64,000 nt of DNA, from the NCBI GenBank assembly GCA_047605865.1, contig JASGFC010000006.1:145-64144 (forward strand), in the 5' to 3' direction. The notes under the pieces are model-generated. The model searched no databases, was not told where the DNA came from, and was given only the letters and a program-made list of their open reading frames with translations. Position numbers and translations under genes: made by a program. Positions 1 to 64,000 of this stretch are shown piece by piece; positions within the stretch are counted from its first letter, which is position 1; the number at the start of each line of letters is the position of its first letter. Origin of the DNA: Micrococcaceae bacterium. Its GTDB lineage: Bacteria; Actinomycetota; Actinomycetes; Actinomycetales; Micrococcaceae.

Positions 1-1548
1 AGAGCGCGTGGACTTAACGTGGTGATGCAAAAGCTTGATCCTTATTTGAATGTTGACCCTGGAACCATGAACCCTTTCCAGCACGGTGAAGTATTTGTTA
101 CCGAAGATGGTGCAGAAACTGACCTTGATATCGGCCATTACGAACGTTTTCTTGATTACAACCTTGATGCCTCAGCTAATGTTACTACCGGGCAGGTATA
201 CCAGAATGTAATCCGTAAAGAGCGAGCTGGTAAATATCTTGGCAATACTGTTCAGGTAATTCCTCATATTACTAATGAAATTAAAGAACGCATGCGCGCT
301 CAGGCTCAAGGCGATAGCGAAGAAAAACCCGATGTCATCATTACTGAAATCGGTGGAACTGTCGGAGACATTGAATCACAACCTTTTCTTGAAGCAGCAC
401 GCCAAGTGCGTCATGATTTAGGTGCAAAAAATGTTTTCTTCCTCCATATCTCACTTGTTCCTTATATTGGCCCATCAGGGGAATTAAAAACCAAACCAAC
501 ACAGCATTCCGTTGCAGCATTGCGCTCTATTGGTATTCAACCACAAGCCCTAGTTCTACGAAGTGATCGTGAAGTGCCAGAAGCGATGCGTGAAAAAATT
601 GCCTTGTTTACTGATGTTGAGCCAGAGGCAATTATCAATGCAGCTGATGCAGCTAGCATTTACGATATTCCCAAAATTTTGCATGAGCAGAATCTCGATG
701 AATACGTCCTTGATCAGCTTGGTCTTGAAGCTAATGATGTCAATTGGACTAAGTGGGACAAAGTTCTTAAAGCAGTGCATGAACCCGAAGATGAAGTTAA
801 TGTTGCCCTGATTGGGAAATATATTGACCTTCCAGACGCTTATCTTTCTGTAACTGAAGCATTACGTGCAGGTGGTTTTGCTAACAATGCAAAGGTCAAC
901 ATCAAGTGGATTGCTTCTGATACTTGTGAAGGCGAAGGGGCAGCAAAACAGCTTAAAGGCATGGATGCAATCTTGATTCCTGGAGGTTTTGGTATTCGTG
1001 GTATCGAAGGCAAGATAGATGCTCTACAGTATGCACGTGAACACAAAATACCAACTCTAGGTTTGTGCTTAGGTTTACAATCAATGACCATTGAGTATGC
1101 TCGCAATGTTGCTGGCATCAAAGATGCTTCTTCAACGGAATTTGATCCAGATACTAAAGAACCCGTTATTTCCACAATGGAAGAGCAACAAAGTATCGTG
1201 GAAGGAAAAGGCGATATGGGCGGTACCATGCGCCTTGGTTCCTATGAGAATAAGCTTAAGCCAGGTAGTTTAGCGGCAAAAACGTACGGCACAACCGACA
1301 TTTCTGAACGTCATCGTCATCGCTATGAATTTAACAACAAATATCGTCAGCAACTAGAAGACGCTGGTCTTGTTGTTTCAGGTATTTACGAAGACAAAGA
1401 TCTCGTGGAGTTCATTGAGCTTCCAGAAGATCAGCATCCTTATTACATCAGTACTCAAGCGCACCCGGAATTGAAATCTAGACCAACTAACCCACATCCA
1501 CTTTTTGCAGGGTTAATTAAAGCAGCATTAAACAAAAAGAATGCCTAG
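1..1548 (+). CDS. pyrG: CTP synthase, 5' end cut by window edge
   Basis: Frame open from nt 1. Synthetase motif [24 protein letters not shown]-terminal class-I glutamine amidotransferase (LGLCLGLQ nucleophile elbow, HRHRYEFN). Confidence 0.97.
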
Positions 1549-2752
1549 ATCTTCTAAAAATGCCACTTTACTGATTTTTATTTTAGCTTGCCTCACGATG
1601 GTTGGCCCACTCACGATAGACCTTTATTTACCTGCATTTCCTGAGATAAAGCAAAATTTTCATACCAGTGACACGATGGTGCAATTAACATTGGCTGGAA
1701 CTGCTCTAGGATTTGCTGTTGGGCAGTTATTCGTGGGGCCTTGGTCTGATACAGTAGGTCGCAGAAAACCATTGCTCATCTGCTCGGCTCTGCATAGTGT
1801 TGCCTGTTTGTCTGCTGTTATCGCCCCAAATATTGAGCTTTTAGCAGTCAGTAGAATTGTTCAAGGAGTAGCTGCTGCATCAAGTATGGCTGTGGCTAGA
1901 GCTGCTGTGAGAGACTTATTTGAAGGTGATGAACTTGTTAAAGCTTTGGCAAGAGTAGCTCTTGTCATGGGAATTGCACCTTTAGCCGCTCCTGTTATTG
2001 GTTCACAGCTTTTGCGTTTTACTACATGGCGTGGTCTCTTTGTCTTCTTAGCTATTTTTGGTTTATTGATGTTCTTAGCGGTTCTATTTGTACTTCCGGA
2101 AACTTTAGCACCCGAGCGTAGAAAGGCTGCCCAACGAGAGAGTAAATATGCTACCTTGCTCAGTGATAAAAAGTTTATGGGTATTGTGCTTGCTGGTGGA
2201 TTTATGACAGGAGTGATGTTTACTTACATTTCGAGCTCTTCTTTCGTTTTTCAAGATATATACGGTTTAAATGCGCAACAATTTGGATATTTATTTACAG
2301 CAATTTCGCTTGCAAATTTAGCAGGGATGCAAATCGGTTCACGTCTTATTCGTCGCTTTAGCGGAGTCAAAGTTTTAATAGTAGCTACTTTTGTTACACT
2401 CTTAGGCTGTATTGTTATATTGATTACAGATGAAATAAATAATAGTATTTTTTCAATCATCATTCCGTTGTGGCTAACCATTTTGTGTTTAGGAATGTGT
2501 TTTATTTCTGTTCAGGTTCTTTCTCTTGCAAACCATGCTAATGAAGCTGGCACAGCTGCAGCCTTAATGGGAGCAAGTCAATTCGGTGTCTCAGCAGTTG
2601 CAACTCCCATTGCAGGTCTTTTTGGTTTAACAAGTGTTAAACCAATGGTATTTGTTATGCTAGGGTTTGCAACGTTTGCACTAGCTAGTATAGTTTTCGC
2701 TGTAAAACCCTTTTCTTCTGATGCCAGAAGAAATTCGAAACGAGTAGAATGA
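1541..2752 (+). CDS. MFS drug-efflux transporter, Bcr/CflA subfamily
   Basis: About 12 hydrophobic segments. Motifs [15 protein letters not shown] and [14 protein letters not shown]. 8-nt overlap with the pyrG stop. Confidence 0.85.
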
Positions 2753-3390
2753 GGAGTATGCTTCAAGATACTCCACTTCAAGACAACATCATCTCCACTG
2801 AGACTGTTTATCACGGTTTTGTATGGGATGTTGTCAAAGAAGATTTTACGCTTGGTTCTGATAAGATTTCCAGAGAGTTTGTGAAACATACTGGTGCAGT
2901 TGCTGTCTTAGCTCTAAACACTAACAATGAGGTATTCCTTATTAAACAGTATCGGCACCCTGTTAGGCGAAAAGAGTGGGAGATTCCAGCTGGTCTGTTA
3001 GACGTCAAAGATGAAGATCCTTGCACTGCTGCCAAGCGTGAACTATGGGAAGAAGCTGACCTTGAAGCCAAAAAGTGGAACGTACTCATTGATTATTACA
3101 CCACACCAGGTGGTAATAACGAGGCAATCCGTATTTTCCTTGCTCAAGACGTAAGCGAAGTTAAAGAAAAGTTCGCTCGCTTCGATGAAGAAGCCCACAT
3201 GGAAACAGGCTGGTTTCCGCTTGAGGAAGTTGTTGAAGCTATTGTGCAAGGTAGAGTGCACAACCCCAGTTTGTGTTTAGGTATCATGACGCTTGAGTAC
3301 CACAAAAAAGCTGGAACGTTGAATCAGTTGCAGAAGCCAGATGTGCCCTTTGAGATTCACATCCCATCGGATAAAGTTATAGACCATTAA
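2749..3390 (+). CDS. NUDIX hydrolase (ADP-ribose pyrophosphatase-like)
   Basis: Nudix box GLLDVKDEDPCTAAKRELWEEADL. Sits between pyrG and xerD as in other actinobacteria. Confidence 0.88.
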   Translation: MRSMLQDTPLQDNIISTETVYHGFVWDVVKEDFTLGSDKISREFVKHTGAVAVLALNTNNEVFLIKQYRHPVRRKEWEIPAGLLDVKDEDPCTAAKRELWEEADLEAKKWNVLIDYYTTPGGNNEAIRIFLAQDVSEVKEKFARFDEEAHMETGWFPLEEVVEAIVQGRVHNPSLCLGIMTLEYHKKAGTLNQLQKPDVPFEIHIPSDKVIDH

Positions 3391-4307
3391 TGCTGATAGA
3401 TCAAGCAATCCAAGAGTTCCTCGTTCATCTCAAAGTTGAACGGGGTCTTGCTGAAAATACTACAAAAGCCTATGAACGAGATACTAAGCGTTATCAAGAG
3501 TTCCTTGAGCACCAAGGAATTGTAGACACAACAAAGATTACTCAACAAGAAATTAGAACTTTCCTCAATACCCTGTTTCAAGGAGATCAGGAACACCTTG
3601 CTTTAAGTAGTAGAAGTTCAGCACGAATTTTGGCTGCTGTGCGTTCTATGCATCGCTTCTGGTTGCAGGAAGGCATTGTTACTCATGATGTTGCTTTCGA
3701 CGTAAAACCACCAAAATTTAACCAAAATCTCCCCAAAGCTTTAACAATTGATCAGGTTCAAAACCTGCTACAAGCTGTTCCAAAGGATAGTCCAACTGCT
3801 TTACGTGATGCAGCTATCCTTGAATTTCTCTATTCAACAGGTGCACGTATTTCTGAAGTTGTCGCTTTAAACGTAGACGATGTTGCAGCAGAAAAAGATA
3901 TGGTTCGCCTTTTTGGTAAGGGAAATAAAGAGCGTATCGTGCCAATGGGTTCTTATGCTCGCAAAGCATTATCAGATTATATGGTGCGAGCTAGACCAGA
4001 TTTTGCTAGCCATGGTAAAGGTACCCCAGCTTTGTTTTTAAATGCTCGTGGTTCACGATTATCGCGCCAAAGTATGTGGGCAATTCTTAAAAATGCTGCA
4101 GCAAAAGCTGGAATTACAGAAGATGTTTCTCCTCATAGTTTAAGGCATTCCTTTGCAACACATTTGCTCTCAGGGGGAGCAGATATACGTGTTGTTCAAG
4201 AACTCTTAGGGCACTCATCAGTCACAACAACGCAGGTTTACACTAAGGTCACTATTGACTCACTCAAAGAAGTTTATGCAACAGCACATCCACGTGCGAA
4301 GTACTAA
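3390..4307 (+). CDS. xerD: Tyrosine recombinase XerD (chromosome dimer resolution)
   Basis: Core-binding N-domain plus catalytic HSLRHSFATHLL ... LGHSSVTTTQVYT. TAATG overlap with the NUDIX gene. Conserved housekeeping synteny. Confidence 0.9.
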   Translation: MLIDQAIQEFLVHLKVERGLAENTTKAYERDTKRYQEFLEHQGIVDTTKITQQEIRTFLNTLFQGDQEHLALSSRSSARILAAVRSMHRFWLQEGIVTHDVAFDVKPPKFNQNLPKALTIDQVQNLLQAVPKDSPTALRDAAILEFLYSTGARISEVVALNVDDVAAEKDMVRLFGKGNKERIVPMGSYARKALSDYMVRARPDFASHGKGTPALFLNARGSRLSRQSMWAILKNAAAKAGITEDVSPHSLRHSFATHLLSGGADIRVVQELLGHSSVTTTQVYTKVTIDSLKEVYATAHPRAKY

Positions 4308-4430
4308 ATAAGACACTAATGTTTCACGCTTGCGCAAACACTTGATTGAAATAAGGGATAGCTTATGAGTTGTTCCTTTATCGTGCCCACGAATGTTAAG
4401 ATGAAATGAAGCCTCAAACAACCCTGGGAA

Positions 4431-5321
4431 GTGTATATATTTATGGCATTTGATATTCCATCTACTAAGCATCATAGCGAGCTTGGTCCAACTGGACGTC
4501 CACTTCAAGATTTTCCTATTCCTCATCCGTTACATGATGGTGGAGCTGCTCGAATCATCGCAATGTGTAACCAAAAAGGTGGTGTTGGAAAAACAACAAC
4601 CACCATCAACTTAGGTGCAGCGCTTGCAGAATATGGTTATCGGGTCCTTATGATTGATTTTGACCCTCAAGGTGCGCTCTCAGCTGGTTTAGGGCTTAAT
4701 CCCCACGATTTAGACGAGACAATCTACAACGTTTTGGTGGATCGCGAAACAGCAATAGAAGATGTGATTCAAAAGTCTGAGCTAGAAAATGTAGATGTAG
4801 CCCCTGCTAATATTGACCTTTCTGCTGCTGAAGTTCAACTTGTTAATGAGGTAGCTAGGGAGCAGATTCTTGCTAATGAGTTACGCAGTATCAAAGACAA
4901 CTACGATTATATCTTCATTGATTGCCAGCCTTCTTTGGGTCTCTTGACTGTCAATGCACTGACTGCAGCACAGGGTGTTATCATTCCTTTGATTTGCGAA
5001 TTTTTTGCTTTGCGTGCTGTTGCTTTGCTACGCCAAACTATTGAAAAAGTCCAAGAACGTCTGAATCCAGACCTTGAACTTGAAGGCGTAATTGCTACCA
5101 TGTATGATTCTCGCACTGTTCATAGCAGGGAGGTGCTTGCTCGTTTGGTGGAAGAATTTGGAGACAAACTCTTTGAAACAGTTATTCGCCGTAGTGTTAA
5201 GTTTGCTGATGCCTCTGTTGCAGCAGAACCAATTACAGAATTTGATTCTACACATCAAGGATCTCAAAGCTATCGTCAACTAGCACGTGAACTAGTTTTT
5301 AGGGAACAGCATGATGGCTAA
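4431..5321 (+). CDS. ParA/Soj-family ATPase, orphan (no parB adjacent)
   Basis: Deviant Walker A NQKGGVGKTTTT and ParA-like fold motifs. Start could also be ATG 4443. Confidence 0.88.
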   Translation: MYIFMAFDIPSTKHHSELGPTGRPLQDFPIPHPLHDGGAARIIAMCNQKGGVGKTTTTINLGAALAEYGYRVLMIDFDPQGALSAGLGLNPHDLDETIYNVLVDRETAIEDVIQKSELENVDVAPANIDLSAAEVQLVNEVAREQILANELRSIKDNYDYIFIDCQPSLGLLTVNALTAAQGVIIPLICEFFALRAVALLRQTIEKVQERLNPDLELEGVIATMYDSRTVHSREVLARLVEEFGDKLFETVIRRSVKFADASVAAEPITEFDSTHQGSQSYRQLARELVFREQHDG

Positions 5322-6072
5322 AAAAGGAAAGAAAGATGTGCATCAAGCCGATGGTGTGCGGCTACAAAAAGTTCTAGCAAATGCTGGTGTTGCTTCCCGT
5401 AGGGTTGCAGAACAAATGATTACTGATGCTCGCGTTGAAGTCAATGGACAAATTGTTACAGAACTTGGCACGCGTATTGACCCAGAAACAGCAGAAATTC
5501 GTGTTGATGATGAACGCATAGTGCTCGATGAAGAACTGCAATATCTTGCTTTCAACAAACCTCGTGGTGTTATTTCCACTATGAGTGATCCTCAAGGACG
5601 TCTGTCTATTGGTGATTTTATGAAGCCAGGAAGTCCTCGCTTGTACCATGTGGGGCGTTTAGATTCTGAAACAGAAGGTTTGATTCTTTTAACTAATGAT
5701 GGCGAATTAGCGCATCGTTTAGCTCATCCTTCCTATGAAGTACCTAAGACGTACCTGGTACAAGTCAAAGGTCCAGTTGCTGTCGATATTGGTAAGAAGC
5801 TGACTAAAGGTATCCAACTTGATGATGGGCTTTCCAAAGTTGATTCTTTCAAGGTGGTAGATAACCTTAAAGGTCATGTAATAATCGAAGTTGTATTACA
5901 CTCGGGCAAGAACAGAATTGTGCGTCGTTTATTTGATGCTGTTGGTTATCCTGTAGAGCGCTTAGTTCGCGTTAAAATTGGCCCAGTTAAGTTATCGCAA
6001 CAGAAACCAAAGTCAACTCGCAGACTTAACAAAAAAGAGCTACGAGAACTTTTTAAACTAGTAAAGATGTAA
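5311..6072 (+). CDS. rluB: Pseudouridine synthase, RsuA/RluB family
   Basis: N-terminal S4 domain (RLQKVLANAGVASRR). Catalytic HVGRLDSETEGLILLTNDGE. 11-nt overlap with the parA stop. Confidence 0.9.
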   Translation: MMAKKGKKDVHQADGVRLQKVLANAGVASRRVAEQMITDARVEVNGQIVTELGTRIDPETAEIRVDDERIVLDEELQYLAFNKPRGVISTMSDPQGRLSIGDFMKPGSPRLYHVGRLDSETEGLILLTNDGELAHRLAHPSYEVPKTYLVQVKGPVAVDIGKKLTKGIQLDDGLSKVDSFKVVDNLKGHVIIEVVLHSGKNRIVRRLFDAVGYPVERLVRVKIGPVKLSQQKPKSTRRLNKKELRELFKLVKM

Positions 6073-6073
6073 G

Positions 6074-7075
6074 ATGCCTACCGTGTTAATCATTGGTGCT
6101 GGAGTACTTGGCACAAGCATGGCTATAGGGCTAAAAACTGCTGGATATGAGGTATTCTTGCACGATACTAATCGCAGTGTTTTGCAAAAGGCTGCTAAAA
6201 TTTCTGGTGCCTCAACAAAAGAGTGCAATCCTGATCTTGTGATAGTGGCAACGCCTCCAGCAAGTACAGCTGACTTAGCGCAGCAAGCTTTGAAAAAATA
6301 TCCACAAGCGATTGTTGCTGATATTGCTAGCACAAAGTCGCTCATTGCTGCTGAAGTCAACAATGAGCGTTTTATTCCAACTCATCCCATGGCTGGTAGT
6401 GAAAAAACTGGTCCCATACATGCTCACGGTAGCTTATTCCATGGAGCAAACTGGGTTGTGTGTCGGCGCAATAAGAGCATTGAGGATATGGTCAAAGCTT
6501 TAGGTGCAACCCCAATTTTTCTTAATCCACAGCAGCACGATGAGGCAGTAGCTTTAGTTTCACATTTGCCACAGCTTTTTGCCTCAATACTGGCAGCACA
6601 GTTAGTTGGTAAACCTGAAGAATACGTACAATTAGCTGGACAAGGTCTTCGTGATACTACTCGAATCGCAGCATCGAATCCAAAGTTATGGCAACAAATT
6701 ATTGCTTCAAATCAGCAAGCACTAGAACCGCTCATGAAGGAAACATATCAGCAGTTCCAACAACTTGATCTCAACAAGACTCAAGACCTTATTGCTCAAG
6801 GCAACGAGGGGCATCGTGCCATCCCAGTCAAGCGTGCTCATAAAACTGGAGAATATATGACTGCAAGTATTGCTATTGATGATAAGCCTGGACAGTGGGC
6901 AGCATTATTGAATACTGTTGCTGCTGCAAATATTAACGTGGAAGATATGCGTATGGAGCATGCGCCTCAGCAACGGATTGGTGTTGTAAAGTTACTGCTT
7001 GCAGCAGATAAAGTAGAGACTTTGCACAAAGTTGTGGAACCACAGTGGGAAATTTTAGACGTAGAAGAAGAGTAA
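6074..7075 (+). CDS. tyrA: Prephenate dehydrogenase with C-terminal ACT-like domain
   Basis: Rossmann IIGAGVLGTS, PDH core HPMAGSEKTG and SHLPQL, C-terminal regulatory domain. Confidence 0.85.
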   Translation: MPTVLIIGAGVLGTSMAIGLKTAGYEVFLHDTNRSVLQKAAKISGASTKECNPDLVIVATPPASTADLAQQALKKYPQAIVADIASTKSLIAAEVNNERFIPTHPMAGSEKTGPIHAHGSLFHGANWVVCRRNKSIEDMVKALGATPIFLNPQQHDEAVALVSHLPQLFASILAAQLVGKPEEYVQLAGQGLRDTTRIAASNPKLWQQIIASNQQALEPLMKETYQQFQQLDLNKTQDLIAQGNEGHRAIPVKRAHKTGEYMTASIAIDDKPGQWAALLNTVAAANINVEDMRMEHAPQQRIGVVKLLLAADKVETLHKVVEPQWEILDVEEE

Positions 7076-7084
7076 GGAACAGTC

Positions 7085-7735
7085 ATGGGATATATTGTAG
7101 CTATTGATGGGCCAAGTGGTTCTGGAAAATCTAGCGTTGCTAAGGCAGTTGCACAAAAACTAGCTTTTAGTTATCTCGATACTGGTGCCATGTATCGTGC
7201 AGCCACATGGTGGTGTTTAGACCAAGGTATTGATTTACATGATGAAGCAGCTGTTACTGCTGCAGTAAAAGCCATGCCACTAGAACAAAGTACAAATCCT
7301 AACAGCGAAAAACTTAAAGTAGCAGGCACTGATATCACGCAGGCAATTCGAGAACCACGAATTTCAGAAAATGTTAGCACTATTGCTACAAATAAGTCTG
7401 CTAGGGAATTCCTTGTTCAACTGCAACAAGATATTGTTTCTCATTCACAAGAGGGCATTGTCGCTGAGGGTCGCGATATTACAACCGTTATTGCTCCACA
7501 AGCCCAGACGCGTATTTTGTTGACAGCAAGCCCTGAAGCGCGCATGAAACGACGAGGACTCGAGCTCAATGAGAAAGACACGAAAGATCTTGAAAAGCAG
7601 ATCATTGAACGAGACAAAAAAGATTCCAAAGCAGCAGATTTCACAACTGCAGCAGCTGGAGTTACAACTATTGACTCAACAGATTTAACCTTTGATCAGA
7701 CTGTTGACGCTGTTTTACAGTTAGTAAAACAATAA
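7085..7735 (+). CDS. cmk: Cytidylate kinase
   Basis: P-loop [21 protein letters not shown] motif, position directly upstream of der. Confidence 0.93.
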
Positions 7736-7775
7736 GCTATCTCAAATTCCTGCTGGCACACCTAAGAGAGAAAAG

Positions 7776-9326
7776 ATGACTGAAAACGAAAATTCTGAAG
7801 AATATCTAGAAATTCCTGTTCCAGGTTACACTCCTGCTGAAAGCAAGCAAGAGCACACTGCTAGCGAATCTGAGCTGAGTGATGAACAGATGGAACAGCG
7901 CGCAACTTCCTTGCGTGAAGGCTTAAATGAATACGATCTTGATGAAGAAGATTTAGCTTACTTAGACACTGAGGGCATTGCTTTTAAAGCTAAAGAGGAA
8001 GAGGGACTAAATCCCATTCTTGCTATTGTAGGTAGGCCAAATGTTGGAAAATCTACTATCGTGAATAGAATTCTGCGTAGGCGTGAAGCCGTCGTTGAAG
8101 ATGTGCCAGGAGTTACGCGAGATCGAGTTTCCTATCCAGCTGAATGGGGTGGCAAAAATTTTACCATTGTCGATACTGGTGGCTGGGAATCAGATGCCAA
8201 AGGCATGGATAAGAACGTTGCAGATCAAGCAGAACTAGCGGTAGATCAAGCAGACGCTGTGCTCTTTGTTGTTGATTCAACTGTAGGCGCAACGGCAACC
8301 GATGAGGCAGTGGTCAAGATGCTTCGTACAAAGAAAAAGCCAATCATCCTTGTGGGTAACAAACTCGATGATGAAAGCCGTGCCTATGAAGCTTCGTACC
8401 TCTGGAGTTTAGGCGTAGGTGAGCCATATCCAGTGTCTGCTTTGCATGGAAGGGGCATTGCCGATGTTCTAGACAAAGTCATTGAAACACTTCCAGAAAA
8501 GTCTGCACTGCCAGGTAGCGAAGTAACCGGTGGGCCGCGTCGTATTGCTTTAGTGGGGCGTCCTAATGTAGGAAAATCTTCTTTACTGAATAAACTTGCT
8601 CGCAGTGAAAGAGTAGTTGTTAATGAACAAGCAGGCACCACGCGAGATCCAGTGGATGAGCTCGTTGAGCTTGGCGGAGAGCAGTGGAAGTTTGTTGATA
8701 CAGCTGGAATTCGTAAACGCGTACATTTACAAAAGGGTGCAGATTTTTACGCTTCGCTGCGTACTCAAACTGCTATTGAGCGTGCTGAATTAGCGTTAGT
8801 GTTACTTGATGTGTCCGAACCGCTCAGCGAACAGGACGTCCGTATTGTGCAAAAAGTTCTTGATGCAGGGCGTGCATTGGTCTTAGTGTTCAATAAATGG
8901 GACACTCTTGATGATGAGCGCCGTACTTTATTGGAACGCGAAATTGACCTTGACTTTGCTCATGTTGCTTGGGCGCCTCGCGTCAATGTGTCTGCAAAAA
9001 CTGGTTGGCATACAGAAAAGTTAGTGCGAGCAATGCACATTGCTTTAGAATCTTGGGACCGTCGTATTCCAACAGGGCGTTTGAATGCCTTTCTTGGAGA
9101 ACTTGTTGCTGAACATCCCCACCCTTTACGAGGCGGCAAGCAACCACGTATTCTTTTTGGAACTCAAGTTTCTAATAGGCCGCCAAAGTTTGTACTTTTT
9201 ACCACTGGTTTTCTTGAAGAAGGGTATCGCCGTTTTATTATGCGTAGGCTTCGTGAAGATTTTGATTTTGAAGGTTCGCCCATCGAGATTGCTATGCGTA
9301 TTCGTGAGAAACGGAAACGTAAGTAG
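7776..9326 (+). CDS. der: Ribosome-biogenesis GTPase Der (EngA) with acidic N-terminal extension
   Basis: Two tandem G domains ([17 protein letters not shown] and [17 protein letters not shown]) plus a KH-like C-terminus. About 80 aa acidic leader. Confidence 0.95.
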
Positions 9327-9350
9327 TTCTTGCTTGTAAAAGTCTTCTAG

Positions 9351-9412
9351 CTATGTGCGTTTATCGTGAAATAGTGCGTTTGAGCGTGCACTTTTACGAT
9401 AAATGCACATAG
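9351..9412. repeat. Long imperfect palindrome downstream of der
   Basis: CTATGTGCGTTTATCGTGAAA ... TTTACGATAAATGCACATAG pair with one G.T and one bulge. An inner AGTGC/GCACT stem extends the helix. No U-tract follows. Confidence 0.75.
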
Positions 9413-9639
9413 AACACTCAAAAAGTTCTTACTCAACTCATTCTCACAGGCAGCAATAAATTTGTTGTAAAAATGAGATATTTACCTCTAAGCACTGATG
9501 TGACTACGATAGAGCCAATGATGAAGTAACAAGTTTCATGATTATCCTTGCTTTGATTACAAAATTGGTGCTGTGTATGTGATTATAGGAATGGGTAAAC
9601 AAGATACCCTTTTTTACTTTTCAATGGAGAGGAGCGCCT

Positions 9640-10737
9640 GTGGCAAGTGTTACCTTTGACAAGGCAACTCTACAGTACCCAGGTACTGAGAAACCTGCTG
9701 TTGACTCGCTTGATATAGCAATCAAAGACGGTGAGTTTCTTGTTCTAGTTGGCCCATCTGGGTGTGGTAAATCAACCACATTGCGAATGTTAGCTGGCTT
9801 GGAGCACAACACTGGTGGACATATTTTTATTGGTGATAGAGATGTCAGCGATGTGCCGCCCAAAGAGCGTGATATCGCAATGGTTTTTCAAAACTATGCG
9901 CTGTATCCACACATGACAGTAGCAGATAACATGGGCTTTGCGCTCAAAATCGCTGGTGTTAGCAAAGAAGAACGTGCACAGAAAGTTCAAAGAGCAGCAC
10001 AGCTGCTAGACCTTGAGCAATATCTTGACCGAAAACCAAAAGAATTATCTGGTGGTCAGCGGCAACGTGTTGCCATGGGGCGTGCTATCGTGCGAAACCC
10101 TCAAGTTTTCTTGATGGATGAGCCGCTTTCTAACCTCGATGCAAAATTGCGTGTACAGACACGTACCCAGATTGCTTCTTTGACTCGAGAGCTTGGAGTC
10201 ACTACTGTTTACGTAACTCACGATCAGGTTGAAGCAATGACTATGGGAGATAGAGTAGCAGTTCTTAAAGATGGAATTTTGCAGCAATGTGCCAGTCCAC
10301 GTGAACTCTATGACCGCCCAGCTAATGCTTTTGTAGCAGGTTTCATTGGGTCTCCTTCCATGAATATCTTAGAACTACCTATTGACGATGGTGGAGTTCA
10401 GTTTGGTGGAACAAAGTTTAAGATTCCGCAGCAAGTTTTCAACGAAGTTCAGAATGATACTGTTCTTGTTGGTGTACGCCCTGAAGATTTAAGTATGGTC
10501 AATGAAGGTACAGCTTCAGGACTTAACGTAGTAGTAGATATCGTGGAAGAACTTGGTGCAGATGCTTATGTTTACGGGCATTGCACGATTGATGGCAAAA
10601 AGCATACTATTGTTTCTCGTGCTTCTGGGCGTAAACCACCAGTAGCTGGCGAAACTATTACTGTATTCCCTGATGTAGAGCAAGTACATCTCTTTGATTC
10701 AAAGACAGGTGAGCGACTTGACAACCAAGACGATTAG
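9640..10737 (+). CDS. Carbohydrate ABC transporter ATP-binding protein (MalK/UgpC/MsiK type)
   Basis: GTG start after GGAGAGGAG. Walker A GPSGCGKST, signature LSGGQRQR, Walker B FLMDEPLSNLD, MalK-type C-terminal domain. Confidence 0.93.
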   Translation: MASVTFDKATLQYPGTEKPAVDSLDIAIKDGEFLVLVGPSGCGKSTTLRMLAGLEHNTGGHIFIGDRDVSDVPPKERDIAMVFQNYALYPHMTVADNMGFALKIAGVSKEERAQKVQRAAQLLDLEQYLDRKPKELSGGQRQRVAMGRAIVRNPQVFLMDEPLSNLDAKLRVQTRTQIASLTRELGVTTVYVTHDQVEAMTMGDRVAVLKDGILQQCASPRELYDRPANAFVAGFIGSPSMNILELPIDDGGVQFGGTKFKIPQQVFNEVQNDTVLVGVRPEDLSMVNEGTASGLNVVVDIVEELGADAYVYGHCTIDGKKHTIVSRASGRKPPVAGETITVFPDVEQVHLFDSKTGERLDNQDD

Positions 10738-11695
10738 CCCAGATTCTGCGCAGTTACAGAAGCAGCCTGCTCAAACACCACCGAAGAAGGTATCAAGTAG
10801 TTTCACTTCTAACGGACTTAAATATAAAGAGTATGGTGCCTTCCTTGCTTTTGCGCTTCCAAATATTATTTTAATTTTGGTCTTTATCTATAACCCATTG
10901 TTGAACAATATTGTTTATTCTTTTACAAACTGGCAGCTGGGAGCACAGGTAACTCAATGGGTTGGTTTTGCAAACTATAAACGGTGGTTCACAGATCCTG
11001 CTAGTTGGGATGTCATGCGAATAACCGCAATATTTGCCGTGGCAACAGTAGGTGGAACACTCATCTTAGGAATGGGTATTGCCATGGCTTTAAACCAAAA
11101 AGTTAAAGGTAAAGTTCAAGCTGTTGCAAGGTCTTCAGTCTTTGCCCCTTACGTACTTTCTGGTGTTGGTGTTGGGCTGGTTTGGCTCTTCATCTTTGAC
11201 CCAATGTATGGTGCACTTGCTGGCATGCTCAAATGGTTTGGTATCAATTCGCCGGACTGGTATCAGGATCGTGGTTGGGCACTTTTGATGGTCATTATTG
11301 TGTACATTTGGAAAAACCTTGGTTATGCAGCCATCGTTTATTTAGCGGCTCTACAAGCGATTAACCCAAGTGTTCTTGAAGCAGCAGAAATTGATGGTGC
11401 AACTGGTTTCACTAGATTCCGTAAAATCATTTTCCCACTGCTTTCTCCAACAACGTTTTTCCTTTTAACTACCACGATACTTAACTCACTTCAGGCTTTT
11501 GACTTGATTAAGATTATGACTTCTGGTGGTCCGCTCAATGGAACAACAACGTTGATGTATCAGGTTTATCAAGAAGCCTTTGAAAATAGTCGTGCAGGAT
11601 ATTCAGCTGCTGTTGGTACTATCTTGTTCATCATTCTCTTAGGATTAACTATTTTCCAGATGCGTGTGCTTGAGAAGAAGGTGCATTACTCATGA
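10694..11695 (+). CDS. Carbohydrate ABC transporter permease (MalF/UgpA type)
   Basis: 6 TM helices. EAA loop EAAEIDGATGFTRFRKIIFP. Start uncertain (TTG 10694, GTG 10706 or TTG 10718; no in-frame ATG). Confidence 0.85.
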   Translation: MIQRQVSDLTTKTISPDSAQLQKQPAQTPPKKVSSSFTSNGLKYKEYGAFLAFALPNIILILVFIYNPLLNNIVYSFTNWQLGAQVTQWVGFANYKRWFTDPASWDVMRITAIFAVATVGGTLILGMGIAMALNQKVKGKVQAVARSSVFAPYVLSGVGVGLVWLFIFDPMYGALAGMLKWFGINSPDWYQDRGWALLMVIIVYIWKNLGYAAIVYLAALQAINPSVLEAAEIDGATGFTRFRKIIFPLLSPTTFFLLTTTILNSLQAFDLIKIMTSGGPLNGTTTLMYQVYQEAFENSRAGYSAAVGTILFIILLGLTIFQMRVLEKKVHYS

Positions 11696-12597
11696 GTACT
11701 TCTGTACAAACAACTCCAACTAGTACAACTCCAGTGGCGCCAAAGCCTGAGAAAGCTCTTTCGAAGGAAAATATCAGTGCAACACTGCTTACTGGGTATG
11801 TACCTTTGATTGTTGCAACACTAGTGATGATTTTGCCATTGCTTTGGATGTTCCTTTCATCCTTTAAGCAAGCAAACGAAATCTTTAATATTCCAATCCA
11901 GTGGTTCCCACACAGCGCGTACACTGAGAACTACACGCATGCTTTGCAAAAAGTTCCTTTTGATCGCTTCTTTGTGAACTCAGTTATTGTTACTATCTTT
12001 GGTGCAGGCATTAAAGTATTTCTAGCAATTCTAACTGCCTATGCACTCGTGTTTATTAAGTTCCCAGCTAAGAACTTAATCTTCACTCTCATTTTGGTGA
12101 CCTTGATGGTTCCACCACAAGTTGCACTTTTACCAAACTACGCATTAATTGCTGGTTTAGGATTGAAGAATACTTATGCTGGTATTATCTTGCCAGGATT
12201 AGCAAGTGCTTTTGGTACTTTCTTGTTGCGTCAGCAGTTTATGACTTTACCAAAGTCTTTGCTGGAAGCAGCAGAACTTGAAGGTGCGGGACACTGGAAG
12301 CGCCTGTGGCAGATAGTTGTTCCTATCTCCATGCCTACCATTGCAACAGTAACTTTGGTTTCAATTGTGTATGAGTGGAACGATTACCTCTGGCCATTAA
12401 TTATCACGGATGATCCAAATAAAATGACTCTTCCTGTTGGGCTAAGCTTATTGCAGTCTTCTGAATCTGGTTCAACTGACTGGGGTATGCTCATGGCAGG
12501 TTCTGTCATGGTCATTCTACCTATTTTGGTCATCTTCTTAGCGCTACAACGCTATATCGTAGCAGGTATGACTCAAGGAGCGGTGACAGGTGAGTAA
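11692..12597 (+). CDS. Carbohydrate ABC transporter permease (MalG/UgpE type)
   Basis: 6 TM helices. EAA loop EAAELEGAGHWKRLWQIVVP. ATGA overlap with the upstream permease. Confidence 0.9.
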   Translation: MSTSVQTTPTSTTPVAPKPEKALSKENISATLLTGYVPLIVATLVMILPLLWMFLSSFKQANEIFNIPIQWFPHSAYTENYTHALQKVPFDRFFVNSVIVTIFGAGIKVFLAILTAYALVFIKFPAKNLIFTLILVTLMVPPQVALLPNYALIAGLGLKNTYAGIILPGLASAFGTFLLRQQFMTLPKSLLEAAELEGAGHWKRLWQIVVPISMPTIATVTLVSIVYEWNDYLWPLIITDDPNKMTLPVGLSLLQSSESGSTDWGMLMAGSVMVILPILVIFLALQRYIVAGMTQGAVTGE

Positions 12598-13984
12598 TCT
12601 TATAAATCGACGTAATTTTCTTGGGTTATCAATGGCTGGAATTGCCTCAGTAGGGCTTTCTGGCTGTATGGTGGGAGCCAAAATTGGTGGAGAACCAGGC
12701 GAAGTCCAAGAATTTACTGATTGGACTAACGTCAAACCAGCTCCAAAAATAGATTTTTGGTCTACGCACCCTGGTACTTCGCAAGATACAGAACAAGCAA
12801 TCGTAGATGCCTTCAATGCTTCACAAAATGATGTGAAGGTCAACCTTGTTACTGCAGGTAAAGACTATGATGAAGCAGCACAAAAGTTTCAAACAGCCTT
12901 AGCTTCAAAACAGCTACCTGGGGTCACGATGTTCTCAGATGTGTGGTGGTTCAGGTATTATCTCAACCAAAGCATTACTCCCTTGAATTCACTGATGACT
13001 CACTTGCAGTTTGACAATGCAGACTATCAAGATGAGTTCATGAAAGATTATGTTTATTCAGGCAAACAGTGGGCAGTTCCATATGCGCGTTCAACACCGT
13101 TGTTTTATTACAATAAAACGCACTGGAAGAATGCTGGTTTACCGGATCGTGCACCTACAACATGGGATGAATTAGCAGGCTGGGCGCCACAGATTAAAGC
13201 TGCAAATTCCAGCATTAAATCTGTTTTCGAATTCCCTAACGTCAATGACTACATTGATTGGCAGATTGAGTCTTTGCTCTGGGGCGAAGGGGCAGCTATT
13301 TCAAATGGTTGGGATATTACCTTTGATCAAGCACCTGCTGTAGCTGCTATGACTAAATTCCAGAATTGGATTTACAAAGATAAGTGGGCTGCTGTTTCTC
13401 CGAACCTAGCAACGGCTGATATGGGTGCTCAAGCAACGAGCTGTACCATAAGCTCTACCGGCTCCATGTCTGGTTTGTTGAAGAGCACTGACGGAAAGTT
13501 TGACGTTGGTGCTGGTTTCATGCCAGGTGGTTCAAAGGTTCAAGGTAAGGTAACACCAACTGGTGGTGCTGGTCTTGGGATCCCTCAAGGTATCACTCCT
13601 GAGGAGAAGCTGTCTGCTGGAATGTTCTTGAAGTTCCTCACGAACCCAGAAAATTCGGCTAAATTCTCTGACGCAACAGGATATATTCCAGTGCGTAAAA
13701 GCGCTGATACCACTGAGCTTTATCAGAAGATGCCATTAGCTAAGATTGCAGTCAATCAGATGGCTCAAGCTCGTCCTCAAGATTATGGACGCGTTTTTAT
13801 TCCTGGTTCTTCTTTGATTATTGGAGATGCTGTAGGGCAGATTTTTACTCAAAAAGGTGATCCTCAATCTACACTTTCTTCTGCTGCTCAGAAGATCAAG
13901 AGCAATTATGAAAACGATGTGCAGTCGCACTTAGCAAAAAGTGATTCTAGCGCAAGTGCTAGTGCTTCGCCAAAAGCAAGTTAG
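12590..13984 (+). CDS. Extracellular solute-binding lipoprotein (family 1, sugar)
   Basis: GTG start. Tat-like RRNFLGLS followed by lipobox LSGC. SBP_bac_1-like sequence. Ser/Ala-rich C-terminus. Confidence 0.88.
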   Translation: MSNLINRRNFLGLSMAGIASVGLSGCMVGAKIGGEPGEVQEFTDWTNVKPAPKIDFWSTHPGTSQDTEQAIVDAFNASQNDVKVNLVTAGKDYDEAAQKFQTALASKQLPGVTMFSDVWWFRYYLNQSITPLNSLMTHLQFDNADYQDEFMKDYVYSGKQWAVPYARSTPLFYYNKTHWKNAGLPDRAPTTWDELAGWAPQIKAANSSIKSVFEFPNVNDYIDWQIESLLWGEGAAISNGWDITFDQAPAVAAMTKFQNWIYKDKWAAVSPNLATADMGAQATSCTISSTGSMSGLLKSTDGKFDVGAGFMPGGSKVQGKVTPTGGAGLGIPQGITPEEKLSAGMFLKFLTNPENSAKFSDATGYIPVRKSADTTELYQKMPLAKIAVNQMAQARPQDYGRVFIPGSSLIIGDAVGQIFTQKGDPQSTLSSAAQKIKSNYENDVQSHLAKSDSSASASASPKAS

Positions 13985-13997
13985 TTGCTTAACTTTA

Positions 13998-14034
13998 AGA
14001 CCCGTTGCACGATGGTGTGGCGGGTCTTTTATTT
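13998..14034 (+). terminator. Intrinsic terminator of the sugar ABC operon
   Basis: AGACCCG ... CGGGTCT stem followed by TTTTATTT. Confidence 0.7.
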
Positions 14035-14050
14035 CAGTACAGCTTTCGAC

Positions 14051-14110
14051 TTCGTGACTTTTGGTTATTTTCGTGAGAAATAGCTCACGAAAATAACCAA
14101 AAGTCACGAA
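14051..14110. repeat. Perfect 27-bp-arm palindrome (family copy 1)
   Basis: TTCGTGACTTTTGGTTATTTTCGTGAG-aaatag-CTCACGAAAATAACCAAAAGTCACGAA. The arms are exact reverse complements. Lies in the convergent gap after the canonical terminator of the SBP gene. Confidence 0.9.
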
Positions 14111-14140
14111 CTGTTAGGTGATATGCTTCAGAGCATTACC

Positions 14141-15148
14141 TTAGCTCAAGTTTTTCAACAATCTGCGTAGAGAATCGACTCTGCTTGCTAATCTTGCATC
14201 TTCTGGGCTTTTAGACAACAGGGTATCAATACCACAGTTAGTAGCTTCAGCATTGTGCAGGCACCCTTTTTCGCACTCAGTGGTGGCTTGCAGAATTTCA
14301 GGAAAGCCATTGAGAATATCATCACGATTTACATGCGCTAAACCAAAAGAACGAATACCAGGAGTATCAATAAGCCAACCACCATTTTTTAACTGTACAG
14401 CCAGAGTGGATGAAGTAGTATGTCTACCTCTTCCAGTTGTTTCGTTGACATGACCAACTGATCTATCTGAACCAGAAAGCGTGTTTGTTAGAGTTGACTT
14501 TCCTACTCCAGAATGACCTGCTAGAACCGAGACCTTTCCTTGTAAAACATCTTTGAGCTTTTTCAAAGAATCAGCATTGACTTTTCCATCGTGCATAAAG
14601 CTTTCAAAAACCTTGACCCCTAGTGGTTCATAATGTTCCCTTAGTGCAGTAGCTGTTGCTAAGTCAGTTTTAGTTACGCACAGAGAAGGTTTGATCTCAG
14701 CGGCTATGGCTGCAACTATCATGCGGTCTATTAAACCGGTTCGTGGTTCTGGTTCAGCTGCTGCAGTCACTATCAATAAATTATCAACATTTGCAACAAG
14801 AATACGTTCTTGCTTGTCGGTATCATCGCCACTACGTCGCAAGAAATTTCTGCGCTGTTCAATGCGCACAATACGAGCTAAAGAGCCTTCAGTTCCTGAA
14901 GTATCTCCAACCAATGCAACGATATCACCTGGTACGATAGCTTCTTTGCGAAGTTCTTTGGCGCGCATGGCAGTCACTTCATGTTCGTCTTTAGAGTCTG
15001 TTGAAATAACCGTGGTATACCTACCTCGATCAACTGCAATAACTAGTGCTTTAATAGCCTCTTTATGTTGTGGGCGATCCTTAGTCCGTGGCCGATTTGC
15101 TTTGGGATTAGGCCGAGCTTTGTATTCGTAGTTATCCCATTTACTCAT
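14141..15148 (-). CDS. rsgA: Ribosome small-subunit-dependent GTPase A
   Basis: Circularly permuted GTPase (VTKTDL, AGHSGVGKSTL, DTPG) and C-terminal Cys/His cluster. I place the start at ATG 15148 (MSKWDNY), overlapping the aroA stop by 8 nt, not at the ORF-track start 15235. Confidence 0.9.
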   Translation of the reverse strand: MSKWDNYEYKARPNPKANRPRTKDRPQHKEAIKALVIAVDRGRYTTVISTDSKDEHEVTAMRAKELRKEAIVPGDIVALVGDTSGTEGSLARIVRIEQRRNFLRRSGDDTDKQERILVANVDNLLIVTAAAEPEPRTGLIDRMIVAAIAAEIKPSLCVTKTDLATATALREHYEPLGVKVFESFMHDGKVNADSLKKLKDVLQGKVSVLAGHSGVGKSTLTNTLSGSDRSVGHVNETTGRGRHTTSSTLAVQLKNGGWLIDTPGIRSFGLAHVNRDDILNGFPEILQATTECEKGCLHNAEATNCGIDTLLSKSPEDARLASRVDSLRRLLKNLS

Positions 15149-16442
15149 TGTGAACCTTAGCGGAGAGCATGTTATTCCAGAGTTTAACAAAGTCAGGCAT
15201 GGTCTTTGATGTGGTCTCAATATTTTCAATTGCAATGCCTGGAATTTTTAGCCCTAAAATTGCAGCAGTAGTAGCCATACGATGATCGTGATATGTCTTA
15301 AAATTTGCGCCATGAAGTTTACTTGGCGTAAAGGCAAGAGAATCTTTTCTTTCGCTTACTTTTCCACCAAGATTGGTAAATTCAGTGTTAAGAGCTTTTA
15401 GTCGATCTGTTTCATGGCCACGAAGATGCTCAATACCAGTGATTTCACTTGGGTCGGGTGCCAACAAACATAAAGCAGCTAAATTTGGAGCAAGTTCACC
15501 AACTGCAGATAAGTCAAGAGTGCCAGGACTTTGAAGTTGATCAGGACCAGTAAAGAACATTGTTCCATCACGATATTGTGTAGTTCCACCAAATCTTTGG
15601 AGCAACTGCGGCAGCTGGAAACCTGCCTGTGTGCTGTGTTCTGGCCAATGAGGGATTTCAACAGTGCCGCCGGTAACCATTGCAGCACAGGCAAAAGGGG
15701 CAGCATTTGAAAGATCAGGTTCTACTGTTACTTCAAAAGGAGATAGAGTCTGTGGTTTAATTGTCCATCGTGCTGGTTCTTCAAAGGAAGTTTCTATACC
15801 TAAGCTTTCTAATGTTTTACAAGTCATGTTAATGTGTGGCAAGCTTGGCAAGTTTGTGCCCGTATGGATAATCTCAAGACCTTGTTGGCATCTAAAAGAA
15901 ATGAGAAGTAAAGCAGTAATGAATTGAGAGGAGGAACTAGCGTCAATTTCAATTTTTCCACCTTCAACAATGCCAGTTCCGTGTACTGTAAAAGGAAGTG
16001 AGTTGCCATTGTGCCGTGTGACTTTTACACCAAGTTTTTCAAGAGAATCTAAAGTGGTTTTCATCGGGCGTATTTGTGCTTGTTCATCACCGTCAAAAAG
16101 GGTATCTCCTTTTCTGAATGCAGCAAGAAGGGGTGCAAAACGCATCACGGTTCCAGCCAAGCCACAATCAATTTTTACAGTGTCTTCTTTAAAGCTAGGC
16201 ACGATGGTTGCAGTGCTGCCGTTCTTCTCAATAGAAGCACCTAATGAAGAAAGTGCTTGTTCCATCAACTGCCCATCACGAGCATTGAGAACGTTGTGAA
16301 TTGTGCTGGTTCCGTTAGCGAGAGATGCAAGAAATAGGTAGCGATTACTGAGAGATTTTGAGGCCGGAACTACAACAGCAGCATTGAGCTTATGTGTGGC
16401 GTGTGGAGCTTTCCACCATCGTGCTGTTAGCTGAGAAACCAT
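15141..16442 (-). CDS. aroA: 3-phosphoshikimate 1-carboxyvinyltransferase (EPSP synthase)
   Basis: PASKSLSNRYLFLASLANG motif and full-length EPSP synthase fold pattern. Confidence 0.93.
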   Translation of the reverse strand: MVSQLTARWWKAPHATHKLNAAVVVPASKSLSNRYLFLASLANGTSTIHNVLNARDGQLMEQALSSLGASIEKNGSTATIVPSFKEDTVKIDCGLAGTVMRFAPLLAAFRKGDTLFDGDEQAQIRPMKTTLDSLEKLGVKVTRHNGNSLPFTVHGTGIVEGGKIEIDASSSSQFITALLLISFRCQQGLEIIHTGTNLPSLPHINMTCKTLESLGIETSFEEPARWTIKPQTLSPFEVTVEPDLSNAAPFACAAMVTGGTVEIPHWPEHSTQAGFQLPQLLQRFGGTTQYRDGTMFFTGPDQLQSPGTLDLSAVGELAPNLAALCLLAPDPSEITGIEHLRGHETDRLKALNTEFTNLGGKVSERKDSLAFTPSKLHGANFKTYHDHRMATTAAILGLKIPGIAIENIETTSKTMPDFVKLWNNMLSAKVHNE

Positions 16443-16556
16443 AGGGTTATTTTAACCTATAATCTAGCAAGCTTTCAGTAAAAAGTCGTACTATAGAAGT
16501 GTCTTAATCATAAGATTATCAATCTGTATAGATTATAGAAAAGGAAATGAGGAATC

Positions 16557-16847
16557 ATGAAAGACGAACAGAAACTTGCTGAAGGCGAAACAGTAGAACT
16601 TAAAGATCAGAATAGTGGTTGTGCTTGCAATGACGATAGCAACGATGATGCTTGCTGCCAGGATGATGCAAATCAGAACAAAGCCACTGACACTGATTCA
16701 GATTTAGAAGATGCTGATACAGATGATGAAGCTGGAGCAGGTGCAACCGAAACACTTTCTTCTGACGATGAAGATGACTCTGATGAAGATTCAGAAGAGG
16801 AAGAAGACGAAGATCACGAGACTAACAACGACAAAGAAGATTACTAA
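16557..16847 (+). CDS. Small, extremely acidic protein with N-proximal Cys cluster; function unknown
   Basis: SD AGGAA 6-7 nt upstream of the ATG. Strong terminator directly downstream. GCACNDDSNDDACC followed by a D/E/S/T tail. Confidence 0.6.
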   Translation: MKDEQKLAEGETVELKDQNSGCACNDDSNDDACCQDDANQNKATDTDSDLEDADTDDEAGAGATETLSSDDEDDSDEDSEEEEDEDHETNNDKEDY

Positions 16848-16872
16848 ATCGATAGTCTCGTACTAAAGTTCA

Positions 16873-16905
16873 AGAGGAGGTGTACGTCACCTCCTCTTTT
16901 CTTTT
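16873..16905 (+). terminator. Intrinsic terminator of the acidic ORF
   Basis: AGAGGAGGTG-tacgt-CACCTCCTCT followed by TTTTCTTTTT. Confidence 0.85.
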
Positions 16906-16918
16906 TCCCTTTCCTCTT

Positions 16919-16982
16919 CCGCAAATCAGTGCCATTTTCTGAAATTTTAGTGATTTTTTCAGAAAACAGCACTGACTTGCGG
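16919..16982. repeat. Long imperfect palindrome in the convergent gap (acidic ORF / sulfurtransferase)
   Basis: CCGCAAATCAGTGCCATTTTCTGAAA ... TTTCAGAAAACAGCACTGACTTGCGG, 23/26 complementary. Flanked by a pyrimidine tract (left) and a purine tract (right) that can extend the pairing. Confidence 0.75.
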
Positions 16983-17001
16983 ATAGACGGAGGGAGGGGA
17001 T

Positions 17002-17793
17002 TTAGGATTCGATATCGTTAACAGGGTCTGCTTCCCATGCAGAATACGAACCTGGGTAAAGTTTTGCTTGGATACCTGCTATTTCCATAGCTGCAATATT
17101 GTGGCACGCTGTAACCCCAGAACCGCAGTAAACAGTGGGGTTATTTAAGCTAGTAAAGCGTTTCTTTAAGGCATCGGGGCCTAAAAAGTTTCCAGATTCA
17201 TCAACATTCTCCGTAGTAGGAAGATTGATAGCTCCTGGAATGTGACCAGGACGTTTATCTACAGGATTTGGTACTCCTGCGAAGCGCTCGGCAGCACGAG
17301 AATCTACTAGCTCATCAGAATGAGCAGGTAAAGCTACCGCCATGTGACCAAAAGTCCAGTTTACTTGTGTTGAAGTAGCACGATAATTCTCAGTTCCAGA
17401 AACTACAGGAAATCCTGCTGCTTCCCAAGCCTGAATTCCACCATCTAGCAGATAAGTTTGCCTAATCCCAGCATTGCGAAGGAGCCACCACATCCGAGCA
17501 GCACTCAAATTTTTGTTGTCATCATAAATCACAACAGTGCTATCAGGCGTTAAACCCCATTCATTGAGTTGCTGCCCAAAAGCTGTTTCAGCGGGAAGTG
17601 GATGCCGCCCATCTGTTGCTTTGCCAGGTCTAGCAAGTTGTTGTTCAAGATCAACAAAAGTAGCGTCAGCAATATGACCTGCAGCAAATCGCTCTAGATC
17701 ATCTGTTTTACCAAGCTGCCATCGCACGTCAAAAATCCGAACAGTAGGCATATCATGAAGTTCTTGAGCTGAAACTATCACTTTATTTTTCAT
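17002..17793 (-). CDS. Thiosulfate/3-mercaptopyruvate sulfurtransferase (tandem rhodanese)
   Basis: Two rhodanese domains. Active-site loop YCGSGVTAC in the second. Confidence 0.88.
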   Translation of the reverse strand: MKNKVIVSAQELHDMPTVRIFDVRWQLGKTDDLERFAAGHIADATFVDLEQQLARPGKATDGRHPLPAETAFGQQLNEWGLTPDSTVVIYDDNKNLSAARMWWLLRNAGIRQTYLLDGGIQAWEAAGFPVVSGTENYRATSTQVNWTFGHMAVALPAHSDELVDSRAAERFAGVPNPVDKRPGHIPGAINLPTTENVDESGNFLGPDALKKRFTSLNNPTVYCGSGVTACHNIAAMEIAGIQAKLYPGSYSAWEADPVNDIES

Positions 17794-17903
17794 GACTTAA
17801 GTTTACTACTGTACAACATAGGGGTTGTTAGTAATAAAGAAGTTGCGTCTTTGAGCTAAGAGTTAAGATATTAGCAAAGGCAAATTTGAAAGGCTTAAGT
17901 AAT

Positions 17904-18482
17904 ATGGTACAAGCTCGCTGTGGCTGGGCGAAGAATGACCTAGCTATTAAGTACCACGATAACGAATGGGGAGTTCCACTTCATGATGATCATAAACTCT
18001 TTGAGCTGCTCATCCTCGAAGGTGCGCAAGCAGGATTAAGTTGGGATACAGTGCTGGCTAAGCGGGAAAATTATCGTGAAGCCTTTGATGGTTTTGATAT
18101 TAAAACTGTAGCTGACTATGATACAGCTAAGTGCGAAGAACTACAGCAGAATTCAGGTATCATCCGCAACAAGTTAAAGATTGCTTCAGCAGTGCAGAAT
18201 GCTCAAGCGTACCTCAAAGTTCAAGAAGAATTTGGCGGTTTTGACAAGTACCTGTGGGGTTTTGTAGACAATAAACCCATTGTGAATTCATGGACAGAAC
18301 TAGCCAAAGTACCTGCGAGCACAGAAACTTCAGAAACAATCAGTAAAGACATGAAGATACGTGGCTTTAATTTCGTTGGACCTACTATTATCTATGCTTA
18401 TATGCAGTCAACTGGATTGGTCAACGATCATCTCACAAGCTGTTTTAGGTACAATGAGGTTACTCATGAAGAAGGAAAATAA
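17904..18482 (+). CDS. tag: DNA-3-methyladenine glycosylase I
   Basis: RCGWAKNDLAIKYHDNEWGVPLHDD and helix-hairpin-helix core typical of Tag. ATG 17904 preferred over TTG 17886. Confidence 0.9.
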   Translation: MVQARCGWAKNDLAIKYHDNEWGVPLHDDHKLFELLILEGAQAGLSWDTVLAKRENYREAFDGFDIKTVADYDTAKCEELQQNSGIIRNKLKIASAVQNAQAYLKVQEEFGGFDKYLWGFVDNKPIVNSWTELAKVPASTETSETISKDMKIRGFNFVGPTIIYAYMQSTGLVNDHLTSCFRYNEVTHEEGK

Positions 18483-18937
18483 TGTCTGATTTTGAAATCG
18501 TAGATCTTGATACAAAGACGGTAACAGGACTTGAAATTCGTACCAATAATGAGATTGAAGCTTCATCAAAGGGCAAGATTGCAAAGGCCTGGGAGGAAAC
18601 TCGTCAAGTAGAAGACCCTAACCTTCCAGCTGCAGTTTACACTGATTATTCGGGCAATCAAGATGATGATTTCAGCGTGGTTATAGGTTTCATCAATCGT
18701 GAGCCGCACGATGGTGAACGTACTGTTGAAGTTCCAGCAGGCAAGTATGCGAAATTTAGTAAAACAGGCCCTATTCCAGATGCAGTGTTAGCTGCTTGGC
18801 AGGACGTTTGGGCGGCTGAAAAGTCAGGGTCGTTAAAACGTGCGTATCAAGCTGATTTAGAGTTTTATCCAAATATGGGACAAGCAGGGGTTGAATTTGA
18901 TAAGAATGCTCTCATTGAACTTTACATTTCAATCTAA
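18482..18937 (+). CDS. GyrI-like small-molecule-binding domain protein
   Basis: About 150 aa with the two-repeat beta-alpha-beta-beta pattern of the GyrI/SbmC/AraC_E_bind family. TAATG overlap with the tag stop. Confidence 0.65.
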   Translation: MSDFEIVDLDTKTVTGLEIRTNNEIEASSKGKIAKAWEETRQVEDPNLPAAVYTDYSGNQDDDFSVVIGFINREPHDGERTVEVPAGKYAKFSKTGPIPDAVLAAWQDVWAAEKSGSLKRAYQADLEFYPNMGQAGVEFDKNALIELYISI

Positions 18938-18950
18938 TATGCTATTGGCT

Positions 18951-19361
18951 TCATTTTTTGGAGGTATCTAGTTGTACAAAATACATGTGAACGTTTTTAA
19001 CCAGAGCATCTTTAGCTGTATTAACGAACCGTGCTACGTGACAGAATTGATACCTTGTACCATTGGTTCGCTCCATCGTGCCCTCAGCCATGCCACCATT
19101 ACCGTGACTTAAGGCATTAGTAACTTCAATGGTTTTAACTGCTGGGTCTTTAGGTAACTCATGCACCAATTCATCAAGGGTGTAGTTTAAGTCTGTACCA
19201 ACAATTGACAAGGTAAAATCATCACGAACATGTGGTTTTAAAGCTTCAATATCCCGTTCGGCAATAGCAATACTGATATCAACGATACGGGCCATTTTTG
19301 GTGCGTTGTTACAACTAAAGAATACTTTTGTTTCCATAGTTTTAGTATAGGCTTTTAACAT
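18951..19361 (-). CDS. Hypothetical protein, possibly NTF2/SnoaL-like fold
   Basis: Clean 136-aa ORF with no SD at either candidate start (19361 or 19337). Fold assignment is from the alpha+beta pattern only. Confidence 0.4.
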   Translation of the reverse strand: MLKAYTKTMETKVFFSCNNAPKMARIVDISIAIAERDIEALKPHVRDDFTLSIVGTDLNYTLDELVHELPKDPAVKTIEVTNALSHGNGGMAEGTMERTNGTRYQFCHVARFVNTAKDALVKNVHMYFVQLDTSKK

Positions 19362-19595
19362 ACGGACAGGGTTGTACCTAGTCTTTTCGTTTGAAGTGAA
19401 GTTCTGTTAGCTCGCCCATTTGAGTTGTTTCAATGAATGCTAACCTTTTTGTGATCTATATACTTTTCTATTTTGTAACTTTATGTAGATCTTTTATCGC
19501 TTTCTGGTTGATACGTTTATGAGCAAAGTGGATCTTAGCTAGATTTTGTTCAGTGTCTGTGAATTTCTTAAATAGAATTTTTTTTGATTTTCTTG

Positions 19596-19601
19596 TATAG
19601 T
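19596..19601 (+). promoter_or_regulatory. Candidate -10 element of tRNA-Leu (no clear -35)
   Basis: TATAGT preceded by an A/T-rich tract with a T8 run. Same spacing to the leader palindrome as in the other three tRNA genes. Confidence 0.3.
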
Positions 19602-19605
19602 TGAT

Positions 19606-19623
19606 ACGTTGTTACTACAACGT
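19606..19623 (+). promoter_or_regulatory. tRNA-Leu leader palindrome
   Basis: ACGTTGT-TACT-ACAACGT, 7-bp arms, ending 1 nt before the mature tRNA 5' end. Confidence 0.7.
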
Positions 19624-19705
19624 GGGCCTGTGGTGAAATTGGTATACACGCCAGATTTAGGTTCTGGTGCTTTACGGCGTGAGAGTTCGAGTCTCTCCAG
19701 GCCCA
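19624..19705 (+). tRNA. tRNA-Leu (anticodon TAG)
   Basis: Hand-folded cloverleaf: acceptor GGGCCTG/CAGGCCC, anticodon stem CCAGA/TCTGG with loop TTTAGGT, long variable arm, T-arm GAGAG-TTCGAGT-CTCTC. CCA not encoded. Confidence 0.92.
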
Positions 19706-19708
19706 CTG

Positions 19709-19745
19709 AAACTCCTTAGTTCTTTGAACTTAAGGAGTTTCTTTT
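19709..19745 (+). terminator. Intrinsic terminator after tRNA-Leu
   Basis: AAACTCCTTA ... TAAGGAGTTT stem followed by CTTTTAGTTTT. Confidence 0.8.
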
Positions 19746-19765
19746 AGTTTTAAGGTTTGAGGTTA

Positions 19766-20290
19766 ATGGTAAATTTGCGGCTTGTTGAACCTGATGATGC
19801 GCAAGAGTTAGCCTCGCTCTATCGGATCAATAGGGAGCATTTGGCTCCATGGGATCCTGCTCGCGATGAAGAATTTTATACGGCACGATGGCAACGAGCA
19901 CTCGTTACCGTTCAACTGCGCCATCATGCTGAAGGTAGGTATTACCCTTTTATTATTGTTCACGAAAATAAAATTATTGGCTGTGTGAACCTTGGGCAGA
20001 TACAACGTGGTTCCTTGGATTCAGCAGATATTGGGTATTGGATTTCTTGCGAGTATCAAGGCCAAGGTATTGCAACGCAAGTTCTTCAAGAAGTTATTCA
20101 TTACGCTTTTAAAGAGTTAAAGTTACACCGTATTCAAGCAAGTGTGATGCCAGATAACATAGCTTCTATTAAAGTTTTAGAGAAGAATGATTTTCTTAAA
20201 ATTGGTTTAGCCCCACAGTATTTAAAGGTTGCTGGTAAGTGGGAAGACCATGAGATTTACCAACGTCTTAGTAACGTAAGTGCTATGTAA
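19766..20290 (+). CDS. GNAT N-acetyltransferase (RimJ/RimL-like)
   Basis: Acetyl-CoA motif QGQGIATQVLQEVIHYAF. Start at ATG 19766 after GAGG. Confidence 0.82.
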   Translation: MVNLRLVEPDDAQELASLYRINREHLAPWDPARDEEFYTARWQRALVTVQLRHHAEGRYYPFIIVHENKIIGCVNLGQIQRGSLDSADIGYWISCEYQGQGIATQVLQEVIHYAFKELKLHRIQASVMPDNIASIKVLEKNDFLKIGLAPQYLKVAGKWEDHEIYQRLSNVSAM

Positions 20291-20404
20291 ACACGTTACA
20301 AGCACACATTCTATGTAGCCTGCAATTAGTACGACATTTCCTTATTTGGAATTATATATATAATAGTATTATGAATCTCATAGTAATTAGCACAAAGGAG
20401 AAAA

Positions 20405-21373
20405 ATGCCTTCCTATGACTATGCTGTTCAAGCAGAAGGTTTAGTTAAAAAGTTCGGAACCAAAAGAGCTGTAGATGGCGTGAATTTACAAGTAGAACCT
20501 GGTATCGTCTACGGTGTTTTAGGCCCAAATGGTGCTGGTAAAACCACCACTATTAACATGCTCGCTACCTTGTTAAAGCCAGATGCTGGAGAAGCAAAAG
20601 TCTTCGGTTTCGATGTAGTCAAAGACCAGCAAAGTGTTCGTGCCAATATTGGTCTTACCGGTCAATTTGCCTCAGTTGATGAGAACATGACTGCAACTGA
20701 GAACCTTGTCCTTTTTGGCAAGTTACTGGGGATGCCGGCAGCTGCTGCGCGCGCTAAAGCAAATTCTCTCTTAGAAGAGTTTGCTTTGATGGAAGCAGCA
20801 AAGAAACCACTCAAAGATTTTTCTGGTGGTATGCGTCGCCGTTTGGATTTGGCAGCAAGTCTTATTTCACAACCGCCACTCATTTTCTTGGATGAACCAA
20901 CTACTGGACTTGATCCTCGAACTCGTGGACAAATGTGGGATACTATCCGTCGCTTAGTTACTGACGGTTCAACGGTATTATTAACGACCCAGTACCTTGA
21001 TGAGGCAGATCAGTTAGCAAAACGCATTGCTGTCATTGATCGTGGCAAAGTAGTGGCTGAAGATACCCCAGATGGGTTGAAAAATTCAGTAGGTACTTCT
21101 TCCATTCAGCTCAAAGTGGCAGATGATACTGCTCAAGCAGAGCAAATCATGCATAACATTCTTGGCTCAGAACCAATTCTATCGCCAGAAGGAAACACTA
21201 TTACTGCTTCAATGAAAGAAGCTAACCAAGTAACGGATGTCTTGCTTGCAATGCGTGAAGCAGGTTTGCATATCGATGAAGTAAATGTACAAAAGCCAAG
21301 TTTAGATGAGGTTTTCTTGACTCTTACTGGTGAAAAAGCTCATGAAGAAGAGGAGATTGATTATGACAACTAA
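20405..21373 (+). CDS. ABC transporter ATP-binding protein (DrrA/ABC-2 type exporter)
   Basis: Walker A GPNGAGKTT, signature FSGGMRRRL, Walker B IFLDEPTTGLD, DrrA-like C-terminal domain. Confidence 0.9.
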   Translation: MPSYDYAVQAEGLVKKFGTKRAVDGVNLQVEPGIVYGVLGPNGAGKTTTINMLATLLKPDAGEAKVFGFDVVKDQQSVRANIGLTGQFASVDENMTATENLVLFGKLLGMPAAAARAKANSLLEEFALMEAAKKPLKDFSGGMRRRLDLAASLISQPPLIFLDEPTTGLDPRTRGQMWDTIRRLVTDGSTVLLTTQYLDEADQLAKRIAVIDRGKVVAEDTPDGLKNSVGTSSIQLKVADDTAQAEQIMHNILGSEPILSPEGNTITASMKEANQVTDVLLAMREAGLHIDEVNVQKPSLDEVFLTLTGEKAHEEEEIDYDN

Positions 21374-22163
21374 GCTTGTAGAAGTGAAACCGGCAAAGTA
21401 TGTTAGTTTTGCTGATGGTTTCAAACAAACACTTGCTATGGCTCAACGTGCTTTGATTCGTATGTGGCGTACTCCAGAACAATCTCTTGATGTGCTCTTG
21501 ATGCCCATTATTTTCACGGTAATGTTCACCTACATTTTTGGTGGTGCTATTTCTGGAAATGTGAAAAGTTATCTTCCCATTATCATTCCAGGTATTATTG
21601 TGCAGACTGTAATTTCTGCTTCTATCGTGACTGGTGTAAACCTTCGCGAAGACATGGATAAAGGCGTTTTTGACCGCTTTCGCGCTATGCCAATTGCTCG
21701 TATTGCTCCATTAGCAGGGGCGCTGATGGCAGACCTTTTGCGCTATATCGTAGCAACAAGTATTACGCTCATCACTGGCTATTTCATGGGATTTAGGCCA
21801 AAGAGTTTTGGTGGCGTTCTGCTTGCAATTGCACTAGTAACTTTCACCGCATGGTGTGTGAGTTGGATCTTTGCTTTTGCTGGTTTGAAAGCACGAAGTG
21901 CAGCTGCTGTTAATGGTATTTCCATGATGATTATGTTCCCATTGACGTTCTTGTCGAATGCTTTCGTAGATCCAAAGACGATGCCGAGCTGGTTACAGAA
22001 GTTCGTGGAGGCAAATCCACTCTCTCATTTGATTACTGCTGTGCGTGAGCTACTCAATCAAGGTCATATCGGACAGCAGGTAGTTTACACTCTAGTTGGT
22101 GCATTGATTATCGTGGCTATTTTTATGCCACTATGTTTACGTGAGTATATGAAAAAGTCTTAG
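21363..22163 (+). CDS. ABC-2 type transporter permease
   Basis: 6 TM helices of the ABC-2 family. ATG 21363 (MTTKLVEV) overlaps the ATPase stop by 11 nt. Confidence 0.85.
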   Translation: MTTKLVEVKPAKYVSFADGFKQTLAMAQRALIRMWRTPEQSLDVLLMPIIFTVMFTYIFGGAISGNVKSYLPIIIPGIIVQTVISASIVTGVNLREDMDKGVFDRFRAMPIARIAPLAGALMADLLRYIVATSITLITGYFMGFRPKSFGGVLLAIALVTFTAWCVSWIFAFAGLKARSAAAVNGISMMIMFPLTFLSNAFVDPKTMPSWLQKFVEANPLSHLITAVRELLNQGHIGQQVVYTLVGALIIVAIFMPLCLREYMKKS

Positions 22164-22173
22164 GTGACTCACA

Positions 22174-22238
22174 AAGTTACCCCAAAAGTTTGAAGTAGCT
22201 CTCTATAGGGGAGTACATAAACCATTTGGGGTAACTTG
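22174..22238. terminator. Long-loop hairpin in the convergent gap (ABC-2 permease / bcp)
   Basis: 13-bp stem AAGTTACCCCAAA / TTTGGGGTAACTT around a 38-nt loop. Confidence 0.4.
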
Positions 22239-22251
22239 TTAGTTGAAAGGG

Positions 22252-22719
22252 TTAAACGCTGAGTTCTTTCATCATGCGAGCAACGTGTCCAGTAGCTTTC
22301 ACATTGTATTTTGCCATTGCAATCTTTCCTTCTTCATCAATGACAAAAGTTGAACGAATAATCCCATTGAAGATTTTGCCATAGTTTTTCTTCTCACCAT
22401 AGGCACCATATGCTGTGGCAATCTCTTTATTCTCGTCAGAAAGAAGTGTGAAAGGGAGTTCTTTTTTGTTTTCAAAATTTTGAAGTTTTGCAGGAGAATC
22501 AGGTGAAATACCAATGACTTCGTATCCTGAGTTGTTAAAAGCTTCAAGATTATCACGAAAATCACACGCTTCTTTAGTGCAACCAGGCGTCATAGCACGT
22601 GGATAAAAGTAAAGTACTACTTTTTTGCCTGCGTAATCACTAAGGCTAACTTCTTTTCCTCGGGCATTTTGAGCTGTGAAATCAGGGGCTTCATCGCCAA
22701 TTTCTAGTTTAGTTGTCAT
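22252..22719 (-). CDS. bcp: Thioredoxin-dependent peroxiredoxin Bcp
   Basis: FYPRAMTPGCTKEAC peroxidatic-Cys motif. ATG 22719 is preceded by AGGAGG. Confidence 0.92.
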   Translation of the reverse strand: MTTKLEIGDEAPDFTAQNARGKEVSLSDYAGKKVVLYFYPRAMTPGCTKEACDFRDNLEAFNNSGYEVIGISPDSPAKLQNFENKKELPFTLLSDENKEIATAYGAYGEKKNYGKIFNGIIRSTFVIDEEGKIAMAKYNVKATGHVARMMKELSV

Positions 22720-22806
22720 AACTCCTCCTCTTTTAAGGATAGAACAATTCATGATGTTTGGCAGTGCTCTTCATGTTCACCTGCTGGCATTTGTTAAAGT
22801 TTAGAT

Positions 22807-23487
22807 ATGGATGAAGTAGAGAATATTATTGAAGCTGTTAACTTTACAACAGAGAAATCAGCATATAACTACCAAGCTGGAGTTGTGGTGAATGGAATTG
22901 AAACCACAGTAACACATGGTTATTGCAATATTGCCAGTAGCCAAATGGAGGGTGAAACAAGCGTTATAACGCACAATCCTCAAGGTCAAGAAATAAAAGA
23001 TTACACCCATAATTTCCTTGATGGTAAGACTGTATACCTTCAAATTCCAAGACCAGACCCTTCAGGAGAAGGCATGATTAAAGAATGGGTGTCTTTTGAA
23101 TCCCCTGGTATATCTACCTCACAAATTTGGATGTTATTTTGGCTCTACGCCACTGTTGATGCAAAAGAGATTCAACCCAATAAGTACCAAATAACTATTG
23201 ACCCTCAGGTGCTGGGAAAACAAGCACCAGCTGATAAAGCTCAAGAACTTGTCTCTGGCCTTCGTCAAAGTGCACTTGGACAGATTCCTGGCATTTTTCA
23301 TGCAGTAGTCACACTCAGTGATGAAGGTGTTATTGATTCTATGAACTTGGTTATCAATGATTACAAATCACCAGAACACGCACAAACTGGTGCTGTTGCA
23401 GAGGCTGCAGAAGTCATTTACGTTTTGCATTTAACACCAACACCGTTGCAACAGTTGAAGTTTCCTGAAGTTAACAAGGGTAATTAA
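22807..23487 (+). CDS. Hypothetical protein
   Basis: 226-aa ORF with no signal peptide. An in-frame stop 4 codons upstream (TAA 22795-22797) fixes the N-terminus. No motif I recognise. Confidence 0.5.
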   Translation: MDEVENIIEAVNFTTEKSAYNYQAGVVVNGIETTVTHGYCNIASSQMEGETSVITHNPQGQEIKDYTHNFLDGKTVYLQIPRPDPSGEGMIKEWVSFESPGISTSQIWMLFWLYATVDAKEIQPNKYQITIDPQVLGKQAPADKAQELVSGLRQSALGQIPGIFHAVVTLSDEGVIDSMNLVINDYKSPEHAQTGAVAEAAEVIYVLHLTPTPLQQLKFPEVNKGN

Positions 23488-23595
23488 GCTGTTTATGGGT
23501 GTAAGAAGTGGCGAAGGATGCTTATTTTGAAAAGAGTTAATTCTTAGATATAACTTGTATGATGAGGCTTTCAGCAGAAGATAACAAAACAAAAA

Positions 23596-23637
23596 AGCCG
23601 CTATGAACCAATAAAATAAAGGTTATAGCGGCTTTTC
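23596..23637. terminator. Bidirectional terminator-like hairpin (hypothetical gene / tRNA-Lys)
   Basis: AGCCGCTAT ... ATAGCGGCT with an A-run upstream and TTTT downstream. Confidence 0.6.
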
Positions 23638-23659
23638 ACTAACGAAGTAAATCCGTTAG

Positions 23660-23732
23660 TGGGCCCTGCGGGGCTCGAACCCGCGACCCACTGATTAAGA
23701 GTCAGTTGCTCTACCAACTGAGCTAAAGGCCC
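23660..23732 (-). tRNA. tRNA-Lys (anticodon CTT)
   Basis: Reverse complement folds as GGGCCTT ... ACTGA-CTCTTAA-TCAGT ... GCGGG-TTCGAGC-CCCGC ... AGGGCCC-A. Confidence 0.93.
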
Positions 23733-23738
23733 AACATT

Positions 23739-23752
23739 GTTGTTTGTACAAC
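23739..23752 (-). promoter_or_regulatory. tRNA-Lys leader palindrome
   Basis: Minus strand GTTGT-ACAA-ACAAC, 6 nt after the -10 and 6 nt before the tRNA 5' end. Confidence 0.7.
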
Positions 23753-23758
23753 TCGATT

Positions 23759-23787
23759 ATTCTAGCAAAAAAAAGTCTGTACAGCAA
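23759..23787 (-). promoter_or_regulatory. Candidate sigma70-type promoter of tRNA-Lys
   Basis: On the minus strand: -35 TTGCTG, 17-nt spacer containing a T8 run, -10 TAGAAT. Confidence 0.4.
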
Positions 23788-23825
23788 AGCAAAGGTATTG
23801 TTTGCCTTAGCTAACTACTTGGATT

Positions 23826-23863
23826 AAAGTGGGGTGAAGAGCTTAAGCTCTTCACCCCACTTT
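23826..23863. terminator. Perfect 38-nt palindrome downstream of the FtsX permease gene
   Basis: AAAGTGGGGTGAAGAGC-ttaa-GCTCTTCACCCCACTTT. 17-bp stem, with only a short T/A run on either side. Confidence 0.55.
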
Positions 23864-23901
23864 GGTTGGTATTTCTTGGTGTATACAGCACAGCGCTAAG
23901 A

Positions 23902-26469
23902 CTACTGCTCTGCTAAACCTTCAACAGGCGAAAGTTTAGCAGCCTTCTTACTAGGAACAATAGTTGCGATAATTCCTGCTGCTGCAGAGATGAACAATAA
24001 CAAGATTAGTTGTAGCCAAGGCAGAGCAATAGTAACTGACCAGACTTTTCCTAGGATTGCAGTTGCTCCTAGTACTCCTAGTGTTGATCCTGCTGTTATG
24101 GCAACAACAGCAGAGATTGATGCAATGAGTAGAGATTCTATACCAAGCATGGTCCTTAGCTGAGTTTTAGTTAGTCCCAAAGCTCTCAACAGCGAAGATT
24201 CTCTCGTGCGTTCCAGTACAGACAGTGAAGCTGTATTAGCAATACCAATCATGGCAATCACTACAGCAAATGCTAACAACCCAATCAGAACTGCCATCAA
24301 AGAGTTGATCATTGTATTTACTGTGAATCTCATGCTCAAACCTCCAGCAGTGTCATCAGGTGTGAGATTGAATTCTTCGACAGCACTATTTTGAACATCT
24401 TGTACTTGTTTACTGTCTAAACCATCCTTTGTCTTGAAAATAAGGACGTTTTCTGCAGCATTCTGATCAACTTTAGCAGCATCTTCAGGTGTAAGAATTA
24501 ACTTTACTGGATTTTGTCTAGTAATATCTTCTTTTACAACAGGGATAGTGATATTGCCATCTGGACCTTGGATATTTACAGTATCTTTGAGTGTACTTGC
24601 CTGCGGAACAACAAGACTGCCTTCAATAGGCTTCACGCCTGGATCTCGGGTAGCTTTTGCGTAGTCTTCAGGAGCGCTCACAAACACATCTACAGATTCT
24701 CCATCAAGTTGAAGAGGGATTCTGCTACCCCTAACTACTTGATCTACTCCTGAGATTTTACTTGCTTTATCAAGAGCCGCATCATCAAAGCTTTCATTAT
24801 TAGCAGGCTGTTTAATCATCAAATCGATAGAACAAGTTTTATCAATTTCTGCGCTCATGGTAGCTTTAGCTGTAGCAGCACCAGCCATGATAGAACTAAC
24901 CAAGGAAACACCAATCAGTAGTGCGGTTGCAGCTGATGCTGTTCTTCGAGGATTCCTTACAGTATTTAAGGCTGCAAGTTTAGCTGTGACTTTGTTGTCA
25001 GAGATTATTTTGCTTAATGACCCCAATAAAGCAGGAATTACTAAACCTGAAACCAACAACAAACCAAGGAAACTTAAAATTCCTGTAAAGATAGCAAGTG
25101 TTGGTTCATGTTGTATAGCACCAAAGACCAAACCAGCACCACCAAGTATGAAAAGTAGAACTCCAACTTTTACTTTAACTTTACCTTGTTTATTGGTAAT
25201 AGTTGCTTCTTGTAATGGATGTAGGGCTTCAATAGGGGCAAGCTGTGTTGCTTTCTTGGCTGGCATGTACGATGCGGCCATAGCAAGCCCAATTCCTATA
25301 GTGCAGGCTAGCAGTGCTTGATTTGGTTTCAAACTTGCTTCTACCCCAGCTGGCATGATGTTCGTTAGAACGGCATAAGCAACAATCCCTTTAAAAGCAA
25401 GGTAACTGAGGATAGTGCCTCCAAGGGATGCCACAAGTCCAACAATCCCAGCTTCTAGTAAAACAGATCTTTTGAGTTGTTTGGATTGTGCACCAAGACA
25501 GCGCAAGAGTGCTAGTTCTCTAGTTCGTTGAGCAAGCAACACAGTGAAGGTATTAGCAATGACCATAGCTGCAACCGCAATAGCAACTACAATGAATAAC
25601 CAAATGAATCCGATGATTCCGGCAGACCCTGATGAAAGTGCGTTAAGTTGGTCATCAACGTATTCTTTTTGAGTCATGACAGTAACATCTGAACCTACTT
25701 CATGAGTTAACTGTTCCTTTAAGTCTGTTGTGTGGGCTGGATCATCGGCTTTCACGGTGAGTAAGGACAAAGAAACTTGGGAATTTGAAGACTGTGGAGC
25801 CCATTTTTCTATCAAATCATCACTTGCAAATACTGCAGCGGCTGCCCCCATAGTATTTTGTGTTGATTGAGTAATGCCAACAACTTGAGGATGAAAAGTT
25901 TCTGTTCGTGAACCATTTGCCGAATTTGGATTATCTCCACTAGCATCGCCTTGCTGTGATTGATCTGTTGATTGACCAGCTACTATGACATCAAGATCGA
26001 TAACATCATCAATTTTTATTTTTCGTGCGTTAGCTGTTGCTTGATCTAGAGTAATCTCGTTCTGACCTTCAGGAAGACTACCTTCAATAATATTATGAGG
26101 ATTTAAATCTGCTGGTGGAGTTTCATTGATGGTAACAGGGATGTTAGTTCCGGAGAAATTACCATAAATACCACTAAACTTTTCTCCAACATCTTTAACA
26201 TTCGCAGTGTTTTTGACCTTCTCGAGGTTTGATTCTGAAATAAGCGGGATATAGTTATTATCATTTGTTTTTTCTACTGGTTTAACCACTAAATCTGCTT
26301 TTGAAACATCTTGGGCAATAGATTGCGTAACAACGCTATTCATAGTGTTGGTAAACATCATGGTTCCCTGAATAAAAGCAACTGAGATACCCAGTGCAAG
26401 TGTAATAGCAATGAGCCTTCGATAATTTGTTTTCAGTTGAGCTAGAGCTGTCATTAACATTTTAGGCAC
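23902..26469 (-). CDS. ABC transporter permease, fused double FtsX (MacB/BceB-type) domains
   Basis: 855 aa. Two 4-TM FtsX bundles, each preceded by a large extracytoplasmic region. Start overlaps the ATPase stop by 8 nt. Confidence 0.9.
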   Translation of the reverse strand: MPKMLMTALAQLKTNYRRLIAITLALGISVAFIQGTMMFTNTMNSVVTQSIAQDVSKADLVVKPVEKTNDNNYIPLISESNLEKVKNTANVKDVGEKFSGIYGNFSGTNIPVTINETPPADLNPHNIIEGSLPEGQNEITLDQATANARKIKIDDVIDLDVIVAGQSTDQSQQGDASGDNPNSANGSRTETFHPQVVGITQSTQNTMGAAAAVFASDDLIEKWAPQSSNSQVSLSLLTVKADDPAHTTDLKEQLTHEVGSDVTVMTQKEYVDDQLNALSSGSAGIIGFIWLFIVVAIAVAAMVIANTFTVLLAQRTRELALLRCLGAQSKQLKRSVLLEAGIVGLVASLGGTILSYLAFKGIVAYAVLTNIMPAGVEASLKPNQALLACTIGIGLAMAASYMPAKKATQLAPIEALHPLQEATITNKQGKVKVKVGVLLFILGGAGLVFGAIQHEPTLAIFTGILSFLGLLLVSGLVIPALLGSLSKIISDNKVTAKLAALNTVRNPRRTASAATALLIGVSLVSSIMAGAATAKATMSAEIDKTCSIDLMIKQPANNESFDDAALDKASKISGVDQVVRGSRIPLQLDGESVDVFVSAPEDYAKATRDPGVKPIEGSLVVPQASTLKDTVNIQGPDGNITIPVVKEDITRQNPVKLILTPEDAAKVDQNAAENVLIFKTKDGLDSKQVQDVQNSAVEEFNLTPDDTAGGLSMRFTVNTMINSLMAVLIGLLAFAVVIAMIGIANTASLSVLERTRESSLLRALGLTKTQLRTMLGIESLLIASISAVVAITAGSTLGVLGATAILGKVWSVTIALPWLQLILLLFISAAAGIIATIVPSKKAAKLSPVEGLAEQ

Positions 26470-27190
26470 CTAACCTTCCAAGTGCTATCAAGACATCATC
26501 GCTAGAAGGCTGTATGAGTTCCCCAGCTACTTTTCCATCTTCTAAAAGAACTACGCGATCAGCAAAGGACGCAGCGTGAGGATCGTGAGTTACCATGATG
26601 ATTGTTTGCCCCATGTGTTGACTACACCTGCGTAGAAGTTGTAGGACTTGAGTACCTACTTTCGAGTCAAGATTTCCAGTAGGCTCATCACCAAAAATGA
26701 CATCTGGTTTAGCAAGTAAAGCTCTTGCTATTGCTACACGCTGCTGCTGTCCACCTGAAAGCTCATGAGGTTTATGGTCAAGCCTGTCTTCAAGAGCTAA
26801 GATTCTAACAATTTCTTGAAACCATTCGTTTTCAGGGCTTTTACCAGCAAGTTGAAGTGGCAACAAGATGTTTTGTTCTGCTGTGAGTGTGGGAACAAGG
26901 TTAAAAGCTTGAAAAACAAAACCTACACGGTCTCGACGTAACTCGGTTAATTCTGTATCTTGCAAAGCTGTTAGCTCAGTATCGCCAATAAAAACGTGGC
27001 CTTCAGTAATGGAATCTAGCCCAGCTAAAGTATGCATAAGTGTTGATTTGCCTGAACCAGATGGGCCCATGATGGCGGTGAATTGCCCTTGAACAAAATC
27101 AACGTTTACATGGTCTAACGCTGTAACTGAAGCAGTTCCTGAATCATAGTGTTTGCTAACATTAACCGCCTGTGCTGCAATAGTTTGCAT
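26462..27190 (-). CDS. ABC transporter ATP-binding protein (MacB/LolD/BceA type)
   Basis: Walker [10 protein letters not shown], signature LSGGQQQRVAIARAL, Walker B IFGDEPTGNLD. AGGAGG SD. Confidence 0.93.
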   Translation of the reverse strand: MQTIAAQAVNVSKHYDSGTASVTALDHVNVDFVQGQFTAIMGPSGSGKSTLMHTLAGLDSITEGHVFIGDTELTALQDTELTELRRDRVGFVFQAFNLVPTLTAEQNILLPLQLAGKSPENEWFQEIVRILALEDRLDHKPHELSGGQQQRVAIARALLAKPDVIFGDEPTGNLDSKVGTQVLQLLRRCSQHMGQTIIMVTHDPHAASFADRVVLLEDGKVAGELIQPSSDDVLIALGRLGA

Positions 27191-27278
27191 CTTTCCTCCT
27201 TGGAATATCGTAGTGATACTTCAAGGTTAGGAAGAATGAGAGAAAGTTGATATTGGACTTTAGTCTAAAGTTTTTATT

Positions 27279-27980
27279 TTAAGATTCATCCTTTGTGATG
27301 ATTTGTTCATCCGCCTTTAGGGGATCAGCTTCTGTAGACTCAAGGTTACCCTGTTTAGTGTTCTTATGTGCTTTATATACCTCATATCCAATACCAATAA
27401 TAGCTAGTACCACCAACACTTCCATAAATTGAGTTACGTGACGTTTCATATATGGATTATGCGCCAGAACGTAACCTAGGGTTGGCATCCAGAGACACCA
27501 AATTGAAGAACCAAGAGTATTGAAAATTACGAACTTTTTGAAATCCATTTGACTGATGCCAGCAAAGATAGGGCCAAAGGTACGCAATAAAGGGAAGAAG
27601 CGACATAAGAGAACTGAGATACCACCGTATTTGTCAAAAAATTCGTGTGCTTTTTGGATGGAATTTTTATTAAAGATAGGCGAGTCAGGCTTATTAAAGA
27701 AAGCCGGACCAGCTCTGTTACCTACAAAAAACCCAACAATTCCACCAAGCCAGGAAGCAGCAAATGCAACAAGATAAATCTGATACAAAGGGTGGTCTAA
27801 CTTGTTTAGACCAATCATGGCCCCAGCAGTAAAGAGAATGGAATCTCCTGGAAAGACAACACCAATTGGTAACCCAGTTTCAATGAAAACAATAACCAAG
27901 ATTGCCAATAAAGCCCATGGGCCTACTGAGTGTAGTATATGGTCAGCATCAAATATATGATGACTTGAACTGATATCCAT
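27279..27980 (-). CDS. DedA-family membrane protein (paralogue 2)
   Basis: DedA/SNARE-associated pattern: IETGLPIGVVFPGDSILF, GNRAGP, FFPLLRTFGPIFAGIS. AGGAGG SD. 13 nt after the PqqD-like stop. Confidence 0.88.
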   Translation of the reverse strand: MDISSSHHIFDADHILHSVGPWALLAILVIVFIETGLPIGVVFPGDSILFTAGAMIGLNKLDHPLYQIYLVAFAASWLGGIVGFFVGNRAGPAFFNKPDSPIFNKNSIQKAHEFFDKYGGISVLLCRFFPLLRTFGPIFAGISQMDFKKFVIFNTLGSSIWCLWMPTLGYVLAHNPYMKRHVTQFMEVLVVLAIIGIGYEVYKAHKNTKQGNLESTEADPLKADEQIITKDES

Positions 27981-27993
27981 TTAGCCTCCTTTT

Positions 27994-28275
27994 TCATTTT
28001 TTCAGTAGGTACCCCTGTTTATAAAGACCTTCTACAAAGACTATAACTTGTTCAGAGATTTCTGCTTCATCAATATTGAACTTTTGGGATAACGTACGGA
28101 TAGTTTTAGCTAAACTCTCAGACTCTTCAATGAGATTCCAAATATATGCTGCTGTATCCAATAGTACAATAGGGATTTGTTGGTCAAATTTGTAGACAAC
28201 CACTCTTTCAGGAGAGCTTTCTATATAGGCAACATCGTCAGGAATGGCAAAGCGCGAATTTTTAGTAATTGCCAT
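27994..28275 (-). CDS. PqqD-family (RiPP recognition element-like) small protein
   Basis: 93 aa matching the PqqD pattern: beta-strands (VVVYKFDQQIPIVLLD) then TAAYIWNLIEE ... IRTLSQKFNIDEAEISEQVIVFVEGLYKQGYLL. Start lies 11 nt inside the 3' end of DedA-1. Confidence 0.7.
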   Translation of the reverse strand: MAITKNSRFAIPDDVAYIESSPERVVVYKFDQQIPIVLLDTAAYIWNLIEESESLAKTIRTLSQKFNIDEAEISEQVIVFVEGLYKQGYLLKK

Positions 28276-28957
28276 TTTCGTTCGATTCTTTTCTGGTTCT
28301 TCTTATTTCAAGATAAATTGCGGTTGCAGCTATAAGTGCAATACCAACCATAATCCATTCAATATTATGCCTCACCCATGGGAAACGTCCAAGATAATAC
28401 CCCGCGAGCACGATACTCGGACACCATAGTATGGCAGAAATTAAGTTGAAAAATGCAAATTTTTTATAGTTCATATTGCTGATACCAGCAAAGCTGGAAG
28501 CGAAAGTCCTTACAACAGCCACGAAACGAGCAAGAACAAGAGCACTACCTCCACGTTTTTCAAAGAAATTATGACTTTTCTTGATAAATTCTGGTTTAAT
28601 CCATCGTGACTTTGGATTATTAATAAGGCTAGGGCCAGCTTTGTTACCAAGGTAATATCCGAAGTGGCCGCCTAAGTCTGCGGCAAGAGCTAACACTAGG
28701 CAAACAAGCAGAGGGGGGTAGTGTACCTTTCCGGTAGCCATTAAAAGCCCAAGGGTAAATAAGAGCGAATCTCCTGGTAAGATAACGCCAAAAGGAACAG
28801 AAACTTCAAAGAAAATAATGAGGAAGAGCCCAAGTAATAGCCAAGGTCCCATGGCGTGGATTAAATGTCGTGGATCAAATAATTCACTAAGACCACCATG
28901 AGGAGGAGGGGCTGTTGTTGCCAAAGCAAGGCTAAAACTATGGATGAGGCTGTGCAT
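28262..28957 (-). CDS. DedA-family membrane protein (paralogue 1)
   Basis: FEVSVPFGVILPGDSLLF, GNKAGP, FVAVVRTFASSFAGIS. Diverged paralogue of 27279-27980. Confidence 0.88.
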   Translation of the reverse strand: MHSLIHSFSLALATTAPPPHGGLSELFDPRHLIHAMGPWLLLGLFLIIFFEVSVPFGVILPGDSLLFTLGLLMATGKVHYPPLLVCLVLALAADLGGHFGYYLGNKAGPSLINNPKSRWIKPEFIKKSHNFFEKRGGSALVLARFVAVVRTFASSFAGISNMNYKKFAFFNLISAILWCPSIVLAGYYLGRFPWVRHNIEWIMVGIALIAATAIYLEIRRTRKESNENGNY

Positions 28958-28980
28958 AAATTAAGTATATCCTGTCTGTG

Positions 28981-29682
28981 TTATAAATCGCTGGCATCGC
29001 CAGGTTTTGCTACCCCTAGTTCATAGGCTAAGACAGCAGCTTGGACTCTATCTCTAACACCAAGTTTATTTAAAATATGACCGACATGGGTTTTGATGGT
29101 GGCTTCTGATAAAAAGAATTCTTCAGCTAATTCAGTGTTTGATTTACCTTGCGAGATTCCAGTGAAGACTTGCATTTCTCGTGGTGAAAGAATTTCTTCA
29201 ACGTATTGCTTTTGAGCTATACGGTCTTGATTTTTATCTAGTAATGGAGAGACATGTTCAAGCAGGCGTTTAGTGGTTGAAGGTGCAATAACAGCATCTC
29301 CACTATACACAGTGCGTACTGCTTCTAATAAATCTTCTGGTGGAGCATCTTTGAGTAAGAAACCACTTGCCCCTGCTTGAATTGCAGCAAGGGAGTATTC
29401 ATCTAGGTCAAAAGTGGTTAGCATGACAACTTTAAGATGTGGGGATTGATATTTTTCTGGGTGCGAAAGCAACTCTGAGCAACATTCAATGCCGTTCATA
29501 ACAGGCATACGGATATCCATTAACACTACATCTGCTGGAATTTTTTTCAAGAGCTCTAAAGCTTCTGCACCAGTCTCAGCTTCTCCAACTACCTTTAAAT
29601 CTTCTTGAGAGTTAATAAGCATGGCAAAGCCACTACGGAGCAACGCTTGATCGTCAACGAGGACTACTCTAATTTTTTCCAT
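28981..29682 (-). CDS. Response regulator, NarL/LuxR family
   Basis: REC domain (VLVDDQ, DVVLMDIRMP) plus LuxR HTH (REMQVFTGISQGKSNTELAEEFFLSEATIKTHVGHILNKLGV). TAATG overlap with the kinase. Confidence 0.93.
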   Translation of the reverse strand: MEKIRVVLVDDQALLRSGFAMLINSQEDLKVVGEAETGAEALELLKKIPADVVLMDIRMPVMNGIECCSELLSHPEKYQSPHLKVVMLTTFDLDEYSLAAIQAGASGFLLKDAPPEDLLEAVRTVYSGDAVIAPSTTKRLLEHVSPLLDKNQDRIAQKQYVEEILSPREMQVFTGISQGKSNTELAEEFFLSEATIKTHVGHILNKLGVRDRVQAAVLAYELGVAKPGDASDL

Positions 29683-30920
29683 TAAGAAATTCCTATCTTG
29701 CTGTAGGGGATAAAGGATTCAACTTCAAAGCCTCCAGTTGCTTTTGGCCCTGCTTTGACCCAACCATCATAGAGACTGGCACGTTCTTTCATCCCACAAA
29801 TTCCCTGCTGCGAACCAAGTTGTTTGCTAAATTGATTGCCAGATCCAAGGCCATCATCAGAAATTTTCATCCAGATTCCATCCTTATTCCATGCAAGGTG
29901 TGCTGTAGCTTTTGCATCAAGGCCGGCATGTTTCAAAATATTAGTAAAGGCTTCTTGAAAGATACGATAAGCAGTCAATGAAGCTCCAGAAGAAAGCGTT
30001 CCTGACGGGCGTCCAGTTTCTTGAAAATCTATTTCTAAGCCGGAAAGTTTTGTGGTTTCAACAAGTTCAGGTAATTCAGCAAGTGAAGGAGCTGGGGTAG
30101 TTTCTATTTCTTCATCAGAACGTAAAATGCCAATAAGCTTTCGCATCTCTTGTAAAGAATGACGTCCAGTTTCTGAAATAACGCCTAAAGTATGAGCAGC
30201 AGTGTCAGGTTCTTTATCTACGATGTATCGTGCACCATCAGCTTGTGCAATGATGACAGAGAGCGAATGCGCAATGATATCGTGCATTTCACGAGCAATA
30301 CGGGAGCGTTCATCTGCTCCAGCAAGTTTACGTTCTTGCTCTTTTTCAAATTCGAGTCTTGTTGCTTTGTCTTTTAATTCTTGAAGTACGGCTCTTCTAG
30401 CGCTGACCCAATTTCCAGACACCCAAGCAAGCAAAACTATACTTGATTGGAAGATGCCCCAGAAGATTTTTTCTTCAAGAGAGGCTATATAGATATCATC
30501 AGAGATCCCATGGCTTGAAATGGCAGAATATATTGCGCCAAGCAAACCCAAAACTAGAGCTATACGACTGAATTTTTTTGTACAGTAAACAGCCATAGAG
30601 TAAATCATGACAGCTGCTGAAGCATTGGTAGGCAGCACTGGCATATTCACAAAGATATGAATGAAATTTGCCGCTGCAACCACAAGTCCCACAATGGCAG
30701 TGTGTTTTCTGCGCCAAATCATAGGTAACCATTCAAAAGAAATAACAAGAATAGCCACCAGAGCAGGTACATGGCTAGTAGGAGCACTTTCATGTGGATG
30801 TGTGAAACTAAAAATCTCAGGCAACCCAATAGTTAAGAAAAATGGCACAACCCATAAGGCATCAGTTTCAACGGGATGATTACTAGCCCATTGCTTTAAA
30901 GTCGTGTGTGGTTTGCTCAT
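29682..30920 (-). CDS. Sensor histidine kinase, HisKA_3 (LiaS/DesK-like), intramembrane-sensing type
   Basis: About 5 N-terminal TM helices with no sizeable extracytoplasmic loop. H-box REMHDIIAHSLSVI. HATPase_c (FQEAFTNILKHAG, DDGLGSG). Confidence 0.9.
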   Translation of the reverse strand: MSKPHTTLKQWASNHPVETDALWVVPFFLTIGLPEIFSFTHPHESAPTSHVPALVAILVISFEWLPMIWRRKHTAIVGLVVAAANFIHIFVNMPVLPTNASAAVMIYSMAVYCTKKFSRIALVLGLLGAIYSAISSHGISDDIYIASLEEKIFWGIFQSSIVLLAWVSGNWVSARRAVLQELKDKATRLEFEKEQERKLAGADERSRIAREMHDIIAHSLSVIIAQADGARYIVDKEPDTAAHTLGVISETGRHSLQEMRKLIGILRSDEEIETTPAPSLAELPELVETTKLSGLEIDFQETGRPSGTLSSGASLTAYRIFQEAFTNILKHAGLDAKATAHLAWNKDGIWMKISDDGLGSGNQFSKQLGSQQGICGMKERASLYDGWVKAGPKATGGFEVESFIPYSKIGIS

Positions 30921-30933
30921 ATAATCACTGTAC

Positions 30934-30953
30934 TTCTTTTGTGTTTCTTTTGT
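30934..30953. promoter_or_regulatory. Tandem direct repeat in the kinase/FAH divergent promoter region
   Basis: TTCTTTTGT-gt-TTCTTTTGT, 11-nt period, inside the 65-nt divergent gap. Confidence 0.4.
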
Positions 30954-30985
30954 TTCATTCTCAAGTATGATTTACGATTAGATAT

Positions 30986-31759
30986 ATGCGAATAGCCCGT
31001 TTTACCTATGAAGATACTCCCATGTTTGGAGTTGTCCATGGATCAGATGATGATCCACAAATTGCTGTTATTAAGGGTGATCCACTCTACCAAGGTATTG
31101 AAACTACAGGCCAGACAGTCATGCTCAAAGATGTACGTTTACTAGCTCCTGTCATTCCTCGTTCCAAAGTAGTAGGTGTCGGTAAGAACTATCCTGCTCA
31201 TGCTCAAGAGCAAGGTTGTGAAGCACCCAAAACACCACTAATCTTTTTCAAGCCGAATACATCAGTTATTGGCAATGGAGACCCAATCCGTTATCCAAGT
31301 TATTCGAAACAAGTTTCCTACGAAGGTGAACTTGCTATCGTGATTTCTCGTATGTGCAAAGATGTTCCCAAAGAGCGAGTCAAAGATGTAATTTTTGGTT
31401 TTACCTGCGCTAATGATCTCACTGCTCGCGATGTCATGGACTGCGATGTGCAATGGACGCGTGCTAAAGGATTTGATGGTGCTTGCCCTTTAGGACCATG
31501 GATTGAAACAGAACTTGAAGATCCTGATAACGTTGAAATTCACACTTACGTAGACGGCACCTTGGTGCAAGAAGGTAAATCTAAAGAAATGGTGCACAAT
31601 ATTGCTGAAATCGTGAGTTTTGTGACAAGTGTGTGCACTTTGTTGCCAGGTGATGTCATTATTACCGGTTCTCCAGCTGGCATTGGCAAGCTTGAATCAG
31701 GTCAAGAAGTAGAAGTTGAAATTGAAGGGATTGGGGTTCTACGTAACCCTGTGATGTAA
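30986..31759 (+). CDS. Fumarylacetoacetate hydrolase-family protein
   Basis: FAH fold motifs [17 protein letters not shown] and [12 protein letters not shown]. Sits upstream of gltX as in other actinobacteria. Confidence 0.88.
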
Positions 31760-31764
31760 AGAGT

Positions 31765-33252
31765 ATGTCAACTATGAGCAATCAAAAAGTAAGAGTTCGT
31801 TTTTGTCCATCGCCAACAGGCCTACCACACGTAGGTTTGCTTCGTACAGCGTTGTTTAACTGGGCTTATGCCCGTCACACTCAGGGCACGATGATCTTCC
31901 GTATTGAAGATACAGACCAAGCACGTGATTCTCAAGAAAGCTACGAGATGCTTCTTGATGCAATGAAATGGCTCAACATTGACTGGGACGAAGGTGTTGA
32001 AGTTGGTGGACCACATGGCCCTTATCGCCAATCTGAACGTGGTGAAAAGTATCAAGAAGTTATCAAGAAACTGCTAGATAAAGGCTACCTTTACAAGTCT
32101 TATTCAACGCCAGCTGAAGTTGAAGATCGTCACAAGGCTGCTGGTAGAAATCCTAAACTTGGATACGATAATTTTGACCGCAACTTAAGTGATGAGCAAA
32201 TAAAAAGCTTTGAAAATGAAGGGCGTGAAGCTGTTCTTCGTTTCAAAATGCCAGATGAAGATATCACGTTTAATGATCTTGTTCGTGGGGAAGTAACTTT
32301 TAAAGCTGGTTCAGTTCCAGACTATGCTGTTGTTCGCGCAAATGGTCAGCCACTTTACACACTTGTTAACCCGACTGACGATGCACTCATGGATGTCACA
32401 CATGTGCTACGTGGTGAAGACCTGCTCTCATCTACTCCACGTCAGATAGCTTTGCATCGTGCTTTTGTTGATGTAGGAATCTCAGAGCAAGTACCAGAAT
32501 TTGGCCACTTGCCTTATGTCATGGGACAGGGCAATAAAAAGCTCTCGAAGCGCGATCCAGAATCGAACTTGTTTAATTATCGTGATCGTGGTTTCATCCC
32601 TGAAGGATTGTTGAACTACTTATCTTTATTAGGCTGGTCACTTAGCCCTGATGAAGATATTTTCACGATGGATCAAATGGTTAAAGCTTTTGATATCAAG
32701 GATGTTGTAGCAAATCCAGCACGATTTGATGTGAAGAAAGCTGAAGCAATTAATGCTACGCATTTGAGGATGCTGGAACCAGAAGATTATCGTAATCGTC
32801 TTATTCCTTACTTACAAAAAGGTGGAGTTTTAGGAAAAAACGTTTCAGATGAAGATCTTAAAAAACTTGACGCTGCTGTTCCTCTTGTGCAAGAACGCAT
32901 GAACCTATTGGATGAAGCGCCAGATATGCTTGGTTTCTTATTTGCCAACGATGAGGATATTAAAATTCAAGATGATGCTATGAAAGGCATGCCTGAAAAC
33001 TTAGCTGAAGTTCTTGATGCTGGTACCAAAGCACTTGAAAATGTTGATAAGTGGAATACTGATAACATCCAGCAAGCGCTGCGCAGCGCCCTTATCGAAG
33101 ATATGGGATTAAAGCCTCGGCTAGCCTTTGGACCTTTCCGTACTGCGCTAAGTGGGCGCAGAATTTCACCACCATTGTTTGAATCAATGGAAATTCTTGG
33201 TAAAGACAGCACTCTGAACCGTATTCAGCAGTTTAAGGAAGCGAAAGCATAA
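31765..33252 (+). CDS. gltX: Glutamate--tRNA ligase
   Basis: Class I HIGH variant [10 protein letters not shown] and KMSKS variant KLSKR. Full-length GluRS. Confidence 0.95.
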
Positions 33253-33353
33253 AGGCTACTTAGATGTAACGTAGCAAGCATCGGTTTTGTATTCTAAGTA
33301 CTTGTAACTGCATATTTTACTGCTGGTGTGATCGTCAGAGATTTCGCAATGAA

Positions 33354-33382
33354 TTGAAAAAGCTGTAAAAACTCGGTACAGT
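33354..33382 (+). promoter_or_regulatory. Candidate sigma70-type promoter of tRNA-Gln
   Basis: -35 TTGAAA (33354-33359), 17-nt spacer, -10 TACAGT (33377-33382). Confidence 0.45.
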
Positions 33383-33388
33383 TGTTTC

Positions 33389-33404
33389 TGTTGATATTTC
33401 AACA
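33389..33404 (+). promoter_or_regulatory. tRNA-Gln leader palindrome
   Basis: TGTTGA-TATT-TCAACA, 6 nt after the -10 and 1 nt before the tRNA 5' end. Confidence 0.7.
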
Positions 33405-33405
33405 T

Positions 33406-33480
33406 TGGCCTATGGTGTAATTGGCAACACATCGGTTTCTGGTACCGACATTCTAGGTTCGAGTCCTGGTAGGCCAGCCA
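33406..33480 (+). tRNA. tRNA-Gln (anticodon CTG), CCA encoded
   Basis: Acceptor TGGCCTA/TAGGCCA, anticodon stem TCGGT/ACCGA with loop TTCTGGT, T-loop TTCGAGT, 3' GCCA. Confidence 0.92.
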
Positions 33481-33572
33481 AATACCCTCTAGATTTCAGC
33501 TTATACGGCTGGTCTAGGGGGTTACTTTGTATTTATTCAGAGCTCGGTTTAAGCCAAAAAAGTACTTCACGC

Positions 33573-33618
33573 CTTTTGGTTATCTTCGTGAGAAAAAGCT
33601 CACGGAGATAACCAAAAG
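33573..33618. repeat. Palindrome, family copy 2 (42/46 identical to the core of 14058-14103)
   Basis: CTTTTGGTTATCTTCGTGAG-aaaaag-CTCACGGAGATAACCAAAAG. Differences from copy 1 include one compensatory T-A to C-G pair and one A-T to G.T change. Confidence 0.88.
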
Positions 33619-33713
33619 TAGCGTACTAATTGAGATTTAAGGTGTCTGCCATCTCTGCTTGAGTATAGTTGAGATAGTTACTTTTTAAGCGAACGTTTGA
33701 CAAAGGAAGAACC

Positions 33714-34901
33714 ATGCAGTTTGGAATTTTCGGAATTGGTGATATCGCACCAGATCCCACAACAGGAATACCTCGTTCCGAAGCGCAACGTATCAAAGAT
33801 ATCGTCGCAATAGCCAAAGCTGCGGATGAAGCTGGATTAGATGTTTTTGCAACTGGAGAACACCATAATCCGCCTTTTGTTGTATCCTCTCCACCAGCAT
33901 TACTTTCTTACATTGCCGCTGAAACTGAACGTATTATCTTATCAACTTCTGTGACTTTAATTACCACCAATGATCCTGTCAAGATTGCCGAAGATTATGC
34001 TTTTGTACAGCACCTTGCTGAAGGGCGTTTAGATCTGATGATTGGTCGTGGAAACACCGTGCCTGTTTACCCATGGTTTGGTCAAGATATTAGAAACGGT
34101 GTGCCACTTGCTTTGGAAAACTATAACTTACTCCACAAACTGTGGGCAGAAGATATCGTGGACTGGGAAGGTCACTTTCGCACTCCTTTGCAGGGCTTTA
34201 CTTCTGTTCCGAGACCACTTGATGGTGTGCCTCCTTTTGTCTGGCATGGTGCTATTAGAACTCCTGAAGTAGCTGAGCAGGCAGCTTACTACGGAAATGG
34301 TTACTTTGCTAATAATATTTTGGCGCCAAACTTTCACTTTAAACCACTGGTTGAGCTTTATCGAAAACGGTATGAACATTATGGACACGGTAGAGCAGAA
34401 GATGCCATCGTAGGTTTGGGTGGACAAGCGTTCATTGCCAAAAAATCACAAGATGCATACAAACAATTTCGCCCATATTTTGAAAATTATCCTATGTTTA
34501 AAGGATTAACCCTAGAACAATATGCACAAGATACGCCACTTTCTGTTGGATCACCACAAGAAGTCATTGATAAGACTATGACTTTCCGTGAAGGCTTCGG
34601 TGATTATCAACGCCAACTCTGGCTACTTGATATTGGCACGATACCAGTAGAAATTGTCCTAGAACAAATTGAGCTACTTGCTAGTGAAGTAGTGCCAGTA
34701 TTGCGTAAAGAAATGTCAAAACATCGTGCTGCAGGCATTCCAGATGCTCCAACTCATGAATCTTTGGTGCAAGAAAAATATGGTACTGCAGAACCGCGCC
34801 AAGCAAGGCCGCGCCCTAATAGTGGAGATAATACTTCTGGACCACTGCCTTACACGGACAGTGATCCAGATAATCCAGCACATATGCCGAGGTTCATATG
34901 A
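33714..34901 (+). CDS. LLM-class (luciferase-like) flavin-dependent oxidoreductase
   Basis: Luciferase-like TIM-barrel pattern (MQFGIFGIG ... ATGEHHN ... LDLMIGRGN). Proline-rich C-terminal tail. Confidence 0.85.
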   Translation: MQFGIFGIGDIAPDPTTGIPRSEAQRIKDIVAIAKAADEAGLDVFATGEHHNPPFVVSSPPALLSYIAAETERIILSTSVTLITTNDPVKIAEDYAFVQHLAEGRLDLMIGRGNTVPVYPWFGQDIRNGVPLALENYNLLHKLWAEDIVDWEGHFRTPLQGFTSVPRPLDGVPPFVWHGAIRTPEVAEQAAYYGNGYFANNILAPNFHFKPLVELYRKRYEHYGHGRAEDAIVGLGGQAFIAKKSQDAYKQFRPYFENYPMFKGLTLEQYAQDTPLSVGSPQEVIDKTMTFREGFGDYQRQLWLLDIGTIPVEIVLEQIELLASEVVPVLRKEMSKHRAAGIPDAPTHESLVQEKYGTAEPRQARPRPNSGDNTSGPLPYTDSDPDNPAHMPRFI

Positions 34902-35617
34902 GTTTAGAAGAAGCACCATTCCGGCTTGTTGCACTGAGCGCAGGAACATCAGAGCCTTCAACAAGCAGAATGTTAGTGGATAGAGCAGCACAAGCCACTT
35001 CAACTCACTTGAAAGAAAGTGGGTGCAACATTTCAATAGCTGTTATAGAACTAGCGCCTATGGCAGCAGAGATTGCGCAAAGCTTAGTGACAGGCTTTCC
35101 ACAGGAAAAAGTACAGCAGGCTATTGAAAAAGTAGCTCAAGCTGATGCAGTTATCGTGGCAACACCAGTTTATAAGGCAGGAATAAGTGGGCTCTTTAAG
35201 TCTTTTATTGATTTACTTGATAATGATTTGCTAGTGGCAAAACCAGTATTATTAACGGCAACAGCTGGAACTGCACGTCATGCCATGGTTATTGACGAAC
35301 AAATGCGTCCACTCTTTGCTTTCTTGAGAACACTCACTGCACCAACTTCTGTATTTGCAGCCCCTGAAGACTGGGGATCAGCAGAACTTGGTCAAAGAAT
35401 TGACAGAGCTGCCTTCGAAATGGCTACCTTAATTTCCTCACGTGTAGGCAGCACGATTGCTGAAAGTGGGTGGTCAAAATACCAGCATCAATTCGCAGGA
35501 AATGCTACCCGCTCAGAACGTACAAGTGAAGATACTGATTTCACTACAGATTTAATGAAATTGGCTCGTGGACAAAGCTTAAGTAGCCAAAGTTTCAAGA
35601 ATAGTAAAGACAAGTAG
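34898..35617 (+). CDS. NADPH-dependent FMN reductase (LLM-partnered type)
   Basis: Flavodoxin-like FMN_red pattern (LVALSAGTSEPSTSR ... ATPVYKAGISGLFKSF). ATGA overlap with the LLM gene. Confidence 0.82.
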   Translation: MSLEEAPFRLVALSAGTSEPSTSRMLVDRAAQATSTHLKESGCNISIAVIELAPMAAEIAQSLVTGFPQEKVQQAIEKVAQADAVIVATPVYKAGISGLFKSFIDLLDNDLLVAKPVLLTATAGTARHAMVIDEQMRPLFAFLRTLTAPTSVFAAPEDWGSAELGQRIDRAAFEMATLISSRVGSTIAESGWSKYQHQFAGNATRSERTSEDTDFTTDLMKLARGQSLSSQSFKNSKDK

Positions 35618-35633
35618 TACTGGCTGAAAACTT

Positions 35634-35662
35634 TTGTTAGATAGGGAAGTTTAGTGTACTAT
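35634..35662 (+). promoter_or_regulatory. Candidate sigma70-type promoter of tRNA-Glu
   Basis: -35 TTGTTA (35634-35639), 17-nt spacer, -10 TACTAT (35657-35662). Confidence 0.45.
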
Positions 35663-35668
35663 TGAAAC

Positions 35669-35695
35669 GTTGTTATTACAACAGCGAAGCTGTTG
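35669..35695 (+). promoter_or_regulatory. tRNA-Glu leader palindromes (two overlapping, mutually exclusive)
   Basis: GTTGT-TATT-ACAAC (35669-35682) shares its 3' arm with CAACAGC-gaa-GCTGTTG (35679-35695). Confidence 0.65.
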
Positions 35696-35704
35696 ATAAC
35701 TTAC

Positions 35705-35777
35705 GGCCCCTTCGTCTAGCGGCCTAGGACGTCGCCCTCTCACGGCGGTAACACGGGTTCAAATCCCGTAGGGGTCA
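35705..35777 (+). tRNA. tRNA-Glu (anticodon CTC)
   Basis: Acceptor GGCCCCT/AGGGGTC, D-arm GTCT/GGAC, anticodon stem TCGCC/GGCGG with loop CTCTCAC, T-arm ACGGG-TTCAAAT-CCCGT. Confidence 0.92.
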
Positions 35778-35783
35778 CAACTA

Positions 35784-35826
35784 AGCCTCAACCCCCTTGT
35801 TTTTTAGGGTGTTGAGGTTATTATTT
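35784..35826 (+). terminator. Intrinsic terminator after tRNA-Glu
   Basis: CCTCAACCCCC ... GGGTGTTGAGG (one mismatch) followed by TTATTATTTT. Confidence 0.65.
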
Positions 35827-35923
35827 TGTGCACATGAGTGCTCTCGCATAGGAGAGTAGCTTGGATAGTTGTTGATACTTCATAAGTTACACTAAGGCTA
35901 GAGGAAACTATGAAGGGCTCGGT

Positions 35924-36646
35924 ATGGAAGAACCACAACCTCATCTGCAATTAACAGCTGCGATGGTGGACACTGATAAAGCTATTATTATGGGTGATCC
36001 AGCACGTGTTGATACAATTTCTAAACTCATGGATGAGCCGAAAAATTTAGCATACAATCGTGAATTTAAATCAGTCGTTGGTAGTTACCAAGGTGAAAGA
36101 ATCCTTGCTCTTTCAACAGGGGTTGGTGCACCTTCAGCAGGTATAGCTATTGAAGAGTTACACAATATTGGAATTAAAAGTATTATTCGTGTCGGTTCTG
36201 CAGGTGCATTACAAAAAAATATTCAACTAGGGGATTTAGTTATTGCGGAAGGCGTAGTACGCGATGATGGACTTACCGCAAAGTATGTACCAGAAATATA
36301 TCCTGCTGTGCCTGCTTTTAAGCTCATGACCTTAGCTAGAAAGTTCGCTTCAGAAGCCCATTATGGAATCGTTCGTTCTCACGATGGCTTTTATATGGAT
36401 GATGTTTCTGAGCAAGAAAAGTTCTGGTCTTTAAAGGGCGTACTTGCTGACGATATGGAATCCGGTGCTTTAATGGTTATTGGTAGACAACGCGGTCTAG
36501 ATACTTTATCAATTCTAAACAATGTGGTGCTTTATCAAGGTGATTTATCTGAAGGGGTCAATGATTTAGTCTCTGGAGACAACGTTGTTGCCCAAGGTGA
36601 AGAAAAATCATTAAAGTTAGCGTTAAAAATTTTAAGCAGCATGTAA
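35924..36646 (+). CDS. Nucleoside phosphorylase, PNP/UDP family 1 (uridine phosphorylase-like)
   Basis: HLQLT ... AIIMGDPARVDTISKLM aligns with the E. coli Udp N-terminus. STGVGAPSAGIAIEEL and RVGSAGAL motifs. ESGAL near the C-terminus. Confidence 0.85.
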   Translation: MEEPQPHLQLTAAMVDTDKAIIMGDPARVDTISKLMDEPKNLAYNREFKSVVGSYQGERILALSTGVGAPSAGIAIEELHNIGIKSIIRVGSAGALQKNIQLGDLVIAEGVVRDDGLTAKYVPEIYPAVPAFKLMTLARKFASEAHYGIVRSHDGFYMDDVSEQEKFWSLKGVLADDMESGALMVIGRQRGLDTLSILNNVVLYQGDLSEGVNDLVSGDNVVAQGEEKSLKLALKILSSM

Positions 36647-36674
36647 GCTAAACAGTTTATAAAAGGAGAAAACA

Positions 36675-37448
36675 ATGGAAGCTGTGCAACAAAAAAACTG
36701 GCTTGCTAGTCAGCTTTTTTCTAATTGGAAAAGATTTGAAATCATTTATGTTATTGCCTTAATCTTGTTGCAAGTTGTGGTCTACCTTATTGCTCCAGAT
36801 TCTATGATTGGAATGATTTCAGGTATTGCTGGAGTTCTTTGTCTTGTCTTTGGGATGAAAGGCCGTAAAATTACCTTTATTTTCGGTATTGTTCAAACCT
36901 TGGGTATGGCCTATATCGCATGGATTTCCCATGCTTACGGAGCTTTCATCATGGGACTTATTTACGTTATTTCACAACCTATTGGTTGGGTCATGTGGGG
37001 TAAAGATGAAGCAACCCATTCTTTGAAACCTCAAATCAAAAACTTACTTTTCGCAGGGTCATTTATTGCCTGGCTGATTGGGTGGTTTGTTTTAGCGCAG
37101 GTACATGGTCAACTACCTTACTTTGATTCTATTAACTTTGTAGTAAGCATGATTGCACAGGTTCTCTACATTCTAAAATACAAAGAGAACTGGTCATTGT
37201 GGATTATCGTGAACATTGCAAATCTACTGTACTGGTGCGCTTTGGTTTACCAAGATTTAACAGGTAAAACAAGTTCTGGCTCACTTGGTGCAAGCATGTC
37301 TCAAGTGGCACTCAACTTTGCGCTTTTGTTCAACTCAATTTATGCCAATAAAGTCTGGGCTAATGGTGAGGCAGATTATGAAGGTGGAATTGATAAGGAG
37401 CTCGCACAAAACCCTGAACATGAAGAACAGCTGATTTCGCCTAAATAA
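36675..37448 (+). CDS. pnuC: PnuC-family nucleoside/vitamin transporter
   Basis: 7-TM PnuC pattern with Trp-rich helices (NWSLWIIVNIANLLYW). AGGAGA SD. Confidence 0.85.
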   Translation: MEAVQQKNWLASQLFSNWKRFEIIYVIALILLQVVVYLIAPDSMIGMISGIAGVLCLVFGMKGRKITFIFGIVQTLGMAYIAWISHAYGAFIMGLIYVISQPIGWVMWGKDEATHSLKPQIKNLLFAGSFIAWLIGWFVLAQVHGQLPYFDSINFVVSMIAQVLYILKYKENWSLWIIVNIANLLYWCALVYQDLTGKTSSGSLGASMSQVALNFALLFNSIYANKVWANGEADYEGGIDKELAQNPEHEEQLISPK

Positions 37449-37522
37449 CAGCTATTTTCGGCACATAAAAATATGTTAGGGTAGTTGTGTAATAAACCTA
37501 TGGTTCGAAGTGGAGCTTATTG

Positions 37523-38614
37523 ATGAAAATTTCTATTCCTAAAGAAGTAAAAAATCGTGAGTATCGCGTTGCTATAACTCCAGCAGGAGTTCATGAGTTA
37601 GTAGCTCAAGGGCATGATGTTTACATTGAAACTGGCGCTGGACTTGGCTCAAGTATCACTGATAAAGAGTATGAAGCTGAGGGTGCTAAAATTCTCGACA
37701 CAGCTGATGAGACATGGGAAAAAGCAGATATGGTTCTTAAAGTGAAAGAACCAATCCCAGAAGAATACCATCGCCTGCGTGATGGTTTAATCCTCTTTAC
37801 TTATCTGCATCTTGCTGCAGATAAAGCTTTAACTAAAGAACTCATGAAAAAAAACGTCCATGCTATTGCCTATGAGACCGTTGAAGGTGAAGATGGCTCG
37901 CTACCATTGCTAGCGCCAATGAGTATTGTTGCTGGTCGTTTATCTGCTCAAGTTGCTTCTTACACTTTGATGAAAGCTCAAGGTGGACGTGGAGTTCTTA
38001 TGGGTGGTGTTCCTGGTACGCATCCAGCAAATGTTGTTGTCATTGGTGGTGGTGTTGCTGGAGAAAATGCTATATCAATGGCTGTAGGATTACACGCAAA
38101 CGTTACAGTACTTGATACTAACGTAAGGCGTTTAGCTGAACTTGATCACCATTATGAAGGTCGTATTCAGACTATCGTGAGTAATAAGTTTGAGTTAGAA
38201 CAAGCTGTATCAAATGCTGATGTGGTCATTGGCGCGGTTTTGGTAAAAGGGGCAAAAGCTCCAAAACTTGTCAGCAACGAGTTAGTTTCAAAAATGCAGT
38301 CTGGTAGTGTTTTGGTTGATATTGCTATTGATCAAGGTGGCTGTTTTGAAGATTCAAAGCCAACGACACATGATAATCCAACTTTTAAAGTGCATGACTC
38401 CGTGTTTTATTGTGTGGCCAATATGCCAGGAGCAGTTCCAAGGACCTCAACCTATGCGCTTACTAACGTTACTTTGCCCTACATTATTAAACTTGCGCAT
38501 GATGGTTTAGATGCTTTAGATAAAGACCCATCACTTGCTAAAGGTCTTAACGTGAGTCAAGGTGTTATTACGTGTAAAGAGGTTGCTGAATCACACCCTG
38601 ATCTTGTCGAGTGA
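37523..38614 (+). CDS. ald: Alanine dehydrogenase
   Basis: AlaDH/PNT N and C domains. NAD site VIGGGVAGENA. N-terminus MKISIPKEVKNREYRVAITP. Confidence 0.93.
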   Translation: MKISIPKEVKNREYRVAITPAGVHELVAQGHDVYIETGAGLGSSITDKEYEAEGAKILDTADETWEKADMVLKVKEPIPEEYHRLRDGLILFTYLHLAADKALTKELMKKNVHAIAYETVEGEDGSLPLLAPMSIVAGRLSAQVASYTLMKAQGGRGVLMGGVPGTHPANVVVIGGGVAGENAISMAVGLHANVTVLDTNVRRLAELDHHYEGRIQTIVSNKFELEQAVSNADVVIGAVLVKGAKAPKLVSNELVSKMQSGSVLVDIAIDQGGCFEDSKPTTHDNPTFKVHDSVFYCVANMPGAVPRTSTYALTNVTLPYIIKLAHDGLDALDKDPSLAKGLNVSQGVITCKEVAESHPDLVE

Positions 38615-38628
38615 GATGTGTTAACCTT

Positions 38629-38671
38629 AATAAAGAAGAGCCCTACGTAGCTGGTAGGGCTCTTCTTTATT
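38629..38671. terminator. Bidirectional intrinsic terminator (ald / ohr)
   Basis: 18-bp perfect stem AATAAAGAAGAGCCCTAC-gtagctg-GTAGGGCTCTTCTTTATT with A/T runs on both sides. Confidence 0.9.
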
Positions 38672-38682
38672 GTGAAGAAAAC

Positions 38683-39111
38683 TTACTGAACTGCTTTAAC
38701 AGTTACCTCAATGTTTCCACGTGTTGCTTTAGAATATGGGCATAATTCATGAGCGCGATCAGCGAGCTGCTGAACAGTGTCAAGATCTTGACCAGGAATC
38801 TGGACAGTAAGGGCAGCATTCAATCCAAAACTTTCACCTTCTGGACCAATACCAACGGTGCATGTTACTACTGAATCACTGGTGTCAATGCCTTTTTCTT
38901 TACCTGCTAAGCCAAGTGCTCCTTGATAACAAGCGCCATAACCTACAGCAAATAGTTGTTCTGGGTTGGTAGCACCACCTGGACCGCCAAGTTCCTTTGG
39001 AGCTTGAAGATCAACATCTAGCAGTCCATCATCTGTTTTACCATGACCTTCACGCCCACCTGTAACGGTTGCGGTAGTGGTGTATTTTGGTGTAATTTTT
39101 GCAATGGTCAT
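38683..39111 (-). CDS. ohr: Organic hydroperoxide resistance protein (Ohr/OsmC family)
   Basis: TNPEQLFAVGYGACY and HELCPYSKATRGNI Cys motifs. ATG 39111 is preceded by AGGAGG. Confidence 0.9.
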   Translation of the reverse strand: MTIAKITPKYTTTATVTGGREGHGKTDDGLLDVDLQAPKELGGPGGATNPEQLFAVGYGACYQGALGLAGKEKGIDTSDSVVTCTVGIGPEGESFGLNAALTVQIPGQDLDTVQQLADRAHELCPYSKATRGNIEVTVKAVQ

Positions 39112-39225
39112 TATTCCTCCTACATCGAATTTAATAACCTTACTTCTCAAGTATAGGTAATCTTGCTGAAACTCTCTTGAAAGCTCTAGTCTAGGCTATG
39201 ATAGTAACAAAGATGAGGAGAATAC

Positions 39226-40830
39226 ATGTCAGTTGCCCTTTTATTAGCAACGATTATTGGCTCGTTATTGATTACGATGTTGACTCATCGTTGGCGAGTC
39301 CATTCAGGCATCATTACCTTATTACTTGCTGCAGCATTATCCTTTCTACCTTTACATCAGCATATAGAGGTTGAGCCACACATTATTCTTGGTATTGTGA
39401 TGCCGCCTTTGCTGTATTCAGCTGCATTGTCTTTTTCTATTTCTACCTTTTTTAAAAATATAAGACCCATTATTGGTATGGGAGTAGTTTTAGTGCTGGT
39501 CACCTGTGCTGTTGTGACGTGGCTAGCGCCAATGATAGATCCTACTATTAGCCTTGCTGGAGCCTTCGTATTAGCTGCTGTTGTTGCTCCTCCCGATGCT
39601 GTCACTATGGTTTCAGAAGAACGTACTGAAGGTATTCCACGAACTGTTACATCGGTGATTAAGGGAGAGTCCATCGTCAATGATGCAACAGCATTGGTGC
39701 TCTTTAGTGTTGCAATTGCAACGTTTACGCATCAGCAAAATTTCATCAAAAATCCGTTTTTATTTTTTGGGTATTCAAGTATCGTTGGCATTCTTATTGG
39801 GCTTGTTACTGGCTTTCTAGTGATTCTTACCCGGAGACGAATAGGGAATCCAACCATTGAGGTAGCCTTAAATATTGTTGTCCCTTTTGCGATATATCAA
39901 ATTTCAGAATTTGTTCATGCATCAGGAGTTCTTGGTGTTATTACAGCTGGATTTTTAATCAGTACCATGACAACTCTTGACGGTCGTATGACGTCTCAAA
40001 CAGCCTACAAGACACGCCTGATAGAAACTCGAGTGTGGCCAATCATTGAATTGCTTATAGAAAGTTTCCTTTTTGCTTACATTGGTTTTCAACTGCATTC
40101 TTCTATAGAAGCAGTCGGGGAAGCTACTGGACATTTAGTAGATAACGCACTTTTTGCTCTCGTTATCACAGTTCTTGTTATCGCAATTCGTTTTATATAT
40201 GTTTATGTGCTTTTCAGTGCCATAAAAGGTAGAAACCAGTTAATTGAAAAACATCTTGAGAACTATAACAACAGAAAGCAAGATAACAGTACAGAAGTCT
40301 ATCGTGGCCGCAAGGCAAGGAAAATGAAGGATGGCTACCCTACTGAACCGGCATTTAATCTCAAAGAGTGTTTTCTAGTTTCGTGGATGGGTATGCGCGG
40401 AATTGTAACTTTAGCCGCTGCAGCCTCAATTCCAGTTGCAGGCTTAGGGGCAGAAAGAACCAAAGAAGTAGCAATCATTCAGTTTACGGCTTTTACTGTT
40501 GCTAGTGTGACATTAATTTTCCAAGGTCTTACCTTGCCGTTGGTTGTTAAAGCATTAAATCTAGATTTAACAGCAGATCAGCAAGAAAAACAAAAAGATA
40601 GAGACATTATTAGTGATTCAGTGAAACACTTGGAAATAAACCCTCGTCAAGCAAAGCTAACTGATAAAAATTTTGATGATGCTAGATCTCGTATTACACA
40701 ATATATGATTCATACAGATTTGACTGAAGAAGCAACGAGGGCAGCTATAGATCGTATTGATTTACAACAGGCTGCTTGGGAATCAAGAGCTAAGACTTAT
40801 ACAGCATTGGAAGAGAGTTTAGATGAATAA
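39226..40830 (+). CDS. Na+/H+ antiporter, CPA1 family
   Basis: About 11-12 TM helices with motifs APPDAVT and ESIVNDATALVLF. Hydrophilic C-terminal domain. Confidence 0.85.
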   Translation: MSVALLLATIIGSLLITMLTHRWRVHSGIITLLLAAALSFLPLHQHIEVEPHIILGIVMPPLLYSAALSFSISTFFKNIRPIIGMGVVLVLVTCAVVTWLAPMIDPTISLAGAFVLAAVVAPPDAVTMVSEERTEGIPRTVTSVIKGESIVNDATALVLFSVAIATFTHQQNFIKNPFLFFGYSSIVGILIGLVTGFLVILTRRRIGNPTIEVALNIVVPFAIYQISEFVHASGVLGVITAGFLISTMTTLDGRMTSQTAYKTRLIETRVWPIIELLIESFLFAYIGFQLHSSIEAVGEATGHLVDNALFALVITVLVIAIRFIYVYVLFSAIKGRNQLIEKHLENYNNRKQDNSTEVYRGRKARKMKDGYPTEPAFNLKECFLVSWMGMRGIVTLAAAASIPVAGLGAERTKEVAIIQFTAFTVASVTLIFQGLTLPLVVKALNLDLTADQQEKQKDRDIISDSVKHLEINPRQAKLTDKNFDDARSRITQYMIHTDLTEEATRAAIDRIDLQQAAWESRAKTYTALEESLDE

Positions 40831-41362
40831 TTCATATGTAGCCCTTTTACGTGGAATCAACGTTGGTGGAAATAGAAAAGTTCCTATGGCAGATTTGAAG
40901 AAACTGCTACAGGGCTTGGGATATCAAGATATTAGTACATACATCAACTCTGGTAATGCTTTTTTTACTGCCCAAAACGCTACAACGCAAGAACTTGAAC
41001 AAAAAATTGAAGCAGCATTGGAGCAAGAGTTTGGTTTTGTAGTTGAAACAGCAGTGCTCTCCAAAGAAGAATATCTTCAGGAGCTTTCATCAGCTCCACA
41101 AGGGTGGGGAAAAGATAAAAATTCTAAAAGCAACGCTCTTTTTGTCCTTGAAGGAAACTTAGAAGAATTACTACAGAAAATTTGGGACACAAAACCAGAT
41201 TCTGAACAAATTCATGCAGGGGATAGAGTAATTTTCTGGTCAATTCCGCTTAAAGATTTCAATGTATCAAGGCTGTCAAAGATTGTTGGAACCCAAGATT
41301 ACAAAAAACTTACGATACGCAATGCAAATACTTTTTATAAAATTGCCGAGAAGTTTCAATAA
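40823..41362 (+). CDS. DUF1697-family protein
   Basis: YVALLRGINVGGNRKVPMADLK N-terminus characteristic of DUF1697. 8-nt overlap with the antiporter. Confidence 0.75.
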   Translation: MNNSYVALLRGINVGGNRKVPMADLKKLLQGLGYQDISTYINSGNAFFTAQNATTQELEQKIEAALEQEFGFVVETAVLSKEEYLQELSSAPQGWGKDKNSKSNALFVLEGNLEELLQKIWDTKPDSEQIHAGDRVIFWSIPLKDFNVSRLSKIVGTQDYKKLTIRNANTFYKIAEKFQ

Positions 41363-41429
41363 GAAATATAGTGATTTTTAGCAGGCGACATTTAAGGGTA
41401 AAAAGCGTATATTAGGTATTAGTATAAAT

Positions 41430-42767
41430 TTGCCGAACGAAAGTGAAACTATAGTGTTAATTCTTCATGGTGGGAAGCCACTTCAAGGAAAAATCACAGT
41501 CCGAGGTGCTAAAAATTTAGTTCCAAAAGCTATGGTTGCTTCACTTCTTGGAGATAAGCCTTCAACTCTGAGAAATGTACCTGAAATTAAGGACGTTGAT
41601 GTTGTAACTTCATTATTAAATCTTCATGGTGTTGATATCACAAGAGATAAAGAAGCAGGCACTTTAATAATGGATCCAAGGAATGTTGAGGTTGCTGCTC
41701 AAAAAGATATCCAAGTACATGCCGGTGACTCAAGAATCCCTATTTTAATGTGTGGACCCTTGGTTCATGCTTTGGGAGAAGCTTTTATCCCAGATCTTGG
41801 CGGTTGTAAAATTGGGGATCGTCCCATTGACTACCACTTGGATGTATTGCGTAAATTTGGAGCTAAAGTAGAAAAGAGTAATCTCGGTATTCATATTTCA
41901 GCTCCCGATGGACTTCATGGAGCGAAAGTTAAGCTTCCGTACCCATCAGTTGGAGCTACTGAGCAGGTTTTGCTCAGTGCTACTAAAGCTCAGGGTATTA
42001 CTGAACTTTCAGGCGCTGCTACTGAGCCTGAGATTATGGATTTGATTCTCATTCTTCAGAAAATGGGTGCACTCATATCTGTTTCTACTGACCGAACCAT
42101 CCACATTGAAGGTGTTGAACGGTTGCACGGGTACAACCACTTTGCAATGCCAGATAGAAATGAAACAACTTCTTGGGCATCTGCAGCTTTGGCTACAAAT
42201 GGTGATATTGAAATTGAAGGAGCAAAGCAACTTGATTTGATGGCTTTCCTCAATGCTTATCGTAAAATTGGTGGTGGTTTTGATGTCACGGAAAATGGCA
42301 TGCGTTTTTTCAGAGAGCATCAAGATCTCAATTCTATTGTCCTTGAGACAGACGTCCACCCTGGATTCATGACAGATTGGCAACAGCCTTTAGTCGTTGC
42401 TCTAACTCAAGCAAATGGTGTTTCTATTGTCCATGAAACAGTCTACGAGAATCGTTTTGGTTTTACTCAAGCTTTGCGTGAAATGGGAGCCAATATTCAG
42501 GTTTATCGTGAGTGTCTTGGTGGAACGCCTTGTCGCTTTGGGCAAAGAAACTTCCATCATTCAGCGGTTATTTCTGGGCCAACTCCTCTTCATGGAAAAG
42601 ATATTATTATTCCTGATTTGCGTGGCGGATTCTCGCACATTATTGCTGCCTTAACTGCTGAAGGTGAATCAAGAATTAGCGGTATTAAAATCATTAAACG
42701 TGGATATGAACGTTTCCCTGAAAAGCTTAAAGCTCTCGGCGTAGATTACAAGGTTACCAAGGATTAA
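41430..42767 (+). CDS. murA: UDP-N-acetylglucosamine 1-carboxyvinyltransferase
   Basis: ITVRGAKN and active-site GGCKIGDRPIDYHL. Start uncertain (TTG 41430 or GTG 41454). Confidence 0.93.
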   Translation: MPNESETIVLILHGGKPLQGKITVRGAKNLVPKAMVASLLGDKPSTLRNVPEIKDVDVVTSLLNLHGVDITRDKEAGTLIMDPRNVEVAAQKDIQVHAGDSRIPILMCGPLVHALGEAFIPDLGGCKIGDRPIDYHLDVLRKFGAKVEKSNLGIHISAPDGLHGAKVKLPYPSVGATEQVLLSATKAQGITELSGAATEPEIMDLILILQKMGALISVSTDRTIHIEGVERLHGYNHFAMPDRNETTSWASAALATNGDIEIEGAKQLDLMAFLNAYRKIGGGFDVTENGMRFFREHQDLNSIVLETDVHPGFMTDWQQPLVVALTQANGVSIVHETVYENRFGFTQALREMGANIQVYRECLGGTPCRFGQRNFHHSAVISGPTPLHGKDIIIPDLRGGFSHIIAALTAEGESRISGIKIIKRGYERFPEKLKALGVDYKVTKD

Positions 42768-42771
42768 CCCC

Positions 42772-43554
42772 ATGGCTTCTGATACCCACCAACATAGCAG
42801 TATGAAGAAACGTAATGCTGTATTTCGTAGCATAGCTACAATTGGTCGTGGAGTTTCTCATGTAGCAGTCAAACATCATTGGTCTGGTCTTGAAAATCTG
42901 CCTCAAGATGGAGCTTTTATTGTATGCCCTAATCACATGACGAATGCTGATCCAGTAGCTATTATGCATATGCTGTATTCCAATGGCTACACTGCACAAT
43001 TTTTAGTTAAAGGTGCTTTATTTAAAAATAAAGCATTGGCATATATCCTCAATAAAGCGCAACAAATTCCAGTATATCGGGATTCTGACCCTTCAAAATC
43101 TTTAGAAGCCGCCAAGATTGCTATTAGCGAGGGTGGTGTTGTTGTGATGTACCCAGAAGGCACGTTTACCCGTGACCCGCAACGGTGGCCCATGAAAGGG
43201 AAAACAGGAGCTGCACGTCTTGCCCTTGAAACTGGTGTGCCTGTAGTTCCTATTGCGCATTGGGGTTTGCTAGATTTTATGCCAATCGGTACTGCAAAGG
43301 TATCTACTAAACGTCCAGATATCACTATTTTAGTAGGAAAACCACTTACTTTTGATGAATATCGTGGAAAAGAAATCACAAAGGAACTCCTTGATGAAGT
43401 GACAAATAAGATTATGGATGCCATCACTGAACTTCTTGAAGAACTTCGTGGCGAAAAAGCACCAGAGCATCGTTGGGATATGAAGGTGGATGGCGACACA
43501 ATCATCAGTGATCAAGGAAAAATTGTGACTAAAGGCGTCAACAAGGATAGTTAG
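42772..43554 (+). CDS. 1-acyl-sn-glycerol-3-phosphate acyltransferase-like protein
   Basis: HX4D motif PNHMTNADP and YPEGTFTR motif of the PlsC family. Confidence 0.85.
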   Translation: MASDTHQHSSMKKRNAVFRSIATIGRGVSHVAVKHHWSGLENLPQDGAFIVCPNHMTNADPVAIMHMLYSNGYTAQFLVKGALFKNKALAYILNKAQQIPVYRDSDPSKSLEAAKIAISEGGVVVMYPEGTFTRDPQRWPMKGKTGAARLALETGVPVVPIAHWGLLDFMPIGTAKVSTKRPDITILVGKPLTFDEYRGKEITKELLDEVTNKIMDAITELLEELRGEKAPEHRWDMKVDGDTIISDQGKIVTKGVNKDS

Positions 43555-43563
43555 GTGTAGCAA

Positions 43564-44661
43564 GTGGTTAATGTTGTAGTTTTATTCGGTGGCCAATCTT
43601 CAGAACATGCTGTAAGTTGTGTTACGGCAACGAATGTTGTGGAAAATCTTAAGGCTGAAGGTTTTAATGTTTATCCTGTAGGAATCACTAAAGATGGCTA
43701 CTGGACTTACGTTCCAACTGAAGATGTAAATTTCCAGTTTTCATCAGATAGTGGCACATTACCTGAAATTAAAAAAGGTCAATGGCATGTAAATCTTCCA
43801 GAAGATACTCTCAGTACAACGTGGACTCTCAGTGACGGAAAGCAGAGCAAAACCTTAGCTGATATTGATGTGGTTTTTCCTTTGCTCCATGGTCCTTATG
43901 GTGAAGATGGAACAGTCCAAGGAATGCTGGAATTATTACACATTCGCTATGTAGGATCAGGTGTACTTGCATCTGCAGCTGCCATGGAAAAGCACACAAC
44001 AAAAGTATTAGCACAAGCTGCTGGTATTGAGGTAGCGCCTTGGGTCTTTATTTCAGAGAGAAGTTGGCGCCTTCATAAAGCAGAAATTCTGCAAGAGTGT
44101 AAAAAACTTCCCTTGCCACTTTTTGTTAAGCCAAGTCGTGCAGGTTCTTCGGTCGGTGTTACCAAAATCAAAAGCTATGATGAGCTTGAAGCAGCCATTG
44201 AAGAAGCCAGGAAACATGATCCTAAGGTTCTAGTGGAGCAAGCAATTGTTGGTCAAGAAATAGAATGCTCTGTTCTTGATGGGTATCCAGCACCGAAAGC
44301 TTCTTACCCAGCAGAAATTAAAATGTCAACTGGTGTTGAATTTTATGATTACGATGCCAAATACATCAATAGTGAAGATTCTCATGTTGAATGTCCTGCA
44401 CAGATTTCTGAAGAAGCTACAGAACAGATACAGCAGTTAGCTTTGCGAGCTTTCGACGTACTTGACCTAGAAGGGCTAGCACGAGTAGATTTCTTCTATA
44501 CAGCAGATGGTACTTTTGTTCTGAACGAAATCAACACATTACCTGGATTTACTGGTATCAGTGGCTACCCGTTGATGTGGAAAGTCAGCGGAATTCCTTA
44601 TGGTAAGTTGCTTGCAACTCTTGTTGAACTTGCCATGGATAGGCCAGTAGGACTCCGGTAG
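43564..44661 (+). CDS. ddl: D-alanine--D-alanine ligase
   Basis: GTG start. FPLLHGPYGEDGTVQGMLE. ATP-grasp NEINTLPGFT. Confidence 0.95.
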   Translation: MVNVVVLFGGQSSEHAVSCVTATNVVENLKAEGFNVYPVGITKDGYWTYVPTEDVNFQFSSDSGTLPEIKKGQWHVNLPEDTLSTTWTLSDGKQSKTLADIDVVFPLLHGPYGEDGTVQGMLELLHIRYVGSGVLASAAAMEKHTTKVLAQAAGIEVAPWVFISERSWRLHKAEILQECKKLPLPLFVKPSRAGSSVGVTKIKSYDELEAAIEEARKHDPKVLVEQAIVGQEIECSVLDGYPAPKASYPAEIKMSTGVEFYDYDAKYINSEDSHVECPAQISEEATEQIQQLALRAFDVLDLEGLARVDFFYTADGTFVLNEINTLPGFTGISGYPLMWKVSGIPYGKLLATLVELAMDRPVGLR

Positions 44662-44667
44662 CTAATA

Positions 44668-45162
44668 ATGCAAAAGGTACTTTTAGCTCTTATGGCCGGA
44701 ATTACTGCTGTATCATTGACCGCTTGTAGCGGTCCCTTAGCTTTTGACACGCTTGCGGTTGAGGCTGCACCAGATTCTAATAATCCTAATTGTGCAAAAA
44801 TTATGCTAGCAATGCCAAAAAAGGTTTCAGATTTCAAACAACGAGAAACTACTAGCCAAGGCACAACCGCTTACGGAGATCCTTCAGTGCTTATCGTGCG
44901 TTGTGGTTTACCAGCGATTCAAGCTACTAGTGACCCTTGCGTGAGTGTTAACGATATAGATTGGATCTCAAAGCAAGATACAGAAAAGCCAGATACCTGG
45001 ATTTTTACAAGTTATGGTAAAAGTCCAACAGTTGAAGTGCTTCTGGATAATACCAAGATTTCTTCCAGTGATGCTTTGGTCATTTTTAGCGATATCATGG
45101 AAAAAATGCCTAGTAATGGGCATAAGTGCCTTTCTGTTAAAGATGTGAGCTTGAACCAATGA
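44668..45162 (+). CDS. DUF3515-like lipoprotein
   Basis: Lipobox LTAC. Conserved actinobacterial position between ddl and thiL. Cys-containing C..RCG pattern. Confidence 0.7.
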   Translation: MQKVLLALMAGITAVSLTACSGPLAFDTLAVEAAPDSNNPNCAKIMLAMPKKVSDFKQRETTSQGTTAYGDPSVLIVRCGLPAIQATSDPCVSVNDIDWISKQDTEKPDTWIFTSYGKSPTVEVLLDNTKISSSDALVIFSDIMEKMPSNGHKCLSVKDVSLNQ

Positions 45163-46133
45163 CCACAGTAGCTGAACTGACCGAGGCAGAAATCATTGAA
45201 CTTTTACAAAAATATCTGCCTGGTAGTTCAGATATGGTTGAGCTTGGTATCGGAGATGATGCTGCTGTCTTAACCTTAAATTCTCGTACTCTTGTAACCA
45301 GCACAGATATGATGATTGAAGACCTAGATTTTCGGTTATCGTGGAGTGAAAGTAGTGGTTATAGTCAAGGTTGGAAAGCATTTGTACAAAATGCTGCCGA
45401 TATTTTTTCTATGGGAGCTACCCCAACAGCAATGCTGTTAACTCTTGGTTTACCTCCATCAACAGATGTGGAGTACGTTAAAGGCATCGCACAAGGAATA
45501 ACAGATTGTGCACAAAGAGAATATCAGCTTAAAGATTTTTCTGTCATTGGTGGGGACTTATCTGCTAGTGATAAGTTGATTATTTCAGTCACAATTTTTG
45601 GCGAACTTTTGGGGAACAAAGCACTTACTAGGTCAGGGGCAAAAGTAGGGGATGTGCTCTTACTTGCTGGTATTCCAGGTAAAGCTGCTTTGGGCTTAGC
45701 GCAACTAGAGGGCAAGTTCCCAGTTGAGCACTTGGATGCTCGTTCTTGGCAACTGCAGCCTCGTCCACCTTTTGAAGTAGTTCAAGATGTTGTTCATGAT
45801 GCTACAGCCATGATTGATACTTCTGATGGGCTGTTAAAGGATGCTGCACGCATTGCCAGAGCAAGTGGAGTCTGTTTAGATATCAGTACAAAAAAATTAG
45901 AAGCAAGTCTGTTATTTTATGGTCAAGCTGCAACTTTACACGATACTGAGATTTTACACATGATGTTATCTGGTGGCGAAGATCATAATCTTCTTTTCAC
46001 CATGCCAGCTGCAGCCGTACCACAGTGGGCTATTGATAAAAACTATGTTATTGGTTGTGTTCAGGCTGGTAAAGGCGTGAAAGTTGATGGACAAAGTGTC
46101 AAAGATGAGGGGTGGGAACATTTCATTTCTTGA
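45159..46133 (+). CDS. thiL: Thiamine-monophosphate kinase
   Basis: AIR-synthase-related fold (GIGDDAAVL, DISDG-like TSDGL). ATGA overlap with the upstream gene. Confidence 0.9.
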   Translation: MTTVAELTEAEIIELLQKYLPGSSDMVELGIGDDAAVLTLNSRTLVTSTDMMIEDLDFRLSWSESSGYSQGWKAFVQNAADIFSMGATPTAMLLTLGLPPSTDVEYVKGIAQGITDCAQREYQLKDFSVIGGDLSASDKLIISVTIFGELLGNKALTRSGAKVGDVLLLAGIPGKAALGLAQLEGKFPVEHLDARSWQLQPRPPFEVVQDVVHDATAMIDTSDGLLKDAARIARASGVCLDISTKKLEASLLFYGQAATLHDTEILHMMLSGGEDHNLLFTMPAAAVPQWAIDKNYVIGCVQAGKGVKVDGQSVKDEGWEHFIS

Positions 46134-48228
46134 TGACAAACTCACCAAGTATCTTGGAGATAAATCTGCAAAGGCCTTTAAAACTAATTTTGGCTATACT
46201 ACGGTTAAAGAGCTACTCAACCACTTCCCACGACGCTACGTTCAAAGAGGTGAACTTACTGCCCTTGATGAACTTCCACTTGATGAAGATGTTACCGTTG
46301 TTGCCACAGTAGTGAGCGTCAATACCCGTAGAATGCGCGCTCGTCGAGGAATCATCACAGAAGTGCTGCTTCACGGCGAAGATCAAACTGGACTTTTGAG
46401 CCTTACTTTCTTTAATCAATATGGTTTAGAAAATCGATTACCAGTAGGCGCTTTAGGGATGTTCTCTGGAAAGGTGAGTCAATACCAGGGGAAACTTACG
46501 CTTTCACACCCAGATTTTCAGCTCATTGATGAAGATGAAGATGTGGAAAAGCTTTCCACTCAACCAATGCCGCTATATCCAGCAAAGGCAAAATTAAGCA
46601 GTTGGATTATTCAACGTTCTATCAATGTGTTACTTGATACTATGCCAGCACATTTAGCTGACCCTTTAGACCAAAAGTTTAAGTTTCAACATAAACTTCT
46701 TTCTTTGCACGATGCATACATTGCTGTTCATCGTGGTGAAACTTTGAAGCAATGTTTAGCAGGGCAGCACCGCTTCCGCTTTGAGGAAGCTTTTTTAACT
46801 CAGCTAGCTTTAGTTAAACGTAAAGCAGATAATGCTCATCATCGTGCTACTAGCTATAAACCATATGCCGGCGGGTTAAAAACTGACTTTGATGAGAACT
46901 TACCTTTTAAGCTTACTGAGGAGCAGTTAAAAGTATCTGAAGAAATTGATCATGATTTGGCGCAAGAAGTACCTATGAATCGCCTGCTTCAAGGCGATGT
47001 GGGCTCTGGAAAAACCATCGTGGCTTTACGTGCAATGCTCAGCGTCATTGAAGCTGGCGGACAAGCTGTGCTACTTGCCCCAACTGAGGTTTTAGCTTCA
47101 CAACATTTCCAATCTGTTTATTCTTTGCTCGGTGAGTTGAATTTTAAAGGTGTTTCTCTTGCTTTGTTAACAGGTTCTATGTCTGCCAAAGAAAAGAAGA
47201 ACGTGCTACTTAATGTAGCTTCTGGGCAAACTAATCTTTTAGTTGCCACACATGCTGTGCTTTCTGAACAGGTAATGTTTGCTGATCTAGGGCTAGTTGT
47301 CATTGATGAGCAACATCGTTTTGGTGTGGATCAACGTGATGTGCTCCGGCAAAAAGGTCATGGGAAATATCCACATGTACTTGTCATGACTGCAACGCCA
47401 ATACCAAGGTCTGTTGCCATGACAATGTTTGGAGATTTAGAGATTTCTACGCTCAAAGGATTGCCTGCAGGTAGAGCTCCTATTGCAACTCATGTAGTTA
47501 ATTTGACACAGAAACCACATTGGGCAACTCGTATCATTGAGCGAATGCAAGAAGACCTTAATCAAGGCCATCAAGTGTATGTTGTCTGTTCTCGAATTGG
47601 CGATGAAGAAACTTCCAGTGATCGGTACTCAGTATTGGATTTTACTGAGGTGCTGTCGCAGAATCTGCCTCATGCTAGCGTTGCCATGTTGCATTCTAGA
47701 TTAGACACAGACATCAAAGATCGCACGATGGCACAGTTTGTTGCTGGAAAGGTAGATGTCTTGGTATCTACAACCATCATTGAAGTAGGCGTTGACGTAG
47801 CTAATGCCACCATGATGGTGATTATGGATGCAGATAGCTTTGGTGTATCCCAATTACATCAATTACGAGGCAGAATTGGCCGTGGCAGATTGCCTGGTTT
47901 GTGTCTTTTAGTGACTCGAGTGGAACCTGGACATGAAAGCTTAGAAAGATTAAAAGCTGTTGAAAGCACAACGGATGGTTTTAAACTTTCATTACTGGAC
48001 CTTGAGTTAAGGCGTGAAGGTGATGTTTTAAGTGCACAACAATCAGGGGGAGCCAAAACGTTAAAACTGCTTAAGGTAACTCAACACACTAAACTCTTAG
48101 AGGAAGCAAGAGAAGCTGCTCAAGAACTGATTGATGAAGATCCAACTTTAGAACACCATCGAGCCTTAACAGTGGCTTTAGCAGAATTTCTAGATTCTGA
48201 CACAGAAGAGTACTTGGAGAAAAGCTGA
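46084..48228 (+). CDS. recG: ATP-dependent DNA helicase RecG
   Basis: Wedge/OB domain then SF2 motifs GDVGSGKT, DEQHRFG and QLHQLRGRIGRG. Start may be ATG 46105. Confidence 0.95.
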   Translation: MMDKVSKMRGGNISFLDDKLTKYLGDKSAKAFKTNFGYTTVKELLNHFPRRYVQRGELTALDELPLDEDVTVVATVVSVNTRRMRARRGIITEVLLHGEDQTGLLSLTFFNQYGLENRLPVGALGMFSGKVSQYQGKLTLSHPDFQLIDEDEDVEKLSTQPMPLYPAKAKLSSWIIQRSINVLLDTMPAHLADPLDQKFKFQHKLLSLHDAYIAVHRGETLKQCLAGQHRFRFEEAFLTQLALVKRKADNAHHRATSYKPYAGGLKTDFDENLPFKLTEEQLKVSEEIDHDLAQEVPMNRLLQGDVGSGKTIVALRAMLSVIEAGGQAVLLAPTEVLASQHFQSVYSLLGELNFKGVSLALLTGSMSAKEKKNVLLNVASGQTNLLVATHAVLSEQVMFADLGLVVIDEQHRFGVDQRDVLRQKGHGKYPHVLVMTATPIPRSVAMTMFGDLEISTLKGLPAGRAPIATHVVNLTQKPHWATRIIERMQEDLNQGHQVYVVCSRIGDEETSSDRYSVLDFTEVLSQNLPHASVAMLHSRLDTDIKDRTMAQFVAGKVDVLVSTTIIEVGVDVANATMMVIMDADSFGVSQLHQLRGRIGRGRLPGLCLLVTRVEPGHESLERLKAVESTTDGFKLSLLDLELRREGDVLSAQQSGGAKTLKLLKVTQHTKLLEEAREAAQELIDEDPTLEHHRALTVALAEFLDSDTEEYLEKS

Positions 48229-48779
48229 TGCGCATTATTTCAGGAACTGCTGGAGGTTTTCGGCTTAAAACTTTGTCAGGACCACATACCAGACCGACAA
48301 CAGATAAAGTGAAAGAAGCACTTTTTTCAAAACTTTCTAGCTATAACATGCTAGTTGATGCAGTTGTCGTTGATCTTTTTGCCGGTTCTGGCGCACTTGG
48401 TTTAGAAGCTGCTAGTAGGGGAGCAAAGCGCGTGGATTTTGTTGAAAAAAACCACGCTGCTGCAAGTATTGTTCAGCATAATATTGACAGTGTTTCTCAC
48501 AACGTAGAAACTGAGCTTACTCTTTATGAGCAGAGTGCTTTATCTTTTTTGAAGACAGCACAGGGCAGTTACGATCTTATGTTTATAGATCCGCCTTATC
48601 AAGAGCAAAATCTTAAAAAGTATTTAGAAGCAACAACCCCATTGCTTGAAACTCATTCTTTGCTTGTTGTTGAGCGTTCGGTACGTTCTAGAGAGCTCAT
48701 TATCCCTAATGATTTGAAAGTACTTGAAGTAAAAAAATATGGTGAAACAGAGTTGGTCTTTCTTGAATTAAAAGTTTGA
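48228..48779 (+). CDS. rsmD: 16S rRNA (guanine966-N2)-methyltransferase
   Basis: RPTTDKVKEALF, DLFAGSGALGLEAASRGA and DPPY motifs. Confidence 0.9.
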   Translation: MRIISGTAGGFRLKTLSGPHTRPTTDKVKEALFSKLSSYNMLVDAVVVDLFAGSGALGLEAASRGAKRVDFVEKNHAAASIVQHNIDSVSHNVETELTLYEQSALSFLKTAQGSYDLMFIDPPYQEQNLKKYLEATTPLLETHSLLVVERSVRSRELIIPNDLKVLEVKKYGETELVFLELKV

Positions 48780-48879
48780 ACCTTCCTTATAAAGGGGTTT
48801 TTGTTTTTTAGATAAAGTGATAGAAAATGAGAGAGAACAATATGTTGTACAAAATTTTAGCGCGCAAAGGAACTTCACG

Positions 48880-49350
48880 ATGACTCACGTAGTATGCCCA
48901 GGATCCTTCGATCCAATGCATAAAGGCCACTTAGACGTTGTTGAGCGTGCTGCAAAACTTTTTGATACAGTAACGGTACTTGTTGCTACAAATACGAATA
49001 AAAAGTATCTATTTAGCCTAGATGAACGTGTATCTTTGTGCAAAAAATACGTTGGAGACTTAGATAACGTCACAGTAGATGTTTTGGGTAATTCTTTGTT
49101 AGCAGATTATTGCAAAGAGCACGATGCAGCTTTGGTTAAAGGTGTTCGCAATGGTTCAGATTTTGAATATGAAGTACCGATGTCCACCATCAATGCAGAA
49201 CTTTCTGGTGTTGAAACCGTATTTTTAGCCAGCGCAGCAGATGTTATTCATATTTCTTCGACTATCGTCAAAGAAGTTAATTACTTTGGTGGAGATGTGT
49301 CTTCAATGGTAAATAGTGCTACAGTTCAAGCTTTAGAATCAAAGCGTTAA
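48880..49350 (+). CDS. coaD: Phosphopantetheine adenylyltransferase
   Basis: CPGSFDPMHKGHLDV nucleotidyltransferase motif. ATG 48880 after AAGGA (the ORF-track start 48817 is too long). Confidence 0.93.
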   Translation: MTHVVCPGSFDPMHKGHLDVVERAAKLFDTVTVLVATNTNKKYLFSLDERVSLCKKYVGDLDNVTVDVLGNSLLADYCKEHDAALVKGVRNGSDFEYEVPMSTINAELSGVETVFLASAADVIHISSTIVKEVNYFGGDVSSMVNSATVQALESKR

Positions 49351-49540
49351 TCCTCTTTGTTTGTACAACACCACTGGACTACTACGTAGAATTATGTGTA
49401 TACTCAAATAGAGTTAATGTATCTATTTGGTAACTATAGATTATTCCAAGAGTATAGCGAGCATTCTGCTGTTATACTTGGTGTATTGTAATCTTAGTTG
49501 ATTTTTAACACCACCAAACGTAATTTAAGGGGCATACTAC

Positions 49541-51028
49541 GTGATTAAAAAGGGTAATACACTTACCACTATTAGCGTCTTGGCTACGCTTTCCACTGGA
49601 GTTCCAGCTGTTGCTGATACTCTTGTGCAACCCCAAATTTCAAATGATTATACGCAGGCCAACACCGGACAAACTAGTACTGGGCTTAATGCTACTTCTC
49701 CTTTGCAAAACACTAGTACAAACTCTACAGTTCCTGCTACCTCTGGTACCACCAGTTCAACAGCAGGTACTCAAGCTACCCAACAACAGAACACTCCTGC
49801 AACTACTAGCGCTACTAATCAGCAGACGCAGTCAACAACTTCTAATCAACCGTTGCAAAATACTGCTACTCAAGCGCAGCCAACAACTTCTCCACAGACT
49901 TCCTCTACAACGCAAACTACTACATCACAAGCTACCACTAGTCTTTTAACTTGTTATCAGTATCACCTTGTTAATGGCGAGCTTCAATATACCTCTAATG
50001 TTCGGTATCAATGCCTTACTGGAGAAACTTCTGCAACTCCTCTTGAGATGCTCAATAACCCTGTTGCTATGAGTAGCTTGCCAACTACAGCTTTCACTGC
50101 TGAGGATATACAAACATCGTCAAGTATTGTAGATTCTACTTCTTCTTCTACAACAGTCGATACAGAAGAAATTGAAAATGCTACGAAAGATGGAAAACTC
50201 CTTGAAGATAAAGTAGGAAAAGGGGATGATTACCCTTTTAAAGTTTCTGGTTGTGAAAATGCAGTCAGTGGCACACTTATAGCTGAGTCTTCACCTTTAG
50301 GTACTTGGGTTTGCCAGTGTACAGACTTCGTGCTGTGGCGTTTGAACCAAGCTGCTGGTGGAGATGAAGATAACATTAAGTTCAAGAATACAAATTCAGA
50401 ACTTTATGCCTATGATTTCCCTAAAGCTTACAAAAATTATGAACAAGATACATCTCCTCGTGTAGGTGACGTTGCTGTTAAACTTGCTAACAGTAAGGGT
50501 GCTGGTGAGATGGGTCACGTTGCCTATGTCGTTAAGGTAGATAAAACCGAGAAGACTGTTACAGTTGAGCAGTACAACACTCCTACTGAGTCAAACAATA
50601 ATACTGGTTTGTCTTATTCAGAAGATGAGTACTCTATCGATGACTTTGACACTTACATCCATTTTGGCAAAAAAGCTGACGGTGAAGAAGAAACAGATTC
50701 TAGTGATAGCGATAGTTCTACTAGCACTGATACATCTACGTCTGATTCTTCTGATAGTTCCTCTGCGCCAGTTACTGAAAGTGGTTCTGTGTGGGATACT
50801 TTGGCTCAATGTGAATCAAGTGGCGATTGGTCTATTAACACCGGTAATGGCTTCTACGGTGGTCTTCAGTTTACAGCAGAAACTTGGAGTGAATTCGGTG
50901 GAGAGAAATATGCGGCTTCAGCCGAGCAAGCTACTCGTGATGAGCAGATTGATATTGCTAAGAAAGTTCAAGCTGCACAAGGCTGGAACGCTTGGCCAGC
51001 TTGTTCTGCAAAGCTAGCTCTGAGCTAG
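49541..51028 (+). CDS. Secreted CHAP-domain peptidoglycan hydrolase fused to a C-terminal Rpf (resuscitation-promoting factor) transglycosylase-like domain
   Basis: GTG start after AAGGGG. Signal peptide. S/T/Q-rich linker. CHAP (GDDYPFK, CQCTDFVLWRLN, GHVAYVV). Ser/Asp linker. Rpf core WDTLAQCESSGDWSINTGNGFYGGLQF ... GWNAWPAC. Confidence 0.88.
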   Translation: MIKKGNTLTTISVLATLSTGVPAVADTLVQPQISNDYTQANTGQTSTGLNATSPLQNTSTNSTVPATSGTTSSTAGTQATQQQNTPATTSATNQQTQSTTSNQPLQNTATQAQPTTSPQTSSTTQTTTSQATTSLLTCYQYHLVNGELQYTSNVRYQCLTGETSATPLEMLNNPVAMSSLPTTAFTAEDIQTSSSIVDSTSSSTTVDTEEIENATKDGKLLEDKVGKGDDYPFKVSGCENAVSGTLIAESSPLGTWVCQCTDFVLWRLNQAAGGDEDNIKFKNTNSELYAYDFPKAYKNYEQDTSPRVGDVAVKLANSKGAGEMGHVAYVVKVDKTEKTVTVEQYNTPTESNNNTGLSYSEDEYSIDDFDTYIHFGKKADGEEETDSSDSDSSTSTDTSTSDSSDSSSAPVTESGSVWDTLAQCESSGDWSINTGNGFYGGLQFTAETWSEFGGEKYAASAEQATRDEQIDIAKKVQAAQGWNAWPACSAKLALS

Positions 51029-51124
51029 TAGTTTTCTTAACACTAGAACAAACACCTGTAATCCTAGTACACTAGTAGTGGGAGAAGTTTAATTTTTCTC
51101 ACGTACTTCTTTAAAGGATTACCC

Positions 51125-51889
51125 ATGATGAAGTGTAGTGTATTAGCAGTAGGCTTGGGTATCGTGAGTTCTTTTACAATACCTATACCAGCGTTGGGTG
51201 ATCTTACTATTGATTCGAGCGATGAAGATAATCCATTGATTCAAGCACTAGAGTTAAGACAAAAAAGAGAAGAACAAAAGCTTCAAAATATTTTTCACAT
51301 ACATCATGATGTTGTTCTTGAGCCTCAAATACCTGATACTCCAACTGCTAAAACAACTCCTAACACTACAGCAACGCACAAAGCAACCGCTACAGCTAAA
51401 GCTGTAGCTACTGTTCCTGGCCATGGAGATGATTACCCTTATAAGACATCGGCTTGTGTTAATGCACCAGAAGGAAGGGTTGTTGTGCAAGAATCTCCTC
51501 TGGGTACCTATATATGTCAGTGTACTGATTTCGTGTTGTGGCGTTTGAATCAAGCTGCAGGTGGAGATAGTAAGAATATTAAGTTTGTTAAGCCTAAGAC
51601 ATCGTTGAATGCCTATAATTTCCCTGGAGCTTTTGCAAATCATAAGCAAGATTCAGAACCACAACTTGGTGATGTCGCTGTCATGTTCCCAGGTAGTAAT
51701 GGTGCTACAAGCGCTGGGCATGTTGCGTATGTGGTCGCTGTGAATAAGTCAAAAGGTACAGTAACTGTTGAGCAGTACAATTGGGCAACAACTGAGAATA
51801 AAATGACTGGTCTATCTTATTCAAAGGTTGAGCATCCAAAAAATTATTACAGCACCTATATACATTTTGGTCTTCATCCTAAATCTTAG
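51125..51889 (+). CDS. Secreted CHAP-domain protein (paralogue of 49541-51028, no Rpf domain)
   Basis: Signal peptide. CHAP motifs GDDYPYK, CQCTDFVLWRLNQAAGGD and GHVAYVV. Clear nucleotide similarity to the upstream CHAP domain. Confidence 0.85.
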   Translation: MMKCSVLAVGLGIVSSFTIPIPALGDLTIDSSDEDNPLIQALELRQKREEQKLQNIFHIHHDVVLEPQIPDTPTAKTTPNTTATHKATATAKAVATVPGHGDDYPYKTSACVNAPEGRVVVQESPLGTYICQCTDFVLWRLNQAAGGDSKNIKFVKPKTSLNAYNFPGAFANHKQDSEPQLGDVAVMFPGSNGATSAGHVAYVVAVNKSKGTVTVEQYNWATTENKMTGLSYSKVEHPKNYYSTYIHFGLHPKS

Positions 51890-51957
51890 TGAACTTGCAT
51901 CCTGTTTTAATTCACTTCTAGTTCGTTTGCAGTTAACAGTATCGTATACTTGAAGCA

Positions 51958-52485
51958 ATGAGTAACTTTATCTTTGATGTTTCAGATTTACGAAAAAACG
52001 TTGGTACAACGTTTGAGGAAACAAAGCGGCTTCATGCCAACTCTGATATGGGTAACCCAATTATCTCTATTAAAGAAGGTTCTCCTATGAACCTGAATGT
52101 TGAGCTGGATTCGGTAACAGAAGGCATTTTTGCACAGTTTGTCCTACAAGCAGTTGCTAGTGGTGAATGTTCGCGATGCCTTGATCCACTGAAACAAACT
52201 ACTGAAGCTTCAGGAAATGCTATGTTTGAGTATCATGCCCAGGAGCAAGATGATGAGCAATATCTTGTTATAGATGATACAATTGACCTTGAACCTCTCG
52301 TGCGGGATACAGTAGTTACTCAACTTGCCTTTAATCCTGTATGCAAAGATGATTGTCTAGGTTTATGCTCAAGCTGCGGTTTCCGCATGGAAGAAGACCC
52401 GCAACATCATCATGAGGTAAAAGATCCACGTTGGTCGGCATTAGAGGGTTTGATCAACAACGAAAACAAGACTGAAGAGGACTAA
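51958..52485 (+). CDS. YceD/DUF177 family protein
   Basis: CSRCL ... CSSCG Cys pairs. Conserved position immediately upstream of rpmF. Confidence 0.85.
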
Positions 52486-52487
52486 TT

Positions 52488-52691
52488 GTGGCTGTTCCAA
52501 AGCGTAAAATGTCTCGTTCTAACACTCGTTCACGCCGTTCACAGTGGAAAGCAAGCGCTCCAAAGCTTGTAAAGACTGTTGAAAATGGTCAGACTGTATA
52601 CAGTCGACCACACCAGGCAAAAGTTGTAGAAGATTCTGCTGGCACCCCATTGTATCTTGAATACAAAGGCCGTAAAGTAGCTGACATCTAA
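52488..52691 (+). CDS. rpmF: 50S ribosomal protein L32
   Basis: GTG start. [21 protein letters not shown]. Confidence 0.93.
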
Positions 52692-52712
52692 GCTCGTTAC
52701 TTCGTAGAGCGT

Positions 52713-53402
52713 ATGACACAAAAACTTTTGAAGCGTCTTGGGGTAGATATTGATCCTGAGACGCTTTCTCTTGCCTTAACACACCGATCCTACTCTTATG
52801 AACACGGTGGAATCCCTCACAATGAACGTCTAGAGTTTCTTGGGGACTCTGTTCTTGGACTTTCCGTCACAGATCGGCTTTATCGTTCTTTCCCAGACTT
52901 AGCTGAAGGTGAACTAGCTAAGCGTAGATCTGCGGTTGTCAGTACTCAAGCTTTGGCTCAGATTGCCAAAGGAATTGATTTAGGCGAAAATATCAAGCTT
53001 GGTAAAGGCGAAGAAATGACTGACGGACGGCAAAAAGCATCAATTCTAGCTGACACCATGGAAGCTGTTATAGGAGCAGCTTATTTAAGCTGTGGGCCTG
53101 AAAAAGCTAAGGAATTAGTACTTCGCCTGACTCAACCTTTAATTGAAAATACGGAGCATCTCATGGCTTCGCTTGACTGGAAAACCAGTATTCAAGAATT
53201 TGCAAGCTCTCAACAGCTTGGAGAAGTTGATTACCACATTAAATCCACTGGACCTGATCATGCAAAAGCCTATGAGGCTGAAATATTTATAGCTGGTAAA
53301 AAAATCGCTACTGGTTCCGGTAGTTCTAAAAAAGAAGCTGAAAAAAATGCAGCTCAAGATGCCTGGAAACTTCTCAATAAAGATACAGAAACACAAAACT
53401 AA
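52713..53402 (+). CDS. rnc: Ribonuclease III
   Basis: Signature ERLEFLGDSVLG plus C-terminal dsRBD (GSGSSKKEAEKNAAQDA). Confidence 0.95.
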   Translation: MTQKLLKRLGVDIDPETLSLALTHRSYSYEHGGIPHNERLEFLGDSVLGLSVTDRLYRSFPDLAEGELAKRRSAVVSTQALAQIAKGIDLGENIKLGKGEEMTDGRQKASILADTMEAVIGAAYLSCGPEKAKELVLRLTQPLIENTEHLMASLDWKTSIQEFASSQQLGEVDYHIKSTGPDHAKAYEAEIFIAGKKIATGSGSSKKEAEKNAAQDAWKLLNKDTETQN

Positions 53403-53405
53403 TTC

Positions 53406-54215
53406 ATGCCAGAACTTCCTGAAGTCGAAACAATTAGACGTGGATTAGAACCTTGGGTTTTAAATCAGACTATCGCTGCAGTACAAATCCTAGATCAACG
53501 TTCTTTGAAAAGGCATGAAACCCCTGATTTCTCACACTTCCTTAAAGGTAAAACAATTGAAGGTGCACATAGGCGTGGAAAATATTTATGGCTGACTTTT
53601 AAACAGCAGAGTATTGCATTAGTAATTCATTTAGGCATGAGTGGACAACTTCTAATCCAAGCACCAGATAAAGCTATTAGTAAACATACGAAGATTATCT
53701 TGAGTTTAAGTAACAAGAAGCAATTACGTTTTGTTGATCAACGAATTTTTGGTGGCATGTTTCTTGATCAACTTCAGCAGGGTATTCCATGCAAAATACT
53801 GCACATTGCAGCAGACCCTTTAGCAAAGGGTTTTACTCCTCCTCAGGCTAAAAATAGAGCTATTAAGAGGCTACTACTAGACCAGTCTTGGGTCTCTGGG
53901 ATTGGTAATATTTATGCAGATGAATCCTTGTGGCGTGCCGGTATTAATTACAATACACCAGCCACGATGATTCCAGAAGACTCCTATAAAAAACTATGGG
54001 AAGCCATAAAAGAAGTACTTCAAGAAGCTATAAGTGCAGGTGGAACAAGTTTTGATGAACTTTATGTGAAAGTTAATGGAAACTCAGGATATTTTGACAG
54101 GAAACTCAATGTTTATGGCAGAGAAGATAGTGCGTGCGCTCATTGTGGAACAGCAATCGTGCGCGAAAAATTTATGAATCGTTCATCTTTCTTCTGTCCT
54201 CAATGTCAAAAGTAA
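53406..54215 (+). CDS. mutM: Formamidopyrimidine-DNA glycosylase
   Basis: N-terminal MPELPEVE, H2TH region, C-terminal zinc finger CAHCG ... CPQCQ. Confidence 0.93.
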   Translation: MPELPEVETIRRGLEPWVLNQTIAAVQILDQRSLKRHETPDFSHFLKGKTIEGAHRRGKYLWLTFKQQSIALVIHLGMSGQLLIQAPDKAISKHTKIILSLSNKKQLRFVDQRIFGGMFLDQLQQGIPCKILHIAADPLAKGFTPPQAKNRAIKRLLLDQSWVSGIGNIYADESLWRAGINYNTPATMIPEDSYKKLWEAIKEVLQEAISAGGTSFDELYVKVNGNSGYFDRKLNVYGREDSACAHCGTAIVREKFMNRSSFFCPQCQK

Positions 54216-54251
54216 AGTTTTTAGAGTACAAATCATGGAATAATAAGAAAC

Positions 54252-55412
54252 ATGCATGAACTTCAACATCTTTTACCAGAAATTATTACTGCCCTCACTG
54301 CTTTAGTTGCCGGTGGTGGTGGCTACGCATGGTGGCGTTCCTCAAGTAAAAAGGAAGAATATCGTGAAGATGGCTCAACGCTTGTCGAGGAACGCCCAAA
54401 TGCTCAAGAAGCTGAATCAACAGGGCAGGGTATTGCACAAGAGCAGCAAGTTGAAGAGAAAAAGCCTCTTAGGCGGCTCTACGATTCTCCAGAACGGCTG
54501 GATACTCGACTAAAAAGATTACGTTATCGTCTTTCACGTTCCAATAGCGTTCTTGGAAAAGGACTTTTAGCTCTCTTATCTTCAGATAAAATTACCGAAG
54601 ATACTTGGGATGAGCTAGAAGAGAGCCTCTTATTGGCAGATGTGGGCGCTGATTCAAGTATTGAACTTGTTGATGGACTTCGCGAACAAGTCAGGGTTGA
54701 AGGAATAGAAAATCCGGAAGAACTACGTGGCATGCTGAAAACAGCACTGGTAAATTTAATTGACCCAAACTTGGATCGTTCACTCAAAATTGAAGGGCAC
54801 CCAGCTGTTGTTTTAGTTGTAGGTGTTAACGGCGTTGGTAAAACTACAACAGTAGGTAAGCTAGCTAGAATTTACGTTGCAGAAAATAAAAAAGTACTCT
54901 TAGGTGCAGCTGACACTTTCCGTGCTGCTGCAGCTCAGCAACTAACAACGTGGGGTCAACGAGTTGGCGTTGAAACAGTAACATCTATTAAAGAGCAAGG
55001 TGGCGATCCTGCTGCAGTAGCCTTTGAAACAGTTAAACGTGGTAAAGAAGAAGGCGATGATGTAGTGCTTATTGATACTGCCGGACGCTTGCAAAATAAA
55101 ACTGGTTTGATGGATGAGCTTGGCAAATTAAAACGAGTCATTGAAAAACAATCTGAACTAGATGAGGTCTTATTAGTCCTTGATGCAACTACAGGTCAAA
55201 ATGGTTTAACTCAAGCGAAAGTCTTTGCTGAAGTAGTTAATATTACTGGTATTGTGCTCACTAAGATGGATGGCACTGCAAAGGGCGGTATTGTGATACC
55301 AATTCAACGTGAGTTAGGGGTTCCAGTGAAATTAATTGGTTTAGGTGAGGGGCCAGATGATCTTGCCCCATTTGATCCAGAAAGCTTCGTGGACGCAATC
55401 TTAGAGCAGTAG
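54252..55412 (+). CDS. ftsY: Signal recognition particle receptor FtsY
   Basis: N-terminal TM plus acidic region. NG domain GVNGVGKTTT, DTAGR, TKMDGTAKGG. Confidence 0.95.
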   Translation: MHELQHLLPEIITALTALVAGGGGYAWWRSSSKKEEYREDGSTLVEERPNAQEAESTGQGIAQEQQVEEKKPLRRLYDSPERLDTRLKRLRYRLSRSNSVLGKGLLALLSSDKITEDTWDELEESLLLADVGADSSIELVDGLREQVRVEGIENPEELRGMLKTALVNLIDPNLDRSLKIEGHPAVVLVVGVNGVGKTTTVGKLARIYVAENKKVLLGAADTFRAAAAQQLTTWGQRVGVETVTSIKEQGGDPAAVAFETVKRGKEEGDDVVLIDTAGRLQNKTGLMDELGKLKRVIEKQSELDEVLLVLDATTGQNGLTQAKVFAEVVNITGIVLTKMDGTAKGGIVIPIQRELGVPVKLIGLGEGPDDLAPFDPESFVDAILEQ

Positions 55413-55433
55413 TTTTGATATTCTAGAGGTACT

Positions 55434-57023
55434 ATGTTTAATTCTTTATCTGATCGCTTAACCAGCACTTTTAAAAACCTTCGTGGTAAGGGAAAATTAA
55501 CCGAAGCTGACATTGACGGTACAGCACGAGAGATACGCCGCGCCCTTCTTGATGCCGATGTTGCTGTCCCAGTTGTTCGCGCTTTCATCGCCGATGTTAA
55601 AGAACGTGCCTTGGGCGAAGAAGTTTCAAAAGCTTTGAATCCTGGTCAACAGGTAGTGCAAATTGTCAATGAAGAACTTGTCAAAGTGCTCGGTGGTAAG
55701 ACTCGAAGAGTACAGTACTCCAAAAACCCACCAACAGTCATTATGCTTGCAGGTTTGCAAGGTGCTGGTAAAACCACACTCGCTGGAAAACTAGCACACT
55801 ATTTCAAGCAACAAGGGCACGCACCGCTTTTGGTTGCCTGTGACCTGCAGCGTCCCAACGCTGTTACGCAGCTTCGTGTTGTAGGTGAGCGTGCAAAAGT
55901 TGACGTATATGCGCCACATCCTGGAACAACAAGTGAGTTTGAAATTAACCATGATGGTAATCCGGTAGAAGTCGCAGAAGATGCCATCGAAATTGCCAAA
56001 CTTAAACATTATGACGTTGTTATCGTCGATACGGCAGGCCGTTTGGGTATTGATGAAGTCCTTATGAAACAGGCAGCTGATATTCGTAATGCCATTGACC
56101 CAGATGAAGTACTTTTTGTTATTGACTCCATGATTGGTCAAGATGCTGTCAATACTGCCAATGCATTCCAAGAAGGTGTGGATTTTACTGGTGTAGTTCT
56201 AACTAAACTTGACGGTGATGCTCGCGGTGGTGCTGCTCTATCTGTGGCTTCTGTTACTGGAAAACCAATTATGTTTGCCTCAACAGGTGAAAAACTAGAA
56301 GATTTTGAAGTTTTCCATCCTGATCGAATGGCTTCTCGTATTTTGGATATGGGCGATATCCTTACTCTTATTGAGAAAGCACAAAGCAAATTCGATGCCG
56401 ATGAAGCTGCCAGAATGGCAGATAAATTTGCTAAACAAGAAGATTTTGACCTTGAAGATTTCTTGAGCCAGATGCAGCAGATTAAAAAGATGGGTTCTCT
56501 CAAGAAAATCATCGGCATGATGCCTGGCGCTGCTGGTATGAAAGAGCAACTAGACCAATTTGATGAACGTGAGATGGATAGAGTTGAAGCCATCGTTCGT
56601 TCGATGACTCCTCAAGAGCGTCGTCAACCTAAGTTGATTAACGGTTCTCGCCGAGCTCGTATTGCAAAAGGTTCTGGTGTAACTGTATCTGAGGTGAATC
56701 AGTTGATGGAACGCTTTGGCCAAGCTCAGAAGATGATGCGTTCGATGGCTAAAGGTGGTGGAATGCCAGGTGTTCAAGGTATGGGGTCTATGCCTGGTGG
56801 TGGAAGCAAGAAATCTAAAGCTAAAGCTAAGAAGGGTAAAAAGAAGCCTAAATACAATAACCCAGCTAAACAAGCTGCTTGGGAAAAAGAACAAGCAGCC
56901 AAGCGCGAAGCCGCAGCTCAACAACAATCTGGTGCTGCTTTTGGTATGCCACAAGATATTCCTGAAGATTTCGATCCAAGCAGCTTAAAATTGCCAAAAG
57001 GTTTCGGCGGTATGTTCAAATAA
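55434..57023 (+). CDS. ffh: Signal recognition particle protein Ffh
   Basis: NG domain GLQGAGKTT, DTAGR, TKLDGDARGG. Met-rich M domain. Lys-rich C-terminal tail. Confidence 0.96.
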   Translation: MFNSLSDRLTSTFKNLRGKGKLTEADIDGTAREIRRALLDADVAVPVVRAFIADVKERALGEEVSKALNPGQQVVQIVNEELVKVLGGKTRRVQYSKNPPTVIMLAGLQGAGKTTLAGKLAHYFKQQGHAPLLVACDLQRPNAVTQLRVVGERAKVDVYAPHPGTTSEFEINHDGNPVEVAEDAIEIAKLKHYDVVIVDTAGRLGIDEVLMKQAADIRNAIDPDEVLFVIDSMIGQDAVNTANAFQEGVDFTGVVLTKLDGDARGGAALSVASVTGKPIMFASTGEKLEDFEVFHPDRMASRILDMGDILTLIEKAQSKFDADEAARMADKFAKQEDFDLEDFLSQMQQIKKMGSLKKIIGMMPGAAGMKEQLDQFDEREMDRVEAIVRSMTPQERRQPKLINGSRRARIAKGSGVTVSEVNQLMERFGQAQKMMRSMAKGGGMPGVQGMGSMPGGGSKKSKAKAKKGKKKPKYNNPAKQAAWEKEQAAKREAAAQQQSGAAFGMPQDIPEDFDPSSLKLPKGFGGMFK

Positions 57024-57050
57024 CATCGTGATGTAGCTAATTAAATGAAT

Positions 57051-57079
57051 CTGACATCATAGCTATTCTGCGTTACAAT
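57051..57079 (+). promoter_or_regulatory. Candidate sigma70-type promoter of rpsP
   Basis: -35 CTGACA, 17-nt spacer, -10 TACAAT. Would give a leader of about 120 nt. Confidence 0.45.
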
Positions 57080-57205
57080 GAATAAGAACTCTTTTCATGT
57101 AAACCCTCTCACTTTGCATGAAAGTGACCATCGGAAATTTTGAATATTTGCCCCACAAATGTTCATTAGACCCAACACTTAAAAGAAATAGGAGAGTCCA
57201 CCAAC

Positions 57206-58021
57206 GTGGCAGTTAAAATTCGTTTAAAGCGTATTGGTAAGAAAAAAGCACCTTTCTACCGTGTAGTAATTATGGATTCACGTAATAAGCGTGATGGCCG
57301 TGCTATTGAAGAAATCGGTACATACAATCCGATGCCTGATCCTTCAGTGATTGACATCGATTCTGATCGTGTACAGTACTGGCTTGGTGTAGGAGCTCAG
57401 CCTACCGAAGCTGCTGCTGCACTTCTTAAAGTTACTGGAGATCTTCAAAAATTTAAAGGTGAAGAAGGCGCAGAAGGCACTTACAAGACTGCAAAAGAAA
57501 AAGAAGCTTTTGTTGCACCAAGTAAAGGTTCAGTCATTGTAGATAAAGATGAAGATGAAGATAAGTCTGAATCTACTGAAACTGATGATACTGAATCTAC
57601 AGATTCAGACTCAACTGAAGATACAGATACTGATTCGACTGTAGCCACAGACGTTGAAGCTACTGAAGAAGTAGCTTCAACTGATTCAGATGAAAAGAAT
57701 GCAGATAATACTGAGAATGCGTCTGCTGATACAGATGATGAAGCTGGAAAACCAGCTAAGGCTTCTAAAGATTCTGATGCCGATGATTCTGCTTCTACTA
57801 CAGATTCTGAAGAAACTAACTCAGACTTGACTGTAGCTACAGACGTTGACTCAACTGAAGATACAGATACTGAAGAAGTAGCTTCAACTGATTCAGATGA
57901 AAAGAATGCAGATAATACTGAGAATGCGTCTGCTGATACAGATGATGAAGCTGGAAAACCAGCTAAGGCTTCTAAAGATTCTGATGCAGATGATTCTGAA
58001 GAAACAGAAGAAAGTAAGTAA
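57206..58021 (+). CDS. rpsP: 30S ribosomal protein S16 with a long repetitive acidic C-terminal extension
   Basis: GTG start after AGGAGA. S16 core [21 protein letters not shown] ... [12 protein letters not shown]. About 170 aa D/E/S/T tail holding a duplicated 42-aa unit. Confidence 0.93.
57665..57997 (+). repeat. Direct duplication inside the rpsP tail: two 126-nt copies, 207-nt period
   Basis: 57665-57790 and 57872-57997 differ at a single base (C57781 vs A57988). Each encodes [42 protein letters not shown]. Confidence 0.95.
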
Positions 58022-58023
58022 TT

Positions 58024-58272
58024 ATGCTTTCTGAAGCACTAGAGCATTTAGTAAAAGGTATTGTCGAAAATCCTGACGATGTACATGTTAATAGTCGAAC
58101 AGGACGCCGAGGAGAAACGCTTACCATTAGTGTTAATCCTGAAGATTTAGGTCGAGTTATCGGTAGGCAAGGACGCATTGCAACGGCGCTGCGCACAGTC
58201 ATTAACGCACTTGCTCCAGGCCAAAATGTTCGTGTAGATGTTTTGGAAACCGATGGTGGACGTCATCGTTAA
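58024..58272 (+). CDS. KH-domain RNA-binding protein (YlqC-like)
   Basis: GRVIGRQGRIATALRTV KH GXXG motif. Conserved position after rpsP. Confidence 0.88.
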   Translation: MLSEALEHLVKGIVENPDDVHVNSRTGRRGETLTISVNPEDLGRVIGRQGRIATALRTVINALAPGQNVRVDVLETDGGRHR

Positions 58273-58283
58273 GCTTTTATGAG

Positions 58284-58318
58284 AATGTGGCTCTGCTTGA
58301 ACAGGGCCACATTTTTAT
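58284..58318 (+). terminator. Intrinsic terminator between the KH-protein gene and rimM
   Basis: 12-bp stem AATGTGGCTCTG / CAGGGCCACATT followed by TTTTTAT. Confidence 0.85.
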
Positions 58319-58363
58319 ATGGTATTCATTGCTTTACTGCTTTAAAAAACAGAAAATAAGGGT

Positions 58364-58861
58364 ATGAAAGTTAAAATAGCGCGTATTGGCAAGCCTCATG
58401 GTGTTCGTGGAGAAGTGACTGCACAGCTGTTTACTGACCAGCCTGAGCAACGTTTCAGTAAAGGTACAGTCATTGAAACCAGCAAAGATTCTACTCTTAC
58501 TGTTAAAGGGCATCGTTGGAATAAAGATAGAATTCTTCTCAGTTTTGAAGAGATTAACAATCGTAATCAAGCCGAAGAGATGCGTAATATTCTTCTTTTT
58601 GCTGAGGCTGTTGCTGCAGAAGCAAATGATGATGCTTGGTATCCTCATGAAATAGAGGGTCTAGATGTGGAGTATCAAGGAAAAAAAATTGGAACTGTCC
58701 AGCATATGGAAGTTCGTGAAGCTCAAGATTTACTCACCATTGAATTAGAAGATCACAGAGAAGCGCTGGTGCCTTTTGTTGAAGAAATCGTGCCTGTGGT
58801 TGATATAGAACAGGGCAAGATAGAAATTACACCTCCGCAGGGATTACTTGATGAAAATTGA
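58364..58861 (+). CDS. rimM: Ribosome maturation factor RimM
   Basis: [15 protein letters not shown]-terminus and PRC-barrel C-domain. Confidence 0.92.
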
Positions 58862-59543
58862 TATTATTAGTATTTTTCCTGAGTACTTGAATGGATTAAA
58901 CCTTTCCTTGATTGGCAAAGCCCAACAGGACGAATTGCTAGCAATTAAGACTCATCAATTAAGAGATTTTGCGCTAGATAAGCATAAAACTGTTGATGAT
59001 ACACCATATGGTGGTGGAGCGGGTATGGTCATGAAAGCTGAACCTTGGGCTTTAGCTTTGGAAAACATCTTAGAGCATAAACCAGCCAAGTTAAAGCCTA
59101 CACTCATCGTGCCATCACCTGCTGGAAAGTTATTTAATCAAGCAAAAGCTGAAGAACTTTCACACAGAGACCATCTCATTTTTGCTTGTGGGCGCTATGA
59201 GGGCATTGACGAGCGTGTTTTTGAATGGGCTAAAGATTATTGTGAGGTTGAGCTACTGAGCCTTGGAGATTATGTATTAAATGGTGGGGAAGTAGCTTCA
59301 ATGGCAATGATTGAAGCTATTGTACGTTTAATACCAGGTGTTCTGGGAAATCCGGAATCATTAGTTGAGGAGTCTCACAACGATGGTCTTCTTGAATATG
59401 CAGTTTATACCAAACCATCTTCGTGGCGTGGTCTAGGAGTTCCAGAAGAACTTTTGAGTGGGCATCATGCAAAAATTGAAAATTATCGTAGACAGCAGCA
59501 ACTTAAAAGAACGCAAGAGCGTCGTCCGGATCTGCTTCATTAA
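58848..59543 (+). CDS. trmD: tRNA (guanine37-N1)-methyltransferase
   Basis: [19 protein letters not shown] and [11 protein letters not shown] motifs. Confidence 0.95.
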
Positions 59544-59798
59544 AGTCTGACTGAGAACAAATAAGCTTCAAAGATTCCTGATAACATCAGTGCTTACAGT
59601 TGGAAATTTTTCCGTGGCTGTGGCACAATATTACTTGTATGTTTTCTAGGCTATTCAGCTGCCGTGGGGGTTTGTTCAGCTAATGGAAAACATGGCAGTT
59701 AGTCCCAAAGTGATTAACTGAAAGGACATACAAAGTTGCTATAAGACAACTTGTTACTTAAGGCCTTTAAGGACCTGCGGCGTTAAAGGAAAAATGAT

Positions 59799-60305
59799 AT
59801 GCGTACTCTTGATTTCGTAGATGAATCATCACTTCGTAGTGATATCCCTGAATTCCGCCCTGGTGATACTGTAAAAGTTCACGTTAAGGTTGTGGAAGGA
59901 AACCGTTCTCGTATTCAGGTTTTCCAAGGCCATGTTATTGCTCGTCAAGGTGATGGTCTTCGTGAAACTTTTACTGTTCGTAAAGTTAGTTTCGGTGTAG
60001 GTGTTGAACGTACTTTCCCAGTACATTCACCTATTATTGACAAAATTGAAGTTGCAGCACATGGTGACGTCCGTCGTGCCAAGCTATATTACTTGCGTGA
60101 TCTTCGTGGTAAAGCTGCAAAAATTCGTGAGAAGCAAGAAGATGTTGCTGCTGCAAAAGCAAAGAAAGCTCAACACACTGTAGCTAAGAAAGCTGATTCT
60201 TCTCAGGATGAAGATGTTGCTGAGACTCCACAAAAATCTCAAGCTACACAAACAGCTACAGTGCAAGATGCACCAGCTGAAGCTACTGAAACTGAAGAGA
60301 ACTAA
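59799..60305 (+). CDS. rplS: 50S ribosomal protein L19 with acidic C-terminal extension
   Basis: [26 protein letters not shown] core. About 50 aa extra low-complexity tail. Confidence 0.94.
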
Positions 60306-60314
60306 CGTTCACTG

Positions 60315-60923
60315 ATGCTTTTAGAACGTCAGGGTAGTAAACCTTGGCGTTCTTTTTGTGTTTTCTTACTTGGTGTTGCCATTGCTTTTTGCGCTCGATA
60401 TATCTTTACCCATACTTTTTATATTCCTAGTAGTTCAATGGAACCAACGGTTTCAGAAGGGCAACGTGTATGGATTAGCCCAAGTGCGAAACAATACAAA
60501 AGGGGCGATATTATCGTGTTTAAATCTAGTGTTGATTTTGATAATGGCGGAACTCCTTCTCGAAGTAGTAGCAATGCCTTCCTGCAGTGGTTAGGTTTTG
60601 AAAAGAGAAACAATCAGTATCTCAAACGTATCATTGGGGTTGGTGGCGATAAAATTTCCTGTGATGCTATTGGCAAACAAATGACTTTGAATGGGCAAGT
60701 TGTTAGTGAACCTTACCTTGAACCCAGTAAAGAACTCTGTCAATCAGTTTTCCACGTAGAAGTACCTTCTGATCATTATTGGGTCGAAGGAGATAACAGA
60801 GATCACTCCTCAGATTCTCGCTCGCATTTAGGGAGTCCAGGTGGTGGTTTTATCGATCAAGACGATGTCATTGGTCAAGCTCAAAGGATCATTTTTCCTT
60901 TAAGTCAGCAAAAGAAACTATAA
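60315..60923 (+). CDS. lepB: Signal peptidase I (copy 1)
   Basis: TM anchor. Catalytic Ser box IPSSSMEPT. Lys box YLKRIIGVGGD. GDNRDHSSDSR. Confidence 0.9.
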   Translation: MLLERQGSKPWRSFCVFLLGVAIAFCARYIFTHTFYIPSSSMEPTVSEGQRVWISPSAKQYKRGDIIVFKSSVDFDNGGTPSRSSSNAFLQWLGFEKRNNQYLKRIIGVGGDKISCDAIGKQMTLNGQVVSEPYLEPSKELCQSVFHVEVPSDHYWVEGDNRDHSSDSRSHLGSPGGGFIDQDDVIGQAQRIIFPLSQQKKL

Positions 60924-60939
60924 CAGCTAGAATGGAACT

Positions 60940-61677
60940 ATGACAGAGAAAATAGACCTTGAAGAACAGTACGAAACACGTAAAAGTAAGCGTAAAAAAG
61001 AAGAAGCCACTGGACTTTGGGGCTTTATCAAAGACTTTGTTCCAACCTTAATTGTGGCCTTTGCTGTCATGTCTTTGATTACTCACTTCTTGGTTAGACC
61101 TTTCATGATTCCATCTGGTTCTATGGAGCAGACTCTGAACATCAATGATCGTATTTTAGTAGATAAACTGCACTCTGGGCAGTCACACCTTCAACGTGGC
61201 GATGTTGTAGTTTTCAAGCGTCCTGATGGATGGGTGGAAGAGACCCAAGAAAATAGAAATCCAGTCAAAGATTCACTCAAAACTGTTGGTAGTTGGATTG
61301 GTGTAACTACTGCTCCTGGTGAGAGCTTCCTTGTTAAGCGTATTATTGGAATGCCTGGAGATCATGTTAAAACAGATGGAACAACGGTAACGGTCAACGG
61401 TAAAGCTTTGAGTGAGCCGTATCTTTTCCCTGGCAACGATGGTTCGGATGTCCCATTTGATGTGACAGTGCCTCAAGGACAAATTTGGGTCATGGGAGAT
61501 CATCGCTCTAATTCTGCTGATTCACGATACCACATGAATGATCCTTCAAAGGGCTTCGTGCCTATATCAGATGTGCAAGGTAAGGCTTTTTTTAAGATGT
61601 ATCCTTTCACCAAAATGGGGAGCGTATCTGATCAGCAACAAACATTCTCTGGAATTCCGGCAGCCAGCTCTTCATAA
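60940..61677 (+). CDS. lepB: Signal peptidase I (copy 2)
   Basis: TM anchor. IPSGSMEQTL, LVKRIIGMPGD, GDHRSNSADSR. Confidence 0.9.
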   Translation: MTEKIDLEEQYETRKSKRKKEEATGLWGFIKDFVPTLIVAFAVMSLITHFLVRPFMIPSGSMEQTLNINDRILVDKLHSGQSHLQRGDVVVFKRPDGWVEETQENRNPVKDSLKTVGSWIGVTTAPGESFLVKRIIGMPGDHVKTDGTTVTVNGKALSEPYLFPGNDGSDVPFDVTVPQGQIWVMGDHRSNSADSRYHMNDPSKGFVPISDVQGKAFFKMYPFTKMGSVSDQQQTFSGIPAASSS

Positions 61678-62279
61678 TGGTAGATAGCACTCTTGAAAAT
61701 TCTTATTTCTCCAAGGGTTATCATGCCGTTGCTGGAATGGATGAAGTTGGTCGTGGTTGTCTAGCTGGCCCTGTTATGGTGGGTGTTACGGTATTACTTC
61801 ACGATAAACCAGTACAGTTGAAAGGTTTAAAAGATAGTAAAGAGCTAACGCCTAAGAAACGTGAAATTCTTTTTCCAAAAATTAAGCAAGAACTTTATTG
61901 TGCTGTTGGTGAAGCCAGTGCTGAAGAAATTGACCAGTTTGGTATCGTTCATTGCCTTGGGCTTGCTGGTTCTCGTGCCTTAAATCTTTTAAAGATTGTG
62001 CCAGATGAAATTATTCTTGATGGTACTCATAATTGGTTACATACTTTTACAACTATTCCTGTTGATGTGCAGCTTAAAGCCGATACACGATGTACAACAG
62101 TAGCTGCAGCTTCAATTATCGCTAAGGTCACAAGGGATCAGCGCATGGTTGATCTTGCTTATTCTTTCCCTGATTATGCGTGGGAGAAAAATAAGGGCTA
62201 TGGTACTGTTGCACACCGTGCTGCTATTAGAGAATTTGGAACCACTGACTACCATCGTAAAACGTGGAAGTTGCTATAA
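61677..62279 (+). CDS. rnhB: Ribonuclease HII
   Basis: GMDEVGRGCLAGPV and DSKELTPKKRE motifs. TAATG overlap with lepB. Confidence 0.93.
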   Translation: MVDSTLENSYFSKGYHAVAGMDEVGRGCLAGPVMVGVTVLLHDKPVQLKGLKDSKELTPKKREILFPKIKQELYCAVGEASAEEIDQFGIVHCLGLAGSRALNLLKIVPDEIILDGTHNWLHTFTTIPVDVQLKADTRCTTVAAASIIAKVTRDQRMVDLAYSFPDYAWEKNKGYGTVAHRAAIREFGTTDYHRKTWKLL

Positions 62280-62384
62280 CTAACTTCCTCCACCTATAGA
62301 GAGCTAACAGTCTTTCTGCACAAATTTTGCTAATACTAATAATTTGGACTCTTCCTATACAACAATGGTGAGGTAGGAGGAAAG

Positions 62385-62741
62385 ATGAACAAACAAGAAC
62401 TTGGAAAATATGGTGAAAATATAGCTGTTGCATACCTAGAAAGTGCAGGCTACGGCATCATAGATAGAAGGTTCACCACATCCAGTGGAGAAATTGATAT
62501 CGTTGCCAGAAATGAACAAGCTTTGATTTTTGTTGAAGTCAAGAGCCGCAGTAGCTATGAATTTGGTCATGGGGCAGAGGCCATTGGGCCACTGAAGTTA
62601 GAACGCATGAAAGTATGCTTCTTAGAGTGGATAAGAGCTCGAAACGTCAAAACTTCTCTGGAGCTTCGTTTAGATCTCATATCTATTTTGATTGAAGAGG
62701 GCAAAAGTCCTTACCTAGAACATTTTGAAGCTGTATCATGA
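62385..62741 (+). CDS. yraN: YraN/UPF0102 family endonuclease-like protein
   Basis: GEIDIVARNEQALIFVEVKSR restriction-endonuclease-like core. AGGAGG SD. Confidence 0.88.
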   Translation: MNKQELGKYGENIAVAYLESAGYGIIDRRFTTSSGEIDIVARNEQALIFVEVKSRSSYEFGHGAEAIGPLKLERMKVCFLEWIRARNVKTSLELRLDLISILIEEGKSPYLEHFEAVS

Positions 62742-64000
62742 TGAAATCCATCGGAATTGCTTATTCTGTTGCTTTAAAAGGCACCGAAGGACAAAAAGTA
62801 GAAGTGCAATCTTCAATCACGCAAGGATTGCCAGGATTAAGTATTATTGGCCTGCCTGATGCTTCATTACGCGAAGCAAGAGAGCGAATTAGAACAGCTA
62901 TGATTTTCTCGGGGAATAGCTTGCCGCATAAGAAAATAATAGTTAATTTGCTCCCAGCTTCGCTACCTAAACAAGGGTCAATCTTTGACCTTTCTATAGC
63001 AATATCAATCTTGAGCGCTGTAGGTGTAATTCCAGAAGCAAAGCATATTGCTTTTGTGGCAGAACTTGGTTTAGACGGCACACTGAAACAAACGCCATCT
63101 TGTTTTGCTGCTGTTCTTGCTGCTAAACAATTAGGTTTTACCCACGTTGTAACTTCGGTTGAAGATTATGAACAAGGTTTGGATATTCCTGGAATTATAC
63201 AAATTCCGCAGAAAACCTTAGAAAGCGTTGTACAACTCTTTTTTCAAAATTTTGAATTTCAAGAGCAGAAACGGCATTGCAGAGTATCTGAAACCTCAAC
63301 ATTAGATGTGGCAGAGGTTAATGGAAATCACCATGCTAAAAAGGCTTTACATATAGCTGCTGCAGGTAGGCATCACCTTTTATTAACTGGACCTCCAGGA
63401 CAGGGTAAAACAATGCTAGCGGAGAGACTACCAACTATTTTGCCACGATTATCCCAAGAGCAGATGTTAGAAGTCATGGCGATTCATTCTTTAACTCAAG
63501 GAAATACAGTACCTTCAGCTAGCTATTTGCCATGTGAACAGCCACATCATAGCGCATCAATGTCAGCAATTATTGGTGGTGGTACCAAAGCTATCACACC
63601 AGGTATGATCTCAAGAGCACATCAAGGGGTATTAATTCTCGATGAAGCACCAGAGTTTGACAAAAATATTCTCGAAGCATTGCGAGAGCCTTTGGAAAAC
63701 AAGAAGATTTGTATTGCCAGAGCGCAAGGAATAGTTTCTTACCCTGCTGATTTTCAACTTGTATTAACAGCAAACCCTTGTCCTTGTGGGATGGCACAAT
63801 CAGCTGAAAATACTTGTCAGTGCACACCTTATGCGTTAATAAAGTATCAACAGAAAATTTCTAAGCCATTATTAGACCGGATAGATATTAAGTGTGAAGT
63901 CAATGAAAGCAATCTTAACTATGAAGTGAATCAATTAACTAGTGCAGACTACTTAAAGAGCGTTATACGTGCGCGCAAAATACAACAAGAACGCCTAGCG
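62738..64000 (+). CDS. comM: Mg-chelatase-like AAA+ protein ComM/YifB, 3' end cut by window edge
   Basis: ATGATG start overlapping the yraN stop. Frame open to nt 64000 (not in the ORF track because no stop is reached). N-terminal Lon-protease-like domain (GLPGLSIIGLPD) and AAA+ Walker A GPPGQGKT. Confidence 0.9.
   Translation, partial: MMKSIGIAYSVALKGTEGQKVEVQSSITQGLPGLSIIGLPDASLREARERIRTAMIFSGNSLPHKKIIVNLLPASLPKQGSIFDLSIAISILSAVGVIPEAKHIAFVAELGLDGTLKQTPSCFAAVLAAKQLGFTHVVTSVEDYEQGLDIPGIIQIPQKTLESVVQLFFQNFEFQEQKRHCRVSETSTLDVAEVNGNHHAKKALHIAAAGRHHLLLTGPPGQGKTMLAERLPTILPRLSQEQMLEVMAIHSLTQGNTVPSASYLPCEQPHHSASMSAIIGGGTKAITPGMISRAHQGVLILDEAPEFDKNILEALREPLENKKICIARAQGIVSYPADFQLVLTANPCPCGMAQSAENTCQCTPYALIKYQQKISKPLLDRIDIKCEVNESNLNYEVNQLTSADYLKSVIRARKIQQERLA

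Follow-up and report, generated by a model that had tools for sequence, protein, structure and literature searches.

An RRE-fold, PqqD-like protein was found to be encoded immediately beside a DedA membrane protein, a previously undescribed pairing that has been seen so far in three related genomes. PqqD-like RRE proteins are small, peptide-binding and normally confined to peptide-antibiotic biosynthesis. In the window, the whole stretch of 64,000 nucleotides analysed here, the pair lies in a cluster of seven genes, four of which form a conserved unit. The explanation preferred here, for which the chances are judged to be even, is an autoregulated membrane or envelope-stress operon with the RRE–DedA pair as its core, to which an exporter and a further DedA have been added. 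The first-pass annotation of this DNA knew of no described system with the seven-gene composition, and no paper in the literature searched names PqqD together with DedA. The source is an uncultured actinobacterium, an NCBI MAG labelled Micrococcaceae bacterium with a GC content of about 41 %; a bifidobacterial origin was the one point on which the observations of that annotation were wrong.

Layout of the seven-gene locus

The features of the locus are listed in Table 1. All seven proteins exceeded Pfam gathering scores, and the gene coordinates and domains first assigned agreed with the ORF list and Pfam. The junctions were read again from the sequence and also agreed. The kinase and regulator genes have TAATG in common, with a 1-nt overlap; DedA-1 follows the regulator after 23 nt; the ATG of the PqqD-like gene lies 14 nt inside the 3′ end of DedA-1, and a 13-nt gap containing an AAGGAGG Shine-Dalgarno sequence precedes DedA-2, from which the ATPase gene is separated by 88 nt. 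The 8-nt overlap reported between ATPase and permease stands if the permease starts at GTG 26469, but is lost with the equally good start at ATG 26460, 1 nt past the ATPase stop. FAH and gltX are transcribed divergently from the kinase, across an intergenic region of 65 nt.

Table 1. Features of the cluster and its flanks (window positions)
Feature	Position	Strand	Description
Sensor histidine kinase (HK)	29682..30920	-	412 aa; DUF7134 + HisKA_3 + HATPase_c
Response regulator (RR)	28981..29682	-	233 aa; Response_reg (REC) + GerE HTH; NarL/LuxR-class
DedA-1	28262..28957	-	231 aa; VTT_dom; canonical actinobacterial-type DedA membrane protein
PqqD-like (orphan PqqD-family / RRE-fold)	27994..28275	-	93 aa, acidic; Pfam PqqD
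DedA-2	27279..27980	-	233 aa; VTT_dom; DedA conserved with RRE protein as pair
88-nt spacer, DedA-2/ATPase	27191..27278	-	folds into AU hairpin and second stem
ABC ATPase	26462..27190	-	242 aa; ABC_tran; MacB/LolD/FtsE-type family
Fused double-FtsX permease	23902..26469	-	855 aa; MacB_PCD + 2x FtsX
Hairpin, likely bidirectional terminator	23823..23866	.	perfect 19+19-bp (38-nt)
tRNA-Lys(CTT), downstream synteny anchor	23659..23732	-	in L005 and L006 comes after DedA
Rv2993c-like FAH hydrolase + glutamyl-tRNA synthetase (gltX), upstream synteny anchor	30986..33252	+	Pfam
Candidate response-regulator operator	30955..30970	.	palindrome TCATAC-N4-G(A/T)ATGA

Outside coding sequence, nothing like a terminator was found in the intergenic gaps until the 19+19-bp hairpin, which lies 36 nt past the permease stop and before tRNA-Lys. 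Owing to the common orientation, tight spacing and terminator-free gaps, a single transcription unit controlled by the two-component system is plausible in this genome, and the seven genes may be co-transcribed. Folding of the 88-nt spacer gave a short AU hairpin plus another stem, in which the ATPase Shine-Dalgarno AGGAGGAA is paired with UUCUUCCU (MFE -20 kcal/mol, z = -3.7; none of 200 shuffles was equally stable), and no T-tract terminator was found in it.

The same site in sister genomes

Two sister MAGs carrying the same chromosomal site (loci L005 and L006) were used for comparison. The anchors tRNA-Gln–gltX–FAH and tRNA-Lys-CTT are common to the window and both sisters, with identities to the window of 67–69 % for FAH and 79–82 % for GltX. 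The sister loci contain only kinase–regulator–PqqD-like–DedA-2; DedA-1 was not found at either, nor was any ortholog of the ABC pair (ATPase and double-FtsX permease). The conserved unit is thus one of four genes, and only the lineage of the window has DedA-1 and the transporter at this site. What lies 3′ of DedA is different in each of the three genomes, L005 having an inverted tRNA-Lys and a single-FtsX ABC pair with a different ATPase (41 % identical, opposite strand). The seven-gene composition proposed earlier as a system is therefore not conserved, and the DedA-PqqD-DedA arrangement, looked for beside the sensor and transporter genes of relatives, was missing from both sisters. What is really conserved of that supposed core is the PqqD-DedA2 pair; DedA-1, 38 % identical to DedA-2, is of canonical actinobacterial type.

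Orthologs of the PqqD-like protein in L005 and L006 are 41–44 % identical to it, those of DedA-2, immediately 3′ of PqqD, about 55 %; in L006 the kinase is 46–47 % and the regulator 72 % identical. The sister PqqD/DedA junctions show either a distance of 1 nt between stop and start or an 8-nt overlap of the genes, and judged by their spacing the junctions are translationally coupled in all three genomes. Between L005 and L006 dN/dS was 0.21 for PqqD, purifying selection that marks it as a real gene, and 0.066 for DedA-2. The L005 kinase is a pseudogene with one frameshift and two in-frame stops, as is the regulator, with one frameshift, but PqqD-DedA is intact, so that the pair has no strict need for the two-component system and can persist without the sensor. 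So far the pair is known only from these three related genomes, in two independent lineages. In a set of 1.84 billion representative proteins, 13 relatives of the PqqD-like protein could be detected and no more, and outside this clade not one of them adjoins a DedA gene.

Protein families and known systems

The PqqD-like protein scored 41.2 bits with Pfam PqqD (cutoff 23.4, E 2e-10). Its AF2 model (pLDDT 93.9) has a three-strand, three-helix fold, for which the top Foldseek match was the leader-bound lasso B1 protein TbiB1 (TM 0.81–0.88, rmsd 1.2–1.4 Å). On this model it is confidently assigned an RRE fold, nearest to the lasso-peptide B1 chaperones, and it shares the winged-helix architecture of TbiB1 (PDB 5V1V). 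However, sequence identity to the lasso B1 and PqqD RREs is 18–19 %, the NCBIfam lasso and PQQ cutoffs are missed (best model lasso_PqqD_Bac, 31.9 against 80), and the protein here is coupled to DedA with neither partner enzymes nor a precursor peptide. DNA binding is unlikely, the protein being acidic (pI 4.4–4.7).

The kinase is of the intramembrane-sensing HisKA_3 type with about five TM helices, as first described; hydropathy analysis of residues 21–172 gave five TM segments, of which four are clear and the other is weaker, with loops of about 20 aa or shorter and so no extracytoplasmic sensor domain. The best solved relatives of its catalytic core were DesK chains (E 4e-17). By sequence the kinase falls in the DesK/LiaS class and its partner in the NarL/LiaR class, every NCBIfam match of the regulator (NarL, MadR and similar models) being under cutoff. 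DesK-DesR of Bacillus subtilis likewise has about five TM helices, short loops, a NarL-class partner and an output acting on membrane lipids, as the output here would also do. However, the TM region here belongs to the actinobacterial DUF7134 family, the sequence likeness being to the catalytic core, and the output of DesK-DesR is a desaturase rather than DedA, RRE and ABC genes.

A HisKA_3 kinase without an extracytoplasmic sensor, a NarL/LuxR-class regulator and membrane-protein output genes are also features of LiaFSR and VraSR of Firmicutes and EsrISR of Corynebacterium glutamicum. The kinases of those systems have 2 TM helices plus HAMP, whereas the kinase here has about five TM helices (DUF7134); it scored 34.6 with the Strep_LiaS model (cutoff 450). 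Unlike LiaFSR and EsrISR, the cluster has no LiaF/EsrI-type accessory gene by Pfam. No DedA or RRE gene is known among the outputs of the Lia regulon. EsrISR provides a precedent in Actinobacteria, being a LiaFSR-like envelope-stress system induced by bacitracin and vancomycin (PMC6975037).

The ATPase scored 116.6 bits with ABC_tran, and its best NCBIfam models (DarD, DevA, LolD and MacB) were all under cutoff. For the permease, 10 TM helices are predicted, together with two extracytoplasmic domains (about residues 41–275 and 535–715); its PDB sequence matches were YtrF, Spr0695-type, MacB, LolC and LolF, BceB was not found among them, and on sequence it is MacB/YtrF-like rather than BceB-like. 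The transporter resembles the type VII (mechanotransmission) systems MacB, YtrEF and LolCDE in its MacB_PCD and FtsX domains and ATPase group, but two MacB-like halves are fused in one chain, a MacA-like adaptor gene is lacking and all NCBIfam equivalog cutoffs are missed widely.

Scores with VTT_dom were 75.7 bits for DedA-1 and 69.8 bits for DedA-2. The best homologs of DedA-1 (41–47 % identity) are DedA genes that stand alone; of the four whose contexts were read, two lie between fba and a phosphoribosyltransferase gene. Charged residues E34, D46, R127 and R133 do not vary among the four DedA sequences, and their 12- and 6-residue spacing matches that of E39/D51/R130/R136, which are essential in E. 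coli YqjA. In these respects both proteins resemble the DedA transporters (E. coli YqjA/YghB; B. subtilis and S. aureus UptA), but they fall below the cutoff of their best NCBIfam model, the E. coli DedA-type PRK10847 (130–147 against 236), and far below those for the undecaprenyl-phosphate transporter UptA (42–70 bits against 250–300). The earlier term carrier-lipid recyclers is thus reduced to a family-level possibility. No solved DedA structure was found for comparison.

Alternative explanations and the proposed operon

The first-pass reading takes all seven genes together as an integrated antimicrobial-peptide detoxification system of Bce/Lia type, whose transporter, RRE adaptor and duplicated recyclers of carrier lipid co-evolved; it is now quite improbable. 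The tight packing up to the terminal hairpin and the presence of an intramembrane-sensing kinase, an FtsX-type transporter and DedA proteins would fit it, and as in BceRS-BceAB a two-component system adjoins a transporter with a 10-TM FtsX-domain permease. It is weakened by synteny, as DedA-1 and the ABC pair are missing from the sisters; the Bce-type module is also contradicted by a regulator that is NarL/LuxR- and not OmpR-class, a kinase that is HisKA_3/DesK-like and not 2-TM HisKA type, and a permease with two extracytoplasmic domains and no BceB match. The absence of LiaF and the low UptA scores count against it likewise. That the locus is what remains, as remnant or immunity cassette, of a lasso-type RiPP cluster that has lost cyclase, protease and precursor, or that its RRE serves a RiPP pathway elsewhere in the genome, is very improbable. 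The nearest structures and best NCBIfam model are of lasso type, one distant relative (P0133) has Transglut_core3 (B2-like) genes on its flanks, and ABC transporters and regulators are frequent in RiPP clusters (PMC7470986). However, the window has neither a cyclase nor a B2 protease, no radical-SAM enzyme and no leader-like ORF was found in it, its large ORFs and the genes flanking the cluster are housekeeping, and RiPP machinery is equally absent from the sister loci; the lasso model falls short of its cutoff, the exporter is MacB-type, and purifying selection acts on the RRE gene, whose coupling is to DedA rather than to the ABC genes, which the sisters lack.

Accidental proximity through genome compaction, with two-component system, DedA-1, PqqD-DedA-2 and ABC genes gathered independently at a variable tRNA-Lys site, is unlikely, though variable content 3′ of DedA (with the inverted tRNA-Lys and other ABC pair of L005), the pseudogenised L005 sensor beside an intact pair, the 130-nt regulator–PqqD spacer of the sisters and the structured leader of the ABC genes all speak for it. 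Against it, the HK-RR-PqqD-DedA2 adjacency is kept despite saturation of synonymous sites between window and sisters, the L006 regulator–PqqD spacer has no terminator and a fold no more stable than shuffled sequence, and in the window the genes from regulator to DedA-2 are spaced by 23, -14 and 13 nt.

The preferred explanation is a layered chromosomal operon, in which a four-gene core of DesK/LiaS-class HisKA_3 kinase, NarL/LiaR-class regulator, RRE-fold PqqD-like protein and DedA-2 occupies one fixed site, bounded by FAH-gltX and tRNA-Lys(CTT). A canonical-type DedA-1 would have been added in the regulator–RRE spacer and a MacB/YtrF-type mechanotransmission transporter between DedA-2 and the tRNA. 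The kinase TM bundle may sense a disturbed bilayer or lipid-carrier cycle, whereupon phosphorylated regulator would bind TCATAC-N4-GTATGA upstream of the kinase gene and raise transcription of the whole unit. The DedA proteins would restore proton-motive-force-dependent translocation of lipid or carrier lipid, and the transporter would clear an amphipathic agent from the outer side of the membrane. The RRE protein would act as a cytoplasmic peptide-binding accessory of DedA-2, not as a RiPP biosynthesis factor, and may be in contact with it.

In L005 and L006 the palindrome upstream of the kinase has no mismatch (TCATACTTAGGTATGA), against one in the window, and it lies within a block still conserved despite saturated synonymous sites. 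It is a candidate operator that fits the LiaR consensus T-N4-C-N4-G-N4-A (PMC4482077), which has just four fixed bases, and on account of this fit autoregulation is likely here too, as in the Lia and Esr systems. It was not present upstream of PqqD in L005 and L006 nor of the ABC genes in the window. Each locus has one copy, which lies nearer to the start of FAH than to that of the kinase gene.

Arrangement of the cluster and of its relatives in sister genomes

A mechanical ORF listing returned all seven minus-strand genes of the first-pass annotation at the positions proposed there, and the Pfam domains of all seven products scored above the gathering thresholds; these are listed with the other features in the table. 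The genes were closely packed. The kinase and regulator genes have TAATG in common at their junction, as read from the sequence, DedA-1 follows the regulator after 23 nt and the ATG of the PqqD-like gene, which encodes a protein with the RiPP recognition element (RRE) fold, sits 14 nt within the 3' end of DedA-1. The gap between this gene and DedA-2 is 13 nt and carries an AAGGAGG ribosome-binding site, that between DedA-2 and the ATPase gene is 88 nt, and the ATPase and permease genes overlap by 8 nt, provided that the permease starts at the GTG codon; the alternative ATG start is located 1 nt past the ATPase stop. The sole strong terminator-like structure was a perfect 19+19-bp hairpin between the permease stop codon and tRNA-Lys(CTT). 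The cluster is flanked by housekeeping genes, with an Rv2993c-like FAH hydrolase gene and gltX upstream in divergent orientation, and the tRNA, AhpC and an ABC-2 exporter downstream. The GC content of the window was ∼41 % throughout, with no compositional island. The contig is part of a metagenome-assembled genome (MAG) named 'Micrococcaceae bacterium' at NCBI, and such a GC content, like that of the sister loci described below (37-38 %), is low for a genome carrying that label.

Features of the cluster, its surroundings and the loci compared (window coordinates unless a locus is named)
Feature	Location	Strand	Pfam domains
Seven-gene cluster	23902-30920	minus	
Kinase		minus	DUF7134 + HisKA_3 + HATPase_c
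Regulator		minus	Response_reg + GerE
DedA-1, DedA-2		minus	VTT_dom
PqqD-like (RRE) protein		minus	PqqD
ATPase		minus	ABC_tran
Permease	start GTG 26469 or ATG 26460	minus	MacB_PCD + two FtsX
DedA-2/ATPase spacer	27191-27278		
Terminator-like hairpin	23826-23863		
Counterpart of sister palindrome	30955-30970		
226-aa ORF	22807-23487	plus	
EPSP_synthase-family genes	15141-16442; 41430-42767		EPSP_synthase
Damaged kinase and regulator genes, sister MAG 1M022	L005:2620-4617		
Rearranged region after DedA, sisters	L005:5973-9119; L006:11074-12258		
RRE relatives beside PF14907 (NTP_transf_5)	L008:6001-8840; L009:5578-6770; L010:660-1855; L019:4688-6084		

When 185,579 species genomes were scanned for further loci, two came to light, L005 and L006, in two Micrococcaceae MAGs with a GC content of 37-38 %. 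Both were syntenic with the window: tRNA-Gln(CTG), gltX and FAH lie on one strand and, divergent from FAH, the order is kinase, regulator, a 130-nt spacer, PqqD-like gene, a single DedA gene and then tRNA-Lys(CTT). Identity between the sisters and the window was 79-82 % for GltX, 67-69 % for FAH, 72 % for the regulator, 46-48 % for the kinase and 41-44 % for the PqqD-like protein, while the single DedA was 55 % identical to DedA-2 and 34-37 % identical to DedA-1. Neither DedA-1 nor the double-FtsX transporter was found at the syntenic site in L005 or L006; the conserved unit is therefore kinase-regulator-RRE-DedA-2, and the tRNA-proximal end is variable. The first-pass reading of all seven genes as one system under a single envelope-stress regulator exceeds the evidence, as that composition is not kept in the sisters. 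With two deep lineages compared, DedA-1 and the ABC genes were either gained in the window or lost in reduced sister genomes. L005 carries a different ABC pair ∼1.5 kb further on and on the opposite strand, consisting of a single-FtsX permease of 419 aa and an ATPase 41 % identical to that of the window, and its tRNA-Lys is inverted. FtsX-type transporters seem to be gained and lost at the tRNA-Lys-proximal site; no att-like direct repeats were found around the ABC insertion beside tRNA-Lys. The region following DedA is rearranged between L005 and L006, which belong to closely related species.

In L005 the kinase and regulator genes are both frameshifted, the kinase gene being interrupted by two in-frame stop codons as well, and downstream of them the PqqD-DedA pair is intact. 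This indicates that the pair is not strictly sensor-dependent, or that the decay is recent. The damaged genes suggest ongoing gene decay in this low-GC (38 %) Micrococcaceae lineage, and together with the low GC content hint at a reduced, possibly host-associated lineage. A literature search for the MAG project code JMF-2106-05 found no paper.

The RRE protein and the DedA proteins

The 93-aa PqqD-like protein was modelled by AlphaFold2 with a pLDDT of 93.9 as three strands followed by three helices, the RRE fold of the lasso-peptide B1 class. The best PDB matches of the model were the leader-bound lasso-peptide B1 proteins TbiB1 and 6JX3 (TM 0.79-0.88, rmsd 1.2-2.0 Å; 0.81-0.88 for TbiB1 by Foldseek), after which came PqqD and cyclodehydratase RRE domains; its sequence was scarcely detectable against PDB sequences. 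The presence of an RRE domain is treated as almost diagnostic of a RiPP gene cluster. Assignment to the lasso-peptide B1 proteins was rejected, as neither the window nor the sister loci held a B2 protease, a lasso cyclase or a precursor with a YxxPxL leader, and the protein scored 31.9 bits against lasso_PqqD_Bac of NCBIfam (cutoff 80). Nor is it the PqqD of PQQ biosynthesis, with 23.9 bits against TIGR03859 (cutoff 46) and no pqq genes nearby, and it fell below other NCBIfam chaperone cutoffs too. Housekeeping genes flank the cluster and also account for the large ORFs that were sampled along the 64 kb of the window; no RiPP machinery was found nearby, and no credible YxxPxL leader-like ORF was seen in the cluster or the sister loci; the regulator-PqqD spacer of L006 holds a 21-codon ORF that is not conserved in L005. 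A DNA-binding winged-helix function, the alternative raised by the authors of RRE-Finder for RRE-like false positives (PMC7470986), is unlikely here because the protein is acidic (pI 4.4-4.7).

Relatives of the RRE protein were few. Among 5.8 billion proteins, a word-indexed search matched nothing other than the query itself, exhaustive HMMER comparison with 1.84 billion representatives gave 13 matches at E≤1e-3, only one of them close (43 % identity, from another Micrococcaceae MAG), and a profile search gave 10. No relatives were found in the plasmid records scanned, and a metagenome scan for more PqqD-DedA loci turned up three distant PqqD loci, all of which lacked a DedA gene. Six genomic contexts were read for distant relatives (27-32 % identity); the Nocardioides locus L007 contributed nothing to this comparison. 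DedA genes and two-component systems were absent from all six; PF14907 nucleotidyltransferase-like genes adjoined four, glycosyltransferase genes were near two (in GT4/GT2/acyltransferase glycan loci) and one was flanked on both sides by Transglut_core3 genes. Most of the nearest non-orthologous relatives were without any RiPP enzyme nearby and had PF14907 genes as neighbours instead, several of them in cell-envelope glycan loci rich in glycosyltransferase genes. No lasso cyclase was seen on the four contigs where a relative lies beside PF14907, one of which (L008) also places it among GT4/GT2/acyltransferase/GDSL cell-envelope glycan genes. RRE-fold proteins may have a second non-classical context in the PF14907 neighbourhood.

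The pairing of the RRE and DedA genes was retained in all three genomes, with the DedA start within a few nt of the PqqD stop in each. Between L005 and L006, dN/dS was 0.21 for the PqqD-like gene, 0.066 for DedA and 0.05-0.06 for FAH and GltX; between the window and the sisters synonymous sites were saturated. The RRE and DedA genes form a genuine pair that is subject to selection. In the literature library searched, no paper names PqqD together with DedA.

Both DedA proteins belong to the DedA/VTT family, DedA-2 scoring 69.8 bits and DedA-1 75.7 bits for the VTT domain (Pfam cutoff 33.9). Both retain the invariant E34, D46, R127 and R133, whose spacing matches that of the charged residues essential in E. 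coli YqjA. No solved structure related to the DedA proteins was found among PDB sequences. DedA proteins are ubiquitous, and links have been drawn between them and resistance to cationic peptides, colistin and bacitracin. The first-pass annotation was sound in its observation of the cluster and in part of its interpretation; apart from the seven-gene composition, its reading of the two DedA proteins as carrier-lipid recyclers exceeds the evidence, since neither can be assigned to the undecaprenyl-phosphate transporter UptA, for which NCBIfam scores were 42-70 bits against cutoffs of 250-300. DedA-1 and DedA-2 are 38 % identical to each other. Generic actinobacterial DedA proteins were closer to DedA-1 than to DedA-2 (mean 43 % vs 36 %), a difference biased towards DedA-1 because the comparison set consisted of its own best matches. 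The four contexts read for DedA-1 homologs were all solitary housekeeping sites, two of them with fba on one side and a phosphoribosyltransferase gene on the other, and another among purine-biosynthesis genes.

Likeness to known stress systems and candidate control elements

Hydropathy of the kinase gave five hydrophobic segments between residues 21 and 172, four of them clear and the other weaker, with loops of ∼20 aa or shorter; DesK was the solved structure most similar to its core, and the regulator is of the NarL/LiaR class. The permease has 10 predicted transmembrane (TM) helices and two extracytoplasmic domains, arranged as two MacB-like halves linked by a TM hairpin, and its PDB relatives were YtrF, a pneumococcal MacB-like permease, MacB, LolC and LolF, with no BceB at E≤1e-3. 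Membership of the BceRS-BceAB family was rejected for each component: the output domain of the regulator is GerE/LuxR and not the Trans_reg_C of the OmpR family, the kinase has ∼5 TM helices (DUF7134) with HisKA_3 and not two with HisKA, and the permease has two extracytoplasmic domains where BceB has a single large one between TM7 and TM8. A HisKA_3 kinase with a NarL-class regulator is the pairing of LiaFSR; however, a LiaF/EsrI-like accessory is missing, as no LiaF-type domain was found in the seven products and the flanks are FAH/gltX and the tRNA, and the kinase scored 34.6 bits against Strep_LiaS (NF052531, cutoff 450). The transporter has the FtsX and MacB-like core domains and adjacent ABC_tran ATPase of a MacB-type (type VII) system (MacB_PCD 37.4 bits, cutoff 27; FtsX 99.6 bits over two matched stretches), and all NCBIfam models at the MacB/LolCDE/FtsEX equivalog level were far under cutoff (for example MacB, 62 vs 966). 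For a Gram-positive bacterium there is nothing unusual in a two-component system combined with a MacB-type ABC transporter. A literature search combining HisKA_3, FtsX and Actinobacteria found no paper. An actinobacterial precedent for a LiaFSR-like envelope-stress system is EsrISR (PMC6975037).

The 65-nt FAH/kinase intergenic region was strongly conserved although synonymous sites were saturated. In the sisters it contains the perfect palindrome TCATAC-TTAG-GTATGA, the window counterpart being TCATAC-TTGA-GAATGA. The palindrome, present as one copy per locus, agrees with the reported LiaR consensus T-N4-C-N4-G-N4-A (PMC4482077), which is degenerate; a search for a second copy of TCATAC-N4-GTATGA upstream of PqqD in the sisters and upstream of the ABC genes of the window found none. 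Judged from its sequence it is a reasonable candidate for an autoregulatory operator and could equally serve the FAH gene. ATACTT(D)(R)G was discarded as a motif common to the intergenic gaps, since it was not enriched (8 matches vs 3.6 expected); additional matches in the cluster fall inside genes. Neither a terminator-like site nor a stable fold was found in the regulator-PqqD spacer of L006. The 88-nt spacer of the window folds significantly better than its shuffles (z = -3.7, none of 200 matching it), in a stem that pairs the ATPase ribosome-binding site with the upstream UUCUUCCU and is followed by no T-tract. This suggests that transcription reads through the spacer and that the transporter is controlled separately at translation, for which the spacer may, from its predicted folding, be the control element.

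A proposed role for the RRE-DedA pair

The best-supported reading of the cluster is an autoregulated membrane or envelope-stress operon whose conserved output is the RRE-DedA pair. The operon is proposed to work like the LiaSR/EsrSR or DesKR systems, and would have been enlarged in the window lineage, where it has a MacB-type exporter and another DedA, of canonical type. For the RRE protein we favour, by inference, a role as cytoplasmic peptide-binding accessory of DedA-2. The wider proposition is that recruitment of the RRE fold to a task other than RiPP biosynthesis has made it the dedicated partner, in the cytoplasm, of a DedA transporter, which it might gate or assemble by binding a regulatory peptide or an extended stretch of DedA-2. 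The neighbourhoods of the nearest non-orthologous relatives lend this proposition weak support, and we regard it as rather improbable. We know of no described protein partner of DedA, and the RRE protein would be the first candidate accessory for such a transporter; if real, the partnership offers a handle on DedA regulation. The pairing is undescribed and known from three uncultured low-GC Micrococcaceae MAGs, and its functional steps are all ones that we infer. An RRE-DedA pair that is selected, coupled in translation and controlled by a membrane-stress two-component system would counter the genome-mining assumption that an RRE marks a RiPP cluster, and the pairing could inform both DedA biology and RiPP genome mining.

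Two further features of the window were noted. The 226-aa ORF that adjoins tRNA-Lys matched no Pfam family at E≤1e-4 and had no counterpart in the sister loci. The two EPSP_synthase-family genes are presumably MurA and AroA.

Follow-up and report, generated by a model that had tools for sequence, protein, structure and literature searches.

A small gene of an uncultured Micrococcaceae bacterium encodes a PqqD-type protein that lies outside any RiPP biosynthetic cluster in the window (the whole stretch of DNA that was analysed, 64 kb in length), and that is coupled to the gene for a DedA-family membrane protein, DedA-2. The minus-strand open reading frame (ORF) at 27994..28275 yields a product of 93 amino acids which, as judged from profile searches and a predicted structure, is a real, folded, stand-alone protein with the winged-helix fold of PqqD and of RiPP-recognition elements (RREs). 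We propose, at a probability of about 0.4, that this RRE has been repurposed outside the RiPP pathway as a cytoplasmic accessory subunit of DedA-2. The domain family is a known one; the genomic context in which it appears here is new and very narrowly distributed.

The 93-residue protein has the fold of an RRE

The initial annotation recognized a PqqD pattern in the 93-residue product, and profile searches agree with it: the Pfam family PF05402 (PqqD) matches residues 36-90 at 41.2 bits (E = 2.1e-10), against a gathering cutoff of 23.4. An AF2 model, for which an alignment of ten homologues served as input, was predicted with high confidence (pLDDT 93.8, pTM 0.82) and has a beta3-alpha3 fold, with an antiparallel sheet of strands at residues 15-21, 24-29 and 35-39 and helices at 40-51, 55-66 and 70-86. 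Three strands followed by three helices, as in this model, is also how the RRE is defined in recent literature (PMC12710340). The top Foldseek match of the model in the PDB is leader-bound TbiB1 (TM 0.81/0.85, rmsd 1.4 A); ranked below it are TfuB1 and PqqD, and then the RRE domains of TruD/LynD, TigE, MibB and SuiB, with RRE domains of cyclodehydratases among the matches. A profile built from the homologue alignment and compared with solved structures by sequence alone likewise retrieved TbiB1 (1.9e-11), as well as TfuB1 and PqqD. The RRE fold, for which a check by profile and by structure had been suggested, thus emerges from both.

In the curated subfamilies of NCBIfam the protein falls below the cutoff in every case. 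The best model is lasso_PqqD_Bac (NF033536), at 31.9 against a cutoff of 80; the scores for NF033530 and for TIGR03859, the PqqD of the PQQ pathway, are 12.4 (cutoff 70) and 23.9 (cutoff 46), respectively. Among characterized proteins, the nearest in structure are the lasso-peptide B1 proteins TbiB1 (PDB 5V1U/5V1V) and TfuB1 (PDB 6JX3), which are discrete RREs of like size and, as is the 93-residue protein, small, acidic and stand-alone; they share its beta3-alpha3 winged-helix fold (TM 0.81-0.85, rmsd 1.4-2.0 A) at 18-20% sequence identity. Unlike the lasso B1 genes, however, the ORF is coupled to the gene for a DedA membrane protein, and in the window it has no B2 protease, C cyclase, precursor or D exporter gene nearby. 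The PqqD of the PQQ pathway, the founder of PF05402 (PDB 5SXY, 3G2B), is also structurally similar, but the 93-residue protein does not reach the TIGR03859 cutoff and the window carries no pqq genes.

With a pI of 4.7 the protein is acidic, and it lacks cysteine; the PqqD proteins of the conserved unit described below have pI values of 4.3-4.7 and net charges of -4.5 to -11. A DNA-binding winged-helix regulator was considered as a candidate and rejected on account of this strong acidity. Neither a signal peptide nor a transmembrane segment was found in the sequence, and the protein is therefore expected to be cytosolic. For these reasons (acidity, cytosolic location, and no signal peptide or transmembrane segment) the suggestion that it binds an incoming antimicrobial peptide is not favoured. 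In the homologue alignment, Trp46 is invariant in the family and is kept in the 93-residue protein, as is the DTAAxIW motif that opens helix 1; the best-conserved regions of the PqqD proteins are beta1 (DVAY[IL]ES) and helix 3.

Organization of the operon

The window is a contig of a MAG, and the region has a GC content of about 41% throughout. The 93-residue ORF is the fourth gene in a tightly packed minus-strand operon of seven genes, the features of which, together with the tRNA gene past its end, are as follows.

29682..30920, minus strand: sensor histidine kinase, first gene of the operon (Pfam: DUF7134 membrane domain, HisKA_3 and HATPase_c)
28981..29682, minus strand: NarL/LuxR-type response regulator (Response_reg and GerE; 72% identity to the L008 orthologue)
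28262..28957, minus strand: DedA-1 (VTT_dom PF09335, 75.7 bits; 38% identity to DedA-2)
27994..28275, minus strand: PqqD/RRE-fold protein of 93 amino acids (PF05402, AF2, Foldseek)
27981..27993, minus strand: 13-nt spacer from the PqqD stop to the DedA-2 start, with a Shine-Dalgarno sequence AAGGAGG at 27985-27991
27279..27980, minus strand: DedA-2, VTT-domain membrane protein (VTT_dom PF09335, 69.8 bits)
27191..27278, minus strand: 88-nt spacer with a predicted RNA hairpin pairing with the Shine-Dalgarno sequence of the ATPase gene (MFE -20 kcal/mol)
26462..27190, minus strand: MacB/LolD-type ABC ATPase (ABC_tran; NCBIfam matches sub-threshold)
23902..26469, minus strand: duplicated FtsX/MacB-type permease of 855 amino acids (two FtsX and MacB_PCD)
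23822..23867, no strand assigned: palindromic hairpin with a 20-bp stem, directly past the permease stop (terminator scan)
23659..23732, minus strand: tRNA-Lys(CTT) (ARAGORN; Rfam tRNA, 73 bits)

With its kinase, regulator, second DedA and MacB/FtsX-type ABC transporter, the operon looks like an envelope-stress or antimicrobial-detoxification module. The histidine kinase has sub-threshold NCBIfam matches alone (MctS, NarX, MadS, LiaS), and the 855-residue permease has a sub-threshold match to the ADOP family of duplicated permeases. The hairpin at 23822..23867 is the probable end of the seven-gene operon. Within the operon the terminator scan gave consensus matches with short stems (5-8 bp) and no others; with 9 sites in the region scanned and 6.6 +/- 2.7 expected from shuffles, their number is about that of chance. 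The hairpin of the 88-nt spacer has an MFE of -20 kcal/mol, compared with -10.4 +/- 2.6 for shuffled sequences (z = -3.7).

The distances given in the initial annotation for the two junctions of the ORF were correct when re-read from the sequence. On the upstream side, the ORF begins with the ATG at 28275, 11 nt before the DedA-1 stop codon at 28262-28264, and the two genes overlap by 14 nt; there is no good Shine-Dalgarno sequence at this point. On the downstream side, the TGA at 27994-27996 is followed by the 13-nt spacer AAAAGGAGGCTAA and then by the DedA-2 ATG at 27980; the AGGAGG reported to lead this start was located as part of the AAGGAGG within the spacer.

Absence of RiPP genes from the window

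In 19000-38700 we read every ORF of at least 90 amino acids, and elsewhere in the 64 kb every ORF of at least 110 amino acids; Pfam was applied to 17 ORFs in 18951-37448. The whole window contains no gene for a radical-SAM enzyme, YcaO, lasso cyclase or protease (B2/C), LanB/C, ATP-grasp enzyme or nucleotidyltransferase (PF14907), no transglutaminase-like or Asn-synthetase-like gene, and none of pqqA, B, C and E. Its gene content is instead housekeeping, transport or regulatory. The housekeeping genes include pyrG, xerD, parA, der, aroA, gltX, murA, ddl and recG, and further ftsY, ffh, rpsP, trmD, rplS and lepB; the window also carries transporters and a luciferase-like monooxygenase with an FMN reductase. 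Two of the ORFs (226 and 136 amino acids) have no Pfam matches.

The gaps within and bounding the operon measure 13, 23, 65 and 88 nt and are too short to hold a precursor gene, and the 414-nt gap past the permease is occupied by the tRNA-Lys gene and the terminator hairpin. No precursor-like or conserved small ORF was found in the gaps of the window, or in the gap between regulator and PqqD at two orthologous loci (L001 and L008, described below), and the 12-15 kb around these orthologues contain no RiPP precursor or maturase. The original observation that no RiPP enzyme or precursor lies within 7 kb of the ORF therefore holds, and extends to the full 64-kb window.

Orthologous loci in other Micrococcaceae genomes

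The gene is rare: phmmer, run exhaustively against 1.84 billion representative proteins (cluster representatives; E <= 1e-3), matched 13 proteins, among which there is one close relative, P0002 (91 amino acids, 43% identity). Its locus, L001, is a contig of another low-GC Micrococcaceae MAG. A third MAG locus, L008, was found by scanning GTDB species representatives with a DedA-2 alignment. The other MAGs with the locus are GCA_047608145.1 and the assembly containing JASGEI010000018.1.

L001 and L008 share the gene order gltX - FAA hydrolase - histidine kinase - response regulator - PqqD - DedA - tRNA-Lys, and the flank of the window matches. The DedA that follows PqqD in these loci is the orthologue of DedA-2 (55-56% identity, compared with 37% to DedA-1). 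The PqqD-DedA junction reads TAAgATG, so that the spacer is 1 nt and the DedA gene has no Shine-Dalgarno sequence, while between regulator and PqqD there is a 129-nt AT-rich gap without a DedA-1. The permease pair of the window is likewise missing: tRNA-Lys(CTT) comes directly after DedA, in the place where the window has the ABC pair between DedA-2 and tRNA-Lys(CTT). Because DedA-1 and the ABC pair are absent from L001 and L008, the conserved unit is (HK-RR)-PqqD-DedA-2, to which the lineage of the window alone has added DedA-1 and the ABC/FtsX pair. ORFs of 100 and 136 amino acids downstream of DedA in L001 and L008 were considered as further members of the unit and rejected, as they are absent from the window.

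The placement of PqqD between two DedA paralogues is accordingly a feature of the window, and L001 and L008 have just the downstream DedA; what does recur in other genomes, as had been put forward for checking, is a PqqD gene immediately upstream of DedA. Absence of the ABC permease from the orthologous loci also means that its ectodomains, proposed earlier as a partner, are not favoured.

Our searches found the pairing in no more than three MAGs, which are uncultured and closely related, a very narrow distribution. None of the 29 other DedA loci returned by the DedA-2 scan has a PqqD-like ORF or such a two-component system, and the same is true of the genes adjacent to two Cellulomonas-type housekeeping DedA loci. 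The next-closest relatives of DedA-2 (at most 40% identity, from Cellulomonas and allies) occur beside a SpoU methylase and a HAD hydrolase; the usual context of DedA in the Micrococcales is SpoU - DedA - HAD, with neither PqqD nor a two-component system. When metagenomes were scanned with the alignment of the three PqqD orthologues, three distant PqqD genes were recovered, none of them beside DedA. Looking up the exact sequence of the ORF in the contig collection gave no match, and a scan of genome contigs with single-sequence patterns gave no relatives. As far as these data reach, and within the loci surveyed, the PqqD-DedA pairing is specific to a small clade of low-GC Micrococcaceae. Conservation of the adjacency could in part reflect shared ancestry, the three MAGs representing effectively two independent lineages.

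Selection on the unit

We compared L001 with L008 and found dN/dS values of 0.21 for PqqD, 0.07 for DedA-2 and 0.05-0.06 for the FAA hydrolase and gltX, which shows PqqD to be under purifying selection. Synonymous sites are saturated when the window is compared with the other lineage, yet the PqqD ORF is intact. Amino acid identities across this divide are 40-43% for PqqD, 47% for the kinase, 55% for DedA-2, 72% for the response regulator and 80-82% for gltX.

The two-component genes have fared differently in the two orthologous loci. Both are intact in L008; in L001 the kinase gene carries a 1-nt insertion (frameshift) and an in-frame stop and the regulator gene a 1-nt deletion (frameshift), next to an intact PqqD and an intact DedA. 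Provided that these lesions are real, the PqqD-DedA pair would have been kept independently of the two-component system, and the earlier suggestion that the small protein docks onto the kinase is weakened.

Relatives paired with nucleotidyltransferase genes

The nearest non-orthologous relatives of the 93-residue protein (P0004, P0008, P0009, P0010, P0012 and P0014) come from high-GC actinobacteria and show 28-39% identity to it. Wherever enough context is available, their genes overlap or adjoin an NTP_transf_5 (PF14907) gene, and they lie near BY-kinase and polysaccharide genes (Wzz/BY-kinase, GDSL, acyltransferase-3 and glycosyltransferase); no RiPP maturase was found within 7-10 kb of them. 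Like the ORF of the window, these relatives are discrete PqqD proteins translationally coupled to a partner that does not look like a RiPP enzyme, but their partner is a predicted nucleotidyltransferase and that of the ORF a DedA. The PF14907-paired relatives suggest that members of this PqqD subfamily generally work as small proteins coupled to some other protein; in the Micrococcaceae clade, from these comparisons, that partner seems to have been exchanged for DedA. Pairing of the nearest non-orthologous relatives with NTP_transf_5 was counted against the model of a DedA-2 subunit.

A possible role at DedA-2

DedA-1 and DedA-2 both score above the VTT_dom (PF09335) cutoff of 33.9, at 75.7 and 69.8 bits, and thereby share the domain of the known DedA transporters (E. 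coli YqjA/YghB, B. subtilis and S. aureus UptA, PetA), the conserved acidic and basic residues of which they keep. In the family alignment of DedA-2, E34, D46 and R133 are invariant and R127 is nearly so (at least 90%); we take Glu34, Asp46, Arg127 and Arg133 to correspond to the essential residues E39/D51/R130/R136 of E. coli YqjA. The NCBIfam equivalog models for UptA are not reached by DedA-2 (70 against a cutoff of 300, and 55.8 against 250) or by DedA-1 (49.8 and 41.9), and both proteins are also below the cutoff for PRK10847. The AF2 model of DedA-2 (pLDDT 84.8) has a confident DedA core, with low confidence at residues 1-10 and 215-233. By alignment and model, DedA-2 looks functional, with disordered tails, and its C-terminal tail is probably cytoplasmic, given the Lys-rich segment past the last helix and the positive-inside rule. 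The C-terminal tails of the three DedA-2 orthologues each contain a hydrophobic pair in charged surroundings (EQIITKD, EAVVLDD, AAIIDKK).

Coupling of PqqD to DedA-2 has been conserved across saturated synonymous divergence, an argument that the role of the protein belongs with DedA and not with a RiPP pathway. In the reading that we prefer, the 93-residue RRE would be a cytoplasmic accessory subunit of DedA-2. Its cleft, between beta3 and alpha3, would clamp a short stretch of peptide in extended form, by beta-strand addition, and the most economical candidate for this ligand would be one of the disordered cytoplasmic tails of DedA-2. The hydrophobic-pair motif of the tails is the kind of segment that an RRE may bind in this way, a speculative point that draws on three sequences. 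Through such binding the RRE would control a DedA-type transporter of lipid or undecaprenyl phosphate, at the level of its stability, assembly or activity. It is possible, though we regard it as doubtful, that the RRE has left the biosynthesis of peptide natural products and is a dedicated cytoplasmic subunit or regulator of a DedA transporter of lipid, perhaps of undecaprenyl phosphate, and that it recognizes a linear segment either of the transporter or of a lipid-linked peptide. A non-canonical role for the domain, as first envisaged for both DedA proteins, gains from the coupling of PqqD to DedA-2 in three genomes; the part of the idea that concerned DedA-1 does not carry over, as DedA-1 is absent from the orthologous loci.

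To our knowledge, no accessory protein or soluble partner has been described for any member of the DedA family, and a literature search returned no paper that mentions PqqD together with DedA. DedA proteins are important in the recycling of undecaprenyl phosphate and in resistance to polymyxin and lipopeptides, and their regulation and assembly are poorly understood; a dedicated soluble partner, if it is one, would offer a handle on both. RRE/PqqD domains serve as class-independent beacons in RiPP genome mining. That RREs might also occur outside RiPP clusters is held to be possible, although unvalidated, in the RRE literature (PMC7470986), and a conserved RRE working outside such clusters would, if true, document an exception and illustrate how a domain can be repurposed. 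If the 93-residue protein is a dedicated subunit or regulator of a DedA transporter, no DedA would have had a protein partner described before it, and no RRE a task outside biosynthesis. The weight of this is limited by the source of the evidence, namely three related uncultured MAGs in which the interaction is deduced from gene order alone.

Alternative explanations

The strongest of the alternatives, which we nevertheless consider unlikely, is that the protein acts in trans as the RRE of a RiPP pathway encoded elsewhere in the genome, its adjacency to DedA being an accident. Lasso-peptide B1 chaperones do supply both the nearest solved structures and the best NCBIfam match, and the inspection for RiPP genes had as its scope one 64-kb contig of a MAG. 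Yet the lasso_PqqD_Bac score of 31.9 is below the cutoff of 80, neither the 64 kb nor the 12-15 kb around the orthologues hold a precursor or maturase, and the coupling to DedA-2 (1 nt or 13 nt) has been kept across lineages with saturated dS. In known systems, moreover, discrete RREs are encoded inside their own clusters (PMC12710340).

Ranked next, and given a small probability, is a protein that binds a cytoplasmic peptide handled together with DedA and acts as a sink, sensor or delivery factor; candidates for such a peptide would be an entering antimicrobial peptide or the stem peptide carried by a lipid-linked precursor of the cell wall. This would fit with the modest sequence requirements of RREs in binding extended peptides (PMC12710340) and with the presence of a MacB/FtsX-type transporter in the operon of the window, although the ABC transporter is outside the conserved unit. 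PMC11474028 and PMC12893004 tie DedA proteins to the flipping of undecaprenyl phosphate and to resistance against lipopeptides and polymyxin, and PMC11474028, PMC12893004 and PMC12119084 link the family to undecaprenyl-phosphate recycling, the action of lipopeptide antibiotics and the uptake of at least one antibiotic; against an extension to the present case, DedA-2 scores below the UptA equivalog thresholds.

A third explanation, to which we assign a similarly small probability and which we place behind the second, retains the two-component system as the site of action: PqqD would bind the kinase, the regulator or a peptide signal and tune signalling, with DedA-2 as a member of the regulon. 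All three genomes have the order HK - RR - PqqD - DedA. Small accessory proteins are common for envelope-stress kinases, which speaks for this explanation, but in L001 the kinase and regulator genes have two frameshifts and a stop, next to a PqqD that is intact and under purifying selection. The spacing of the genes in L001 and L008 also argues for DedA as the partner, with 129 nt between regulator and PqqD, compared with 1 nt between PqqD and DedA.

Least probable, and in our view quite improbable, is that the ORF is what remains of a decayed cassette, either RiPP-type or PqqD-NTP_transf_5, retained mainly as a leader cistron that drives translation of DedA-2 and encoding a protein with little function: the start of DedA-2 in L001 and L008, 1 nt past the PqqD stop and without a Shine-Dalgarno sequence, and the faster evolution of PqqD (40-43% identity, compared with 55% for DedA-2 and 80-82% for gltX) are in its favour, but DedA-2 in the window has its own strong AAGGAGG and the ORF has been kept all the same, as have Trp46 and the DTAA..IW motif. 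A relic without function is largely ruled out by the dN/dS of 0.21 and the very confident canonical fold, which argue for selection on the protein itself.

PqqD-family genes paired with NTP_transf_5 genes

In five loci from other actinobacteria, a discrete PqqD gene overlaps or abuts a gene encoding an NTP_transf_5 (PF14907) protein:

L002 10001-12840, discrete PqqD and NTP_transf_5 pair
L005 5963-8282, discrete PqqD and NTP_transf_5 pair
L007 7078-8291, discrete PqqD and NTP_transf_5 pair
L046 660-1855, discrete PqqD and NTP_transf_5 pair
L047 5578-6770, discrete PqqD and NTP_transf_5 pair

Frequent neighbours of these pairs are Wzz/BY-kinase, GDSL lipase, acyltransferase-3 and glycosyltransferase genes, and in one case an HprK/ScmC-like gene adjoins the pair; no RiPP maturase was found within 7-10 kb. 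The pairing is a second, apparently non-RiPP context for PqqD-family proteins.

Two very long proteins also match the 93-aa query, P0003 (1460 aa) over query residues 15-57 and P0007 (1089 aa) over residues 25-59, in both cases only within its beta-sheet and helix-1 part. Because P0003 matches the query in 10 separate stretches, its sequence suggests a repeat protein, which may be made of RRE-like or of unrelated beta-rich units.

Organization of the operon and its relatives

The following features belong to the operon region of the window and to the orthologous loci of two other low-GC Micrococcaceae, L001 and L008:

Window 27191-27278, minus strand, 88-nt spacer from DedA-2 to the ABC ATPase gene, folding into a hairpin (RNA folding)
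Window 23659-23732, tRNA-Lys(CTT)
L008 6806-6881, tRNA-Lys(CTT), directly after DedA-2
L001 2689-4617 (GCA_047608145.1, JASGDC010000035.1), histidine kinase and response regulator orthologues with lesions

RNA folding gave the spacer a minimum free energy of -20 kcal/mol, against -10.4 +/- 2.6 for shuffles (z -3.7), with UUCUUCCU paired to AGGAGGAA, the Shine-Dalgarno sequence of the ATPase gene. The hairpin could be a control point, acting on translation or mRNA stability, at the boundary of the operon's DedA and transporter portions.

The ABC ATPase and 855-aa permease genes (23902-27190) separate DedA-2 from tRNA-Lys(CTT) in the window, and in L008 the tRNA gene follows DedA-2 directly; the transporter pair was therefore either gained by insertion in the window's lineage or lost in the other. 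In L001, tRNA-Lys(CTT) lies near the DedA-2 orthologue in inverted orientation.

In L001 the histidine kinase orthologue is disrupted by one inserted nucleotide and by an in-frame stop codon, and the response regulator orthologue by the loss of 1 nt within an A-run. The genes beside them, for PqqD, DedA, gltX and FAA hydrolase, are intact. These lesions reflect either true pseudogenisation of the two-component system or a local assembly error.

Other coding features of the window

Three further genes were read in translation:

49541-51028, + strand, longer secreted paralogue
51125-51889, + strand, shorter secreted paralogue
57206-58021, + strand, ribosomal protein S16 homologue, 271 aa

In their C-terminal halves, the predicted secreted paralogues have a domain in common (...GDDYPFK/YKTS.C.NA..G...ESPLGT.ICQCTDFVLWRLNQAAGG...). 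The N-terminal region of the longer paralogue is of low complexity and rich in Thr, Ser and Gln, and this protein ends in a resuscitation-promoting-factor-like motif. The S16 homologue has a long, very acidic C-terminal extension rich in Asp, Ser, Thr and Glu, within which a segment of about 45 aa occurs twice in near-identical form; TRF reported only a short 24-nt repeat there.
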